NCBI RefSeq assembly: GCF_006345805.1 | Contig: NC_042998.1 | Location: 134,850,001 to 134,914,000 of the forward strand | DNA length: 64,000 nucleotides | DNA from: Octopus sinensis | Lineage: Eukaryota | Direction of reading: 5' to 3' | In this document: in pieces, positions 1-64,000 of the stretch | Layout of the letters: every line of letters starts with the position of its first letter | Numbering within the stretch: the stretch's first letter is position 1 | Notes under the pieces: generated by a model | The model's database searches: none | The model's input: only the letters and a program-made list of their open reading frames with translations | What the model was told of the DNA's origin: nothing | Made by a program: the position numbers and the translations under genes

Positions 1-110
1 GAATTGTTGCATAGCTAATTGCTCTATATAAAAAAAACCCTGCTACAAAAGAAGGTACTCAGTACTTGACTAGGAACCAAGAACTATTTTTTATAAAATA
101 ATGTATTTAC

Positions 111-198
111 CTTGAACATGCTGCCTTGTTGGCCATATTGCTTGTACCATAAACTCCAAGACATGCCTGCTGCTTTTCAATAACTTTGGTAATAAATA
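111..198 (-). CDS. THADA: THADA/TRM732 orthologue, internal exon (gene continues off the left edge)
   Basis: ttgacag|...|gtaaat; phase 0 to 1; YLLPKLLKSSRHVLEFMVQAIWPTRQHVQ resembles recalled human YYLPKLLSYSPESLQYMVKIL. Confidence 0.9.
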
Positions 199-1008
199 CT
201 GTCAATAGAAATTAAGAATTTACTGTATTGTTACCATTGATGTTGATACTGCTGCTGAAGTAGTATTAGTGTCTAATATGTACAACTACAAATAAACATT
301 ATGAGTCATATGTATGGTGACCAACAGATGTAGTAACCAACAGACATAGAGATCAATAAACTTGGTACAGGCAGAACATTAAAATTAAGAAGTTTGTTTC
401 ATGTAACTATGTTGCTCCAACTGCACTATGGACAAGTATCTTCAACCACAACCTCAATCCAAGCTTCAGGTAAACAGAAACTGTGTAGTAGCCTGCCAAA
501 TGCACTATCCTTGAGCAGTAGACTCAATTATTGTCTAGTTTAACCACATTATTTGGCTCTTGGATGTCTTCAGAAGAGACCCCTCAGTTGCAAGCGAACA
601 GATTTGATCTCAAGACTGAGGATATCAAGGTAATCTTCTCTTTCTATCACAAGTCTCAGAGGTCTTTCAATATTACAGGTATTACCCTTTTTTTCTTTGA
701 CTAAACCCAGCAAAAATTTATGGTAACAAACATAAAAGGACATACCAGCAAACATATATATACACTGACCAACAGATATCATGGTTAATGAGTGGTTGAT
801 GAATACAGAAATAAATACAAGTAATGACCAAAAGGCATGGCAGTCAACAGATAAAAAAGTTAGTAAACAGTTACTAATAGCCACCAGAAATTCATGGTGA
901 AACAGTTTAAATGTCAATAAGTGCATTAGCTAACCATTGTGGTGTTAATCTCATGGAATGTTTGAAAGAGAAGAGTTTAGAAATGAAATGATAAAATATT
1001 ATACTGAC

Positions 1009-1236
1009 TTCTGTAATATGGATATTTAGCTTAGATTCAATTGATTCTGTACAAAGAAGATGAACAACAGGTTGAATCCATTGGTGGCACCAAGCCTGTC
1101 TCTGACTGCAGCACAATTCACCAGATGTATTCTTCCCGTCCTTCACACTCTTCATAGTGGAACCACATTCTTTACACTTATTAACCCAGAGTTCCTGCTG
1201 GTGTTTCTGTAAAAGTTTCTCATAGAGTTCACTTGC
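1009..1236 (-). CDS. THADA: THADA exon
   Basis: catacag|...|gtcagt; 228 nt, phase 0 to 0; ASELYEKLLQKH...AWCHQWIQPVVHLLCTESIESKLNIHITE vs human ASDLLETMFRNH...QWHETWVSPLLFILCE. Confidence 0.9.
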
Positions 1237-1986
1237 CTGTATGTAGAAGAATTAAATAATTTTGAAATTAAATTACCAAAAGGGTCTGGAGAAATTGCTT
1301 TCATAAACTAAACACAGTATTTTTAGAATTGGACAACTATATAACTGACTCCATAAAATGATTTCTTCCCTTCACACAAGGTCAATTTTTGAAGAACAGT
1401 TGGACTGAATTTAGCCCAGTGTTATCTCCTCAATTCTCTGAGATACAAAGAATGAAACTGAGTCTTGGCAGGATTTGAATTCAAAAGATAGTGAGACGAA
1501 ACTACATCATCAACATTTTAATGTCCATTTTCCATACCTGCACTGGTCAGATGGAGTTTATTGAGGTAGATTTTCTATGTTCGGATGATCTTCTTGTCAC
1601 TAACCCTCACCTATTTCCAAGCAAGGTAATATGACCAGATATGTTTTTGTAGAATATCAGAAATGGATGACAATGAATGTATGACAATGACACTCATTTA
1701 CAACTATCATTCAATGTCAAGACAAGGAGACACAAACACACACACACATGCATGCACGCACACACACACACACTCACACAACAGGCTTTTTTCAGTTTCT
1801 GTCCACCAAATCCACTCACAAGATTTTGTTCAGCGTGGCAGCTTTGGGCTATAGTAGAGAACACTTGCCAAAGGTACCATGATGCAATGGAACTAAAACT
1901 GAAACCATGTGATTGGGAAGCAAACCATGCCTGTGCCTAAACATTATAATATATTTAGTTTAGTAAACCATTATTTCTACCAACTC

Positions 1987-2223
1987 TTATTTCTTTATTG
2001 CCCACAAGGGGCTAAATATAGAGGGGACAAACAAGGACAGACAAAGGGATTAAGTCGATTACATTGACCCCCAGTGCGTAACTGGTACTTATTTAATCGA
2101 CCCCGAAAGGATGAAAGGCAAAGTCGACCTCAGCGGAATTTGAACTCAGAACGTAACGGCAGACGAAATACTGCTAAGCATTTCGCTCGGCATGCTAATG
2201 TTTCTGCCAGCCCGCCACCTTTT
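1987..2223 (-). mobile_element. tRNA-derived octopus SINE (family A), near full length
   Basis: Matches many copies in the window; flanked by 13-bp TSD TTTCTACCAACTC (1974-1986 and 2224-2236). Confidence 0.85.
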
Positions 2224-3237
2224 TTTCTACCAACTCACCACACAACAAGCTTCTCATACATCAAACCTCCTCCTCATCCTAACATTCTCACAAAACCCAT
2301 TACATATTCCTTTCAACTAGATTTTATGAAGATTAGACAAACCTATTACTGTTAGACCCAGCAAAATGCCTTCAGTGTATATAAACTAATGTTCCATAAA
2401 CTATGAATTTAATACTTATTTACTGTTATTTCACCTCTACAATGAAGCAAAGGCAAATGTCAGTGCCAAAACGAAGCAAATAGGAATGCCAGTTCAATGA
2501 TTTTGATGGAGACTTTTCTATCAGGTTAGTATACCTACAGGTCTCTCTAATTCCTTATTTTACATGAAGTGTTGGTGTTGAAAATGTTGTAAAGACAAAT
2601 GATTTTCTAACAGATAGAGTTAAGCATAAAGAAGTTAAGGTATCAGTTTTCAGCTAAATCAAATGAAGCAAATAACATTGCCTCTCCTACAAATACAATA
2701 TGAAACAATAATCAAAGCTCAAGCCAATGACGTAACCTCTACATAGTCATTCAAAATGTTAAAAACAGCAGCTAAATCTCACTAAAATCACACCATACCA
2801 TCTTATGGAAAAGACACATCAGATAATATCATTCTAGGTTTGTAGTGTTTAATTTGGCCTTTTATGTTCTGAACTCAAATACTGCCAAGTTCAACTCTGT
2901 TTTTCATCCTTCTGAGGTTAATATAATAAAGCACCGGTCAAGTACTGTGTTGATTTAATATTCTTGTAGAGCATTCTAGATCAGAATAAAATTATAGTAG
3001 AATGCATTAAGTAATAGAGTTCTATGTCTCTGAAAAAACAGAATTGTCAATGCCAGAATACCTTTGAATATTTAATCAATGTGGACATGGAATTAAATCA
3101 CAACAATCATGACAGCAGGTTTCCAGTAATTTAGAATCTTAATTGGCCAGATTCAGTGCATGGATTTGAAGAACAATCCAACCCATACATTAGAGAAAGT
3201 GAATAAATAATGTTATAGAGTTAAGATAAACACTTAC

Positions 3238-3434
3238 ATACGATGCCAATTGATGTTCTTTCATTTGTTGCAAGATGGAATCAGTTATATTAGGTTCCAA
3301 TTGTAATATAGCTTTAGAACCAAACTGGTTAACTAGGCAGCACAAAGCACCATATTTTCCTTTACTGCTCCAGCTGATATCTTGGAGCAGCCTGACAGTT
3401 AACTCAGACACAAACTCCATATTGCTTCCAGGCT
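3238..3434 (-). CDS. THADA: THADA exon
   Basis: tttcag|...|gtaagt; phase 1 to 0; EFVSELTVRLLQDISWSSKGKYGALCCLVNQFG...HQLASY vs human FFVELTESLLRLEWHIKGKYTCLGCLVECIG...QSLVPY. Confidence 0.92.
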
Positions 3435-4977
3435 CTGAAATGATAGGAATAAATACAATTCATTATTCACATCATAAGATATTTAGAAATTTTGAGAGAT
3501 ATGAAATAAATCGCATTCATAACAGTGTATCTCAAAGTAGGATATTGGGTTAAAAAACCTTTTGGATAGAAAATGCTAAAGGCTGGTCATGTGACTCATA
3601 TTCTCATCTATAAACAAAACAGATGTTCTACCATTGTACCAAAATAATCTTTCAAATATTTTTCATCTATTTTAGAAACTTCAAGAGATATGAAATAATT
3701 CATTTTTTTTAATGGTGGAATTTAAAATAGTTAAAAGCATGTAGAATATTGTGTTAAAAAACTTCTTGAATAAAAAAAGTCAAAGGCTGCCTGTGGGACT
3801 CAAGCCCACATCTTCTGTAAACATGATAGATGTTCTACCATTATACCAAAGCAACCTTTTCGAAATCATTATGTCTTCTAAATTTGATAGACATTAGACA
3901 CTCGAATTTGGAGAATAATGAAGAAAAATTAGTAAAAACAATGAACAAAATTAAAGTCGAGAAGTTCCTAATTCAAATATATGACAAGTCAGAGATCAGG
4001 CAGTTCACTGTTTTATTAGGCACCTTTAGCAGAATTCTCTGTTGCAAACATTAAGGCCAGGTCTCCAGTTTCAGGATACCTTTTTCCCTCCCTGCCTTCT
4101 ACTGTTCTTGAACGTCTTATAAATGGGTGATAGGTATTGCCCTTTCTTCCAGACCAAGTCAGAGAAAGAAAAATCATTTAATTTCTTTCTAAACAACACT
4201 GTTTTCATGTGTCAATAAATGTATGCAGTCTTGTCCATTTACTAAGTGAGTATATCATCACTACTTGGGCAAGTATCATGAAGGTTATAATTCTCTGGGG
4301 TGAAAATAAAGCCAAAACATATTAGCAGTTGTCTTCTATACTTGCCTTATAAACAATAATAATGTTGGTTTTTTCTCACAGTGTATCTATTTCTAGTTAG
4401 TTTTTTAATGATGTGGCCACAACCATCACCCAACTTTACCATGCTTGCATGGGTTAGACAGAATTTGTTGGAGCAGGTTTTCTGTGGTTGGATGCCCTTC
4501 CTGTTGCCAACCATCACCTGTTTCCAAGTAAGTTACTATTTCCTCATGATCTGACATGTCACAGAAGATTGCAAACAAACACTACCATTTATATGGTTGT
4601 GATGCTCAGTCTATGTGTGATGTCAAGACAAGGGAACACAAACACACACATGCATCTACATACACACACACGCACACACACAAATGCACACATCTCATAA
4701 GACTGGACTATGTGATGGCTTAAACTGTTAGAAATATCAGATACAACACCCTCTGCTGTTGACAAAAAGGAAGGACACATTGAATAATGAAATTATAGAT
4801 ATATTATGCCTGAAAAATAAAAAGTAGGATGGTTATGGCTGGATCAACTTTGATCATTAGTCAGTTCAATCAGGGCTGATATAGTATGAAACAGCAACAG
4901 CAACTATGCTTATAAGAAACTGAGATGGGGCTAACACTAACTTACCCATAATAAAAATAAGTTCTAACTAGACTTAC

Positions 4978-5050
4978 CATGGGCAATAGTAGCATGTTGA
5001 TATATAATAACCATGTTCTGGAATATGTTCCTGGCAGTCAATCGTATAGC
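4978..5050 (-). CDS. THADA: THADA exon
   Basis: ctttcag|...|gtaagt; phase 0 to 1; AIRLTARNIFQNMVIIYQHATIAH vs human ALRHQTKIMFKNLLQMH. Confidence 0.9.
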
Positions 5051-5240
5051 CTGAAAGAAGTGTAAAATCAAAATCAATTCAATAGAATAATAAACAAATA
5101 AAATACACACGCAATATTCAAACAAGCACTAAACATTACAAGAACTAATTTGAAACAGAAAACTGTAATAAGCTCAGTGAAGGGACTCGAGTGAAGTACC
5201 AATCACCTACATATCAGTTATGTTATTGATTACACTATAG

Positions 5241-6411
5241 TGTTACGGTTGGCTAAGTGCATTTCGGGTTTAATTAGTGTAGTGTTTCTGGTGACCCACA
5301 TAGGAATAATGGCACCATGATGTCTGGTGAAATGTGACGGGTTCTTTGTCTAATGGAGGACTGATGGGTTTTGGAAGGACCTGTGACCTCGTGCGGTTGA
5401 GAAGAGGGTCAGTGAGAAGTGAAAGAGAAAAGGGACAGATTAAGGGAATCTAAGAGCAGATGGAGAGGGTATTGACAGTAAGAGAGAAGGACAGGCAGAG
5501 AGTATGGTAGAGCTGTCATGAGAGGGTAAGGGACAGTAGGCGATAGCGATAGAGTAAGAGCAGAGGGCAAATAGAAAGGATAAGCAGTAAGGGACAGATT
5601 GAGGATAGAGATAGGCAGGAAGGGAGCAGGGCAGTTAGAGAGGGTATGAGCGGTACAGAGGGAGATGAGGGAGTGGAAGAAGGACAGAGACGAAGGAGGT
5701 CTTGGCAGTCGTTGAGCGGTCGTCGAAGAACACAGACGGATCTTGCGGTCGCTGGCCGGTCCTCGAAGAAGACAGACGGACCTTGGATTTAAGGAGCAAG
5801 CGTTGGAATTCTTAGGAGCAAGTTGGATGCGAGAAAGCTTGGTGGCACAGAAGGGAATTAGCAGTATTCAGAGGAATTAGCAGTATTGAGAGGAATGGGA
5901 CACTGGCAGATTCAATTAGGAATCGAGGTATGTGTTTGTGCATTGATATGTGTCACGAGGTAAAGAGACTGTAAAAGAAAAGAAAGAGAGAGAAAAAGAA
6001 GGACTCTGTCGATGTGGTCGATAAAGGACATTGTGAAGAAGAAGAGTAAAGGACTTGTTGTCTTGGGACGTGTACTCTTGAATTGTTACATGATGTTGTA
6101 TTATGCTTTGATCTGTTGTATTATGTATTGAGTAGTCACGTGCATGTCTTCCTTTAAATGTCTGCCTTAAATGTATTTGATGTGTAGCAATTGTAATTGT
6201 CGTATAAACTGTTGTTTGAATATAAGCCAGTGTTGCCAGTTGTTGCCTTGCCTCTTTGGGTTGTATCTCGGGTTGTGCCTCTGTATCTCTGTGCTGTTGG
6301 GGTTGTGGCAGTATCTATCTGTATCTCCTCTCTCCGCCTCTTTGGGTTCCGTGGCGGAACTTGTGTGAGCCGTTCGGGACGGGCGACGACGGGTGATTCC
6401 GTTTCATAACA
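5241..6411 (-). mobile_element. Solo LTR (Gypsy-like) in a THADA intron
   Basis: TGTTA...TAACA termini, 4-bp TSD ATAG on both sides, CpG-richer than its flanks, no internal coding region. Confidence 0.75.
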
Positions 6412-8939
6412 ATAGATTGTGTTTTAAAAAAATATTTATATGTCAGCCACAGAAGAAGAATCCACAAGGTCCTGTCCTTGTTACATTGTGGTGGCTTGTG
6501 CACCTCAATGATCCTGAGAGCTATGCCAGTGAAGCTCAAGCTCCTGATAGGGCCTCCCATGCTGGTCAGGTCAAAGGATAGAAGCCAGACAAATATGGAC
6601 TATCTCTTCCCAGAAGTGAAAATGGGTTTGCTTAGGGTCAACAGCCCTACTGAGAAAAAAGTAAAGTTACAGAAGTATTGATGACAATTCAAAACCAACA
6701 AGACATGATCGAGATAGGCCTTCCCTTAGGGAAACATGACATGGTGTAGCAAAATCTAAAAAGAAACTGCAAGGGAAAAGCAGAGTTCCAACTGGAGAGA
6801 AGCACAAAAGACAGCCCATCGTCAAGAACAAAGGAGATAAGTTGCTGATGGTCTATGCTCTACAGGGAGTAAAGGGCTTATGTAAGTTCAAAAGAGTAGC
6901 TCACATGATCCTCTTACAACCTCCAAGGTTGTTGGGAGGAAAAGATGAAATAATCCTCAGGCTGGATAAATAGACCAAATGGCTGCAACAGAATAGAGTC
7001 TGCTAAAGGATCCAACAACGGCCAGATGGTGGTGTTAAATCAGATGACTGATTAAATCAACCACACACAAACAACAGTAGTTCAGGGCAGTTTCTGTTTC
7101 ATCAATTTATCATTATTTTACATTTATTTTCCATGTTAGTATGGGTTAGATGAATCATCAGTCTGAGACATGTCTTAATTGGAATGACTGCCCTCCAGGT
7201 GGGAAAGAAGCTGTATCTTACACCTATGTTTTATTTCTTTGACATAGTTTCTTCAGTTGGATGCTCTTCCTAACGCCAACCACTTTACAATATGTACTAG
7301 TACATTTTATCATATCAGAACCTCCAGAGAGGTTATCTTGTACTTGGCAAGACTAATGAGGAAGAATAGAAAACAGAACTGAGTCAAGAGGGTGACAGAA
7401 AAAATATTAATAAGAGTGAGGTGACAGAGGAGGCAGTAATGAAAGAGAGAATGATAAGATGTTGGTAAGAAAATTAAATAGAAAAACAGTATGAGCAGTA
7501 TAATTAAAAAAGAGAAATAGGAGGAAGGAGAAAGGCAGGGAAATAGGAGAGAGTAAATGAAATGAAAGTGACTGGTGGGAGAGAGTGATAATGGAGAGTG
7601 CAATGTAAGAGAGAAAGAGTAATAAATAGCGACAAAGATGACTGATGGTAGAGCAGCTGATGGTATGAGGGAAAGAGAAAAAATGATGTCAACAATTGGT
7701 GATTTGGGAGGGATTAATGGGGAGAGAATGAGAGTGATAGAAAAGGATCGTGGCAGGAGGATTAAACAAGGAAGATCTGATGTTATCCATTGTAACAATG
7801 ATAAGAGAGAGAGACAAAGTCATACATGGGGGGGGGGGGCAAAGAGATGGGGAGCATAGTAAACGAAGACCTAAGAACTTAATGAGAGAAAGATTTACAT
7901 GTACATGTTATACCTCCTCACCTCTATCACCATCACCACCATTTTAACATCTGTTTTGGCAGGCTTGTGTGAGCATGTCTTCTCCAACACCATATTTCAC
8001 CTTTTGTTGTGGTCCTTTCTCATCTCTATTGGGTGGGAGACTTTTGTGTATCTGTGTGTCCATTCCTGTATGTGTGCAAACAGACACACATACATATATC
8101 ATGCCAAAACTCAAAACTGAGACCCTGGAGCAAAATGTAGCCCTCAGATCCATTGGATCTTGTCAAAACAGGCAACTCAAACCAATATAAAAAGCAGATG
8201 GGTAAATATCAATATTTAACATCCACTTTCCCAACATCACTTGCGTTGACAGTGATGTTCTTTTACAACCATCACATAATGTTATGACAAGGGTGGGTGG
8301 GTACATACATAATGTACACAAAGAGACTCTGGCACTTCATTGGTAGGGTTCCAGTTGATCCAATCAATGGGACAACCTGCTCATGAAATTAAAGTGCAAG
8401 TGACTGAACACTCCACAGACACATGAACCCTTAACATAGTTCTCAAGGAGAATGTGACAAGGCTGGTCCTTTGAAATACAAGTACAATTCATTTTTGCCA
8501 GCTGAGTGGACTGGAGCAATGTGAAAGAAAATGTCTTGCTCAAGGACACAATGCAGTGCCAGGAATTGAACTTATGACCTGATGATCATGAATCAAGTAC
8601 CCTAACCACTAAGCCACATGCCTTCAGTACAAACACACACATATAAACACAATGGGCTTCTTTCAGTTTCCATTTACTAAATCCACTCACATGACTTTGG
8701 TTGGCCCAGAGCCAGAGTTAAAACAATTGCCTAAGGTGCGTATAGTGGGACTGAACCCAAGACCACATAGCTAGGAAGGAAGCTTCTTAACAATCCCCAC
8801 CTCCAAATACACGCACACATACATGTGGCAATATGTTAATATAATATATTAGCAGTATTAACCATCATATAACTTGAAGACAAATTTAATGAAGTGTAAG
8901 CAAAAGAAAGAAGTTAAAAAGTACAACAATTCTACTCAC

Positions 8940-9057
8940 ATCAGAGTGATCCTCCCAAGCCGTCCATATGAAGTCCATGATGCGAGAAAACATACCATGC
9001 TTGGCCAAAAGAGAAACTATGTGAATCTGCTCAATTCTCCCTTCTTTCAGGGCTATA
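8940..9057 (-). CDS. THADA: THADA exon
   Basis: ctcaacag|...|gtgagt; phase 2 to 0; ...GMFSRIMDFIWTAWEDHSD vs human IVGRLLEYVYTHWEHPLD. Confidence 0.9.
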
Positions 9058-9299
9058 CTGTTGAGAACATGAAAAATTGAATGTCACATCAAATAAAATA
9101 ACATAGAGCAACACATTAGAATATATGCAGTTTTTGGTTTGCCATTGAAATTATCTTCATGTAAGTGTTTTCCATGTTGGCATGGGTTGGATAAGATTTT
9201 ATTCTATCTTTTATCTTCTACTTGTTTCAATCATTAGACTGCAGCCATACTGGGGTACTGTCTTGTTTATTTATTAAACGTTATTACTGTTATTTCTTT

Positions 9300-9542
9300 A
9301 TTTTCTGCAAACAAAATGCACAAAAAAAGCTACACGTTTGCATTATGTTATATATACAATAATAATAAAGGACGTTACCATACACATTTTTACAAACCTA
9401 GGACGTTATATAGACCTCCTTAACTCAACTTAGAGAAGGGGTGCATATTATACACAAGGTTTAGGTTTTTCAGAGGTGCAGCCCGCTAAAAATCCCCTGC
9501 GTATTATATTCAAGGGCGGACTATACTCGAGGACTTACGGTA
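9300..9542. mobile_element. Tigger/pogo-like DNA transposon end
   Basis: Ends in ...tatactcgaggacttacggta, a Tigger-type TIR next to TA. Confidence 0.5.
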
Positions 9543-9809
9543 CACAGCACTGGCATCGGCCATGACTATGATTTTACATTGCTTGACATGTCTTCTCAAG
9601 CACAGCATATTGCCCAATGTCCAATAGGTGCTTGTTACATGCCAGTTAAGTGACACTGGCATCAGCCACAACTACGATCTCACTTGGCTTGACAGGTTTT
9701 CTCAAGCACGGTATATCACTATCATTACACATGCACACTTTATACCATTTGAGCCAGAGGCTGTGCTCATGGTTGGGTACTGCTATTGATACAACTTAAT
9801 TTATTTCAT

Positions 9810-10150
9810 TTCTTCTGTCCATGGTTGGTGTTGATGAATGAGACAGTTGTATATCACCATACACATTTGCATTTCTTACTGTGATGTGGATTCATCTGAA
9901 ACCTCAGATAAAAATTTGTCTAAGTGTTTTATAAATACATCTGCATCAATGACTTGCAGATCTCTAAGGTTTTCACCAATGTGGTAAAAAGCTGTGGGCC
10001 TTTGGATCTCTATACTGACACATTATCAGGCCCTTACTCTAAATGGATAGGGTGGCATCTTTGATATTGTGCAGTGACATGTAGTTCAGATGGGTGAGAG
10101 GGTATAGCTTTCAATCCCAAAGTTTTGGTGCAAAACTCTTCAGAATCTTC
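9810..10150 (-). mobile_element. Decayed CR1/L2-group LINE 3' end
   Basis: Frameshifted minus-strand translation includes GPQLF and FIKHLDKFLSEVSDE, typical of the post-RT C-terminus. Confidence 0.55.
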
Positions 10151-10969
10151 CATATATCATTATAATCATCATCATTTAGCATCCGCTTTCCATGCTAGCA
10201 TGGGTTGGACGGTTCAACTGGGGTCTGGGAAGCCAGAAGGCTGCACCTATATATATATATCACTGCATATCTTTCATATCATTGCCCTAGAGAATAAAAC
10301 TTCAATACTTTTAGCCTCTTCCAATAGCTCACTTGTGGCTTTGAAGCATCTTATGAGAACCCAACAAGGTTTGAAAATTAAGGTTGTTCACCAATTTTTC
10401 AGCCTTTGGAGAAATAGTTAAATTTGCCCTGTATGTATATCTGTTGCATAGTTTGCATAATATATATAAGTTACTCATGGCGATGGTAATTTTTTTCCTG
10501 ATTAAACACATGCACTATTTAATTGATCTTCATTTTAGCTTTATTATTATTTCTAAATATCTGAAAGACAGAAATTCAGTAACAGTTCTTTAAAATAAAT
10601 GCTTTTTGTCAAGATAATGTGGCTGTCCTGAAAGGGATAATGATACTGTTGTTTTAGCCCTAAGAGACATTGTTTCTAACTGGGAAAGGAATATGGGGTG
10701 AAACTTGGGGAGGTGAGATGTTATTCAGCACCTGAAAAGAAGAGGGAGGTTGTTGTGTTCGTTTTTTATGCATGCTTCACCTTTTCTCACTTCTGACCTG
10801 ACATCGTTCAAACATTCAAGCGTGTTAAGATTGTTGCCCCTACTAGAGGAAGGAGCAGGTGTTAGCGGCATTGTAAGCACAAGCATTATGGTTATCGAAT
10901 AATGTAAATTTAAGCGGTGTAGCAAAATATGGATATTCCAATGTTAAATTAGGTAGGGAGTCAGCTAAA

Positions 10970-11630
10970 ATTGGTTGCATTTGTCCAAGGAGAGGGGATT
11001 GCAGGTATGATGGAGGGAACCACCAGCAGGGGGGGGGGTTCAGACAGAGAGAGAGAGAGGAAACAAGCTCATCTCTACATACACACAAATGCATGCACAT
11101 GTACCCACACACAGGAACAAGTTCACATGGACAGCCAAATAGCTTTCTCCTTCACTTGATAAGGCCAAGGAAAATTCCTGGGTAGTTGTTGGTATGTTTC
11201 TAGATGGAACAAAGACGAAACAAAAGATAGCTGGTTAAGTAGGTGGGCAGATAACCTGGTTGCATTTGTCCCAGTAGAGAGAGAGTGCAGGTAATATAAG
11301 GAACAGCACCAGTGGGGAGAGGGAATTGAGAGGAGACATCAGGTAATGGTGGTGACAAATTTCTAGACAGAATGAAACGAAAGATAGCCGGTTAAGTAGG
11401 TGGGCAGCTGGGCTAGTTGCATTTGTCCCAGGAGAGAGAGAAAGAGTGCAGGTAATATATAGAAAACAGCCCAGTGAGGAGGAGGGGGTTGGGAGAAGAG
11501 ACATCAAGTAATGATGGTGGGAGGAGAAAGAGATATCCGGTGTAGATGGTTGGAAGATAGAGATATCCAGTATTGGTGGTGGGGAAGATAAAGATATCCA
11601 GTATTGGTGGTGGGAGCGGGAGAGGGCAGG
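10970..11630 (+). repeat. Degenerate tandem repeat of about 150-280 bp (three units beginning gttgcatttgtcc) plus a 29-bp repeat (agatatccagtattggtggtggg)
   Basis: Direct repeats visible at about 10975, 11259 and 11416. Confidence 0.7.
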
Positions 11631-12179
11631 TGCACCATGAACAAACAAAGTTTAGTTTGGGAACATGGTACAAGCGATGAAAATAATGGTAATAATGAAA
11701 TTAAACAGACCGAGAAACGAGTAATTATCTTAACGAAATTACATAAAATTATATTTTGAAGAGACAGTTTAAATGGTTAGCTTATGAAAACTAGCTGTTA
11801 GTAAGTAATACATTTAAAGTGTTAATGGCAAATGAATGTACGAAAGATCGAAAAAAAAACAAGTGAATCTTACTAACAACTAGATGAGGACAAATATTCA
11901 TCAAATGTAAATAATGTTCAGTTTATTTGTTAAAGTTCTTTCATCACACATACTGTGACTTCTTCAACAACTTTCTGACCCATGTGTCTTCCAACCAAAA
12001 GTTAAAGCTAAAGTGAAGATCAAATAGTATGTGTGTTTAATTGGCAAGAGATGGCTATCCCCAAGTATAATATTATCATTTTCAACACATGATTTCACAT
12101 CAAGAATCTTGCAAAACAAATAGTTAAATGTATAAAGTGTTTATAAGAAAATAAGATAACAAATTAGTATTTAGCTTAC

Positions 12180-12245
12180 CCCATTTTAGATGTCCACAAA
12201 ATCAGGGACCTACAGCCCAAAAGTTTGGTACCAACATTTTCACTC
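12180..12245 (-). CDS. THADA: THADA exon
   Basis: gttttag|...|gtaagc; phase 2 to 2; SENVGTKLLGCRSLILWTSKM vs human KEPTLEMFLSRILASWTNS. Confidence 0.85.
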
Positions 12246-13251
12246 CTAAAACAAAAATTTATTGAATTTATTGAAACTCTCAAATATTATTAACAGGCAT
12301 TTTACAACTTTAAAAAAGTTATTTAATTTTTAAAAATTTTTATGCAAGTGTTAGTAACAAAGATGTTGAAACAGTTCTGTGATCTGGTGGTAAAATGCTG
12401 CAGTCTGAAGCTAAAAACACCAAAATTCAAGTTTGTTTAAGGATCTGTTTATCATCAATACACCTGAGTCTTTCATCCTTTTGGGGCTGATGAAATAAAG
12501 TACCAGCCAAGTAATGGAATTGAAGTAATTGACTACCCAGCAATCACTAAAATTGCTGGCTTTGTACCAAAATTTTAAACCATCATCATTATTATCATGA
12601 GTTCAAATAAGGTGGCAAGCTGGCAGAATCATTAGCATGTAGGACAAAATGCCTCACAGCATTTCATGTCTTTACAGTCTGAGTTCAAATTCTGCCAAGG
12701 TTGACTTCGCCTTTCATCCTTTTGGGATTGATAAATTAAGTACTAGTGAAACACTGGGGTTAATGTAATTTCAGGCCTTGTGCCTTTAGTAGAAATAATT
12801 ATTAGAAAGGATTATTATGAGTTCAAATTCTATGAAAATCAACTTTATTTATTAGCCCTGAAAGAATGAAAAGCAAAGAACCAGGCAAGTATGGGGACAA
12901 TGAAATTGATCAGCCCATCCCCACCCCAATCCTGCCACCTCCAAATTTCAAGCCTTATGCCTATATTAGAAACAAGTCATCATCACTTTTGTTATTTTTT
13001 CATGTCTATATCAAATCTTCCCACTTTTATACACAATCTTTTTGCATTCTTTGTTATTTCTCAAATCTTCCAAAGAAGAAAATCCAGTAAGGGACAACTG
13101 ACCAGCTGACTGATAGTTTGGACTGTTCCACAGTCACAAACAGGAGATACCACATTATGCTCCCATTTCATTTTGGGAGTGTCTATGAATTGTGCTAGCA
13201 CTATTTTCAATCTTTTGACAAATCAATCAAAGGATGCTAATGACTCCTTAC

Positions 13252-13508
13252 CTGGATATATTGACAAACAGTTGTCTTAGAACGATATTGAATATAGTGC
13301 AGTCTTCAGGTAAATGGTTGTTTTCTTTAAGGTAAGGTTGAGTTAGTTTTTCCAGAGGAATTACTGCTAGCATGGCAAATATTACTGACAATGAAGAAGA
13401 AGCTGATAACTCTGAAAGTGTTGGATTTGATAGTTCTGCATTTTGAAACCAATGAGGAAATGTTGACAACTGACACGGTGTATGTTTATGATCAAGCAAT
13501 GAAGAAAG
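13252..13508 (-). CDS. THADA: THADA exon
   Basis: ttttccag|...|gtaagg; phase 0 to 2; LSSLLDHK...STFPHWFQ...SLSVIFAMLAVI vs human ISSVLL...TSVPEWFM...AVLFLCQGTLAML. Confidence 0.85.
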
Positions 13509-14213
13509 CTGGAAAAGCAAAAAATATATGTATTAATAACAATTAATAACATTTAATTATTAACTACTAAGTTTTGGCTCTCTTTCATCCTTTCAATCTT
13601 TTAGACATTGACCACTCTCAGTATCAATCTGTCTTTTTCACTCTTGCTGTCTATTTTTCTATTTTTCTCTATTTCTCATTCCTTTCTTTTGCTTCATAGT
13701 TATACAGAAAGGACTCATCTCTCCAAAAGAAAAGAGAGATAAAAATAAAATGATCATCTTAATGTCTACTTTTCCATGCTAGAATGGGTGAGATGGAATT
13801 TGTTGAAGTGGATTTTCTAAGTTAGATGCTCTTTCTGTCACCAACCTTCACCTGTTTCCAAGTAAGGTAATATTTCTCAATGATCAGAAATATTTTCCCA
13901 GAAGATTGGAAGCAAAGGACACCATTTGTATAATGGTGGTTACACTCACTTAAAACTATCATGTGATGTCAAGGCAAAGAGATAGTAATACACGCATAAA
14001 CACAATGGGCTTCTTTCAGTTTCTACCCACCAAATCTACTCACAAGGCTTTGGCTGACCTGGGGCTACAGTAGAAGACACTTGCCCAAAGTGCCATGCAG
14101 TGGAACTGAGCCCAAAAGCATGTGAAACTTCTTACCACAATTCCATGCCTGTACCTAATAAAATTTTGAAAAAAAATGAAACTGATCAAATTTCTTTACA
14201 CCAGACAACTTAC

Positions 14214-14302
14214 TAATAATCCACTGTTGTTGTGATCCCATAACTGCAGAAGTAGTACCAACGTCATGGCACCATTAGTTCGGCATTCAATTAACATCTT
14301 CT
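14214..14302 (-). CDS. THADA: THADA exon
   Basis: taattcag|...|gtaagt; phase 1 to 0; EKMLIECRTNGAMTLVLLLQL vs human DDLLQTVQSTSGLAIILFIK. Confidence 0.85.
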
Positions 14303-16948
14303 CTGAATTAAAGAACAGAAACTTATGAATATCAATATAACAACAGAACAAATTAAACATTCATCATCATTTAACATCTGTTTTTTACATGCTGGCATGG
14401 GTTGGATGGTTTAACAGGAGCTGATCAGTTAAAGAGTTGTCCAGGCTCCAAGTCTGTTTTGGCATAGTTTTTATGGCTGGAGCCCTTCCTAATGCCAACC
14501 ACGTTACAGAGTGTACTGGGTGCTTTTACACAGCACCAGCATGAGGGAGCTGATTTTTATGTGACACTGGCACCTACAAGCCTGCGAGATTAGGATCACT
14601 CAGCTGAAAAGGGATGCAGGGGGCATGCCTGTATGCAAGGACAACTGCACTTTTGCTTAGCTTGATGTGTCTTCTCAAGCACAGCAATCACCTGAAGTTT
14701 CAGACCCTCATTTCCAATAACAAAGACAACAGAATTGTTAGTGTCAGAAAAAATGTTTTGCAACATTTTTACTCTTTCCTTACACACTGAGTTCAAATTC
14801 TGCCAAGGTTAACTTAGCCTTTCTTCCGGCATAATAAAATAAATACTAGTCAAGTACTGAGGTCAATGTAAGGGATTAAACCACATCACTTAAAAATTAC
14901 TGGCCTTGTGCAAAATTATTTCTAATAGCTCATATTTTCAAAGGGCTTTACAAAAGAGAAACAGCTTAACTCCTAAAAATCAGAATATGCTTAGATGTCA
15001 CTTGCATGCAAGTATGACTTGGTAGTTTGTAGCATGTTTTTACTAATTGTTTTAGGTGTCTACATAATTGCAAGAATAGTGCTCCTCAGTGTTTTACATA
15101 GCAAGTCATTGAGGATGTGACAGATGGGGAGGGGGAGAGAGAGAGAGAGAGAGAGAGAGCTGCACCAGCACTCAGTTAGTACACATCTACAGCTAAATAG
15201 AGTGGAGCAGTGTGAAATAATGTGTCTTGCTCAAAAAGGACAACATGCCATCCAGTCCAGGAACTGCACTCAGGAATGTGACATGATTATGAGCCCAACA
15301 CTCTAATCACAAAGCCATGTTGTATGGTTAGGGCATTAGGTTCACAATCTTTAAAATGCTGACTCTCAAGGAGAAACATTAAATTCAGGAATAGCAAAAC
15401 AGATAAACAGGTATAAAGTGAAAGTACAAACTACCATGGAACGAAGTCATTGTAACAGACTGAAAACAGTGGTGGGAGCACTGAAAAATAAGACAGTGCA
15501 TCATTATCATTTAATCATTATCTTTTACTTGTTTCAGGCATTGAGCTGTGGCCATGCTGGGGAACTACTTTGACAGGTTTAGTCAAACAAATCAACTCTA
15601 GTACTTATTTTGAAGTCTGACACTTATTCTACCAGTCTCTTTTGCTGAACTACTAAGTTACAGAGATGTAAACAAGCCAATACTTGTTGTGGGGGTGAGA
15701 TGACAGACTCAGACACAAAGACACACAGGTAAATCATCACCATTTACTGTCTAATTTTCCATGTTGGCATAAGTTGAACGGTTTCACAGGAGCTGGTACG
15801 TCAGAGAACTGCACCAGGCTCAGATGCCTGTTTTGGCATGGTTTCTATGGAGGTGTGTGGCTTCATGGTTAGGGTGTTGGCTTCATGATTACAAGATTGT
15901 GGTTTCAATCCCTGGACCAGGTGACGTATTGTGTTCTTGAGCAAAACACTTAATTTCATGTTGCTCCAGTCCACTCAGCTGGCAAAAATGGGTAATCCTG
16001 CAACAGACTGGCATCCTGCACAGGCGGGGAATTTATACACCTTGGAAACTGGGAAACCAGCCTTTATACGTCAGCATGACTTGAGAAGGTTAAAATAAAA
16101 AAGTTTGGCATGGTTTCTACAGCTGGACATCCTTCCTAATGCCACTTTACAATGTGCACTGGGTGCTTTTTATGTGACACCAGCATCAGCAAGGTCACCA
16201 AGTAATTTGCAAGACAAAGACCCTTTTATAGGAATAAGCAGCAGGAATATTTAACATAGAAATTAAACCTTAATCACTATGTCTAATGCAAAAAGACAAC
16301 TCAAGGATACGATTGCAATTTTCTAGAATATTACCAACATCATAAAATAATCTGACCATCCAAGACTTCTCGTGAAACCAGATCTAATAACAATTTCATC
16401 TTTAGTGCACTTTTTCTGAGCAAAACCACCACTCAGCACATTGGAGCGACTGCTGACAGAGAGCAAACATCAGACTGGATACAGAAGACAGTAGCAGTTG
16501 AGAGTAGCACAACCAGCAGCTGGCTAGAGTGCTGTCACAACAATGGACAGACATCGACCACAACATACAATGATCAGCTAACAGCACAATAGCAACTACT
16601 ATGATACCTAGTCCAAGAACAATAAGCTTCAATCTATCTCAGTGTTTGATGTTCGTAGTAACATTTTTTTTTGTTTACAATAAAAATTAATATATTTTTT
16701 ACCAAAATTCACAAACAGATTTCAGTGGTCTTATCATAATTTATATACACACACAGAGACATACAATGGGCTTCCACACAGTCTCTGTCTATCATATTCA
16801 CTCAAAAGGGACTGGTCAGCCCAGAACTATTGTAGAAGACACTTACTCATGGTGCCATGCAGTGGGACAGAACCCAAAATTATGTACTTGCAGAGTAAAC
16901 AGGATGCATTTAAGCACAATGACATAATATTTTGATCATTAACATTAC

Positions 16949-17051
16949 CTTCTTGGATGAGAATTAAAGCTGTTGATGCCAGCTGTGCTGAAATTGTGTC
17001 CATTTCATCAGTGTTGGAAGATATTGCATTGGTATAAGCTGCAGAGAATTT
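16949..17051 (-). CDS. THADA: THADA exon
   Basis: ttttacag|...|gtaatg; phase 0 to 1; KFSAAYTNAISSNTDEMDTISAQLASTALILIQE; phases fit the next exon. Confidence 0.8.
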
Positions 17052-17159
17052 CTGTAAAACTTTATTCACTGCTTTCGATGTCGACAGACAGTGATGCATG
17101 ATTTCATTGCATTGTACAGGTGGGATGTTGGTGAGGCTAACAAAGAAACAGAGACATAC

Positions 17160-17640
17160 ACTAGGTGATGACTTGACAACTACAACATTGGTAATGGAAG
17201 AAGTAGTGGTAACAGTAGATGAAGTGATAATGATAGATGTATTGATAATGATGGATGTAATGGTAATGACAGAAGTAGTGGTAATGACAAAAGTAATGAC
17301 AGTGGTAGTGGTAATGATAAAGATAGTGGTAATGACAGAGATAGTGGTAATGACAGAGATAGTGGTAATGACAGAGATAGTGGTAATGACAGAGATAGTG
17401 GTAATGAGAGGTAGTAGTAATGACAGAGGTAGTGGTAATGATGGAAAAAGTGGTAATGATGAAGGTTATAACAGTAGTAATGATAAAGGTAGTGGTAATG
17501 GTGGAGGAAGTGGTAATGATGGAAGTGGTGGTAATGATGGAAGTAATGGTAATGACAGGTTAGTGGTAATGACAAGGAGATTGATAATGATGGGAAACAA
17601 TTATAATAGCTATAACAGTGGTGATAATAGTCAAGGGTAA
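17160..17640 (+). repeat. GGTAATGACAGAGATAGT-type 18-bp minisatellite
   Basis: Perfect units at about 17310-17410, degenerate outward; explains ORFs 17098-17640 and 17180-17656. Confidence 0.9.
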
Positions 17641-18066
17641 AAGCAATGAAAACCAATGAGTGTTCTCATGTCTGGGTCAAATAGACATGACCTACCATAA
17701 CTATTTTGTTTTTTTGTTTTTTCAGACTATACCTTTCTTTTAAAATGGTAGAGCATGATTTAAAGGAGATTTGGTTGTTACTTCCACCAGTTCAAACAAC
17801 CAGGTAGTGGTTACTTTGTTAACCCAAGAACATTTAAGTCTTATTATGTTAATAAGGAGATGATGATAATGATATGGAAAGTGGTAATGAAGATCTGCAA
17901 TAATAATACAAGACAGGTAGTAATAGAAATGTATGAGAAAGGAATATTGATGGGACTCTGATAGTAACAGGGACAGAAGTTGAAAAGATGAAACAGAAAG
18001 ACAAGTAAATATGAATTGAGACGAGTTTTGAAAATGACATATAAATACACACACACACACAATCCA

Positions 18067-18221
18067 AATAAGACAAAGAAATACTTTAACATATCTTTAA
18101 TAATTAGTTACAATTGTTTCTGTACCAACTCTTCTTGCAATGCCAGTTACAAGCAGAGTTTTACAGAAACAATTGTAACCGATCATTAAAGATATGCTAA
18201 AACATTTCTTTGTCTTCTTAT
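18067..18221. repeat. MITE-like fold-back (arms about 60 bp, spacer about 37 bp)
   Basis: aataagacaaagaaatac...aattgtttctgta is the reverse complement of tacagaaacaatt...tttctttgtcttcttatt. Confidence 0.8.
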
Positions 18222-18292
18222 TCAGATTATATTTTACTCTTCACTAAACCAACACAACAGTTTTACTGTTGCAAAACCAAGATTTTCTACAC

Positions 18293-18361
18293 CTGAAGAA
18301 TTTTGGTATAAGTTTGGAATCCAACAGTGTTGGTACCCAAGAACTCAGGTTGAGTGCTTCT
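18293..18361 (-). CDS. THADA: THADA exon (5' phase discordant with preceding exon; see findings)
   Basis: tttccag|...|gtgtag; 3' part VGFQTYTKILQ|K resembles human VGIRVSMMLVQK. Confidence 0.7.
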
Positions 18362-18730
18362 CTGGAAATAGCTTACCTGATCTTAGATTATATTTATATA
18401 TATATTTAGATCAAGTTTATTGAGGTAGATTTTCTATGGCAGGATATCCTGCTTGTATTATACTGCTTATGCAATGTTAAGACAAGAGGACACAAACACA
18501 CACACACATAAACTTCTTTCAGTTTCTGTCTACCAAAATCAACTTCCAAGGCTTTGGTTGGTCTGGAACTATATCGAGGACACTTGCCTAAGGTGCCATG
18601 CAATGGAACTGAACCTGAAACCACATGAGTTGCAAAGTGAGTTTCTTAACCACACAGCCATGGCTGCACCTATATATATGAACTAATAAAAATATTTTAC
18701 AGTTATATATTAAAAGTTTGCTGTACTTAC

Positions 18731-18779
18731 CTGAGAACAGTGAGGAATTCCTGGAGACACTGAGATAAAAATTTTATCA
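18731..18779 (-). CDS. THADA: THADA exon
   Basis: ttttccag|...|gtaagt; phase 1 to 2; VIKFLSQCLQEFLTVL vs human VLHFLQKSLIEIL. Confidence 0.8.
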
Positions 18780-19419
18780 CTGGAAAAATAGATTAAACAT
18801 CAATATGTCATCATCATAATCATCATCATTTTGAAGTCTACATTTCTATGTTGGGGTTGGAAAGGTGAGCAATGTGAAAAAATTATCATCCACCTCAATC
18901 TCTTTCATGAGGTCAAACAATCCCAAGATCTAATCATATCCTCTTCATCCATGTCCACTGAGGGCACTATGAACCAACATGAGAGTAGTAAAAACCGGTT
19001 AGAAGTAAAAACTGCCTTCAAATCACATCCTACCATCTTAAAAGAGGAAGGACACATTGAATATTGTATTCCTAGAACACTATATCTAGAAAGAAAGACA
19101 GTTGGAGCATAACTGGAATGCCTTTGATCATAGATCTGCTTTATTGGGGTGACCTAGGTGAAACAACAACAGCAGAGGGCAGGACATATAATTTGATAAT
19201 AACTAAAAACTTAAATGAAACTTAGGAACAGGCATGGTTATTTGGTTTAAAAGGTCACTTCACAGTCTTGAGGTTCCAGGTTCAATTCCAGTTTGTGCCA
19301 CCTTGGGTGTCTTCTACCATAAGAGTGAAATTTGGTGATGGTGGTGTTCAAAATGGGTAAGTGGAGCAAAATGAAAACTTTTTGATTTCTTGTTATTTTC
19401 TCCCTAACTATTTGAACCA

Positions 19420-20250
19420 TTACAAGTATTGCATCATTATTTTGGGGAGTGAAAATAAGTCAGCATAGTTGATACTGAAGTTGAGAGGGTTTGAAATGTA
19501 GTCGGGTGACAGATCCTTTTTTTTAAAGAAATTCTTCCTCAACTTCAACCCAATTGTAATTGAGGTTGCTGATAAAATAGTTAGATAATTGTAGGTGTTT
19601 AACAATCAATATTCTTTTCTCTGTTGGATTCCAAATAAATTTTTTCTCATTTGATAATATTCAATTTTCAAAAAGTTATGTCTAAAATGGAGTAAAATGT
19701 ATAACGACAAATTTCAGTAATTTCTTTACAGCATGATAAATATATCAGGAAGGAGCCACTTCATCAGCTCATGAAGAAGCTCTGGAGAATATTTTATGAT
19801 GAGTTTTTTAGATTTAGTCATATCATGCACAATTTTTCTGAGAGCTGCTTTCACTTGACCAAGATATTTAAAATTTTTATTGCATTTTTGCTCTATCTTT
19901 CTCATGTCCAAGGATGGATATTGATGTGCATGAGTCTTTTTTCAAATGTAATTCTAGAGAACTGAAGAAACAAATTTACCATAGCTTTATCTTACTTGTG
20001 TTGCCCCAGCTAAATTTGTCTTTTATATGCTCAAAGAGAACAGAGATAATTTTCTGAAATAGTGTTCCGAATATGTTATAGTGCTTTTAATGCATTTAAA
20101 GAAGGTCATTTGTTTAGCTGACATAGTTTTTTGTAAGTTAGAGAACACTTGTAAAAACATTTTTTTTCTCAAAATCAAAAATTCAGTAAATATTACCCAT
20201 TGTGCCCAACCTTCCAGGCAAAAACTGAAAGCCAATCAGAAAGATTGAAC
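19420..20250 (-). pseudogene. Decayed hAT (Charlie/SPIN/ZBED-like) transposase
   Basis: Ordered minus-strand remnants TQVR*SYGKF (like EVRWLSRGK), VKAALRKI...KYSPELLHEL and NFF..DLSPDYISNPL (like YF..D...WIRNPF), with stops and frameshifts. Confidence 0.5.
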
Positions 20251-22124
20251 CTACTCTTGGCTGGTAGATCTACTCCAGCACCATCTTATTCTTGGAGGTC
20301 TTCAGTGAAGACCATTCTGAAGCAAGCATTCAGATCAGGTTGCCAGTCTGAGAATAATCCATAAATTTTGATCTCACTCCTGCTCACATCCTGCCTTGTA
20401 TGATGTGAGCAGGAAGGATTTCATAAGCAAAAGTACTTATAATTATTGCCCTTTTCTACTAACCACCAAGAAAGAAACTGGTCTTTTTAATAAAGTACAT
20501 AATTTTAGACTAGTGATGACTAATCTGATCTGGCATTTTGTTTTATAGTGCACCAGATAGAGCAAAATATATTTCATGAAAGATGATATCCCTGCTTTCA
20601 TATCTTCATATCTTCCTGATAATTCTCACAGAAAAAAATAAGACAAGTCAATATAGCTGATCTTATCACAATCGCCAAGTTAATAGTCTTATACAAAGTC
20701 AGCACTGTAAGTTAACAAAACAATTATCTATTTACAGAAGTCTTACCAGACAAAGCAACAAGGTGTAATTGCTTATAACTAAAAGATTGGGCTATTATTG
20801 TAGACTTAATGTAGTATCTATGACAGGAAACTACCAACCTTGTAATTAGCAGCCTTGTACTCTATTTACCAACCTAATTGATACTTTCTAAATTTGGTTC
20901 ACAAACAAAATATAACAGCTGCTAAACAGAAAATTCATATCCCATTGACATCAACTTTTTGCCTTTCATCTTTTCAAAGGCGATTAAATAAAAAGTATGA
21001 AACCAGATGATGAATTAGCAGATATGATTCCAAGAAAATTAGATATGATACTTTGTGGTATTCTATCATACTCTGTCTATGCTGAGTTTTTAAATCGTTA
21101 CTTTAATCTGTTGCCTGGTTTAACACCAAGTCTTGCTCCAAGGGTGCCTTAAGCAGAGTTTATTCTATTGCAAGCATTTATATAAGGTCTCTGGTTTGAG
21201 GATAACTTCTTTCCTTCTGACTAGTCTCAGGGTCTTTGATAAAAATAAAGGGTCATGGTGAGTGTTGCCTTTCTCCTTCATGACTAAACAGTGAAAAAAC
21301 AAATGTCAAAAGTTACTAGTATAGTACTGAGCATAACAGTTGACTTCCTCCTCATCATCATCATTTAAAGTCCATTTTTCCATGCTGGTATGGACCAGAT
21401 GGTTTGGTTTGACAGGATTTGGTGAGCTGCACCAAACCCCAGGGTCAGCTTTGATATCTATGGCTGGATGTCCTTCCTAATGCCAACTACTTTACAGTGT
21501 GTACTGGGTGCTTTTTTCATGTCACTAGCAGTAGAAAGGTTGTTAACTTGTAAAATGAAAAAAATAACAGGGAGAAAAGGGGAAAAGAAAACTCATGATT
21601 AAGGTTGGGCTGGGAGAAAATTGAAAGGGGAGACAGGTGGCTATATGCCAATATAATAGAGGGACAAGTACAGGTCCCTACTGAGGAGATATATGGCTAT
21701 GCTACATTATATAAAAATGGGTAGAAATAATTGGGAAGAACATAAAGATAGTAGTGATGGGGGTCTTCCTTAAAGCCTGCTACTGAATAACACAAACAAT
21801 CATACCACAGTTGGGTGAGTACCTAGTAAATTTGAAATTGCAACCTAGATTTCATTGTTTGCTGTAGCTCTTCCACTTCATCTACATTGCATATGTTCTT
21901 GAAAATGACGTTAATGTCACAACTCTTAAGATTATTACTTTAATGTGACAAGGCTGTTTACTAGCTGATGAATAGTTTAAATTTGATCATAAAGAGTGAA
22001 ACAACGGACTCCATTTATTACACAAATATTTGTCTATTTACACTCCATCATTAAAAGGTTTTAGAGAATAAACAGTAAAGACTTTCTATTTTCTATATCA
22101 CTGAATATATTAAAAGTTACTTAC

Positions 22125-22157
22125 CTGGCATGCATTGTTTTCTCAAACTTTCTTCTC
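22125..22157 (-). CDS. THADA: THADA 33-nt exon
   Basis: ttttacag|...|gtaagt; phase 1 to 1; (G)EESLRKQCMP follows ENFTLG, as GRASV follows ENFNL in human. Confidence 0.8.
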
Positions 22158-22699
22158 CTGTAAAATAAAAGAATATTTAACATTACCATATAATGTATGC
22201 TCATTAAAATATAGTATGTGTGATTAGAATCTTGCAAAACGAATTGATAAACGTATATATACATAAATATATACACACATGTAACGGCACACCTAGAGGC
22301 AGAAAACATTCGTTCCTGGGTTACGTGGAGAAAGGAGGTAACTCTTTGTGAAGTAACCTTCAGAAACTGATTGTCTTCCTTACATCAATTGGTCATAAAA
22401 AAAATTTTTAAATATTGCTTTTTATATCAGATTTATGTCTTTAAAAGTTTTTAACATATTTACTTCCGGTTTTCTAGCATCAGTGACGTCTATATCTCTC
22501 TGTCCATCTCTTCCTATCTATATCTATCTTATTTGTCTAACTAGCTAGATCTCTCTCTCTCTCTCTCTTTCTCCCTCTCTCTATATCTCACTCACTCTCT
22601 ATTGTTTTCACTTTCATTTTTCAGATGCTTTGGTTCCACTTTAAGTTCAATGATTATTGTTTTCACTGTAAGTTTTCATTCACTATTTATAAGGTCGTC

Positions 22700-23065
22700 G
22701 TCAAGTATGAAATTTGTAGAAAAGAAAAAAGTTTACTAATGTTTTATAACTACAAGGAATAGTTTTATTCATCAAAGTATGCACCCATATCATCAATACA
22801 CTTTTGCCATTCCAGCAGTAGCTTATCCAACCTGGAACTGTAAAAGCCTGGCAATCTAGAGTCAATAAATCTTGGAAGACCTGTTTTAAAGTATCGTCAG
22901 AATTAAATTTTTTTTCCTGTCAAAAAGTTATCCAAATTCTGGAAGAAATGGTAGTCAGAGGGGGTAAGATTGGGTGAGTATGGCGGATGATGGAGAACTT
23001 CCAACTCCAACTCCAGTAGATTCGCCAATGTCATTTTTGCGATGTGTGGTCTGCCATGAAGTTAA
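22700..23065 (-). mobile_element. Mariner transposase 3' fragment
   Basis: EVLHHPPYSPNLTPSDYHFFQNLDNFLTGKKFNSD (YSPDL motif, D34D third aspartate). Confidence 0.85.
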
Positions 23066-23085
23066 ACAAAAGAAAATATACAAAC

Positions 23086-23252
23086 CCAAGGTGAAATTTT
23101 CTAGTAAGTTCAATATTGCTTCAATCAAAGCTCTTAAGTGGTCGTGTTGGTGATGAGACATGTTCCAGAAATTACTAATTAGATGGCTTATTTCTTGCTC
23201 AATTTGGGTAGCGATACAACTCTGGCTGGCAGGTGGGAAACTTTGGAACAGA
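23086..23252 (-). CDS. THADA: THADA exon
   Basis: tatttag|...|gtttgt; phase 2 to 1; SLFQSFP...EAILNLLENFTLG vs human SLNSLP...NISSCMENFNLG. Confidence 0.85.
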
Positions 23253-23587
23253 CTAAATAAGATAAAGAATGTGATGGAAATTAGCAAATATTTCGGGGCG
23301 AGGGAGGAGTGTACATGCGGTTCATTAACACCAATAATAAAGCTAATAATATTTTAAAATATTGAAATTTTAAAATATTGAAAATTTAATACTGTTCTTT
23401 GTTACAAATTTTTTTCTATTTACTTATTTGTCAGGTTAGGAATCTTTTTTTTTTTATTGCTGGTCTTCAAAAGCGTAGAATGACTGGTCATAATATCAAT
23501 AAGTAATATATACTGTGAAATGCTGTCATTCAAACACATGCACACACAAACACAATTATACAAATATTTTTTTGAAGAAAAGATTAC

Positions 23588-23712
23588 CTTTTAAAAACAT
23601 TTTTCAAAGGATGTCGAGTTGGATAACGAATGTAGATAGCTACCATAACATCAACAGCAATCTGAATATGTTCTGACTGTATGTCATGTTGAGCCTTTAA
23701 TAGTCCAATAAT
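23588..23712 (-). CDS. THADA: THADA exon
   Basis: ccttatag|...|gtaatc; phase 0 to 2; IIGLLK...IQIAVDVMVAIYIRYPTRHPLKNVF vs human IVPLLE...IQSCLDILAGIYLSLSLKNPLKKVL. Confidence 0.85.
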
Positions 23713-24422
23713 CTATAAGGAGAAAAATATAATTTTACACAGCTTTACAAGGGAGATAATCATTTTTTATACTAATTGCTGGAACTACAAAATTGACCAA
23801 CCAGCATCAGCTGTAATCTCAGCTATAACAATGAAAGAGCATCAAGGTGATCGTTTGAATTGTTAGAAATAGCAACTAAATCTCTCTCAAATTACATACT
23901 ATGTTTCAAAAGTGAAGAATATGTTGGATACTGTGGACCAAGATACATATATCTGGATAGGCTGGAATGTCTTTGATTATGAGCTAGCTTAATCAGGGAT
24001 GACATAATATCTATGGGTTGGATGGAGTATGGTGAGATGGATTTCTACAACTGGATGCCTTTTCTGTTGTCAATCTCCAAGCCAGATATATTTTCACAAA
24101 AGACTGCAAACGAAGGACACCACTTGCCTGATAGTGACAATCCTTTAGAACTATTGTGCAATGTTAAGACAAAGGCACACCAACAGGCACATACACACAC
24201 ACACACACACATATATAATGGGATTCCTTCAGTTTCTGTCAAGCAAATCCACTCACAAAGCTTTGGTTGGCCCAGGGCTATAATAGAAGACACTAACCTA
24301 AGGACTGAACCCAAAACTATGAGATTGCAATGCAGAATGCAGGACAGTGTGCAGTATGCGTGTTTATGTAATTACTCATTGTAAAATGTACAAAGACTCA
24401 GGGTGCTCATACGTATACATAC

Positions 24423-24517
24423 TTTTTTGGGGACTTGCAATAATTCTTTATCATTTGTGCAAGTGAATAATTCTGATAAATGAACAAATAAAACTGGATG
24501 TTCTTGCAAATCAGGCT
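24423..24517 (-). CDS. THADA: THADA exon
   Basis: tatttcag|...|gtatgt; phase 1 to 0; PDLQEHPVLFVHLSELFTCTNDKELLQVPKK, positionally like human LASLLLHCVQLTDGVSQIHYIKQ. Confidence 0.75.
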
Positions 24518-24859
24518 CTGAAATAGAAACAAAGAATAAATAGCATGAATATAGGATTTTTTATAAATACTTTACAAAATATGCAACTGACTGATGGCAA
24601 ATTAATATTAAGATAATAATGATGATGATGAATTTATTGTATGCAATATTCAGGTGCACTACAACTCACTGGGAAAGGGTAAAAGAGGGGACATAAAACA
24701 GCAATAAGTTGAGTAAAGAAAAACAGCAATAAGTCGAGTAAAGAAAGACAGCAATAATAGCCAAAAATGCATGAATAGCACACAAAATAAAACATAAAAA
24801 GACAGAAAAGTGAATAGTAAAAGAGCCACTAGAAAGATTATATATATAAATCAGGGGTA

Positions 24860-24990
24860 TTGAATTTCAGGATGCATGGAGTTTTTGATAGTTCTCTGAT
24901 GGTTAACAACTGAAGCAAGTAGTTTACTCCATACTTTGACAATTCTGAGTGTGAAAAAATGTTTCCAAAAGTCATGTGTATGGTGCTGTT
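24860..24990 (-). mobile_element. CR1/L2 LINE 3' fragment
   Basis: Minus-strand HFFTLRIVKVWSKLLASVV, like FFS.RVV..WN.LP..VV. Confidence 0.65.
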
Positions 24991-25500
24991 GTTTGTTTTT
25001 TTTTAAGTATATCAATGGGTGGAAAAGATATTGGTTTCAAATTTTGGCTAGCAATTTCACGAGGAAGGTCAATTATATCGATCCTATTATTCAACTGGTA
25101 CTACTATTATTCAAACGGATGAAAGGCAAAGCTGACCTTACTGAAATTTGAACTCAGAATGTAAAGACGGATGAAATGCTAGTAAGCATTTTGCCTGGTG
25201 TGCTAACGATTCTGCCAGCTTACTGCCTTAATGGGTGGAAAAGATACTGAATTCTAAAAGGTGGCCAAAGTTGTTGAAACTTTAATGTGCTGATGCCTAT
25301 AGAAGCAATATGTTCAAGATATGGTAAGTGCTTGAGGGAAGGTGTTCATCTTGTTGCATGTCTCTGAATAACTCCCAGCAAATTGATATTCTAGACAAGA
25401 CAGGAATTCCATACTAGAAAGGCAAATTATAATTATGAATGTACCTTATCTATACACACCTTTAAATAGATGGCTGTAGAGAGGCTGACACAAATCTTAC

Positions 25501-25570
25501 CAAATGATACTAAGACATCCTCACATTGGACAAGCCATAGGCAACATCTCCAGTGGCAGGAAACAGGCCA
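25501..25570 (-). CDS. THADA: Tentative second THADA coding exon
   Basis: ctctag|...|gtaaga; open phase 0 to 1, which bridges 30686 and 24517, but the W/C-rich translation shows no clear homology. Confidence 0.2.
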
Positions 25571-26705
25571 CTAGAGATGTATGGGAAATATTATACACAT
25601 CAAGTGGCTGAACAAATGCAGAAATGTCAGCATACTCAAGCAGGTTAATATCCCTTACAGTGAAACTATGAGTACATGGCATCAAATATGATGAAACAAC
25701 TACATCATGTGAATGCTGGAATATTGGTTATCCAAACAACTGTTTTATTCCCAGCTGGATGAAGGAAAGCACACATGAGACCAAAATGTACTTGATTGAA
25801 ATTTGAAGTGGAGCATTAATCTATATGAGTGGATATTGTTGTAATTCTGTGAAGGCCCAGAGCTGAACAAAGCTCTGTGAATGGATCTGGTAGATGGAAA
25901 CTGAAAGAAACCCATCAGGTGTGTGTATGTGCCTGTGCATGCACTTCCTAGGTTTGATATTGTGCAACTGTTGCAAAATGAGCATCATCCTCATACTTTT
26001 GGTGTCATTTGTTTCAAGTATATATCCAATTATTCCTACCCATCTCATACCTTGAAGATCCACCCTGACACCTAACTCTATTTTTATTACTTTTTAGCTC
26101 CACCCAATTACTCCCACCATCCCTTCTAAAATATGAGTTCTACTTTGGCCCATTTCTCTCATATATCATCCCTCTCTATTCCTTGCATAAAGTTGTCTCC
26201 TTGAGATTTATAGTATTGCAGGCTGCAGGGCAACCTCACTAGTGCTGGTGGCATGAAAAGAGCATCCAGAACATTCCGTAAAGTAATTAGCATTAGGAAA
26301 AGTATCCAGCCATAAAAACAATGCCAAAGCAGACACTGGAGCACCCTTGAACCCATCAGATGCTACCAAACCACTTGACCTATACCAGCATGAAATGTGG
26401 ACATCAAATAATGATGATACTACCATGAGGCAATGAGATAGAAAAATTATTACCATACCAAAAGAAAAAAATGCTTAGCAGCATTTCTTCCAATTTTACA
26501 TTCTGAGTTTAAATACTGCCAGGACTGACTTTGCCTTTCAGGTTTGATAGAATAAATATCAGTTGAACACTGGGGCTGATGTAATTGACTTACAACACCC
26601 TCCCACAAAATTGCTGGCCTTGGTTGTGTGGTAAGTAGCTTGCTTACCAACCGCATGGTTCCGGGTTCAGTCCCACTGCATGGCACCTTGGACAAGTGTC
26701 TTCTA

Positions 26706-27242
26706 TTAGGTTGTCAAGAAAGTCCTTGCAGAATTTTAAATTTTGGTTTTAAATGATGTATTTTCAAACTAATTTTCATTAAATTACTTTGACTTTATAT
26801 ATCATTTTAAAGCCCGTTTTTCGTTTTATCTAATCGTGTTACTCTTTTTGAATAATTAGGCCATTTTTTCCAGAATGCTGAATACAACATGGACAAAAAG
26901 CAAATTCGCACAATTTTCTTATTCCAGTTCAAGGCCAAAAAGCTGCTGAAACAGCTCACGATATCAACAATGCATTTGGCCTAGGAACAACTAATAAACG
27001 TACAGCATAATGGTGGTTCAAGAAATTTCATATCGGTGACGAGAGTCCTGAAGATAAGCATAATGGTTGGCCATTGGATGTTGACAACAATCAACTAAGA
27101 GCCTTAGTTGAAGCCAATCCATGCACAACTGTTTGAGAGTTTGCTTCTGAATCAGACGTAATGTATACAATTTCCAACCATTTGAAATATGTGCATCTGA
27201 ATTTAAAGGTTAAAAACTGCAAGAACTTTCTTGACAACCTAA
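26706..27242 (+). mobile_element. Internally deleted mariner inserted into a family-B SINE
   Basis: TIRs ttaggttgtcaagaaagt / actttcttgacaacctaa with TA TSD; MDKKQIRTIFLFQF...WWFKKF HTH remnant; the SINE resumes in register after it (26620-27600). Confidence 0.9.
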
Positions 27243-28451
27243 TACTATAGCCTTGGGCTGACCAAACCTTGTGAGTGGATTTGGTAGATGGAAACTGAAA
27301 AAAAGCCCGACACTTATACATACATATATATATATATATTATATATATATATATACGTATATATGTATGTATGTATATATGTATATATGTGTGTGTGTGT
27401 ATGTGTTTGTTCCCTCAACATCGCTTGACAACCGATGCTGGAGTGTTAATGTCCCTGTAACTTAGCAAAAGAAACTAATACAATAAGTATTAGTCTTACA
27501 AAGAATAAATCTTGGGGTCAATTTGCTTGGCTAAAGGCGGTGTTCCAGCATGGCTGCAGTCAAATAACTGAAACAAGTAAAAGAATAAAAGAATACTATC
27601 ATGGCTACATCTTTGGCCTCTTTGATAGTGCTCAACTATCTCAAACAACTATAACCCAATCCTCTTACCATATATCCTTATCACTCACCTGTCGACAGGC
27701 TGCTGTCACCTATGTCTCCATCACCATTGCCTCCTCCTCCTATTCACTGTACATTGCTTCCAGTGAAGTAAAAATGTCATGGGATCTAACTAACCCTGTC
27801 TCCAACATTCAATCCTTCTTTCTCTTATCTTTATTACCCTATCACTGTTCTTGAGGCATATACAAAAAGTAAATCATCAGATCTGCATGCAAATTCATAC
27901 ACTTTATCTATTCTCTTCTCAGGCCATTTGGTAGCAATCTCCATCATTCTCTCACCTTTATCATCTCTTGTACTAGTGCCACAATAAAATAAAACTAAAC
28001 GTTTTGTCAAAGACATGACAATGTCTCCAGTTCCGTGCCAGAAAAATGTGCACCCAGCATAATCAGTGAAAGAGTGCTATAAAGTACACCCAATCATAGA
28101 GACTAAGCCAAAGATTAAACTTACAAGCAAGACATGATTCACTAACCTGTCTGGGAAAGCAGCAACAACCTGTCCAACACATGCCACCATAAAAATTAGA
28201 CGTAACGCCATGATTTACACACACACACACACACACATAAATGTTTAGAGAGAGAGAGAGAGAGGGTGGGATATGAGGAGTATTCGTCAGGATGACTCAA
28301 ACAAGTATGTGTTTTGTGTTCTCAAATAGGTGTGCCATCAAAATTCCAGTTCGAACAGCAGTTGAAGCTGTGGTCATGTGATTGTCTTGTTCAAAGATGG
28401 CTAAAGGTGGCATCCCTTTGAATCAGTGGGTATAGGTTAGAGTAGTGACAA

Positions 28452-28610
28452 AAGGTAATCAATTAGGTAATGCAGGAGATTTAATTAAATCTAAATTTAG
28501 CTATATAATAAGAATATTTTTTACTATTTTTACCATTCCTTATATAGCTAAATTTAGAGTGAATTAAATGAAATTAAATATCCTTATCTTATTACCTAAT
28601 TGTTTGCTTT
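28452..28610. repeat. AT-rich MITE-like fold-back
   Basis: aggtaat...ctaaatttagctatata is mirrored by tatatagctaaatttag...attacct. Confidence 0.7.
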
Positions 28611-28633
28611 TCCTCAATACTTTAACCTGTATA

Positions 28634-29865
28634 TTGGATCATCCCATAAATAATGCAGTTTTTTAGTACTTCTTTTATTTTTCAAAATTAAGATAAAGTT
28701 CTTTTTTAAGCTAAAGTATACTCTCCTTCATTTTCTACAATGCTCTTCCATCTATTTGGTAGACTTGCAAGGCCCCACTTCCAAAATTCACTTGTCCCTG
28801 ATGAAAATTACTCCTCCAGTACTGTTCTGACCTCGTCAACAGAATTCATTTTTTTCCCCCGCAAATGATTTTGAAGATTGCAGAATAAATGATAATCAGA
28901 TGGGGTAATGTCCACCAAATATGGTGGGTGGAGCATTGTTTCCCATTCAAACTGCTCCAGCCTTTTGAATGTCATCCTCACTGAATGTGGCCAAGCATTA
29001 TCCTGATGAAAGAACACCTTTCGTCTTGAAACCAAAGATGGTCATTTTTCTTTTAGTGCTGACTTCAGCTGCTCAGGCTGTTCATAGGAGATCTCCTTTG
29101 TTATCGTTTTGTTTGGGTTTAAAAGTTTAAAGTGGATTAAACTTTTCATATCCTAACAAACAGATAACAACATCTTACATGGGTGAAGACCTTCTTTAGC
29201 CTGGGGTGCCAGTGTTTCCCTACCCAGTCTTCAATGCTTGACATTTTTATAGAGAACCCATTTTTCATCACCAGTCACTATTTGGTCCAAAAAAGGTTCA
29301 TTTGTGAGACGTAACAGCAAAGAAGAGCACACATTCACTCTCTGCATGTGAATAGACTTAGAAAGTTTGTGAGGAATCCATTAACCCAATTTGCTAACTT
29401 TTCCGAAGGCACGCAGGTGTCGATGAACGGTAGAATGACCAAATCCAAGATTCTCTGCTAGTTCCTCAACAGTTATGATGGGATTTTGTTCTACCAAGGT
29501 TTGCAGGATGTCCTCATCAAGCTCTACAGGTCTTCCAGGACATGGCTCATCTTCTAGACTGTAGATTCCAGCTCAGAATTTCTGAAACTACCATTGACAC
29601 TGGTTTACACTTATTGTCCAATCCCCATATATTGCATTAATATTCCTTGCACTTTCTATTGAACTCATAAAGCAAAATATGCCAAATATTCTCCATTATA
29701 ACTTCGAAAAAATAACTGTTAAAATCGAACTGAACTCTTCAAAACTTACGCTAAGAATAACTACAAAGTAAAATTACTACCTGCTTTTATAGCAAGTTGA
29801 TGCAGGTAGTTTATCCTGTCCCACTTTGACTTTGAAAAGGCTATATTATTTATGGGATGATCCAA
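28634..29865 (-). mobile_element. Near full-length (about 1.23 kb) defective mariner (DD34D)
   Basis: TIR ttggatcatcccataaata at both ends; HQDNAWPH...HPPYLVDITPSDYHLF. Confidence 0.9.
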
Positions 29866-30136
29866 CACACACACACACACACACGATGTCTGTGTCACAA
29901 GTGGCATTTTATAGCAATGTGGAACTGCAGTAGCTAACCAATGATAAATTAAGTTGAAACTAGCATGTCAGTTACTGGACAGTGGCCATGTTGGAGCATG
30001 ATTAAAAGATTTAAGTTGATCAAATCAACTTCACAACTTATTTCTATGTCTAGAGCTTATTCTATTCTATCAAACTCATTTTGCTCAATTACACAAGGTT
30101 GTAAAGTGAATTTCTCAACCACACAAGCCCGAAAGC

Positions 30137-30185
<49 letters not shown>

Positions 30186-30685
30186 ATGATATCTATTGAG
30201 CGTTTTGTTCATTGTTCAAAGGACACTGCTAAGGTGAGGGAAAGTACCTTGCTTGGAAACAGGTGAGAGTTAGTGGAAGAGATAACATTCAGCCACAGAA
30301 AACCTGCCCCAACAAGTTTTGTGTTACTCAAGCTATGCTGTAAAAGTGGGTGTTAAAGCTATGATGATGATGTGTGTTGGATATTTTAGGTTGCTATTAA
30401 AATGTGTTGTTATTTTTGTTGTTCATGAGTTGATGAATGTTCAATATTCCATTTAGGACATCATTCAATTCAGTGAACGTCCTGGGGGGAGGGTATGGAT
30501 TGTATTACATTTCTTAGAATTTGTTGTTCTTTCAGTGTTGTTGCTGAAGATGGAATATAAATTTGGGTGCTTTTGTTATTCACCATATTATTTCCTCCTT
30601 TCCAAAGTAACTATTAACCTGACCTAAGAAATTTTCACCAGTAATATATTATCTGTCTCTAACGGTATTTTGCCGCGAGCTTTAC

Positions 30686-30733
30686 CTTTGAAGTTGGTTG
30701 ATATTTATCTTTCATTTTGTCTATGTATGACAT
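30686..30733 (-). CDS. THADA: Tentative first THADA coding exon (MSYIDKMKDKYQPTSK)
   Basis: ATG at 30733, donor aag|gtaaag; sits exactly where CpG depletion ends; no sequence homology recognised. Confidence 0.35.
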
Positions 30734-30841
30734 TTGTTTCAAATTATTATTGCCGTAACGATATTATTTCCGTGTTTAAAATTATTACTGTTATAATATC
30801 GTCTGAATTTGATTATATATATATATATATATATATATAAA

Positions 30842-30987
30842 GAAGTTGATTGTTATGACCGATCAGAAAGTGACCATTGGTTTCGCAAAGTCTGGCCATT
30901 TGAGTCTGACGAGTCGCCTATACAACTAAGTGCTTTATAGGTGCGAAACTAATGGTCATTCTCTGACCGACCATAACAATCAACTTC
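30842..30987. mobile_element. Fold-back non-autonomous element carrying a hammerhead ribozyme
   Basis: About 45-bp imperfect inverted arms (gaagttgattgttatg.../...cataacaatcaacttc) between (TA)n tracts; homologous to 54827-55030. Confidence 0.8.
30902..30961 (+). ncRNA. Type I hammerhead ribozyme, catalytic core intact
   Basis: GAGT-CTGACGA-G[tCGCCTATA..TATAGGTG]C-GAAA-C(taatg)G-TC-ATTC: stems I, II and III pair; GUC cleavage site after 30957. Confidence 0.8.
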
Positions 30988-31054
30988 CTAAAAAATATAT
31001 TACTGTTTTAATGTTTTAGGGTGTGCTTCTTTTTCGGATATATGAACTACTGAC

Positions 31055-31095
<41 letters not shown>

Positions 31096-32397
31096 TGTAA
31101 TGTGATAGTGAAAAAATTGTTTATAGTTTCTGACATTATCTGATGTAAAATTCAATATCATGGGTGGATAAATACGTTTATTATATCAAAAGTTAACTCT
31201 GGGTTGGATGACTGATGACAATCAAATTTTAATTTAACAAACATGTAGATATGTACATGAACATAGAGATATGTAATATGCATATATATATATATATATA
31301 AAATTATAATACATTATATATATAATATATAAAGCGATAGTAGATAATACCAACAATTTTTGCTAAGTAAAATATCTAAAATATTAAAATAAAGCTTCGT
31401 CGACCCCCGAACAAAACCAAATCCAGCTGCGCATTGACGAAAGTGAAAGCAGACATGAACTCAATGATAGTCATCTAAATTAGCATAATTATTTTATAGG
31501 AAAATTGCAAGCCAAATATTATTTTATGTAACTATTTACTGCGACAAACTGGTCCCAATCATACATCGAAGCTATTTCCACTCCGTGTCTCCAATGTCAT
31601 TGACAACAGGATCGATCAATCGAGTGGTTATTTGTCGCATTCAAGCCATGTTTTCTTAACCGTATTGATAAAACGTAATTTCATATTTGCAAAAAATAAT
31701 CAATAATAAATTACGTCTCTATTAACATTTAGTAAGCAGATATCTCTAAATATTTACTTACTCTTGTATTTCAATCTACCTTCAATTGAAGAAAATATTT
31801 TCTTACTTAAAATTACTTCTCAGAGGTTCTAATACTGAGCACTATATAGATATGCATTACTAAAGTATCCCAGCATAATATATAGCAACAACAAGCACTA
31901 ACCTGGAATTTTTGTTCTTAATTCAAGAATTTCTTGTAAAAAATTGGGTGGAATATGATGTACGGCAGCCAAAGCCATATTTTTGTTTGTCATTAACCGG
32001 CGACACGTGTTTATGAAGCCATTTTACGAGGGAGAAATCATTGTAAGTTGTTATGATATGACGACGACTGCTTTGTTGAAACGGCTGATCTCTTTCAAGT
32101 GTAATCTCATATTAATATTCCGGCATATATAAGGCGGCGAACTGGCAGAATTGTATGCATGCAGAGTAAAATTATCAGCGTCATTTCGTCCGTCTTTATG
32201 TTCTGAGTTCAAATACCACTGGGGTTGACTTTGCTTTCATCATTTCGGATATATATATATATTTATATGCATGTATGTGTCTATCTATCTATTTATTTAT
32301 CTATCTATAAATATATATATATGTATGTATGTCTATATATATATATGTATGTATATCTCTTTATCTATATATATGTATGTATAACTATCTATCTATC

Positions 32398-32444
<47 letters not shown>

Positions 32445-32652
32445 CGATCTATCGACATGATAGATCGTTAGCCACTACACACATTATTTTCTCTCCTTGT
32501 TTTTTTTTGTGTTTTTTTTTTCTGTTTCCCTTTCTGTAGAAGAGCGTAGGCTCGAAACGTAAAAGACTTTTTCAATTCCTGAGCGTTATACTAATACATC
32601 TGTTTGTTTTGTGCACCACCTGTCTTCGTCTTTACTTTTTTTCGTAAACTCT

Positions 32653-32660
<8 letters not shown>
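32445..32660 (+). mobile_element. Short Penelope-pLTR/retrozyme-like element between (TA)n tracts
   Basis: Contains a minimal hammerhead motif at 32530-32565. Confidence 0.55.
32530..32565 (+). ncRNA. Minimal type I hammerhead-like motif with mutated core
   Basis: CTTT-CTGTAGA-A-GAGC(gtag)GCTC-GAAA-CG-TA-AAAG; A6 replaced by T. Confidence 0.55.
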
Positions 32661-32708
<48 letters not shown>

Positions 32709-32934
32709 CGGAGATGTACTTGCACTGCAAGTGACCTGATCTGAGATCGTATGCTGGAACGAAAACAATTGCAGTGTGGAAGGTGTTTATAAGCCATTTA
32801 AGAAACACACAAAATCCATTAGATTCACTTCAACATTTAAATTTAATTTGTCAAAATATTTTCGTCGCTTTGAGACCGCGACCTGTTCACTGACAACATT
32901 CCGTGCAGCACCTTTGAAATGCAGGTACAACAGA

Positions 32935-33165
32935 TATTTCTTTATTGCCCACAAGGGGCTAAACATAGAGGGGACAAACAAGGACAGACAAACGCATTAA
33001 GTCGATGACATCGACCCCAGTGCGTAACTGGTACTTAATTTATCGACCCCGAAAGGATGATAGGCAAAGTCGACCACGGCGGAATGTGAACTCAGAACGT
33101 AACGGCAGACGAAATACGGCTACGCATTTCGTCCGGCGTGCTAACGTTTCTGCCAGCTTGCCGCC
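32935..33165 (-). mobile_element. Family-A SINE, CpG-intact copy
   Basis: Same consensus as 1987-2223. Confidence 0.85.
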
Positions 33166-33410
33166 AACAGAAACAGGAAGAAAGAGTGAGATAAAGTTGT
33201 GGTGAAAGAGTACAGCAGGGTTCGCCACCACCTCCTGCCGGAGCCTTGTGGAACTTTAGGTATTTTCGCTCAATAAATAAACAATCACATCGAAACCGCG
33301 ATCCTACGACAGCGAGTCCGCTGTCCTAACCACTGCATTGTGTGTGTGTATATATATATATATATATAAACAAAGATAAATGCGATACAATAAAATTAAT
33401 TATAATCGCC

Positions 33411-33472
<62 letters not shown>

Positions 33473-33489
33473 ATAGTTCTTTTTTATTC

Positions 33490-34035
33490 TAGGTACAAGG
33501 CCCGAGATTTTGGTTAAGGAACCAGTCGATTAGATCGATTCCAGTACGCAACTGGTACTTAATTTATCGACCCGAAAGGATGAAAAGCAACTCAGAACGT
33601 GAAGACTGACGAAATACCTATTTCTTTACTACCCACAAGGGGCTAAACACAGAAGGGACAAACAAAGACAGACAAACAGATTAAGTCGATTATTTCGACC
33701 CCAGTGCGTAACTGGTACTTATTTAATCGACCCCGAGAGGATGAAAGGCAAAGTTGACCTCGGTGGAATTTGAACTCAGAACGTAACGGCAGACGAAATA
33801 CCTATTTCTTTATTGCCCACAAGGGGCTAAACACAGAGAGGACAAACAAGGACAGACAAACGGATTAAGTCGATTATATCGACCCCAGTGCGTAACTGGT
33901 ACTTATTTTTAATCGACTCCGAAAGGATCAAAGGCAAAATCGACTTCGCCGGAATTTGAACTCAGAACGTAGCGGCAGACGAAATACCGCCAATCATTTC
34001 GCCCGGCGTGCTAACGTGTCTGCCAGCTCGCCACC
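33490..34035 (-). mobile_element. Head-to-tail family-A SINE concatemer
   Basis: Identical junction gacgaaata-cc-tatttcttt at 33611-33624 and 33795-33808. Confidence 0.8.
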
Positions 34036-34058
34036 TTTTCTACTTTAGGCACAAGGCC

Positions 34059-34635
34059 TGGCAAGACTTCTGCCCCCCCCCCCCCAAACACCCTTAATTT
34101 TTTTTTCGACACAACCCCGCCCCCTTTTCGGCTGCGGGGAATACGAATCTGGAAAAAAATTGACAAAAATCGACATTTCTAAATTACCACATCCACCTTC
34201 CATTTCCTTCATTTTAAACTTTTTTCACAATTTTTTTTTTCAAAAATCTTTGTAAAATTTTTTTTAAGAATTTTTTTTTTTTTCTAAATATGCGGAAAAA
34301 TACGGACATCATGATTCGGACAAAAATTTCAAAACATTTCTGTACTTACGGTTAGGGTTAGGATTTCAGGGTTAGGGTTAGGGTTAGGGGTTTAGGGTTA
34401 GGGTTTTAGGGTCAGGATTAGGGTTAGGGTTTTAGGGTTAGGATTTTAGGGTTAGGGTTTTAGGATTAGCGTTGGGGAAAAAGTCAAAATTGAAGAAGAT
34501 AGGGGAAAACGGGAGGCGGAATTTCACAATACCGATTTTTGGCAATTTTCTGGAATTTCCGTATCCGAAAACGGGGAGTTTTAGCAAAAAAAATTCCAAA
34601 AGTAAATAAATTTGGGAGGGGCGGAAGTCTTTCCC
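34059..34635. mobile_element. Non-autonomous TIR element with internal degenerate (TTAGGG)n, inserted into a SINE
   Basis: TIR ggcaagacttctgcccc / ggggcggaagtctttcc; telomeric tract at 34350-34470; flanks rejoin to aaggcccgaaa. Confidence 0.8.
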
Positions 34636-34791
34636 CGAAATTTTGGGAGAGGGACCCAGTCGATTAGATCGACACCAGTACGCAACTGGTACTTCATTTA
34701 TCGACCCCGAAAGGATAAAAGGCAAAGTCGACCTCGGTGGAATTTGAACTCAGAACATAAAGATATATATTGTATAGTATAGTATAGTATA

Positions 34792-35887
34792 TCTATATAT
34801 ATAAAACTCAACTTGTGTGTCTGTGTGTGTGTCTGTGTGTTTAACTTCCCGACACATCTCCTCCTAGCCAACAAATCGTAGACCCACCAAAAATGGGTCA
34901 CTTAAAGTTTAGGCGAATGAAAATTGAACTGCGCTATTTCTGTTCCGAAATTCATCTCGCAAGTGCAAAAATCGATAATGTGTTTGTTTAGGCCTTATCC
35001 CATGCATTGAATAGTGAACTTTACTCAGTCAGCTGTTTGACGTGAACTGTGTTCACGCGTGCAAGCATGCGTAAATTGCATGAAAAATAAAAAATCAAGA
35101 TATAAAAACGAATCGCCGTAAACATTGTAGAAATTCGGCAAAGAAATGAATTTTCGGGATGTAGCCTGGAGGGTTTTTTCGTATTAATCGTTTGGACTTT
35201 GTGGACACACACCAATTGTTTTCATAACATTTTTAACGCTTTGAATTAAATGTGACCATTTTGCGTTGAGTCTGCAATTTGAATCACTTTAACTAAATTT
35301 TAGCAGGCCGGATTTTTGATCATCACGATACATCGCCAGCGACTCCCTGAAACTCTCCCCTGAAATCCCCGTTGAGAAATCTATATATATAAAACTCAAC
35401 TTGTGTGTCTGTGTGTGTATCTGTGTGTGTGTGTCTGTGTGTTTAACTTTTGGATCTACCAAGTTTCATTATTAAGGATGGAAAGTAGTGTGTAGCAAAT
35501 CTCTATATATAAAGCTGAAGTTGTCTGTGTGTAGCAGGTTTGGTAGCCTTCAACTAAAACTATCTCCTTCGAGACCCTGCCGCGCAAGTTGACCAAAATT
35601 GAGAGTATGATAGAAGAAGGCTTGCTCTTCATTCTGTAGAAGATAAAATTCAAATCGGACCATGTTAACACCAAAAATTATTTACATCAAAAAGGTGCAT
35701 TTTTTCTATGAAAATCCCTATTTTTTTACGATTTTTGACGGCTGTGTCACAATTTTTCGGTGTATTTCAACTGGAAAAATGTTCACTTGAAGAGAATAAC
35801 AAGTTGCATAATGCAAAATTTTACTTTTCAAAAATTCCAATTCTAAAGGGTCGAAACAAATCCAAGCAACACCGGGTGATACTGCTA

Positions 35888-35888
<1 letters not shown>
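34792..35888 (+). mobile_element. Nested non-autonomous Helitrons (three 5' heads, one 3' end)
   Basis: A|TCTATATATATAAA-type heads at 34792, 35380 and 35500; 3' hairpin ...caagcaacaccggg...CTAG|T ending at 35888. Confidence 0.75.
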
Positions 35889-35951
<63 letters not shown>

Positions 35952-36496
35952 TAGCGAGCAAAAAAAGAGGACGATTAATATTTTTTAAATGTCGGACATG
36001 TTAGTGAACGTACAAATCCGTAATTGGTTTAGTAAATATGATTAACCATTAGCTAAATTCTTTGAAAAATCTAACTTTGTACAATAGTCTTAAGAAATTT
36101 AATAACACTAACACTAGTTCTCTCCAAATGTCTCATGTGCAAAATAAGAGAACGGTTAGTTTTCTCCAGAAATTTCTGGAAATTTCAAACATTTGTAGAA
36201 TGACCGTGCGAAAGGAGAGGTGACGAATGAATGACTCCTTTAGTACACTGCACGGTCGCTTTCAATAAAAGCAAAAATGGATAAATGGGTATGAGTGCCA
36301 GAAGGAAAAGAAAGACGACACAACCGTAGAATGTTTAAGAGAAAGTTTTTAGCAAAGTGTTAGCAAAGTGTCTGTATGTGCGACATAAGTACATATACAA
36401 TAATAACAATAGACAGGCCGTCATGCATACATAATGTGTATGTGTGTACAAACAAGGGTGTATGCGTGTGAGATAAAATATAGAGCATTGAAAGAG

Positions 36497-37246
<750 letters not shown>

Positions 37247-37326
37247 TCACTAAGCGTACGCTACACATTGTTTACATTTGCAGGCTCAACGTTACTACCG
37301 TCTCATTATTGTGCTAGCTTCCGAAC

Positions 37327-38350
37327 ATGGCACACCACGCTAAATTTACTCTCAATCTCCGAAAAGAAATTGTCAAGATGACAGTTTCAGGAATGTCTCG
37401 CTCGGTATTTCACGAGACGGAAGGAGATCTAATAGTGTAGCTTCATGTGTTCTTAAGCTCTATGAAGAAACTAAAGGATTTGAACCAAAAAAGACAACTG
37501 GTAGACCACGTAAAACCCCCATGTGAGATAATGGAGCCATGAAACGGTACGTATTGAAGGATACTTTCGAGACTGCGGCTGGAATTTCTAAGAAAATAAA
37601 ATAAAATAATGGTATGGATGGGAGCCGCTTTACAGCGTGTCGTCGTCTGAAGGAATCTGGATTAAAAACTTGTTCCCCGGCAACGAAACCAACCATCAGC
37701 AAGAAGAACAAGTTGGAAAGGCTTTCGTTTCCAGAACTCATGTGAACTGGAGAGATGTAAATTGGTCAAAAGTTCATTTTAGCGATGAAAGCAAATTCAA
37801 TTTACTAGGTTCATACGGTAGACAGCATGTTAGGCGCATCACAGGAGATCGGCTAAAATCCAAGTGTCTGAAGAAATCTGCCAAGTTTAAAGGAGGAAGC
37901 GTCAGTGTGTGGGGAATGATTTCTTCTGAAGGAGTTGGCCCTCTAGTGCAGATTAAAGAGACTATTAATGCAAATATCTATTTAAATTTGGTTAAACAGC
38001 ATGTGATCCTATCGTTACGAACATTTCCAAATCAACCGTGCATTTTCATGCAAGATAATGCCCCTTGTCATACTGCAAGGCCTGTCACTGGATTCTTTAG
38101 TGAACAAAATATCCAAGCAAGGAGGTGGCCAGCACAAAGTCCAGGCTTAAATCCAATTGAAAACCTTTGGAAGATACTTGGAGATAATGTAATACAAAGG
38201 GTACCAACTACTACGACGAATTTATGGGAGATATAAGAGGAATGGAAGAAAGTAACACCTGACTTGTGCAGGAAACTTGTTATGTCCTGTGGCAATTGAT
38301 GTGCAGAGGTGATCGGATCGCCAAGAAAGGTCTACAAACATCATACGAAG
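37327..38350 (+). pseudogene. Frameshifted Tc1 DD34E transposase
   Basis: GRPRKT, VHFSDESKFNL, FMQDNAPCH, WPAQSPGLNPIENLW. Confidence 0.9.
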
Positions 38351-38662
38351 TGTATTAAGTTCATATTTACATTTCTTTCAATCATTATTATGGTTTTGAG
38401 TCAATTGAAGCATATTTTGGTTTGATCGTTCTCTTATTTTGCACATGAGACATTTGAGCGAAACCAGTTTTAGTATTATTAACTTTATTAAGACCATTGT
38501 ACAAACTTAGATTTTTCATGGAATTTAGTTAATGGTTAACTGTATTTACGAAATCAGTTACGAATTTGTACATTTACTAGCTTTTCCGAAATTAAAAAAA
38601 AAATTGTTCTCATTTTGCTCTCGCTACTATATATATACAGATATATATATATATATATAATA

Positions 38663-38717
<55 letters not shown>

Positions 38718-39013
38718 TATATAAGTTCAGAAAATTTAGATTCAGATGAATATGGTACTTAAGTCGAAGGCACCAGAATTTTGTATGGTATTATCCATAT
38801 AAATCCACGGGGTGATTACAATCAAAATAAGCAATAAGTATTACCTCGCATATACTTGTAGCTTATTTTGATTATATATAATGGTTGGATGTATAAAAGA
38901 CAAAAAAGAGTGAAAAAATAACAGAAGGCTTGTCTTATATGGTTAAAGAATATATTTAAATCGTTATGTTAGAAAAATGTTATAAAATTTTGCGTATAGT
39001 AACATAGTTGTTG

Positions 39014-39052
39014 GAGAAATAACCGGTTTCGTATTTTCTTTTCAAATTTCTC
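39014..39052 (-). ncRNA. Minimal hammerhead, U3:A8 variant (3' pLTR copy)
   Basis: Exact reverse complement of 40754-40792. Confidence 0.6.
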
Positions 39053-40753
39053 AAATTTCTTTACCTATATCGTGTCATGTCTTCGCGATGTTGTGAAATA
39101 TGGAGTTCCAGGCAGGGGAAGGTAATCAGGGATGTTTTCCGGTATAAGGGAGATAATAAAAAATGTTGGGAATGACTAGGTTTGATTAAATTAACATGAT
39201 TTGGTTTAGAAGGAATACAATGTTACAAGTGGTTAGGTTTTGCTTTATATTTTTTCAATGAAGTGAGTTTCCTTATTTAAAAATGTTAGATATGGTAAAG
39301 TTTTGGCCTATATTTGTCAATGAAGAAGGTTTCCTTATTTAATCTAACTTGTGTTGGTGTTCCAATGGCACATTGATAGAATGGAAAGATTTCAAATTGT
39401 GGTAGCATTTGCTTTGCGCATTTCTCAATATGTTCACTAAAGGATATCATTCTGTATTCTGGGAATGCAATCTGCTGTCGATGCAGAGTGCATCTGCGTC
39501 TGAGCGATAATCCCGTGGATTTGGTGACAACCCGAGCATCTTATAACATAAATCAGGTTTTCTGAAGCACAAGTAAAGTCAGATTTGATTTTGAATTTTT
39601 GTCCCTCTTTGAAAAGGAATTCTGATCCTTTAAGAAGGTTTGGGCATGTTGCGCAATTTGGTCTACCACATTTTTTCACTTTTGCATCCGTTATTCTAGA
39701 AAATAATTTTGCCTTTGTGAGGAACTTTTTTAGTGACTTCGGTTGTTTGTAGCTTTTAATGATTTTATGCATGTGTAAAATTTCCTTTGATTTGGGGTCC
39801 TTATGTAGCATTGGTAAATTTTAGGTGATGATGGTGAAGGCTTCTTTGTTTCTAGGGTTGCATGTGGATATGTACGGCAGTATTTTTGGGGAAGGCGTGT
39901 CGCTGTGTTGAACTTTTCTTAAGGTTTCTACGTCGATTTGTGTTGCACGTCTGATTCCATCCTCTATGAGTTGAACTGGGTAGTGTCTGTCAATTAGGGT
40001 GTTTTTTAGTTCTTGCAGTCTAAAGTCTCTGGTATTTTGTTCTGACACTATTGTGCATATCCTTCTTGCAAGGTTGAAGGGGATGTTTGTTTTGGTGTGT
40101 CTTGGGCGGCATGAATTAAATAGGTATTGTTTGGCGTCTGTGGTTTTGTATAAAAATGTCCGTTTCTATTTTTAAGTCTATTTTTTATTTAGTATATCTT
40201 AGAATGGAAGTTCCTTTTCGTTGTACTCCATTGTGAACTGTATGTTTGGGTTGACGCTGTTCAATAGCCATTTGAATTTCATATGTTTATTTGTGTTTTC
40301 ATTCCAGAGTATGAAACAGTCGTCTAGGAATCTTTTCCAATTTTCTTTTACGTATTGGGAAAGGGGGGTTTCCAAAGCTAGATAAAGATTCCTGGTATAT
40401 TATTACTTCCGGGTAGACCATTTTTAGGTTCGCAATGACTGGGGCTGCCCTACACAAGTTAGATTAAATAAGGAAACCTTCTTCATTGAAAAATATAAGC
40501 CAAAACTTAACCATTTCTAACCTTTTTTAATAAGGAAACTCACCTCATTGAAAAAATATAAAGCAAAACCAAACCACTTGTAGCATTGTATCCCTTCTAA
40601 ACCAAATCATGTTAAATTAATTAAACCTAGTCATTCCCAACATTTTTTATTATCTCCCTTATACCGGAAAACATCCCTGATTACCTTCCCCTGCCTGGAA
40701 CTCCATATTTCACAACATCGCGAAGACATGACACGATATAGGTAAAGAAATTT

Positions 40754-40792
40754 GAGAAATTTGAAAAGAAAATACGAAACCGGTTATTTCTC
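40754..40792 (+). ncRNA. Minimal hammerhead, U3:A8 variant (inverted pLTR copy)
   Basis: GAGAAAT-TTGAAAA-G(aaaata)C-GAAA-CCGG-TT-ATTTCTC: 7-bp stem I, palindromic stem III ACCGGT. Confidence 0.6.
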
Positions 40793-41190
40793 CAACAACT
40801 ATGTTACTATACGCAAAATTTTATAACATTTTTCTAACATAACGATTTAAATATATTCTTTAACCATATAAGACAAGCCTTCTGTTATTTTTTCACTCTT
40901 TTTTCTCTTTTATTCTTACTTGTTTAAGTCATTGGACTGCAGCCATGCTGGGGCACCAGCTTGAAGAATTTTTGGTCGTAGAAAAATCAGCATTTTAAAC
41001 TTTAAATTTAAAGTTTTTTGTTTTCTTCTCTCAGCTCTTACAGATGAATGAGGATACGTTGACGTTTTGAACTTCCTCCGGCCGTTGAAAGTCTAGTCAT
41101 TCAAGCGTACTTACCATTTTTATGTTTCTACACATTTTTTTAAGTAAATGCTTTCCTTTTTGTTAGAATTCAGACAATATGTACATTGAG

Positions 41191-41234
<44 letters not shown>

Positions 41235-41249
41235 TGTGGTGTGTGTGTG

Positions 41250-42210
41250 TGTGTGTGTGCATTTGTGTACGACGGGCTTCTTCCAGTTTCTGTCTACCAA
41301 ATCCACTCGCAAGGCTTTGGTCGGCCCGAGGCTATAGAAGAAATCACTTACCTAAGGTGCCACGCAGTAGTACTAAACCCGGAACTATGTGGTTGGGAAG
41401 CAAGCTTGTTACCATATAGAAACGATGTGATGTGTGTCAGAATGTATGAGTGCGTGCGCCCACTATTTTTACCTTTTTAACATTAAATTACGTTAGAATC
41501 GTAATCTACACCATATGAAAGCTATCTGGAGATTACATTAAAAAATATCCGTTTTTCTGAAAGTTATTAAGAAACACAATCATTGTAGGATACACTTGCG
41601 TATATGTATATGCCTTGTAGGGCGACCGTGGAATGAATATCATCTGTGTGGCTGAGAGAACATTCGAGCATAATGTAAAAACCATGATGTTACAATTTGT
41701 TTTCAAATTTTGGCAGAAGACCTGAAATTTGGCGGGGACAGGGCTAGCTGTTTTTCGTTGACCCCAGTATTCAATTAATACTTATTTTATCGACCCCGAA
41801 AGAGATGAAAAGTAAAGTCAAATTCAGCGGAATTTGAGCTCGGAACACAAAGCCGACAGAAATGTCGCAAAGCATTTTGTCCGGTGTGATAACGGTTCAG
41901 CCATCTCGGCGCCTATTTTGATGTATAATCTTAATATATAAAAAGTGAATACATGTTTCAAATTGAAGGTCACTGTCTCGCACATGGGTCTCTGAAATTC
42001 TGCATAGGATGATATATATTCACGAAGGTCATAGAGTATATGCTTTTTTTTTTTCTGAGACTTTCCATAAACTTGGAGAAGGCTGGGTATTAATGTTAGT
42101 TCAATATAAAAAAAATATTAAGAAAAACTTTAGATAATTTCGGTAAAACACAATAAAATATAATTAATCTCTAACAACAGTTTACTGTTTTCCGAAAGAA
42201 GCTAAAAATA
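41250..42210. repeat. About 1-kb segment duplicated at about 47680-48610
   Basis: Two SINE remnants plus the unique spacer between them are collinear in both copies. Confidence 0.9.
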
Positions 42211-43080
42211 TGCAGAATAATGTCTTTGCCACTTGACCCTTCTAACCTCTTCTAGGCCACCAAAAACTAGAATAGAGATATCAGACCGCCAACGAAATCT
42301 ATTGTTCTCAACAATATGTCTCTCTTTCTAACTAGTTTGGAAAATTATAAATACTACCACACCGTAGGAAAAAGCTAGAGGGCAAAAAGGAGATGACGTA
42401 GAGGTGACCACAGGCAGAATCCAGTTGGTGAGATTATTCAACTGAGAGAAGGCTTACAGTGAGGATGTCAACTATGATACAGTGTTTTATCACAACACCA
42501 TTGCTGTTTAAATGTCAGCCACCATGAAGGTATCATTTTATCGACTCACTTCATTTAACATTCACTCTATCTTCCTCTAGAAGTTGACCAAACATAAACA
42601 GCAACAGCATACAAGAAAAGATAACTATTCTTTTTATTTGACACATACACCTGCCCGTCGAAGCAAGGCATTATACAAAGTAACGCTAAATAAGTATTTC
42701 CTTAAAACTTCGATCGTTGTCTTCCATCTGGCATTTTGGCAACCAGCACCTCAACAACAAGCGTTACAAATTGTTGACTCTCGACTGTATCGAAGTATAT
42801 ATATATATATTTAACAGATGGATACATTAGTAAATATATATATACATATATTTTTGAGCTCATTTTTTTTGTTTATCGCTCGAAGATTGACCGTTATTTC
42901 TAAAGGGCCAATCAAACAAGTCCATTTTTTTAAAGGTGTAGCGTTTGTAAGAGTCTGGATTGAATTGATATATCGGTTCCATTCTAGCAAAAACTGTCTG
43001 ATGAACGGCAACGAGAAACTCAGAGTAACAGATTTTGTTGAATTTTCTGCTGCTTTAAATAAAGTATATATATATATATC

Positions 43081-43528
43081 TCTTATTATAAAAGGCAGAT
43101 TTTAGCTGCCTCCCTTTGGGAGTTATAGAAATCTACAATATAGGATTTCTTCAATTACAATTTACCTAGCATTTTTGAGAGTACAATGCATCGCGTCATG
43201 CCAGGTCCAGTTTTTAAAATTTAAACTCCAATTAAGCAAAATTTACAGAAAACTCACATTCTGGTGTGTGTGTCAAATGCTTTTCTTAGTCTGGTTTACA
43301 CCACACGCAAACGCACACACACAGTGGGCAACGAATAAAATGAAAGTAAATAGCGACAGAGTTATTTGAGGAAGACTAAAGTGAAAGTATTCTGTCTATG
43401 ACGCTGATAGATACATGAGTAAAATGTATGGGAAGCTAAGAGCTAAGAGCTAAGAGTGAGGGAAAATGTTCTTGGAAGAGAGTAATTAGTAATAAAGTAA
43501 ACATACATACATACATACATACATACAT

Positions 43529-43563
<35 letters not shown>

Positions 43564-43776
43564 TACACACACACATACATACACACACACATACATACAC
43601 ACACACATACATACATACATATATATACATACATACATATACATACATACATACACACACACATACACACACACACAGTATTGAAGCTTGAGAACAATCA
43701 GATACATTTGCAACACATCTGTTGAAAATATTATTGTTCACACACATACATATACATATATACATACAGACAGACA

Positions 43777-43822
<46 letters not shown>

Positions 43823-45294
43823 ATCCAGCATGGCCACAACCTCAAGGCTGAAACATATAAAAGAATAACAGAATATAAATGTGTGCAAAGTACAAGAAAT
43901 ATTAATGCAGTATATGGGGATTGGACAATAAGCGTAAGGCAGTGTCAATGGTGGTTCCAGAAATCCCGAGCCATAAACTACAGCCTAGAAGACGAGCCTC
44001 ATCCTGAAAGATCTGTAGAACTCGACAAGGACATCCTGAAAACCATGGTGGAACAAAATATCATCGTAACTGTTGAGGAACTAGCAGAGAAGCTTGGATT
44101 TGGTCATTCAACCATTCATTGAGACCTGTGTGCTATCGGAAAAGTCAGCAAATTGGGTCAATGGGTTCCTCACGAACTTTCCGAGTCTAATTGCATGCAG
44201 AGAGTGAATGTATGCTTTTCTTTGCTGTCATATCTCACCACTACTGCGCTATGTATATCTATATATATAAAACTGTAGTTGTGTGAGTGTCTGTCCCCTT
44301 CGATTTAGATTCCTAACTACTCCCACATTTTGCGGTACAGTTTAACCAAATTCGGGTAGCTTATAGTCGTGATTCATATCGAGCCCGTCTGGGTATTAGC
44401 GCGCGTCTACGATGAGTCTACGATTTTAAAAATAATTTAACATCATTTTTTATTCCATTTTAATGCATAATTTTTCGTGTGTCGATGGCGGCGGAGTTGG
44501 CGTCCACGCTCACACCTGCACCTGTGGGGAAGGGAGTGTAAGGAAATCAACGTCGTAATGCGTTGTCAAGGAGACCAGTGTTCTTTTAGAACGACTTCAT
44601 GGCTTGAAGACACCAAAACAGAAATGGCTAAGAAAGCGTCTACATGAGTCTACGATTTAAAAAAAAATTTACCATCGTTTTTTTTCCATTTTAATGCATT
44701 TTTTCGCTATTATATAAGGGAAGTAACTCTCTAAAAATGTCTACGATGAGTCAACGATTTAAAAAAAAATTTACCATCATTTTTTCCTATTTTTTGGCTA
44801 TAACTCTCTAAAAATGGTTTATAGTTATTTCCCTTACAAACCCGAGCAACGCCGGGCGATACTGCTAGTCTTATTATAAAAGGCAGATTTTATCTGCCTC
44901 CCTTTGGGAGTTATACAAATCTACAATATAGGATTTCTTCAATTACAATTTACCTAGCAATTTTAAGAGTACAATGCATCGCGTCATGCCAGGTCCAGTT
45001 TTTAAAATTTAAACTCCAATTAAGCAAAATTTACAGAAAACTCACATTCTGGTGTGTGTGTCAAATGCTTTTCTTAGTCTGGTTTACACCACACGCAAAC
45101 GCACACACACAGTGGGCAACGAATAAAGTGAAACTAGATGTAATATTTGTTTCTCTCTATCACGCTGATAGATACATGAGTAAAATGTATGGGAAGCTAA
45201 CACATAAGTGTGAGTGAAAATGTTCTTGGAAGAGAGTAAATAGCCAGAGATAGTGATTTGAGGAACACTCATACATACATACAACATACATACA

Positions 45295-45325
<31 letters not shown>

Positions 45326-45529
45326 TACATACATACACACACACATACATACATACACACATACATACATACATACATATACATACATACATACACACAC
45401 ACACACATACACACACACACAGTATTGAAGCTTGAGAACAATCAGATACATTTGCAACACATCTGTTGAAAATATTATTGTTCACACACATACATATACA
45501 TATATACATACAGACAGACAGACAGATAG

Positions 45530-45560
<31 letters not shown>

Positions 45561-45651
45561 ATCCAGCATGGCCACAACCTCAAGGCTGAAACATATAAAA
45601 GAATAACAGAATATAAATGTGTGCATGTGTGTGTGAGAGAGAGTGCGTGTG

Positions 45652-45683
<32 letters not shown>

Positions 45684-46809
45684 TGTATGTATGTATGTAT
45701 GTATGTATGTATGTATATATAATAATGCGGTTTTTTCAACAGCTTGAACTAAAAGTCAGAGGGGAATGGGATAAACAACTTATATTAACTTGCTATAAAA
45801 GCAGGTAGTAATTTTATCTTGTCCTTATTCATAGCGCAAGTTTTGAAGAGTGCATTTCGATTTTAACAGCTATTTTTTTCAAAGCTATATTGGAACAGCC
45901 TAGAAGACGAGCCTCATCCTGAAAGATCTGTAGAACTCGACAAGGACATCCTGAAAACCCTGGTGGAACAAAATCTCATCGTAACTGTTGAGGAACTAGC
46001 AGAGAAGCTTGGATTTGGTCATTCAACCATTCATTGAGACCTGTGTGCTATCGGAAAAGTCAGCAAATTGGGTCAATGGGTTCCTCACGAACTTTCCGAG
46101 TCTAATTGCATGCAGAGAGTGAATGTATGCTTTTCTTTGCTGTCATATCTCACCACTACTGCGCTATGTATATCTATATATATAAAACTGTAGTTGTGTG
46201 AGTGTCTGTCCCCTTCGATTTAGATTCCTAACTACTCCCACATTTTGCGGTGCAGTTTAACCAAATTCGGGCAGCTTATAGTCGTGATTCATATCGAGCC
46301 CGTCTGAGTATTAGCGCGCGTCTACGATGAGTCTACGATTTTAAAAATAATTTAACATCATTTTTTATTCCATTTTAATGCATAATTTTTCGTGTGTCGA
46401 TGGCGGCGGAGTTGGCGTCCACGCTCACACCTGCACCTGTGGGGAAGGGAGTGTAAGGAAATCAACGTCGTAATGCGTTGTCAAGGAGACCAGCGTTCTT
46501 TTAGAACAACGACTTCATGGCTTGAAGACACCAAAACAGAAATGGCTAAGAAAGCGTCTACATGAGTCTACGATTTAAAAAAAAATTTACCATCGTTTTT
46601 TTTCCATTTTAATGCATTTTTTCGCTATTATATAAGGGAAGTAACTCTCTAAAAATGTCTACGATGAGTCAACGATTTTTCAAAAAATTTACCATCATAT
46701 TTTTTCCATTTTTAATGCATTTTTTGCTATTTTTTGGCTATAACTCTCTAAAAATGCTTATATAGTTATTTCCCTTACAAACCCGAGCAACGCCGGGCGA
46801 TACTGCTAG
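43081..46809 (+). mobile_element. Tandem pair of composite Helitron units (43081-44868, 44869-46809)
   Basis: Both start TCTTATTATAAAAGGCAG and end cccgagcaacgccggg...CTAG; junction CTAG|TC at 44868/44869; internal Helitrons at 44258-44868 and 46173-46809. Confidence 0.8.
43870..44240 (+). pseudogene. Mariner N-terminal (HTH, WVPHEL) fragment within the Helitron unit; second copy at 45897-46160
   Basis: RNINAVYG...QWWFQK...LEDEPH...VEELAEKLG...GQWVPHEL. Confidence 0.85.
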
Positions 46810-46810
46810 T

Positions 46811-47175
46811 ATATATATATAAACGGCAAAAGTGTCTGTCTGTGTGTGTCCTTTATACAAATCCACAATTTTTCAGTTAGGCGGCTCGCACTTTCTATGG
46901 TCATTGAAAACCGTCCAAGGGTGGTCGTGCACATCTGTACATTTCCCCAATCATCCCGCAATGCCATTAAAAAATCAATAGAAGTGAATTTTTAGTGAAT
47001 TTTCTATCCAAAGCCCAATCAAAATGCCCGAAACTTGATACGCCAATTGAATGCCAGCTAGCTGTATGTGATTGGTCGGAGATTTGGAGAGTACTCGTGT
47101 GTATGTGCGCACGCATGCAACTGTGTATGCATGCACTAGCACTATGATCCGGCAACGCCGAGTCATAGTGCTAAA
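46811..47175 (+). mobile_element. Non-autonomous Helitron abutting the tandem
   Basis: (TA)nAAACGGC head; 3' cggcaacgccg hairpin followed by GCTAA. Confidence 0.55.
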
Positions 47176-48629
47176 ATTCAATTTAGAAATATTAAATCAA
47201 ATTTCACACAATATAATATATATATATAAAATCATTGAAATTTTATTATTTTTAATTTAAATATTTCTAATATATGTAATTCTCTGGATGGTGTAATTTA
47301 ATTGTTCATTTTGAATTGATAAAAGGTGGGTTTTTTCTAATTTTTTATATATACATGTATATATCTTTTACTTGTTTCGGTCATTTGACAGCAGTTATGC
47401 TAGAACACCGCGTTAGTCGAAGAAATCGATTTCAAGACATTTTTGTAAGCCTATTATTTATTCTATCGCTCTCTTTCGCAGAACCGCTAAGTTACGGGGA
47501 CATAAACACAGCAGCATCTGTTGTCAAGGGATGGTGGGGTACAAACAAGACACACACACACACAAATATATACATACATATATGTGTGTGTATATGTGTG
47601 TACATATATATATGTGTGTGTGTATATATTATGTGTGTGTGTATACGTGTGTGTGTGTGTGTGTGTGCATGTGTGCATGTGTGTACGACGGGTTTCTTCC
47701 AGTTTCTGTCTACCAAATCCACTCACAAGGCTTTGGTCGGCCCGAGGCTATAGTATAAGTCACTTGCCCAAGGTGCCACGCAGTGGGACTGAACCCGGAA
47801 CTATATTGTTGGGAAGCAAGCTTGTTACCATATAGAAACGATGTGATGTGTGTCAGAATGTATGAGTGCGTGCACCCACTATTTTTACCTTTTTAACATT
47901 AAATTCCATTAGAACCGTAATCTACACCATATGAAAGCTATCTGGAGATTACATTAAAAAATATCCGTTTTTCTGAAAGTTATTAAGAAACACAATCATT
48001 GTAGGATACACTTGCGTATATGTATATGTCTTGTAGGGCGACCATGGAATGAATATCATCTGTGTGGCTGAGAGAACATTCGAGCATAATGTAAAAACCA
48101 TGATGTTACAATTTGTTTTCAAATTTTGGCAGAAGACCTGAAATTTGGCGGGGACAGGGCTAGCTGTTTTTCGTTGACCCCAGTATTCAATTAATACTTA
48201 TTTTATCGACCCCGAAAGAGATGAAAAGTAAAGTCAAATTCAGCGGAATTTGAGCTCGGAACACAAAGCCGACAGAAATGTCGCAAAGCATTTTGTCCGG
48301 TGTGATAACGGTTCAGCCATCTCGGCGCCTATTTTGATGTATAATCTTAATATATAAAAAGTGGATGCATGTTTCATATTGAAGGTCACTGTCTCGCACA
48401 TGGGTCTCTGAAATTCTGCATAGGGTGATATATATGCACGAAGGTCATAGAGTATATGCTTTTTTTTTCTGAGACTTTCCATAAACTTGGGAGAAGGCTA
48501 GGTATTAATGTTAGCTCAATATTAAAAAAATATTAAGAAAAATTTTAGATAATTTCGGTAAAACAAAGAAATATAAATAATCACTAACAATAGTTTACTG
48601 TTTTCCGAAAGCTAAAAATATGCGATGTT

Positions 48630-48770
48630 TACGAACCACATGGTTCCGGGTTCAAGTCCCTCTACGTGTACCTTGGGCAAATGTCTTCTACCATAGTCTC
48701 GGTCCGACCAAAGTCTTGTGAGTGGATTTGGTAGACGGAAACTGAAAGAAGGCCGTCGCATATATGTATA

Positions 48771-48807
<37 letters not shown>

Positions 48808-49067
48808 GCATGTGTGTGTGTGTGTATGTGTGTGTGTGTGTGTGTGCGTGCATGTGTGTGTATGTGTGTGCTTGTTTGTGTGTCTATGTTTGTCCCCCCA
48901 ACATCGCTTGACAACCGATGCTGGTGTGTTTACGTCCCCGTAACTTAGCGGTTCGGCAAAAGAGACCGATAGAATAAGTATTAGGCTTACAAAGAATAAG
49001 TCCTGAGGTCGAGTTGCTCGAGCATGGCCACAGTCAAATGACTGAAACAAGCAAAAGAGAGTAAAGA

Positions 49068-49070
<3 letters not shown>
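48630..49070 (+). mobile_element. Family-B tRNA-derived SINE (another copy on minus at about 47340-47830)
   Basis: B-box-like ggttcaagtcc, conserved body and central (TG)n; many decayed copies in THADA introns. Confidence 0.85.
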
Positions 49071-49130
<60 letters not shown>

Positions 49131-49136
<6 letters not shown>

Positions 49137-49865
49137 AACTGCATGCAGGTATACCGTGGATTCGATCCTCGATAGCCAAATTTCACTTAACAGTTCAGCT
49201 CCACTTTTCTCGCGGTAAAACAGTAGTTTTTCTGTGAGTGACGGCTGTTACATTTGCCAGATGCCTTCGCTAAGCCTTCTAACCCTTCTAACCTTTTCTA
49301 GGCCTCCATAAACTAGAATAGAGATAACAGAACGCCAACGAGATCTATTGTTCTCAACAATATTCTTCTAGCTTGTTTTGGATAGTTATAAATACTAGAA
49401 TTTGGTAACACAAAATCAATTAGTGAGAACGACCATCAGTTAGCGAACAGAGATCAACGACTCATGGTCACAAGCAGGCAACCACAATCGGCCAGAGGGA
49501 GAAAGAGGGTTACAACCAGCCAACTATGAGACACAACTTCCTTCGACTTTATAACTTTCACTTGCTCACTTTCTTTTCTCTTACGACATCATGCTATCTC
49601 TGTCTATGGTTTACTACTACAATAAGCACGTGTACACACATACCGGCCGAAATTAACTCTTTTTGCCTCGGATGCTTTTCCATTTACTAATTATATATAC
49701 CAACCCGTCGTGGTTTTGGATATATATATATAAAGTAACGGTAAATAAATATTTCTATACAACTTCGATCACTGTTCTTCTTTCATCTTGCACATCTGCA
49801 ACAACAACACCCGTTACAATCGCTAACTGCCAACTCCAACATATATCATAATACCAACCGTTACA
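49131..49865 (+). mobile_element. Probable solo LTR in a (TA)/(CATA) tract; diverged relative at about 42220-42790
   Basis: TGTAGT...GTTACA termini; shares ctaaccttttctaggcc...ctagaatagagata with 42240-42320. Confidence 0.55.
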
Positions 49866-49944
49866 TACATACATACATACATACATATATACATACATAC
49901 ATACATACATACATACATACATACATACATACATACATACATGC

Positions 49945-49988
<44 letters not shown>

Positions 49989-51530
49989 ATAAACATCGTT
50001 GCTTATCAATGGTTACCGTTGCGTTAAAAGCATCGTAGGGAAAATTTCTCTGGAGATAGAATGTTTATTCACAGATGAATTGAACTCTGTACAATAGACT
50101 GGTTTTTCTGCAGTCGTTGTTATTGCTATAGACAGTGATGAAGTATATGATCGATCATGTGATAGTCAATTCCACTTAATTGCATAACATCGGTGATTGA
50201 ATATCTTATGCAGTTAACCGGAGTATGCAATTAACCGGATTTGGCTAATAAACGATAAATTACGATACTTCAAAATATTGTCAGTTGCTGTTTAGCTTCA
50301 GGTCAAGCTTTACTCAGTAGATTTATGATCAAAGGTTTTCCAATGAGGACTATCGTGTTTATTTAGTACCTAGAACTTTAAAAGCATATATTGCAAAGAT
50401 ATAATTAATTCGTTATTAATTCATTTTTATACAGCTTCTGTCTATTTTACAATTTTTGCACAGTTTACAAACTATTGCGCACAGGACTTTAAACACTTGT
50501 CATTCATTCACACAAGAATATTCAAGCTAACTTCATAATAAAATCTAGTATATTCAGTTTCATTAGGCGATCGAATCTTAGTTGCTGTTGGAAATAAGTT
50601 CATTTTTGGTATACAATGAACATCCCTTGGATTAAAGTAACTAAAAGAAGGACGTAATATTATATAGTGTGATAGCAAAAGGAAATCATTATCAAACAGT
50701 CTTAAAAGAACAGAAGGTTCACTTAACTCGAAAACTATAACTGCCTCTGTGATTCGAATTTAATCACAAAATCAATCATTTTCTTTTATAATAAAATTTT
50801 CTGTCACTTGCTTTGACTATGGTTCAAGGTATTATCTGTAATTTTCAATGTTCCCAGAAACTTGCAAGAATATAAACATCAGGATTAAACAATCAGTTTC
50901 ATTAACATCTACAAGCTGATCGTCTGCCAACATCTACAAGTTAATCAATCTTCTGCCATGTCATATAACAATATTCAAAGAGCTAAATTCATTATAATAA
51001 CAACGTTGTCTAAGATTCTCAATAACTTTTTGGCTCTTTAGTATATTGTAAAATAATACATTGCACGAATTCATGAGTCCTTAAAGTCCTTATCGAGAAG
51101 CTTCTAATACAACTTTCATCTCTATTTCACTTATGGTGCGGTTTTCCGTTTTTTCTATCTTCGTCCATAAAGAAAATGAAATAGTTCACAATTCATATGC
51201 CTTAACATTTCTGGTAGATCATTGCTAGTATATTTATTGATGTAATTTGAAATCCGACTTATGATTTCTGGAAATTGACAAATGGTAAAAACAAATCAGA
51301 TTAATACCGATCGAAACTTTTCAAATCGTCCAGATTTCGAAATGGAAGGTGTAAACATTACTTGCTCGATCTTAAATGAAGTCTTCTGAAAGAATTAACA
51401 CTGTATTTTGAGGGGCATGAAAACTTTACGTTTCTTCTTTTATCGGAGAAAACGAAAACAGAACATTTCAAAAACAGACACTCCTTGGTAATCTAAAAAC
51501 TTCGCCCCACAAAGTTACCTTTCGATTACC

Positions 51531-51750
51531 AAAGTATCCACAATGTCTTGTAATCAAAATATCCACAACGTTTAGATATTTTTCGATATTGAAAATATCT
51601 TCAACGTTCAGATTATTTCTTGATATTGAAAATAACCACAATGTCTAGATATTTCTCAAGAATCAAGTATCTAACAACGTCTAGTTCCCGGTTCTCAAAG
51701 AATCCGCAATATCTGGATACTTATCGATAATGAAAATATCCACTCTGGGT
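51531..51750. repeat. About 36-bp degenerate minisatellite (about 6 units) just 3' of the OTU stop codon
   Basis: Repeated aaaatatccacaa(c/t)gt..agata.ttt... Confidence 0.8.
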
Positions 51751-51755
51751 AGCTT

Positions 51756-52391
51756 TCAGAAGAATTTCAAGAAATTACCACGTGAAAATGGTGGGGGATA
51801 ATCTGTATTATCGAATTGATCACAAGGAACAATCCTATCGAAATGTGTTCCTTCTGTATGACATAATAATATATATGATTTGTCATTTTTCGGAGACTTC
51901 GTGGGTTTAAAATGATACCATTGGTATTTTTTGTTTATAACAGGCGTAAAAAGGTAAATAGTTTCCCCTGTAAATTGAGCAGCTGCAAATACCTCCGCAG
52001 TAGTAGCCCAAACTTTGTTCATACGCATTTTATCTACATGCTCCTCTATACTTTCATTATCGTCTAAAAACTTTATGTAATGTAGAGGCTTCGTTTCTAT
52101 TAGATCGACTATTTTGTTCCTGTAGGATATATGATGTTTTTCAACTCCTGATATTTCTTTACTCAGGGCTCTAAAAAAACAATTGCCATCTCCTGATATA
52201 AAGTCGATTCGACGTTCAATTTTAGCTAAAATACGTTCTAGCTGGATGTAAGATTTATCCCTTGGTGGGATTCGAATCTTTGAGGAATTATGTGATGAAC
52301 CAGACGAGTTTTCTGATGCCCGCCCAATTGAACTGGAACGGTGTCTTCTTTTCGTTGGTATATCGCATCTAGTAGCCTCTCTTCGTTTCAT
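51756..52391 (-). CDS. Intronless OTU-family cysteine protease (putative deubiquitinase), 211 aa
   Basis: ISGDGNCFFRALS (Asp/Cys loop), W-ATTAE, HFD (His loop); no stops or frameshifts; an in-frame stop 4 codons upstream fixes the ATG. Confidence 0.85.
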   Translation of the reverse strand: MKRREATRCDIPTKRRHRSSSIGRASENSSGSSHNSSKIRIPPRDKSYIQLERILAKIERRIDFISGDGNCFFRALSKEISGVEKHHISYRNKIVDLIETKPLHYIKFLDDNESIEEHVDKMRMNKVWATTAEVFAAAQFTGETIYLFTPVINKKYQWYHFKPTKSPKNDKSYILLCHTEGTHFDRIVPCDQFDNTDYPPPFSRGNFLKFF

Positions 52392-53752
52392 TGAGTATAT
52401 TTAATTTTGTTGCTGTCTTCTGCTGCTAGCTTAAAAGACAAAGCTAGTTATGACGAAAGAACCATTAATTTGTCTAACCAAAGGGGAAATTATTGTATTG
52501 CAAGACTCGTTAATCAAGCACAATATATTTCAGGTAAATTACAGTTCTTTGCTGATAAACCTGTTACAAAATACTCTTTGGCATTGCCCGAATTAGCTAC
52601 CATGACTTACTTTCAGACCATGGTTTTTCAAGCTAATCGCCATTAACTTAGTGATATCATTCTTCGTTACATTGCAATAGTGAAGAAACGTCACAATATG
52701 TCGATTATGTCTAATTTACGTCACATTGTGAATTTATTTATAAAAAAAAAAAACACTTGTTTCAAAAATGTCATATTTCTTCGATAATCTCATATTTTTT
52801 CGACTTTGATTGTTTGGTCAAATGTCCCATTAAGTTATTGTCCGCCTAACACATATTCACTATATAAAACATACCATTTGGATTGAAAACTAATTGGTTA
52901 TACAATCATCATTGGCTTTTTCGTCATTACTAAAAAAAAAAACAAACTAAATTCTCGTTTTCAATTTTGAATTTTTTAGACAACTTCGATTATCGAGATA
53001 ACGAGACTCAGTAATGTATTCACAAACAACACATACCTAAATAACCAGAATTTTAAAACTCTTCAAAATAAAAATGCATTGGGCGACAAGGAATATGTTA
53101 AGACTAAATACATACATATTTCAAGTTAATGTTCATATTATTCACATTTGTATAACTAGGCACAATAGCTTAGTTTGTAGCATAAAAGGGTTTCAAAATT
53201 TATGACGATTTACTCAACATGTTTATTAATATCTGCAGTGTACACTGTTTGTATATGTAAGTACTGTATTCTATGTTTTACCGTTTGTACAAAATGTTAG
53301 TGGATCCCAGATACATTTGCACACATGCACGCACGCGCACACACATACATACTCACACATACACACATAGACACGCAAATGCAAACATACATACATACAT
53401 ACATACATACATACATACATACATACATACATACATACATACATACATACATACATGAAGCGGATAACTATAGACAACTACATCGAAACCTTCTGCTTCT
53501 ATACCCACGTTATACATTCACATTTATACCAATAATAATTGGCGTACTTGATTTTGTTAGTAAATGCCAAAGTGACGATTTGAAAAGGCTAGAATTGCCA
53601 GAAAAAAAAATTAACCACCTAACTCGCACATTAAAAATGTAATCAATTAGAGGAACAGTAAAAGTATGCAAAACTTTTCTCAAGTTCAAAATGTAACATT
53701 GCTTTTGTTATCTCCATTTCAACGTTGAAGGCTTATATCTTTTTTAGAATTT

Positions 53753-54173
53753 TTGGATCTTTTCGGTTTGAACGGCAGTTTTTAAAAATAATTTCCACGT
53801 AACTAAACAATTTTAGACTTCGTATACAGGTAGAATGTGTTTATAAAATACCTTTTTCTCTTGGCATTATTGAGAAAATTCTATGGTTTGTAAGATATTT
53901 GTTATTTTTTCTTCAATTTCTGCAATTTCAACCAATCAATCACGTCTATTGAAGTGAAAACATTCTGTGCCGTAAGAATATGTCCCTCGTTTAAGAAACA
54001 GATTGGGTTTATTTACATTTCTGATGAAAAAAAAGATATCCTTCCCCTTACCCCTAACCCTAACCCTAAAACAGATTGAAATGCAATAGATCGATACTAG
54101 GGTCATAATTATGGGTGACAATTTCATATGACACCGTTAGAAAATACTGCCGTTCAAACAGAAAATATCCGAA
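53753..54173. mobile_element. Non-autonomous inverted-repeat element (Helentron/HINE- or MITE-like) with internal (CCCTAA)n
   Basis: ttttcggtttgaacggcagttttt / aaaatactgccgttcaaacagaaaa; ccctaa units at 54044-54069. Confidence 0.7.
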
Positions 54174-54826
54174 TTTTTCTTTACAGGAAGAATTCAAATA
54201 CTTAAAAACAAAAGATAATATATTCAGTTTTCCTTTGTACAATACTAAAAAAAAAATATATTGTTTATTGAGCACGCGCATCGGCTTCTGGCTCAGAATG
54301 CATTTTAAAAAAATATTATTTTGGAAAATGATCTATAGCTAGTCCTGACTACAAAATGCATCAACAAACACAGCCGTAGATGTGTCTATTGATGCACTTC
54401 GCAATGAAGTGGTGTGGTTAAATAAGGAAGACCTGAATTCCTGCGAAATTCCACCATCGGATCTGATGATGGTTTCGTTGGCTGAACCTTCAGTGTTACT
54501 GTCAATACTATACATGTTAAAGAATAACGTGCGCGCGCGCGAGTGTGTGGTAAGAAATGCAGAAAACAATGTTGGTATTCTTATGCTTTCTTATGCGCAT
54601 ATTTCGATGAGTCAGCAGCTCACTTCCTCGATATTTTCGACTCAGATACTGCACTTTAAGCTTATCTATTGATGTGGTGATTGAATTCACGGCGTGGGAT
54701 TTTGGAGTTTAATCCCCATACTGAGCTCTAAACTCACTCACATCATCATCATAATCATCATCGTCAGTGGACCATATATCCCAAAAAGAAGCACACTCTA
54801 AACGTCAGTGCAGTAATGTATTTACA

Positions 54827-55030
54827 GGAGGTAAATTATATGGCCGGTCATAAAGTGACTAATGGTCTCGTATCCACGCAGCGCTTAGCTTTATAGTCGA
54901 CTCGTTAGACTCCAATGGCCGCGGACATGTAACCTCGTTTCTATTTCCAGTTTGAAAAGAGGTTATATGTCCGCGGCCATTGGATGTGAGACCATTGGTC
55001 ACTCTATGATCGGCCTTATAATTAACATCC
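54827..55030. mobile_element. Second copy of the hammerhead fold-back element, ribozyme decayed
   Basis: Nested inverted repeats; minus strand 54912-54853 reads GAGT-CTAACGA-GTCG...C-GAGA-CCATTAG-TC-ACTT. Confidence 0.75.
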
Positions 55031-57179
55031 TCGTTGGGCACATTGGGCACATTTAGTCGAAAATTTAACTTCGTTAATCTTTAATCCGTTAACCAAAAAG
55101 TTAACTTCATTAATCGTTAATCCGTTAATTCTTTTAAAATGTAACGGAAGTTAACGTTAACGTTTATTGAAAAAAGACATAACTACACTTTGATACCCCA
55201 CCGAGTTTGTTGCCTCAAAACTTCGAGAAAAATGGATACTTTTTCAGGAAACTTTCACCAAATAACCGCTTATATCTTGCAGATTTGTTGTAAAAAAAAC
55301 TTTCCAATGGGTTGGGGAGAGGAGTTTCGGAAAATTCACTGGAGCCGTCATTTTCCCCCTCATAACTTTATGGAAAATAGGTATTTTTTAATGAAATTTT
55401 ATATAAATGCCTTTCAAACGGTGTAGATTACGATCACAAAGAAATTGGTAGACAAACTTTTTGGAAGGTGGCGGGAATGGGGGAGTTTCTAGAAAACGGA
55501 GTTTCGGATCAGACGGCCCACATGAGTTGGAATTTCTCCGTTTTGACGGGGATTTTTCCAAATATTTTTAACCAGAGTCTTCAGAACGATGGGAGGCATC
55601 TTTTTACGAAAAGAAAGAAAAAAAATTTTTTTAATTTTTTTCCACTCCCGCCATCCCCTCACCTCCCCAGTTCGAAACGATTTGGGCTATTTTTTTTTTC
55701 ACTACGCACTTAAAACTCACGAGAGAAACATTTTCGGTTTAAAAGAAATTATTAATAATTTCAGAGGAAAATGTGTGAGTCAAGGGAGATCTGGCTGTTG
55801 ATTCTAGCACATCCCAAAACCTCCCTCCTCGTTTCTTTCTCACTCGCACATCTATTGATATTTTTCAACATTTGTCTCCCCATTAACAAATTTTATAGCA
55901 TGATGATGTCAAAGTAACACACGTGCAGTCCTAACCGAGCGAGGCCGTGTTATGTGCGCGTGTGTGTGTATAAGAAAGAAAAAAACACCTAAAAGCATCT
56001 TTAGTGTTCATATGTAATGCTTATTTGTTCACGTTATTTTTAATTATTCAGGTTCAAGAGGCGTGTCCACAATATTTGTTTGTAACTTTGTAAATTCTTT
56101 GCATACAGATTTGAAATTTTGTCAGTGGGTGCTTGCTTTATACACCACTGGTTTATAGTTATGTAATTTTAGCTGGTCTTGCTGAGTAAATTTGATTTTT
56201 ATGGGCAGGTAAATTTAATTAATAGGTGTAAAAGTAATAACATTATGGATAAACACTAAAATTGAAATTCTTAATGCATCTTAACTGTTTAATTTGTTAC
56301 TAAAATTATCCTAGACGGCAACCGACAAAAATGTTGCCACTTTTTAAGATGAGGTATAATAATTTGAATTAATTAAAATACAGGTATAATCGATGCAAGG
56401 TTTTATTCTTTCTGTAAATATTTCGTATCTCGGTGTGGAATTTTTTTTCCACAGTTTTTTTGGGTGCATTCAACGTATCTGACCTCCAAACCCGCCGCAA
56501 GCCACTTTTTTTCGGAAAAGAAAAGTGGGGACCTCGAAGTTTCCCATCTAGGGAATTTTGTTTCGCAGGTTTTTTTCTTATCCAGGTTATTTTGCATGCT
56601 TTCAACGATTGTGACATTGAAATCACGCGTAAAGGAAAGATTTGGCTGCTATTTCTAGCATGCCCTGCTACCACGTAACAGCTATTTGCGTTCACACCAA
56701 AATATTTACAACTTTTTCCTTCCATTTATTTGACAAGACAAAGAAATTTCCCGCTGTCTTTGCAAGCGACAAGCGGGTGGATTTGGTTTCAAATCCATGT
56801 AGGGCTAAACGAGGTCCCACAAGTTATTTATAAGTGGTGTTATATCGAGGTTGAAAGAATGATGCGTACAGTATTAAATTTGCTAAGACAAACTGAAAAC
56901 AAGGGGAACTTTTAAACGTTTAGCGGTTTTTATGAGATGTTGGGGTTAACGGACTAAATGTAACGATAATGATAATTAGTCCGATAATGATTTTCAATGT
57001 TTACTTAAAAGTTAAATCGTTACCGAAAATGTTGACTTCGTTAATTAACGATTAACGGACTTACGTCATTTATGGATGCACGGTCAAATGTGATTGACAG
57101 TGGACGTATATGATCAAATGCAAATAGATAATTTATTAACAACAGATAAATTTATTTAATTTGCAATGGCATACCTAGA

Positions 57180-57330
57180 GTGTGTGCCACCCGGGACAGC
57201 CCTTGCGTTTGCCTTCCCCCCTCCCCATTCAGAGCCCTCACAGCTTATACAGCAGAATAAAAGTGCCCTCCCATAAAAGCGCAGCCCGATTTGGGGCCCC
57301 TCTCCTTCCCAGCTATGCTACTGTTCATTT
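57180..57330 (-). mobile_element. PIF/Harbinger-type MITE end
   Basis: Ends ...cccagctatgctactg, like the CAGTGGCGTAGC terminus. Confidence 0.35.
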
Positions 57331-58458
57331 GCACGTTTGCAGCATATATCTAACATACACAGGACGTACGATTCTGCTGTAATTTTTCTTGTTTTCTTTC
57401 AATTCAAACGCACTAGGAGGCTGTTACTCTGTCGAAGTACTGTCCTATATTATGACTTTTAAATATTTTATAACGTGTGTCAGTAGAGTTGACATTTAAA
57501 ATAACTTTTGTGAAAGCGTATCTATCATAAAACGAAATGCATTAAGTTAACGAGTGAATCTCTACTTGGTTGCCTGACTTACTAGAAATAACTACCAAAT
57601 CTCCCTCAAATCACACCCAGTTGTCTAAAAAGGAGTGGGAAGAGCACAATAAATATCTCTGATCATGGCTGAGACCTCAATGATCATAGGTCTTTTCAAT
57701 CAAAGCTGGCCTGAGGATAGACAACAACTAGTACTGCAAACAACTAAATACATTATTGTACTGTAAAAGAACACTATAAATAAAGGACACTGTTGTCGTT
57801 TATACTTTCAGAAACTAGGTGGCGTTGTCTTTACTTTCAATATTAACTACCTTTACTCTTCAGATTCTAATGATTAACATTCTCTATTCTCTACTCACTT
57901 TTCCGCTATTTTAAACTCTCTCTTTTCCGTATATCGGGAATGTATAATTTACCAAACAAGAATAGAAATGTTTCCTGTCGATTTTTAAATCTGCAGCAAA
58001 AATAACCCACTTCAGCGACTTTTCAAACTCTGGTGAGTCAATCTTTTGTACAGTTTGTTTAATCTCTTCCTCTGCCATAACCGTATTGCTTATTGATTCT
58101 TAACGTACTGAATTCTTAACTTATGACGGAGAGGCAGAATGTCAGTCTTAGTTTTCTGTTTATAATTCCTCTGTCTTCTATTATGGTTCCATCCATATCG
58201 AGAATACCACTTTAGAAATATTAATCGATCCAGTATTTGACTGGTATTCTATTTTATCGACTCTGGAAAGATGAAACGCAAAATTGACGTCGTTGATATT
58301 TGAACTCAGACAGTAGAGGGCCGTAACTACAAATCATAGATCATTTTATCCAACGATCTGATGATTCTGCCAATCCAGAGCACCGGAAAAATTTCTTTGT
58401 CTTATTTATTTACATCTTTTTACGATCTGAGTTCAAGTCCCCCCGGGGTCAACTTTGC

Positions 58459-59444
58459 GGCGAAGGTAAAAAATGTGTACATTATCCATTTTCGGTGTTT
58501 TTTTTTTTTCTCTTTTAAATTTTTTTTTCGGATTTCCATGTTTTCGATATAGGAGAATATGATTTTGCCTAAAAATCACGTTTTCGAAATTTTAATTTCC
58601 AAACCCCAAATTCTTAATTTTTTTTACTTTTTTCGAATTTCTTTTTTAATACACGTAGAAAAATACAGAGATTATGAATCTAGAATTTTTCTTTCTTTAA
58701 CTTTTAATTTTTCTTCAAGAAACACTCAATGCCTCTTCCATCCCACCTCCTCATCCACCCATCACCTCCTCGCTTTCAAAAAAATAATAACTCAGAATGT
58801 TTCACTTTCACTTTCGATTGATGTTTCACGCAAGCGTAGAATTCTACTGAAATAGCAGACGTCAAAAATATCATATCACCACCAGAAATTCCGACATGCT
58901 AGAAACAAAAGCTAAACGACATTATTTCTGGAAAAACTTCTCCGCTTTAAAAAAAAAAGAAGTAAAATGTTCGGAGGTGATGAGTGAAGGTTTGGAGAGG
59001 AGATTTGAGTGTTTCTTTAAGAAAAATTAAAAAGAAAAATTCTTAAAGATCCGTAATCTCAATTTTTGTACGCGGTTTAAAAAAAAAATTTGAAGCTAAA
59101 AATAAAAAATTTGGGGTGGGGATGATTAGGATTATTAACATTTTAAAAGCGTGTTTGGGGGGGGGGGCAAAATCCTAATCTCCTATATCGAAAACAGGAA
59201 CCCGAAGAAATTTTGGAAAAAAAAAATAATAAGGGGACGTGGGGAGATAAAGTTTCTAAATACGCTCATCACAAATACGAATTACAAAATAAAAGAAAGA
59301 TCACTTTAACTGAAGTTGAGCTGTAGTTTTATAATTCATACTGAAGTTTTACCGGATGTGTGTGTGTGAGAGAGAGAGAGAAAGAGAGAGAGAGACAGAG
59401 AGAGACAGAGAGAGAGAGAGACAGAGAGAGACAGAGAGAGACAG

Positions 59445-59487
<43 letters not shown>

Positions 59488-60024
59488 AAAAGAAGTTATT
59501 TGTACATAGGCGCAGGAGTGACTGTGTGGTAAGTAGCTTGCTTACCCACCACATGGTTTCGGGTTCAATTCTACTGCATGGCACCTTGGGCAAGTGTCTT
59601 CTACTATAGCAGAGGTGTACTCGCATGTACAATATAAAGTAAATTTTCCAATTATAAAATTTATACAATATACGTATGTCTATTTGCGACATGGGTTGCG
59701 TTTCCACTACGACTTAAAACGGTTAAACACGAACAGAAATCGTCCGGTAATTGCCATTTGAATAGAAATTTTGTTTTCACTATAAAACACATATTGCTAA
59801 GTTTGTACCACTCCTTGAGACCCAACTACACTTTAGCTGAAAAATATAGAATACATCATAAGTAATATAAACGTCCTAAATTCAGTGGCGGTGTTAATGA
59901 AGATGTTATGCGTTAATTAAATGTCTTAAACTTATCTTTATTAATGTATATTGAATTATATATAGAATTATATCGAAAACATAGAAATCCGAAAAAAAAA
60001 AACAAGACAAAAAAAAACACCGAA
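58459..60024. mobile_element. Fold-back/TIR composite inserted in a SINE
   Basis: AACTTTGC duplicated at 58451-58458 and 60025-60032; long imperfect arms at 58527-58800 and 58960-59206; 59971-60024 mirrors 58491-58549. Confidence 0.6.
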
Positions 60025-61469
60025 AACTTTGCCTTTCATCTTTTCAGGGTGGATAAAATAAGTACGTCAAATACTGATGTTATTAAAATCCCTTATGTTC
60101 CCGTCGTCTCCAGTCTCTGATTTACTCATATCACAAATCTTTATTCGAGATCTTTATGTGAAGGTTTAGTGTTTAGCAATGTTTATGAATTTGAGTTACG
60201 CTTTCGGCGCAGTATGGCCGGATGGTTCAGAGGTTTACTTCGCAACCACGTGGTCCCTGATCCAATCCAATACATGGCGTCTTGTTCAAATGTCACTTTC
60301 AATAGCCTTGGATCAAGTTATACATAGTACGAGTAGAGAGAAACCGTTGTGAATCTTGCTGGATGGATTGTACCTGTAATTCAAAAGTGTATCCTTGTCA
60401 TACGCCGTATCTGAGTAGAAGCATGTTATTTTTGTGCTGTCATTTATTACTGATGACGTTTCTTTTAGTGCTGTAGTGCTTCTTATTTTTCGCGTTTGCT
60501 CTGTACTTCGTTGTGATTTTTAAAAATCACTTGATTTAATCACTTCTAAGTTTACAAGCTTCTAAAACAGTCATGGGTGAAGTTTCCGAGAATCGAGCTG
60601 CATGAGACACAACTGATCATGTGACGGGCCGCACTACTAAAAATATTCATGTAATTTTTCGTTTAGATGTGCCATTCAGATTGCCCCGCACCACTTGCGA
60701 CCGCAGGTTGCCCTTGACTATCTAAAAGAATAAAGCAGTTTCGGACTTCGCTTTCTTAGATGATAATCCGTAAATAAGGAGTACCAACACAAACTTTGCA
60801 AACAATGCCAACCAGAGACTGCAAGATCGGCCTGCTTTAGAAGAATGAGAGTACTTCAGTTTAGAATTAGATTTGAGCTAACAAAATTACTATTTCAGTA
60901 TGTTTTTAGAGCATTTTAGCTACCAAATCAGAGTTTGATTTTTAAAAATTATTTTAATTAAAAATTGTAAATTGCCTAGTAGTCCATTGGACTGTAATAA
61001 TGTGACATCTCGTATTACTAGCATCAAAACAATGCAAAAGTTCAGTTATGTCTATTGCACCTAGATTCATAGGCTTAACTGTAGAATGTATCTGGACAAA
61101 AACTGTATTGAGGTTGGATACCTTGTATATGAACTCCACAGCTTTTCTAATGACACAATGAATGCTCTTTTTTTTTTCTCAAATTTCAGGTATTTTAAAA
61201 TGCTTTTGTTAATTCTTTTTTAGTAATGTTAAGCGGAGCAATGAAAGGGATGTTATCAATACTGGGGTAATTACATATCTTATAGGTATTTTTGTTTTGA
61301 AAGTTCTTTTGATCCTCCTCAAAAAGAGATATGCTTTTTTTATGTAATAGTACGCTTTCTAACGAAGCTTTAAAACATTCAAGTTTTCTTGATCATTTAA
61401 AAAGAGACCATCCAGATAATCAAGTTAAATAGAATGCCAAAAGTTGGAAAGCAATTTTGAGTAACAACC

Positions 61470-61600
61470 TAATTACCTCCGCCTTCGCTAAGGCGGAGGT
61501 ATTGTTTTTAGTCATGTTTGTTTGTCCATGTACAAGATATCTCAAGAACTGCTGAATAGATTCGGATGAAACTTTCAGAGATGTTTGAGTTTTTTTTATT
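61470..61600 (+). mobile_element. Helentron-associated (HINE/DINE-like) end
   Basis: ttACCTCCGCCTT-cgct-AAGGCGGAGGT hairpin followed by gtttgtttgtcc...gaaactt. Confidence 0.6.
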
Positions 61601-62119
61601 ACCCATAACGGGCCAACAGAGAAGGACATGCATCACATTGGGGACATAAAATATATGATATAATGGAAGATGAAAAAAATGTTTTTGTGTTGTCCCTGTT
61701 ATGTAATCATCACAACAAACATGAACAATCAACGTTGCCCATTGTCTCCCTTGATACAAGGACATTCAGTAAGTTTCCCGCCACAACAAATACCTTGTAC
61801 AACAACGGCAGTCTAATAAAGTATCTCGTATCGTTAACACGTTTTTTCAGTCTCTCTCATTTTCTTAATCTTTCATACTAAGTACTCACTACTTCCTTTA
61901 ATACACAATACATCATATATATATAACAACAACAGTCCCTTCTCTATTGAGGCCTTGTGCCTAATTAAAGTAATAAGGACGTGGGCGTTGCCGTTTGTGC
62001 TTTGTTTGAGTTAGTGAGTTGGCAGTGTATATCCTTGTAAGTACCGTTTTTGTTTAACTGTTATTTATTGAATTGTGGAATTGTTGTTACCTGTTGAACT
62101 TGTTACCGTTTCCCCATTT

Positions 62120-62857
62120 ATGAGTGAAGTCGTGAATAATATGGAAAGTACACCAGTACAAGCGGGCAGTTATGCTGCGGTGACTGGCAAAGGCCTGTCA
62201 GCGAAGCTACTGCAGGTTACAGAAATTAAATTACAAGAGAGAGACTTTAAAAAATACAATGATTTGTTGAGAAAGGAGAGAGATAGCCTGAGGCTGACGC
62301 TTCCCAAAGAAGTAACAGATAAAACGGAGAAGGTAACAATTCTGTCCAGAACATTAAAAATTGCAACAAAAAAGGTGGAAATAGCAGCGGAGGAGGCGGT
62401 CGAGGAGTGCTTCAGAGAAATTAAGAACATAACGACGTTCTGCACCAGAGGAAGGAAATATGGCACAGTGGAGGTACGCTTCGTGAATGAAGCAGAAGCG
62501 AGAAAATACTCCACTGTGCCTTTGAGATCAGCGGAGTGGGCACTACTACTGATTTACTGTGGCAAACGCGCGGCCAGAGTAAGAATAGGTAGAGTTCCCA
62601 CAGAAATTGATGAGGCGTGGCTGGTGGTAACCATCCTATTCAACACAGAAGAGGACACTGAGATAATAAAAATATCAAGAACTGCTGGGGGGTATGGACT
62701 AAAGTTATTGGTCCATATAAGCTTGCCAGATCTCCACAAGATTGCGGAAGAACTGATACTGCCAGACGAAGCAAGGTTGAGAATAGTGGTGGAAGGAAGA
62801 CTGCCTGTATGTTTTATTTGTGGAGTAAAAGGACATATGAAAGCTAAGTGTCCCTAG
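62120..62857 (+). CDS. Gag-like ORF1 of a Tx1/L1-type non-LTR element (probably truncated)
   Basis: SYAAV motif, RRM-like region, CCHC knuckle CFICGVKGHMKAKC followed by a stop; Glu/Lys-rich tail continues in low-complexity sequence. Confidence 0.7.
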   Translation: MSEVVNNMESTPVQAGSYAAVTGKGLSAKLLQVTEIKLQERDFKKYNDLLRKERDSLRLTLPKEVTDKTEKVTILSRTLKIATKKVEIAAEEAVEECFREIKNITTFCTRGRKYGTVEVRFVNEAEARKYSTVPLRSAEWALLLIYCGKRAARVRIGRVPTEIDEAWLVVTILFNTEEDTEIIKISRTAGGYGLKLLVHISLPDLHKIAEELILPDEARLRIVVEGRLPVCFICGVKGHMKAKCP

Positions 62858-63274
62858 AAACACGAAGAGGAGGAGGCAGGGAAGGAATATCAGGAAGAAG
62901 AGGGTGCAACCGTGGAGGAGGAGAAAATGGAAGAGCAATGCACAGTGGTAAAAAGAAAGAAGACAGACTCACCACCAAAAAGTCCGAGGAAGAAAAGAAA
63001 GGCAAGTGGAGAGGAGAAGCAGAGTGAAAAACAAGAAAATACAAATGAGAAGAGAAAAAAATGAAAAGACAACACAAGTACGTGAGGAGCGAACGCAGAG
63101 ACCATCAACTAGCAAGGAGGAAAGAATACAGAAAAGAAAGGAAAATGAAAGAGAGATGATAACAACATAGAATGAGAGACAGACAGAGACAGAAATGCTA
63201 GTGGCAGAGGAAGGGGATTGGTGAGGAGAGAAGGAGGTTGACACCAAAAGGGAGAAACCTGAGAACAATAGTGC

Positions 63275-64000
63275 TGTAAACGAACTTCGAGAGTGTGAGT
63301 GAATATCTTGTCTTGTACTTTCGGGGTACAAGAAAGCAATCACTCACTAGCCGTTGCTTTAATAATCCAGAATTCTACCAGTCAGAAACAACAAGACGCA
63401 GACGTAAAATATATATAACTACTTTATTCTCTTTCTTGGTAACAATAACAATAAGTGTGTTATCTGATGTCCTTGGTTCGGGGCGCGCAAGGCTGAAAGT
63501 TAATCGATTGTAATATTTACAATATTCAGCCGATGAAACCAGAACGGGTTCAAGATGGCGTCGAACAGGGAAGTTGAATGTGGTCGGCAACAATTTGGTT
63601 AAAGGCATTCGGCCGACTGCTGCTAGAATCAAGCCCTGACGGAGAGAGAATATACGTGTGACCGTTGCCTTCGATAGCCATGTCTCAAAGTCCCCGCTGA
63701 CTGCTGCTAGTGGTCAAACGTTCTACGACCCCCTGCCTTGGCCAGGGTCGTGCTTCCGGTGGTTCGCGCATGCGCGAGAGGGCCCTTCCTTTCTGTGCCT
63801 TGGTGAAGGCACCAACACGCGCGAAATACAAATGGACGGTGCGCGAGCGCGCACCGTTGTAGGATCACTACAGTGCAATGCCCAAAAAGTGTAGAGATAG
63901 AGAAGAGAATTGCCAAGATGAAGAACGTTATCGCAGTGAAATTAGCGGCCAAAGAGTGTAACGAAGGTTTTAAAGCTGTTTTGTTGGAAAAAGAAAGAGG
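63275..64000 (-). mobile_element. LTR-like segment (3' end at 63275), extends past the window
   Basis: Minus strand shows AATAAA (about 63420), a U5-like hairpin and terminal TTTACA. Confidence 0.45.

What the first reader, a model, noticed from the sequence alone, without database searches (positions are those of the whole stretch)
30842..30987. Core-intact hammerhead ribozyme at the 5' end of THADA, on the divergent strand
Seen: all core residues are present (C3UGACGA9, G12AAA, GUC), with a 4-bp stem I, a 9-bp stem II and a short stem III. The motif lies in a fold-back element about 170 bp upstream of the candidate THADA ATG and is read on the + strand. Established: type I hammerheads occur in metazoan Penelope-like elements and retrozymes. 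Inference: upstream-antisense transcripts from the THADA promoter could self-cleave at 30957/30958. If the THADA TSS lies further upstream, the arms would instead fold the 5'UTR into a long hairpin.
Basis: partly seen in the sequence, partly recalled or inferred. Interest (0 to 1): 0.8.

Follow-up and report, generated by a model that had tools for sequence, protein, structure and literature searches.

The report
Hammerhead motif in octopus retroelement relic
The hammerhead ribozyme motif is really in the sequence, but it sits in an old, broken piece of a mobile element (most likely Penelope-like) upstream of the octopus THADA gene, and nothing suggests that it cuts RNA or regulates the gene there.

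Summary
The window is Octopus sinensis chromosome CM016860.1, 134,850,001-134,914,000. The motif at 30902-30961 (+) is as described. It has an intact core, a 4-bp stem I, a 9-bp stem II with one bulged U, and a 2-3-bp stem III. It lies inside a 146-nt fold-back.

My descriptor finds only this hit in the window, against 0.05 expected by chance. No Rfam hammerhead model matches it, even at E<=10.

A second copy of the same repeat lies at 54760-55031 (-). Each copy consists of an inverted 3' fragment, a direct fragment and a 68-nt tail at one end only. Copy 1 sits in a (TA)n microsatellite. This matches published Penelope-like element (PLE) insertions, and the helix dimensions match published PLE "minimal" hammerheads.

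Activity at this locus is unlikely:
- Copy 2 has lost G5, A14 and stem II.
- In copy 1 the long hairpin is 30 kcal/mol more stable than any hammerhead-compatible fold.
- Such minimal hammerheads cleave poorly, and only as dimers. There is one here.

THADA is confirmed on the minus strand. Its nearest supported coding exon is 6.3 kb away, and its ATG and TSS are not located.

Verdict: a probable PLE-derived hammerhead relic, ordinary, with no support for a role at the THADA promoter.

The parts
30777..30797 (+). Upstream direct repeat of the first 20 nt of the tail. It may be the remnant of a partial tandem copy.
   Evidence: It matches 30991-31012 at 19/20. The score was reached by 4 of 2000 shuffles and by 0 of 1706 other window segments (also D1).
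30814..30839 (.). (TA)13 microsatellite on the left flank of the insertion
30842..30887 (+). Left arm. It is an inverted copy of the last 46 nt of the direct body and carries no tail.
   Evidence: Its reverse complement matches 30942-30987 at 40/46 (I1).
30888..30987 (+). Direct body of the element. It carries the hammerhead motif, and its last 46 nt form the right arm.
30902..30961 (+). Type I hammerhead motif. Stem I is 30902-05/30958-61. The core box CUGACGA is 30906-12. Stem II is 30913-22/30936-44. GAAA is 30945-48. Stem III is 30948-56. GUC is 30955-57, so the putative cleavage site is 30957/30958.
   Evidence: It is the only descriptor hit in the window. No Rfam model matches.
30988..31055 (+). 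3' tail. It is present at one end only, is shared with copy 2, and ends in CACTGACG.
   Evidence: It aligns to 54762-54823 (-), nhmmer E = 2.7e-07. It includes a 24-nt block identical at 23/24.
31058..31090 (.). (TA)16 microsatellite on the right flank of the insertion
54760..55031 (-). Second copy of the same repeat family. It consists of an inverted 78-nt fragment, a 12-nt loop, a direct 116-nt body and a tail. Its hammerhead core is degenerate: CUAACGA, GAGA, and a broken stem II.
   Evidence: It is also present in O. vulgaris. It is not found at the orthologous place in O. bimaculoides.
24375..24560 (-). ORF segment that holds the most 5' THADA coding exon supported by homology (profile positions 32-64). 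It has no in-frame Met, so at least one more exon lies upstream.
   Evidence: THADA N-terminal profile, E = 0.0012. It is collinear with hits in 23587-23712, 22958-23353 and 16830-17465. Further exons follow down to 136.

Best explanation
The fold-back and its 68-nt tail (30842-31055) are an old, heavily 5'-truncated insertion of a retroelement into a (TA)n microsatellite. The retroelement is most likely a Penelope-like element or a short non-autonomous derivative of one. The insertion consists of an inverted 3' fragment, then a direct 3' fragment, then a tail at one end only. The hammerhead motif in the direct fragment is the element's own minimal type I hammerhead, inherited by descent. At this locus it is a relic. 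It stands alone and is locked into a 46-bp hairpin, and it belongs to a kind that cleaves poorly and only as dimers, so it probably does nothing to THADA or to divergent transcripts.

Shown: the motif, the architecture, the second copy and its decay, the energetics, and THADA's identity and strand.

Inferred: the Penelope-like origin, descent of the motif, and its inactivity.
For: (1) Motif geometry. Helix I is 4 bp. Helix II is 9 bp with an unpaired U near its 5' end. G10.1-C11.1 is present and helix III is 2-3 bp. [quoted passage not shown] It reports them mostly as single motifs in truncated elements.

(2) Architecture. Both family copies are an inverted fragment, a direct fragment and a one-sided tail. 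The internal break points differ: 46 nt inverted in copy 1, against 78 nt with a 38-nt gap in copy 2. Copy 1 has (TA)n on both sides and a partial tail repeat upstream. PMC8557442 describes (TA)n targets, an inverted 5'-truncated copy next to the direct one, partial tandems, and a tail at one end only. PMC11167929 explains the tail by internal starts of reverse transcription.

(3) The motif is on the same strand as the tail and about 100 nt from the unit's 3' end, as drawn for PLEs.

(4) PLEs are a major repeat order in Octopus and have recently active families (PMC13282606). By my reading, ORFs at 39437-40048 (-) look like a GIY-YIG endonuclease remnant. They have no Pfam hit.

(5) Chance alone gives 0.0075 or fewer such hits per window.

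(6) For inactivity. The hairpin gives -69 kcal/mol against -39 for the best hammerhead-compatible fold. Copy 2 has G5A and A14G, and 5 of 9 positions of the stem II 3' strand are changed without compensation. The published in vitro activity of this kind is low and dimer-dependent.
Against: - No reverse transcriptase or endonuclease ORF adjoins either copy.
- The PLE-like remnant at 39.4 kb shares no sequence with the element and has no hammerhead in its 3' region.
- No Rfam hammerhead model scores the motif.
- The tail is 68 nt, not the usual 30-40.
- The unpaired base lies after G10.1, not between positions 9 and 10.1.
- In both copies the arms start at nearly the same internal point, which also fits a fold-back DNA element with fixed terminal inverted repeats.
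- Only two copies could be reached. The ancestral state of the core is therefore unknown, and no covariation supports the helices.
Confidence: 0.55

Rival explanations
1. A chance hammerhead-like pattern in one copy of a fold-back (MITE-like) DNA element that has nothing to do with Penelope-like elements. The GAAA box, stem III and the 3' strand of stem I are simply part of a terminal inverted repeat. The CUGACGA box and a central hairpin happen to complete the pattern.
For: - The 3' half of the motif lies wholly in the right arm.
- Where the copies differ at A14 (GAAAC against GAGAC), the left arm differs too (GTTTC against GTCTC). Arm pairing is therefore kept while the hammerhead core is not.
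- Copy 2 has neither the core nor stem II.
- Rfam finds nothing.
- The loose descriptor is expected 0.05 times per window, which means thousands of times per genome.
- Tc1/mariner relics lie in the same window.
Against: - At the observed quality the chance expectation is 0.0075 or less per window.
- The details match published PLE minimal hammerheads, and my descriptor did not ask for those details.
- A conserved 68-nt tail outside the inverted repeat, on one side only, is not a MITE feature. Nor are the different internal structures of the two copies.
- The CUGACGAG-GUCG block is among the best conserved stretches between the copies, 25/28 against 75% overall.
Confidence: 0.3
2. The motif is an active ribozyme that cleaves + strand (upstream-antisense) transcripts from the THADA promoter at 30957/30958.
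For: The core is intact and all three helices can be drawn. The motif lies 5' of THADA on the opposite strand.
Against: - The THADA start is not located, and the nearest supported exon is 6.3 kb away.
- The hairpin outcompetes the hammerhead fold by 30 kcal/mol. Even the isolated 60-mer prefers another fold.
- It is a single copy of a kind that needs dimers and is weak even then.
- The self-duplex of helix III is only -5 kcal/mol.
- The core is not conserved in the only related copy.
- No expression data were available.
Confidence: 0.04
3. What matters at this locus is the long hairpin, not the ribozyme. If it is transcribed on either strand, for example in a THADA 5'UTR or first intron, the hairpin is a double-stranded RNA that could be edited by ADAR or processed into small RNAs.
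For: The hairpin is very stable on both strands: -69 kcal/mol on + and -72.5 on -. The weak Rfam matches to long plant miRNA precursors reflect the hairpin shape only.
Against: There is no evidence of transcription. The arms have drifted to 87% complementarity, as expected without constraint. The Rfam scores are far below gathering (24 bits against 110).
Confidence: 0.07

Closest known systems
Minimal type I hammerheads of Penelope-like elements (min-HHRs; Cervera and de la Pena 2014, PMC4209133)
   Same: It has an intact core, a helix I of 4 bp and a long helix II (9 bp) with an unpaired base near its 5' end. G10.1-C11.1 is present and helix III is very short. It occurs as a solo motif in a truncated element, next to an inverted partner fragment.
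   Different: The unpaired base follows G10.1 instead of preceding it. Loop 3 is only quasi-palindromic. No pLTR or RT-EN ORF is attached. No family-wide covariation is available.
Penelope-like element insertion structure (Craig et al. 2021, PMC8557442; tail mechanism in PMC11167929)
   Same: The target is a (TA)n microsatellite. An inverted 5'-truncated copy abuts a direct copy. There is an extension ('tail') at one end only, and a possible partial tandem remnant upstream.
   Different: The whole insertion is only 214 nt and has no coding part. The tail is 68 nt rather than 30-40. Copy 2 is followed by an (ATG)n-type repeat, not (TA)n.
Metazoan non-LTR retrozymes (Cervera and de la Pena 2020, PMC7229834; 2026 preprint 10.64898/2026.07.22.740005)
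   Same: It is a short, non-coding, type I hammerhead-bearing repeat that is probably derived from PLEs.
   Different: Retrozymes are tandem arrays with a hammerhead in each unit, which allows dimeric cleavage and circular RNA. Here there is one hammerhead and no tandem unit.
Rfam hammerhead families (Hammerhead_1 RF00163, HH9 RF02275, HH10 RF02277, Hammerhead_II RF02276, Hammerhead_3 RF00008)
   Same: The core nucleotides and the three-helix junction are the same.
   Different: None of the models scores the motif, even at E<=10 on 72 nt.
MITE or fold-back DNA transposon relics
   Same: It has 46-51-bp inverted arms, small size, AT-rich flanks, and arm changes that keep the pairing between copies.
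   Different: It has an asymmetric conserved tail outside the arms. The two copies differ in internal organisation. No clear target-site duplication is seen.

Membership tests
Hammerhead ribozyme, type I | Conserved core: C3 U4 G5 A6 N7 G8 A9, G12 A13 A14, the A15.1-U16.1 pair, and H17 at the cleavage site | tested here: met
   CUGACGA is at 30906-12, GAAA at 30945-48, and GUC at 30955-57.
Hammerhead ribozyme, type I | Three helices around the core, with helix I open and helices II and III closed by loops | tested here: met
   Helix I has 4 bp (one G-U). Helix II has 9 bp with one bulge. Helix III has 2-3 bp. Helices I and III are marginal.
Hammerhead ribozyme, type I | Scores with a curated covariance model (Rfam hammerhead families) | tested here: not met
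   There is no hit at gathering score, none at E<=10 on 271 nt, and none at E<=10 on 72 nt.
Hammerhead ribozyme, type I | Core and helices conserved, with compensatory changes, in related sequences | tested here: not met
   The only relative is copy 2. It has G5A and A14G. Five of 9 positions of the stem II 3' strand are changed without compensation. The sample is too small to settle the ancestral state.
Hammerhead ribozyme, type I | Site-specific self-cleavage in Mg2+ | not testable with these tools
   This needs transcription and cleavage assays. Energetics argue against the active fold: -39 against -69 kcal/mol in the full element, and -4.2 against -9.8 for the 60-mer.
PLE minimal hammerhead (min-HHR) | Short helix I (4-5 bp) and long helix II (7-8 bp) | tested here: met
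   The helices are 4 bp and 9 bp. The criteria come from PMC4209133.
PLE minimal hammerhead (min-HHR) | [quoted passage not shown] | tested here: inconclusive
   G10.1-C11.1 is present (30913/30944). The unpaired U (30914) lies one position further in, after 10.1.
PLE minimal hammerhead (min-HHR) | Minimal helix III with palindromic 15.2-16.2 and loop 3, which allows a dimer | tested here: inconclusive
   The C15.2-G16.2 pair is present. ACUAAUGGU is self-complementary at 8 of 9 positions, with two G-U pairs and an A-A mismatch. Its duplex is only -5 kcal/mol. No second motif lies nearby to pair with.
PLE minimal hammerhead (min-HHR) | Lies in the pseudo-LTR of an element that encodes RT and a GIY-YIG endonuclease | tested here: not met
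   No such ORF adjoins either copy. The candidate endonuclease remnant at 39437-40048 shares no sequence with the element. Full-length relatives could not be searched.
Penelope-like element insertion | Microsatellite target, inverted 5'-truncated copy next to a direct copy, and a tail at one end only | tested here: met
   (TA)13 and (TA)16 flank copy 1. The inverted and direct fragments are 87% identical in both copies, and the tail is on one side only. The criteria come from PMC8557442. The tail is longer than usual.
Metazoan non-LTR retrozyme | Tandem repeat units, each carrying a type I hammerhead | tested here: not met
   There is a single motif. Profile and descriptor scans find no tandem unit.
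MITE (cut-and-paste DNA element) | Terminal inverted repeats at the very ends, flanked by a short target-site duplication | tested here: inconclusive
   Inverted arms are present. A conserved tail lies outside the right arm. The (TA)n flanks hide any duplication. Copy 2 shows none.

The most novel reading that the evidence does not exclude
Octopus genomes may carry a family of very short, hairpin-shaped, non-coding derivatives of Penelope-like elements. In these the hammerhead would be masked by the inverted arm and become active only in transcripts that start inside the element or pair with a second copy. That would make it a conformationally gated ribozyme. At this locus it would process divergent transcripts near the THADA promoter or supply an ADAR or small-RNA substrate.
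Probability: 0.05. Interest if true: 0.5.

Novelty: new member of a known kind. Interest (0 to 1): 0.18.

Why it matters
If the reading is right, this is one more example of the minimal hammerheads that Penelope-like elements have scattered through animal genomes, here in a cephalopod. I found no open paper that describes such motifs in cephalopods. Its position near THADA looks incidental. It matters mainly as a caution: an intact core in one repeat copy does not make a working ribozyme. A genome-wide census of this family in Octopus would be cheap. It could show whether cephalopod PLEs keep their hammerheads, and whether the hairpin-plus-tail unit is a distinct non-autonomous lineage.

Tried and rejected
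- **Rfam.** I ran three scans: the whole window at gathering score, 271 nt at E<=10 and 72 nt at E<=10. None gave a hammerhead hit. The only matches were to long plant miRNA hairpins, far below threshold, and reflect hairpin shape only.
- **Loose core pattern.** It gave 10 hits against 3.5 expected. The one at 29003-29043 lies inside a mariner coding remnant and fails the helix test, so it is chance.
- **More family copies.** blastn and nhmmer of the window found only copy 2. Two metagenome scans with conserved blocks found nothing.
- **More octopus DNA through proteins.** Protein searches with a THADA ORF and with a Tc1-like ORF gave nothing useful for reaching more octopus DNA. Exact look-ups of 25 window ORFs failed. 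Only the OTU gene worked, giving O. vulgaris and O. bimaculoides DNA around 41.7-62.4 kb. The ortholog of copy 1 could therefore not be examined.
- **Empty site for copy 2 in O. bimaculoides.** The interval is a 1.76-kb block against 289 unrelated bp. It is not a clean empty site.
- **A hammerhead in the 3' region of the PLE-like remnant at 38.7-39.4 kb.** None was found.
- **A PLE ORF starting in the motif, as in Anolis Poseidon.** All ATGs after the motif run into stops within a few codons (sequence).
- **A-to-G hypermutation between copies as a sign of editing.** The changes run in both directions, so I rejected this.
- **The bacterial promoter and terminator scanner.** Not used, because it does not apply to an animal genome.

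Full report
**Where the window comes from.** An OTU-domain ORF of the window (51756-52391, -) is on record at CM016860.1:134,901,756-134,902,391 of Octopus sinensis assembly GCA_006345805.1. The 20.6 kb around it are 100% identical to the window. The window is therefore CM016860.1:134,850,001-134,914,000. The same stretch is 98.6% identical in O. vulgaris (L002). In O. bimaculoides (L003) it aligns in blocks that are mostly 89-94% identical.

**The observation.**
- Stem I is GAGU (30902-05) paired with AUUC (30958-61).
- The core box is CUGACGA (30906-12).
- Stem II is 30913-22 paired with 30936-44.
- GAAA is at 30945-48.
- Stem III is very short.
- GUC is at 30955-57.

Three small corrections apply. 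Stem II reaches 9 bp only with a bulged U at 30914 and one G-U pair. Stem I contains a G-U pair. Stem III has two standard pairs plus an optional U-G.

The fold-back is real. Its arms are 30842-87 and 30942-87, 40/46 complementary, and it folds at -69 kcal/mol with z = -10.

**Chance.** My own type I descriptor finds this site and no other on either strand. A looser 'minimal' descriptor gives the same result. It also finds nothing in the 41 kb of O. vulgaris and O. bimaculoides DNA that I could fetch. In 2000 simulated 64-kb sequences with the window's dinucleotide make-up, the descriptor fires 0.0485 times per window. With stem II of 7 bp or more it fires 0.0075 times, and never at the observed quality. 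The motif is thus unusual for one window. A scan of a genome of a few Gb would still meet many loose chance hits.

**Curated models.** No Rfam hammerhead family matches. This holds at gathering score, at E<=10 on 271 nt and at E<=10 on the 72-nt motif alone. This counts against formal membership. It is not decisive, because the Penelope-type minimal variants were originally found with relaxed descriptors, not with these models.

**A second copy.** A profile search found one relative, on the minus strand at 54760-55031. The two copies are 75% identical over 162 nt. The shared unit is larger than the fold-back. It continues for 68 nt beyond the right arm (30988-31055 in copy 1) and includes a 24-nt block identical at 23/24. 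After this tail come (TA)16 in copy 1 and an (ATG)n-type repeat in copy 2.

**Anatomy of the two copies**.
- In copy 1, the reverse complement of the left arm equals the last 46 nt of the direct body (40/46).
- In copy 2, the inverted part is 78 nt. It equals the 116-nt direct body minus 38 nt. The missing piece is the hammerhead box plus stem II, and it is bounded by TGGA direct repeats. Identity is again about 87%.
- The tail is present on one side only in both copies.
- Copy 1 sits between (TA)13 and (TA)16.
- A 20-nt copy of the start of the tail lies 44 nt upstream of copy 1's left arm. It matches at 19/20, a score reached by 4 of 2000 shuffles.

**Comparison with Penelope-like elements (PLEs).** This anatomy is what Craig et al. 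describe for PLE insertions: a bias for microsatellites such as (TA)n, partial tandems, an inverted 5'-truncated copy abutting the direct one, and an extension or 'tail' often present at one end only (PMC8557442). The tail is explained by internal starts of reverse transcription (PMC11167929).

The motif's dimensions match the minimal hammerheads that Cervera and de la Pena found in PLEs. [quoted passage not shown] Most of them occur as single motifs in truncated elements, and some as pairs on opposite strands (PMC4209133).

PLEs are one of the six transposable-element orders annotated in O. vulgaris and include recently active families (PMC13282606). ORFs at 39437-40048 (-) read to me like the zinc-finger linker and GIY-YIG endonuclease end of a PLE. 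They have no Pfam hit. Their 3' region also ends in (TA)n.

**Limits of that reading.** No RT or endonuclease ORF adjoins either copy. The remnant at 39.4 kb shares no sequence with the element and has no hammerhead. The tail is longer than the usual 30-40 nt. The unpaired base lies after G10.1 rather than before it. The arms begin at almost the same internal point in both copies, which a fold-back DNA element would also show.

Where the copies differ at A14 (GAAAC against GAGAC), the left arm differs too (GTTTC against GTCTC). This fits arms made afresh from each master copy at insertion. It fits equally well an inverted repeat that is kept matched for its own sake. In either case the master of copy 2 already lacked an essential hammerhead residue.

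Copy 2 also has G5A. In the 3' strand of its stem II, 5 of 9 positions are changed without compensation. With two copies I cannot tell which state is ancestral.

**Activity.** In any transcript that contains the left arm, the best fold that keeps the hammerhead helices is -39 kcal/mol, against -69 for the hairpin. Without the left arm the figures are -18.2 against -32.2. For the bare 60-mer they are -4.2 against -9.8, with the core pairing to the cleavage site. The self-duplex that would extend helix III in a dimer is worth only -5 kcal/mol, and no second motif is nearby. Published minimal PLE hammerheads showed no cleavage as monomers and weak cleavage as dimers. In the Anolis element, hammerhead mutants did not affect insertion in vitro.

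If the arms were identical when the insertion formed, their 13% divergence implies a long period of neutral drift. Survival of about 15 critical bases in one copy and their loss in the other is then unremarkable.

**THADA.** The ORF at 3193-3459 (-) matches residues around 430-500 of roughly 1,800-2,000-aa proteins. Five of those proteins carry the THADA/Trm732 domains PF10350, PF25150 and PF25151. tblastn places further exons collinearly on the minus strand, from 17129 down to 136. A profile of THADA N-termini places exons within ORFs at 24375-24560, 23587-23712, 22958-23353 and 16830-17465.

The gene identity, its strand and 'the motif lies 5' of it' are therefore confirmed. The ORF at 24375-24560 has no in-frame Met before the match, so at least one more exon lies upstream. 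Neither of two small candidate first exons can be supported by homology. They are MKDKYQPTSK followed by a gtaaag donor site, starting at 30705, and MVNNKST..., starting at 30586. The claim of an ATG about 170 bp from the motif is untested, and no TSS or expression data were available.

**Orthology.** Copy 2 is present in O. vulgaris with one substitution. In O. bimaculoides, the 1.76-kb block that holds it is replaced by 289 unrelated bases, so no clean empty site can be shown. The ortholog of copy 1 could not be reached.

**Verdict.** The motif is most likely (about 0.55) a minimal hammerhead inherited from a Penelope-like retroelement and preserved by luck in a truncated inverted/direct insertion. 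The main rival (about 0.3) is a chance pattern in a fold-back DNA element. A working ribozyme acting on THADA-promoter transcripts is unlikely (about 0.04). This is a new member of a known kind, of low interest. A genome-wide census of the family would settle its origin quickly.

Noticed in passing
window 3785-3855 (-): This is the only Rfam hit at gathering score in the window: a tRNA-like sequence (34.3 bits, E = 0.002). It lies among the THADA exons and could be a tRNA gene or the head of a tRNA-derived SINE.
   Followed up: no
window 39437-40048 (-), 3' region 38718-39436, (TA)n 38628-38717: Two adjacent ORFs read like the zinc-finger linker and GIY-YIG endonuclease end of a Penelope-like element (…CGRPNCATCP… …NLIYVIRCSGC…). 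They have no Pfam hit. Their 3' region ends in a (TA)n microsatellite and holds no hammerhead core.
   Followed up: partly
window 51756-52391 (-); L002 and L003 10001-10636: This is an intact single-exon OTU-domain gene of 211 aa. It is called identically in O. sinensis and O. vulgaris. Its ortholog in O. bimaculoides is annotated as XP_014775481.1 (LOC106872856).
   Followed up: partly
window 54826-55031 (-): In copy 2 the inverted half lacks exactly the 38 nt that hold the hammerhead box and stem II. The gap is bounded by TGGA direct repeats. It could be a microhomology deletion or a template jump over the hairpin.
   Followed up: partly
window 30777-30797 and 30991-31012: A 20-nt direct repeat (19/20) brackets the left (TA)n and the fold-back. 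The upstream copy looks like the start of the tail. It may be a partial tandem remnant.
   Followed up: partly
L001 6044-7803 against L003 7962-8251: A 1.76-kb block of O. sinensis and O. vulgaris that contains copy 2 is replaced by 289 unrelated bases in O. bimaculoides. The flanks on both sides are about 89-92% identical.
   Followed up: partly
window 28808-29572 (-), 43688-44122 (+), 37637-38236 (+): These are Tc1/mariner relics. Two are mariner-like fragments, one of which hits HTH_48. The third is a Tc1-like DDE_3 ORF whose closest database relatives are only 61% identical.
   Followed up: partly
window 24013-24384, 25821-26063, 41193-41480, 47531-47835, 48612-48914 and others: A dispersed short repeat recurs on both strands. 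It is recognisable by similar ORF translations (…VSVYQIHSQGFGRPEAI…) next to (CA/TG)n-type runs. It is probably an abundant octopus SINE.
   Followed up: no
window 62075-62857 (+): This is a 260-aa ORF with a borderline CCHC zinc-knuckle match at its C-terminal end (Pfam E = 6.6e-4, just under the gathering score). It looks like the gag of a retroelement that continues beyond the window.
   Followed up: no
window 29003-29043 (+): The sequence here is CUGAUGA…GAAAC…GUC, a second hammerhead-like core string. It lies inside the mariner coding remnant and fails the helix test, so it is a chance match.
   Followed up: yes

What the first reader, a model, noticed from the sequence alone, without database searches (positions are those of the whole stretch)
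51756..52391. Intact intronless OTU deubiquitinase-like gene isolated in a transposon-rich desert
Seen: a clean 211-aa ORF with the complete Asp-Cys-His OTU catalytic set and a basic/Ser-rich N-terminus resembling an NLS. It lies in about 3 kb of unique CpG-retaining sequence, while every neighbouring TE ORF is broken. A possible 5'UTR intron (donor aaa|gtaagt at 52611, acceptor about 52430) hints at real transcription. Established: OTU domains are carried by some Helitrons and other large DNA transposons and by viruses. Inference: a domesticated TE/viral OTU, a retrogene, or a member of a cephalopod-specific OTU expansion.
Basis: partly seen in the sequence, partly recalled or inferred. Interest (0 to 1): 0.7.

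Follow-up and report, generated by a model that had tools for sequence, protein, structure and literature searches.

The report
Conserved single-exon OTU deubiquitinase gene in octopods
The 211-codon reading frame is a real, selectively maintained gene for a small ubiquitin-cleaving (OTU-type) protease that belongs to a tiny octopod-only gene family; it is a low-copy host gene rather than transposon cargo, and it is only moderately unusual.

Summary
The ORF at 51756-52391 (minus strand, 211 aa) is real. It matches Pfam OTU above the curated cut-off, and Asp68, Cys71, His183 and Asp185 are invariant in all relatives. It models as an OTU fold closest to OTUD3, OTUD1 and OTUD5.

It is under strong purifying selection. 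dN/dS is 0.07-0.10 against a collinear orthologue from a close species and 0.03-0.05 against the 211-aa Argonauta hians gene, where dS is saturated.

A 106-nt non-coding block upstream (52523-52628) is 91% identical to A. hians. All nine family genes carry a CRE-like TRTGACGTMA motif 150-335 nt before the ATG.

In 5.8 billion proteins the family has only eight 90% clusters, two of them annotated in A. hians. No transposase or Rep/helicase lies beside any copy examined, so it is not ordinary TE cargo.

It is not an OTUD3 orthologue. Its nearest outside relatives are stand-alone mollusc OTU genes at 38-44% identity. The same clade also occurs fused to Helitron, hAT and LTR-element proteins, so a TE-derived origin is possible but unresolved.

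The proposed 5'UTR intron has conserved splice motifs but no RNA evidence. CpG retention spans 34 kb and is not special to the gene.

Verdict: a new member of a known kind, of moderate-to-low interest.

The parts
51756..52391 (-). Complete coding sequence (211 codons plus TGA) of a stand-alone OTU-family cysteine protease
   Evidence: ORF list and sequence. Pfam OTU. 98% and 88% identical orthologues of the same length. dN/dS 0.03-0.10. 23 of 29 and 92 of 131 nucleotide differences fall at third codon positions.
52257..52391 (-). Codons 1-45: basic and Ser-rich, disordered N-terminal region with a KRRHR patch (residues 14-18) conserved in the A. hians orthologue
   Evidence: Composition counted by eye from the translation. 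pLDDT below 50 for residues 1-40. This region evolves about 3 times faster than the domain: 12 of 45 residues differ from A. hians here, against 14 of 166 elsewhere. It is not alignable among paralogues.
51792..52220 (-). OTU catalytic domain (about residues 58-200). Cys loop GDGNCFFRA with Asp68 and Cys71 (Cys codon 52181-52179). His loop HFD with His183 and Asp185 (His codon 51845-51843).
   Evidence: Invariant columns in the alignment of 11 relatives. PDB sequence matches to OTUD3, OTUD1 and nairovirus vOTUs. AlphaFold core pLDDT 81-94. Foldseek top hit OTUD3 4bou, E=6.8e-9, TM 0.73.
51759..51791 (-). Conserved C-terminal tail (residues 201-211) of the motif FDNxDYPPPxSRGNFLK, specific to the octopod family and partly shared with mollusc relatives (CNC..PP)
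   Evidence: D194, N195, G205 and L208 are invariant in the family. Domain alignment. Low model confidence for residues 203-211.
52523..52628 (-). Conserved non-coding block upstream of the ATG; it contains the candidate splice donor
   Evidence: 98-99% identical to the close species. About 91% identical to A. hians although synonymous sites are saturated. All three minus-strand frames have stops, and the substitutions show no 3-nt periodicity (both read by eye). No Rfam match. No significant RNA fold. Absent upstream of paralogues.
52718..52723 (-). CRE-like motif TGACGTAA (first of two), 332 nt upstream of the ATG
   Evidence: Conserved in L001 and A. hians. A TRTGACGTMA motif on the same strand lies 150-335 nt upstream of all nine family genes. 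The chance of TGACGT in a 195-nt stretch is 0.028.
52688..52693 (-). CRE-like motif TGACGT (second copy), 302 nt upstream of the ATG
52430..52610 (-). Candidate 181-nt 5'UTR intron (GTAAGT donor, ttgtcttttAAG acceptor); hypothetical
   Evidence: The motifs are present. The donor is kept as GTGAGT in A. hians and is identical in L001. The acceptor is identical in L001 but not alignable in A. hians, where a CAATAG alternative exists. No RNA evidence.
51531..51740 (-). Degenerate tandem repeat (37-nt unit by Tandem Repeats Finder; 46-nt copies spaced about 70 nt by the repeat finder) just downstream of the stop codon, in the presumed 3'UTR
   Evidence: The nearest AATAAA is 520 nt after the stop and is not positionally conserved in the orthologues.

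Best explanation
This is a functional, low-copy host gene with a single coding exon. It encodes a small stand-alone OTU-family cysteine isopeptidase (deubiquitinase). Inferred mechanism: Cys71 in the GDGNC loop is the nucleophile. His183, oriented by Asp185 in the HFD loop, is the general base. Asp68 precedes the Cys loop as in other OTUs. The enzyme would remove ubiquitin, or a ubiquitin-like modifier, from substrates or chains. The disordered basic and Ser-rich N-terminus and the conserved C-terminal DYPPPxSRGNFLK tail would provide localisation or partner binding. Transcription probably starts near the conserved block at 52523-52628, under control of the CRE/ATF-type TGACGT motifs shared by all family members, possibly with a short 5'UTR intron. 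The gene belongs to a small octopod-restricted family of at least three paralogue lineages. That family sits within a mollusc-wide clade of OTU genes with fast-evolving N-termini. What is shown here: the ORF, the domain, the fold, the invariant catalytic residues, purifying selection, positional orthology, low copy number, and the conserved upstream block and motif. What is inferred: catalytic activity, substrate, promoter function, splicing and biological role.
For: Domain and fold: Pfam OTU. PDB matches to OTUD3, OTUD1 and vOTUs. AlphaFold plus Foldseek give the OTU fold, TM 0.73 to OTUD3. Catalytic residues are invariant in all relatives.

Selection: dN/dS is 0.07-0.10 against L001 and 0.03-0.05 between L001 and A. 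hians, with dS above 1.6. Third-position bias is strong, with binomial P of 1e-9 and 2e-28. The coding sequence is 95% identical to L001 against 84-92% in most flanking 100-nt bins, and L001 is collinear over 3 kb.

Regulatory region: the orthologue-specific upstream block is 91% conserved to A. hians. The CRE-like motif lies upstream of all 9 genes in 4 paralogue lineages.

Copy number and context: only 8 clusters exist in 5.8 billion proteins, with a gap from 359 to 180 bits. The window holds one copy. A. hians has 2 annotated copies beside a thymidine phosphorylase gene and no TE genes. No terminal inverted repeats flank the ORF.
Against: There is no transcript or protein evidence; every public contig found is genomic. 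The model has moderate confidence (mean pLDDT 67). No poly(A) signal is positionally conserved. The family was not found among annotated proteins of other cephalopods, so its breadth is uncertain and the species behind most contigs are unknown. Synteny with the A. hians neighbours (second OTU, TYMP) could not be shown in the window. OTU domains with intact triads can still be inactive or act on other modifiers.
Confidence: 0.75

Rival explanations
1. Origin variant A: the octopod family is a domesticated transposon gene. An OTU module once carried by a Helitron, Ginger, hAT or LTR-type element was captured by the host, lost its TE partner and became a regulated gene.
For: The same OTU clade, including the flanking PPxYxxY and CNC..PP motifs, occurs fused to hAT dimerisation (P0059), LTR-pol RT/RNaseH/integrase (P0062), Helitron RepHel (P0056, P0110, P0041) and IS1595-like DDE (P0253) proteins. 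The window protein scores 77-103 bits against these but only 36-46 bits against canonical OTUD3 fragments. The coding sequence is intronless here and in the chiton and scallop homologues. The literature records OTU in Helitron-like elements and in Ginger1 transposases, including one from the mollusc Aplysia (PMC11417382, PMC2836005).
Against: The nearest relatives are stand-alone mollusc genes at 38-44% identity, not the TE-fused forms at 25-37%. The Biomphalaria homologue has two introns, one inside the OTU domain. The tree gives no supported sister group, with bootstrap at or below 0.4 beyond the family. The opposite direction, TEs capturing a host gene repeatedly, is what the Helitron literature proposes.
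Confidence: 0.3
2. Origin variant B: an old mollusc host OTU gene. The cephalopod copies are shortened descendants (N-terminus reduced from 150-350 to about 45-70 residues), intronless through intron loss or retroposition, then duplicated a few times in octopods.
For: Homologues occur in chiton, gastropods and bivalves, and those examined (Liolophura, Mizuhopecten, Biomphalaria) lie as isolated single loci. They share the same architecture of a variable, unalignable N-terminus plus a C-terminal OTU. One has an intron inside the domain.
Against: There is no poly(A) remnant or target-site duplication to show retroposition. No intron-bearing cephalopod parent gene was found. The mollusc genes are not demonstrably orthologous to one another, and the tree is unresolved.
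Confidence: 0.4
3. The ORF is cargo of a still-mobile or recently mobile transposon, or a decaying relic of one, and not a host gene.
For: The region contains TE fragments. OTU domains are known TE cargo.
Against: There is a single copy in the window, and only 8 clusters are known worldwide. No TE ORF adjoins any of the copies examined in L001-L008 and L011-L014. The nearest reverse-transcriptase gene, in L005, is 7.5 kb away. Homology between paralogues stops at the coding-sequence borders. The position is orthologous in a species with about 12% neutral divergence. dN/dS is at most 0.1 over a saturated dS. No TIRs were found.
Confidence: 0.04
4. An endogenised viral OTU (from a nairovirus-like, iridovirus, baculovirus or herpesvirus-type source).
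For: Viral OTUs appear among sequence and structure matches, with E about 5e-4 by sequence and 6e-7 and weaker by structure.
Against: They are more distant (13-27% identity) than human OTUD3 and far more distant than mollusc cellular homologues. No other viral gene lies nearby.
Confidence: 0.02
5. A conserved but catalytically inactive ubiquitin-binding pseudo-enzyme, or a protease for a different ubiquitin-like modifier.
For: Nothing specific. Some OTUs act on ISG15, NEDD8 or SUMO, and specificity cannot be read from sequence.
Against: All catalytic residues are invariant across about 30-98% identity, which is the opposite of the usual pattern in pseudo-enzymes.
Confidence: 0.1

Closest known systems
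Human OTUD3 (PDB 4bou) and the OTUD1/OTUD5 group of OTU deubiquitinases
   Same: It has the same papain-like OTU fold, Cys-loop DGNC motif and His loop. OTUD3 is the best solved-structure match by sequence (E=4e-8) and by fold (E=7e-9, TM 0.73). The A. hians orthologue is auto-named 'OTUD3-like'.
   Different: Identity is only 22% in the Foldseek structural alignment and roughly a third over the 82 residues of the sequence alignment (estimated by eye). Bona fide invertebrate OTUD3s keep 57-79% identity to human in that same segment. It scores 36-46 bits against OTUD3 fragments but 129-137 bits against mollusc stand-alone genes. It has no UBA-type C-terminal domain. At 211 aa it is much shorter, and it has a family-specific C-terminal tail.
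Stand-alone mollusc OTU proteins, such as Liolophura XP_064617771.1, Mizuhopecten XP_021358090.1, Haliotis XP_046339917.1 and Biomphalaria XP_013094684.2 ('OVARIAN TUMOR DOMAIN-containing deubiquitinating enzyme 6/10-like')
   Same: These are the closest relatives outside octopods: 38-44% identity across the domain, 150-180 bits to the family profile, and a shared C-terminal extension. They have the same layout of a variable N-terminus plus a C-terminal OTU. Several have single-exon coding sequences.
   Different: Their N-termini are 150-350 residues long, against 45-70 in octopods. The Biomphalaria gene has introns. No TGACGT motif lies within 600 nt upstream in the three loci checked. None has been characterised.
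OTU modules of transposable elements (Helitron-like elements, Ginger1, hAT- and LTR-fused forms)
   Same: They belong to the same OTU clade, at 25-37% identity, and some share the flanking motifs. OTU as TE cargo is established in the literature.
   Different: Here there is no Rep/helicase, transposase or integrase, no termini and low copy number. There is long-term positional conservation, strong purifying selection and a private conserved promoter region.
CXXC zinc finger-OTU fusion proteins from marine metagenomes (P0008, P0011, P0249)
   Same: The OTU domain is 33-36% identical, and these are among the highest-scoring non-octopod hits.
   Different: They carry an N-terminal CXXC (unmethylated-CpG-binding type) zinc finger that is absent here. 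The source organism is unknown.

Membership tests
OTU superfamily of cysteine proteases (Pfam PF02338) | Significant match to the family profile above the curated threshold | tested here: met
   32.6 bits against a cut-off of 23.3, E=1.3e-7.
OTU superfamily of cysteine proteases (Pfam PF02338) | Catalytic Cys in a D-G-N-C type loop, and His (plus Asp/Asn) in the C-terminal His loop | tested here: met
   Asp68, Cys71, His183 and Asp185 are invariant in all aligned relatives.
OTU superfamily of cysteine proteases (Pfam PF02338) | OTU alpha/beta fold | tested here: met
   In the AlphaFold model the core has pLDDT 81-94. The top 50 Foldseek PDB hits are all OTU domains, the best being OTUD3 with TM 0.73.
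OTU superfamily of cysteine proteases (Pfam PF02338) | Isopeptidase activity towards ubiquitin or ubiquitin-like modifiers | not testable with these tools
   This needs a biochemical assay.
OTUD3 orthologue group | High conservation of the OTU core with OTUD3 of other animals | tested here: not met
   Canonical OTUD3 fragments from hemichordate, reptile and other animals are 57-98% identical to the human segment. This protein is 22-31% identical by BLASTP (36-46 bits) and is closer to other groups.
OTUD3 orthologue group | C-terminal UBA-like domain after the OTU domain (from general knowledge of OTUD3) | tested here: not met
   The protein ends 11 residues after the OTU region and has no other Pfam domain.
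Transposon-borne OTU (Helitron, Ginger1, hAT or LTR cargo) | Fusion to, or adjacency with, Rep/helicase, transposase or integrase within one element | tested here: not met
   No such ORF lies next to the gene in the window or in the related loci examined (L001-L008, L011-L014).
Transposon-borne OTU (Helitron, Ginger1, hAT or LTR cargo) | Multiple dispersed near-identical copies with shared termini | tested here: not met
   There is one copy in 64 kb and 8 clusters in all public proteins. Paralogue homology is confined to the coding sequence. No TIRs were found. The whole genome of the source species could not be searched.
Processed retrogene | Intronless copy of an intron-bearing parent, with a poly(A) remnant and target-site duplications | tested here: inconclusive
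   The coding sequence is intronless, and a distant homologue in Biomphalaria has introns. No poly(A) tract or flanking direct repeats were seen, and no cephalopod parent gene was found. The age of the gene (saturated dS) would have erased such marks.
Viral OTU (vOTU) | Embedded in a viral polyprotein or viral genome context, with closest relatives viral | tested here: not met
   Viral matches are weaker than cellular ones, and the neighbourhood has no viral genes.

The most novel reading that the evidence does not exclude
An octopod-restricted family of miniature OTU deubiquitinases, recruited from the OTU module that circulates among mollusc transposons. The family would have kept a common CRE/ATF-responsive promoter through its duplications and would act as an inducible regulator, for example in stress or innate-immune signalling, or in restraining the very abundant transposons of cephalopod genomes.
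Probability: 0.2. Interest if true: 0.5.

Novelty: new member of a known kind. Interest (0 to 1): 0.3.

Why it matters
The result shows that an isolated single-exon ORF in repeat-rich cephalopod DNA is a genuine, selectively maintained gene and not TE debris. It also corrects the automatic label 'OTUD3-like'. It defines a small lineage-specific branch of OTU deubiquitinases with an unusually well-conserved upstream element and a promoter motif shared between paralogues. Finally, it places that branch in a mollusc clade whose OTU domain has moved between host genes and at least four kinds of mobile element. That makes it a modest but clean case for studying gene exchange between transposons and hosts, and lineage-specific ubiquitin signalling in cephalopods. 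It does not reveal a new kind of system.

Tried and rejected
1. A coding exon or ncRNA in the conserved upstream block. Minus-strand frames all have stops and the substitutions show no codon periodicity (both read by eye). There was no Rfam hit, and folds on both strands were not better than shuffles, with z of -1.0 and -1.5 and essentially no covariation. Rejected in favour of a regulatory element.
2. Transcript evidence from Logan contigs. L001/L002, L006-L008 and L011-L014 are collinear with genomic loci, contain the putative intron and end in microsatellites, so they are genomic.
3. Synteny with A. hians neighbours (second OTU 6 kb upstream, thymidine phosphorylase downstream). tblastn and tblastx found neither in the window; only low-complexity noise appeared.
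4. Finding the species behind the SRA runs through the literature: no paper cites them.
5. A search with an OTUD3 segment to fetch a cephalopod OTUD3. It returned only short fragments, usable as a yardstick but not as a full outgroup.
6. Phylogeny to decide between TE-to-host and host-to-TE transfer. A neighbour-joining tree with 200 bootstraps supports only the octopod clade; deeper nodes have support at or below 0.4.
7. mir-297, mir-1277 and snoRNA hits at 53246-53465 are artefacts of an (ACAT)n microsatellite and lie far below the gathering scores.
8. TIR or TSD search around the gene: only microsatellite-derived and short chance matches.
9. N-terminal regions of the longer mollusc homologues: no Pfam domains and no similarity beyond close relatives.
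Full report
**1. The observation**

The minus strand of the window carries an ATG-to-TGA reading frame at 51756-52391 of 211 codons. It is bounded 5 codons upstream by an in-frame TAA. Apart from the gag-like 260-aa ORF at 62075-62857, it is the longest ORF in the 64 kb that is not low-complexity sequence.

Pfam places it in the OTU family: PF02338, 32.6 bits against a curated cut-off of 23.3. The best solved-structure relatives by sequence are the OTU domains of human OTUD3 (E=4e-8) and OTUD1, followed by nairovirus L-protein OTUs.

- Asp68 and Cys71 lie in GDGNCFFRA.
- His183 and Asp185 lie in HFD.
- All four are invariant in every relative aligned.

An AlphaFold model built from ten family sequences has mean pLDDT 67. 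The core (residues 71-150) is confident at 81-94, and residues 1-40 are disordered. All 50 best Foldseek matches in the PDB are OTU domains, led by OTUD3 (TM 0.73).

The N-terminus is basic and Ser-rich as stated, by my count from the translation.

One part of the observation does not hold as an argument. CpG observed/expected is about 1 around the gene, but it is 0.55-1.35 over the whole of 30001-64000, TE fragments included. It drops to 0.07-0.45 over 1-30000. CpG retention is therefore a property of a 34-kb domain, not of the gene. The stretch without intra-window repeats is 49398-54761, about 5.4 kb.

**2. Is it a live gene?**

Three independent lines say yes.

(a) Orthologues. A public assembly of SRA runs SRR11869385 and SRR11869390 contains a contig (L001). 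It is collinear with window 53337-50325 and encodes a 211-aa protein 98% identical to the window's. The chromosome-level Argonauta hians assembly encodes a 211-aa protein 88% identical, annotated 'OTU domain-containing protein 3-like'.

(b) Selection.
- Against L001, most flanking 100-nt bins are 84-92% identical, while the coding sequence is 95% identical.
- 23 of the 29 coding differences fall at third codon positions, and dN/dS is 0.07-0.10.
- Against A. hians, synonymous sites are saturated (dS above 1.6 for L001 against A. hians). Even so, only 26 residues differ from the window protein.
- 92 of 131 nucleotide differences are at third positions, and dN/dS is 0.03-0.05.
- The N-terminal 45 residues evolve about three times faster than the rest but are still conserved between orthologues.

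(c) Conserved non-coding sequence. A 106-nt block at 52523-52628 is 98-99% identical to L001 and about 91% identical to A. hians. That is higher than the 79% identity of the coding sequence itself.
- The block has stops in all three minus-strand frames, and its substitutions show no three-base periodicity (my reading).
- It has no Rfam match, and neither strand folds better than shuffled controls.
- It is not found upstream of paralogues.
- I read it as a proximal promoter, 5'UTR or first-intron regulatory element private to this orthologue. This is inference.

**3. The gene model**

The donor lies inside the conserved block. It is kept as GTGAGT in A. hians, a change that preserves the consensus. 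The acceptor is identical in L001 but not alignable in A. hians, where a CAATAG|G candidate exists. The 181-nt 5'UTR intron (52610-52430) is therefore plausible but untested.

All public contigs found are genomic: they are collinear, retain the 'intron' and end in microsatellites.

No poly(A) signal is positionally conserved. The nearest AATAAA in the window is 520 nt after the stop. A degenerate tandem repeat fills 51531-51740, just after the stop.

**4. A shared promoter motif**

All nine family genes, representing four paralogue lineages, carry TRTGACGTMA on the coding strand 150-335 nt upstream of the ATG. This is TGACGTAA or the full palindromic CRE TGACGTCA. The window has two copies, at 52723-52718 and 52693-52688.

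TGACGT occurs on a given strand in only 2.8% of random 195-nt stretches of the window. Four independent occurrences by chance are therefore very unlikely, of order 1e-6. The motif is the classical CREB/ATF bZIP site by general knowledge; whether it is bound was not tested. The three non-cephalopod mollusc loci examined lack it.

**5. Family size and context**

The ORF is not TE cargo.
- A profile of the nine octopod sequences, searched against 5.8 billion proteins, recovers only eight 90%-identity clusters at 359-389 bits. The next hit drops to 180 bits.
- An exhaustive HMMER scan of 1.84 billion 50%-identity representatives shows the same three representatives before the gap.
- A. hians has two annotated members, of 211 and 229 aa. 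They lie 6 kb apart in divergent orientation, next to a thymidine phosphorylase gene, with no TE genes called nearby.
- The window has one copy.
- Other members sit on contigs without adjoining TE genes. The only reverse-transcriptase gene, in L005, is 7.5 kb away.
- Similarity between paralogues ends at the coding-sequence borders.
- No inverted terminal repeats or target-site duplications bracket the gene.

The nine sequences form a clade with 95.5% bootstrap support. Within it, the 211-type orthologues group with P0004-P0007 at 94%, and the 229-type (P0003, P0010) branches outside them.

**6. Wider relatives and origin**

Beyond octopods, the closest proteins are stand-alone OTU proteins of other molluscs. 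They include a chiton (Liolophura), gastropods (Haliotis, Lottia, Gigantopelta, Lymnaea, Biomphalaria, Pomacea) and bivalves (Mizuhopecten, Sinanodonta, Potamilus).
- They are 350-600 aa long with the OTU domain at the C-terminus.
- They are 38-44% identical to the window protein and score 150-180 bits per domain against the family profile.
- Their N-terminal regions have no Pfam domain and are unalignable except between close species. This is the same pattern as the short variable N-termini of the octopod proteins.
- The chiton and scallop genes have single-exon coding sequences. The Biomphalaria gene has two introns, one inside the OTU domain.

The same clade, at 25-37% identity, is also found fused to mobile-element proteins:
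- Helitron RepHel (P0056, P0110, P0041)
- a hAT dimerisation domain (P0059)
- an RT/RNaseH/integrase polyprotein (P0062)
- an IS1595-like DDE domain (P0253)
- an uncharacterised family of about 1,000 aa (P0061 and relatives)
- CXXC zinc fingers, in marine metagenomes

The literature documents OTU as recurrent cargo of Helitron-like elements, interpreted as repeated gene capture, and of Ginger1 transposases, including one in the mollusc Aplysia (PMC11417382, PMC2836005).

My neighbour-joining tree does not resolve which group is sister to the octopod family; support beyond the family is at or below 0.4. The direction of transfer is therefore open. I give about 0.3 to domestication from a TE and about 0.4 to an old mollusc host gene that TEs have captured repeatedly. 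The remainder is undecided.

A viral origin is not supported. Viral OTUs match no better than human ones, at 13-27% identity in the viral structure matches.

**7. Not OTUD3**

The label 'OTUD3-like' reflects only the nearest named hit.
- True OTUD3 proteins of distant animals are 57-98% identical to the human enzyme over the 82-residue segment used as probe.
- The window protein is 22-31% identical to such fragments and scores 36-46 bits.
- By comparison it scores 77-103 bits against TE-fused OTUs and 129-137 bits against mollusc stand-alone genes.
- It also lacks any domain after the OTU core.

**8. Likely mechanism**

What is shown: an intact OTU fold with an invariant catalytic set under strong purifying selection.

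What is inferred: Cys71 attacks the isopeptide bond at the ubiquitin C-terminus, with His183 and Asp185 as base and orienting residue. The disordered basic N-terminus (KRRHR at 14-18, conserved in A. hians) may direct nuclear localisation or substrate choice. The family-specific tail FDNxDYPPPxSRGNFLK may bind a partner. Transcription may be driven by CREB/ATF-type factors.

Linkage preference, substrate and biological role cannot be derived from sequence.

**9. Verdict**

The finding is real and the gene is very probably functional. However, it is a lineage-specific member of a well-known enzyme superfamily, and its orthologue is already present in a public annotation under a misleading name.

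The more interesting aspects are secondary:
- the strongly conserved upstream block;
- the CRE-like motif shared by paralogues;
- membership of an OTU clade that has shuttled between mollusc host genes and several transposon classes.

Novelty: new member of a known kind. Interest: 0.3.

Noticed in passing
window 1-30000 versus 30001-64000: There is a sharp switch in CpG observed/expected at about 30 kb, from 0.07-0.45 on the left to 0.55-1.35 on the right, with similar G+C on both sides. It looks like a boundary between a germline-methylated domain (perhaps the body of a broadly expressed gene) and an unmethylated domain that contains the OTU gene and TE fragments.
   Followed up: partly
window 52523-52628: A 106-nt non-coding block is more conserved between this species and Argonauta hians (about 91%) than the adjacent coding sequence (79%). 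It shows no coding signal, RNA-family match or significant fold.
   Followed up: yes
window 52718-52723 and 52688-52693; L003, L004, L005, L006, L011 and L014 upstream regions: A CRE-like TRTGACGTMA motif lies on the same strand, 150-335 nt upstream of the ATG, in every member of the octopod OTU family, across four paralogue lineages.
   Followed up: partly
window 51531-51740: A degenerate tandem repeat sits immediately downstream of the OTU stop codon, in the presumed 3'UTR. Its unit is about 37 nt by Tandem Repeats Finder, and the repeat finder reports 46-nt copies spaced about 70 nt apart.
   Followed up: no
window 49862-49963 and 53339-53456: Two (TACA)n/(ACAT)n microsatellites bracket the gene 3.4 kb apart. 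The upstream one produces spurious sub-threshold mir-297, mir-1277 and snoRNA hits in Rfam.
   Followed up: yes
window 37637-38236, 43688-44122, 62075-62857: There are truncated mariner/Tc1 transposase pieces (DDE_3; Mos1 HTH fused to microsatellite-derived sequence). There is also a 260-aa gag-like ORF ending in a CCHC zinc knuckle, in a region of higher G+C (43-45%).
   Followed up: partly
L003 3673-4362 (Argonauta hians): A. hians has a second family member (229 aa, 52% identical) 6 kb upstream of the orthologue in divergent orientation, and a thymidine phosphorylase gene downstream. Neither neighbour could be found in the window.
   Followed up: partly
L009 2867-3745, L010 596-1474 (TARA and other marine metagenome contigs; proteins P0008, P0011, P0249): Proteins that join an N-terminal CXXC zinc finger (the type that binds unmethylated CpG) to an OTU domain of this clade. 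The source organism is unknown.
   Followed up: no
proteins P0059, P0062, P0253, P0056, P0110, and P0061/P0072/P0076/P0079/P0083/P0094: The same OTU clade is fused to a hAT dimerisation domain, an LTR-type pol (between RNase H and integrase), an IS1595-like DDE domain and Helitron RepHel. It is also fused to a conserved N-terminal region of about 800 aa with no Pfam match, which may be an undescribed mobile-element protein.
   Followed up: partly
L017 8001-10509 (Biomphalaria glabrata): The Biomphalaria homologue has three coding exons, with one intron inside the OTU domain. The chiton and scallop homologues have single-exon coding sequences.
   Followed up: partly
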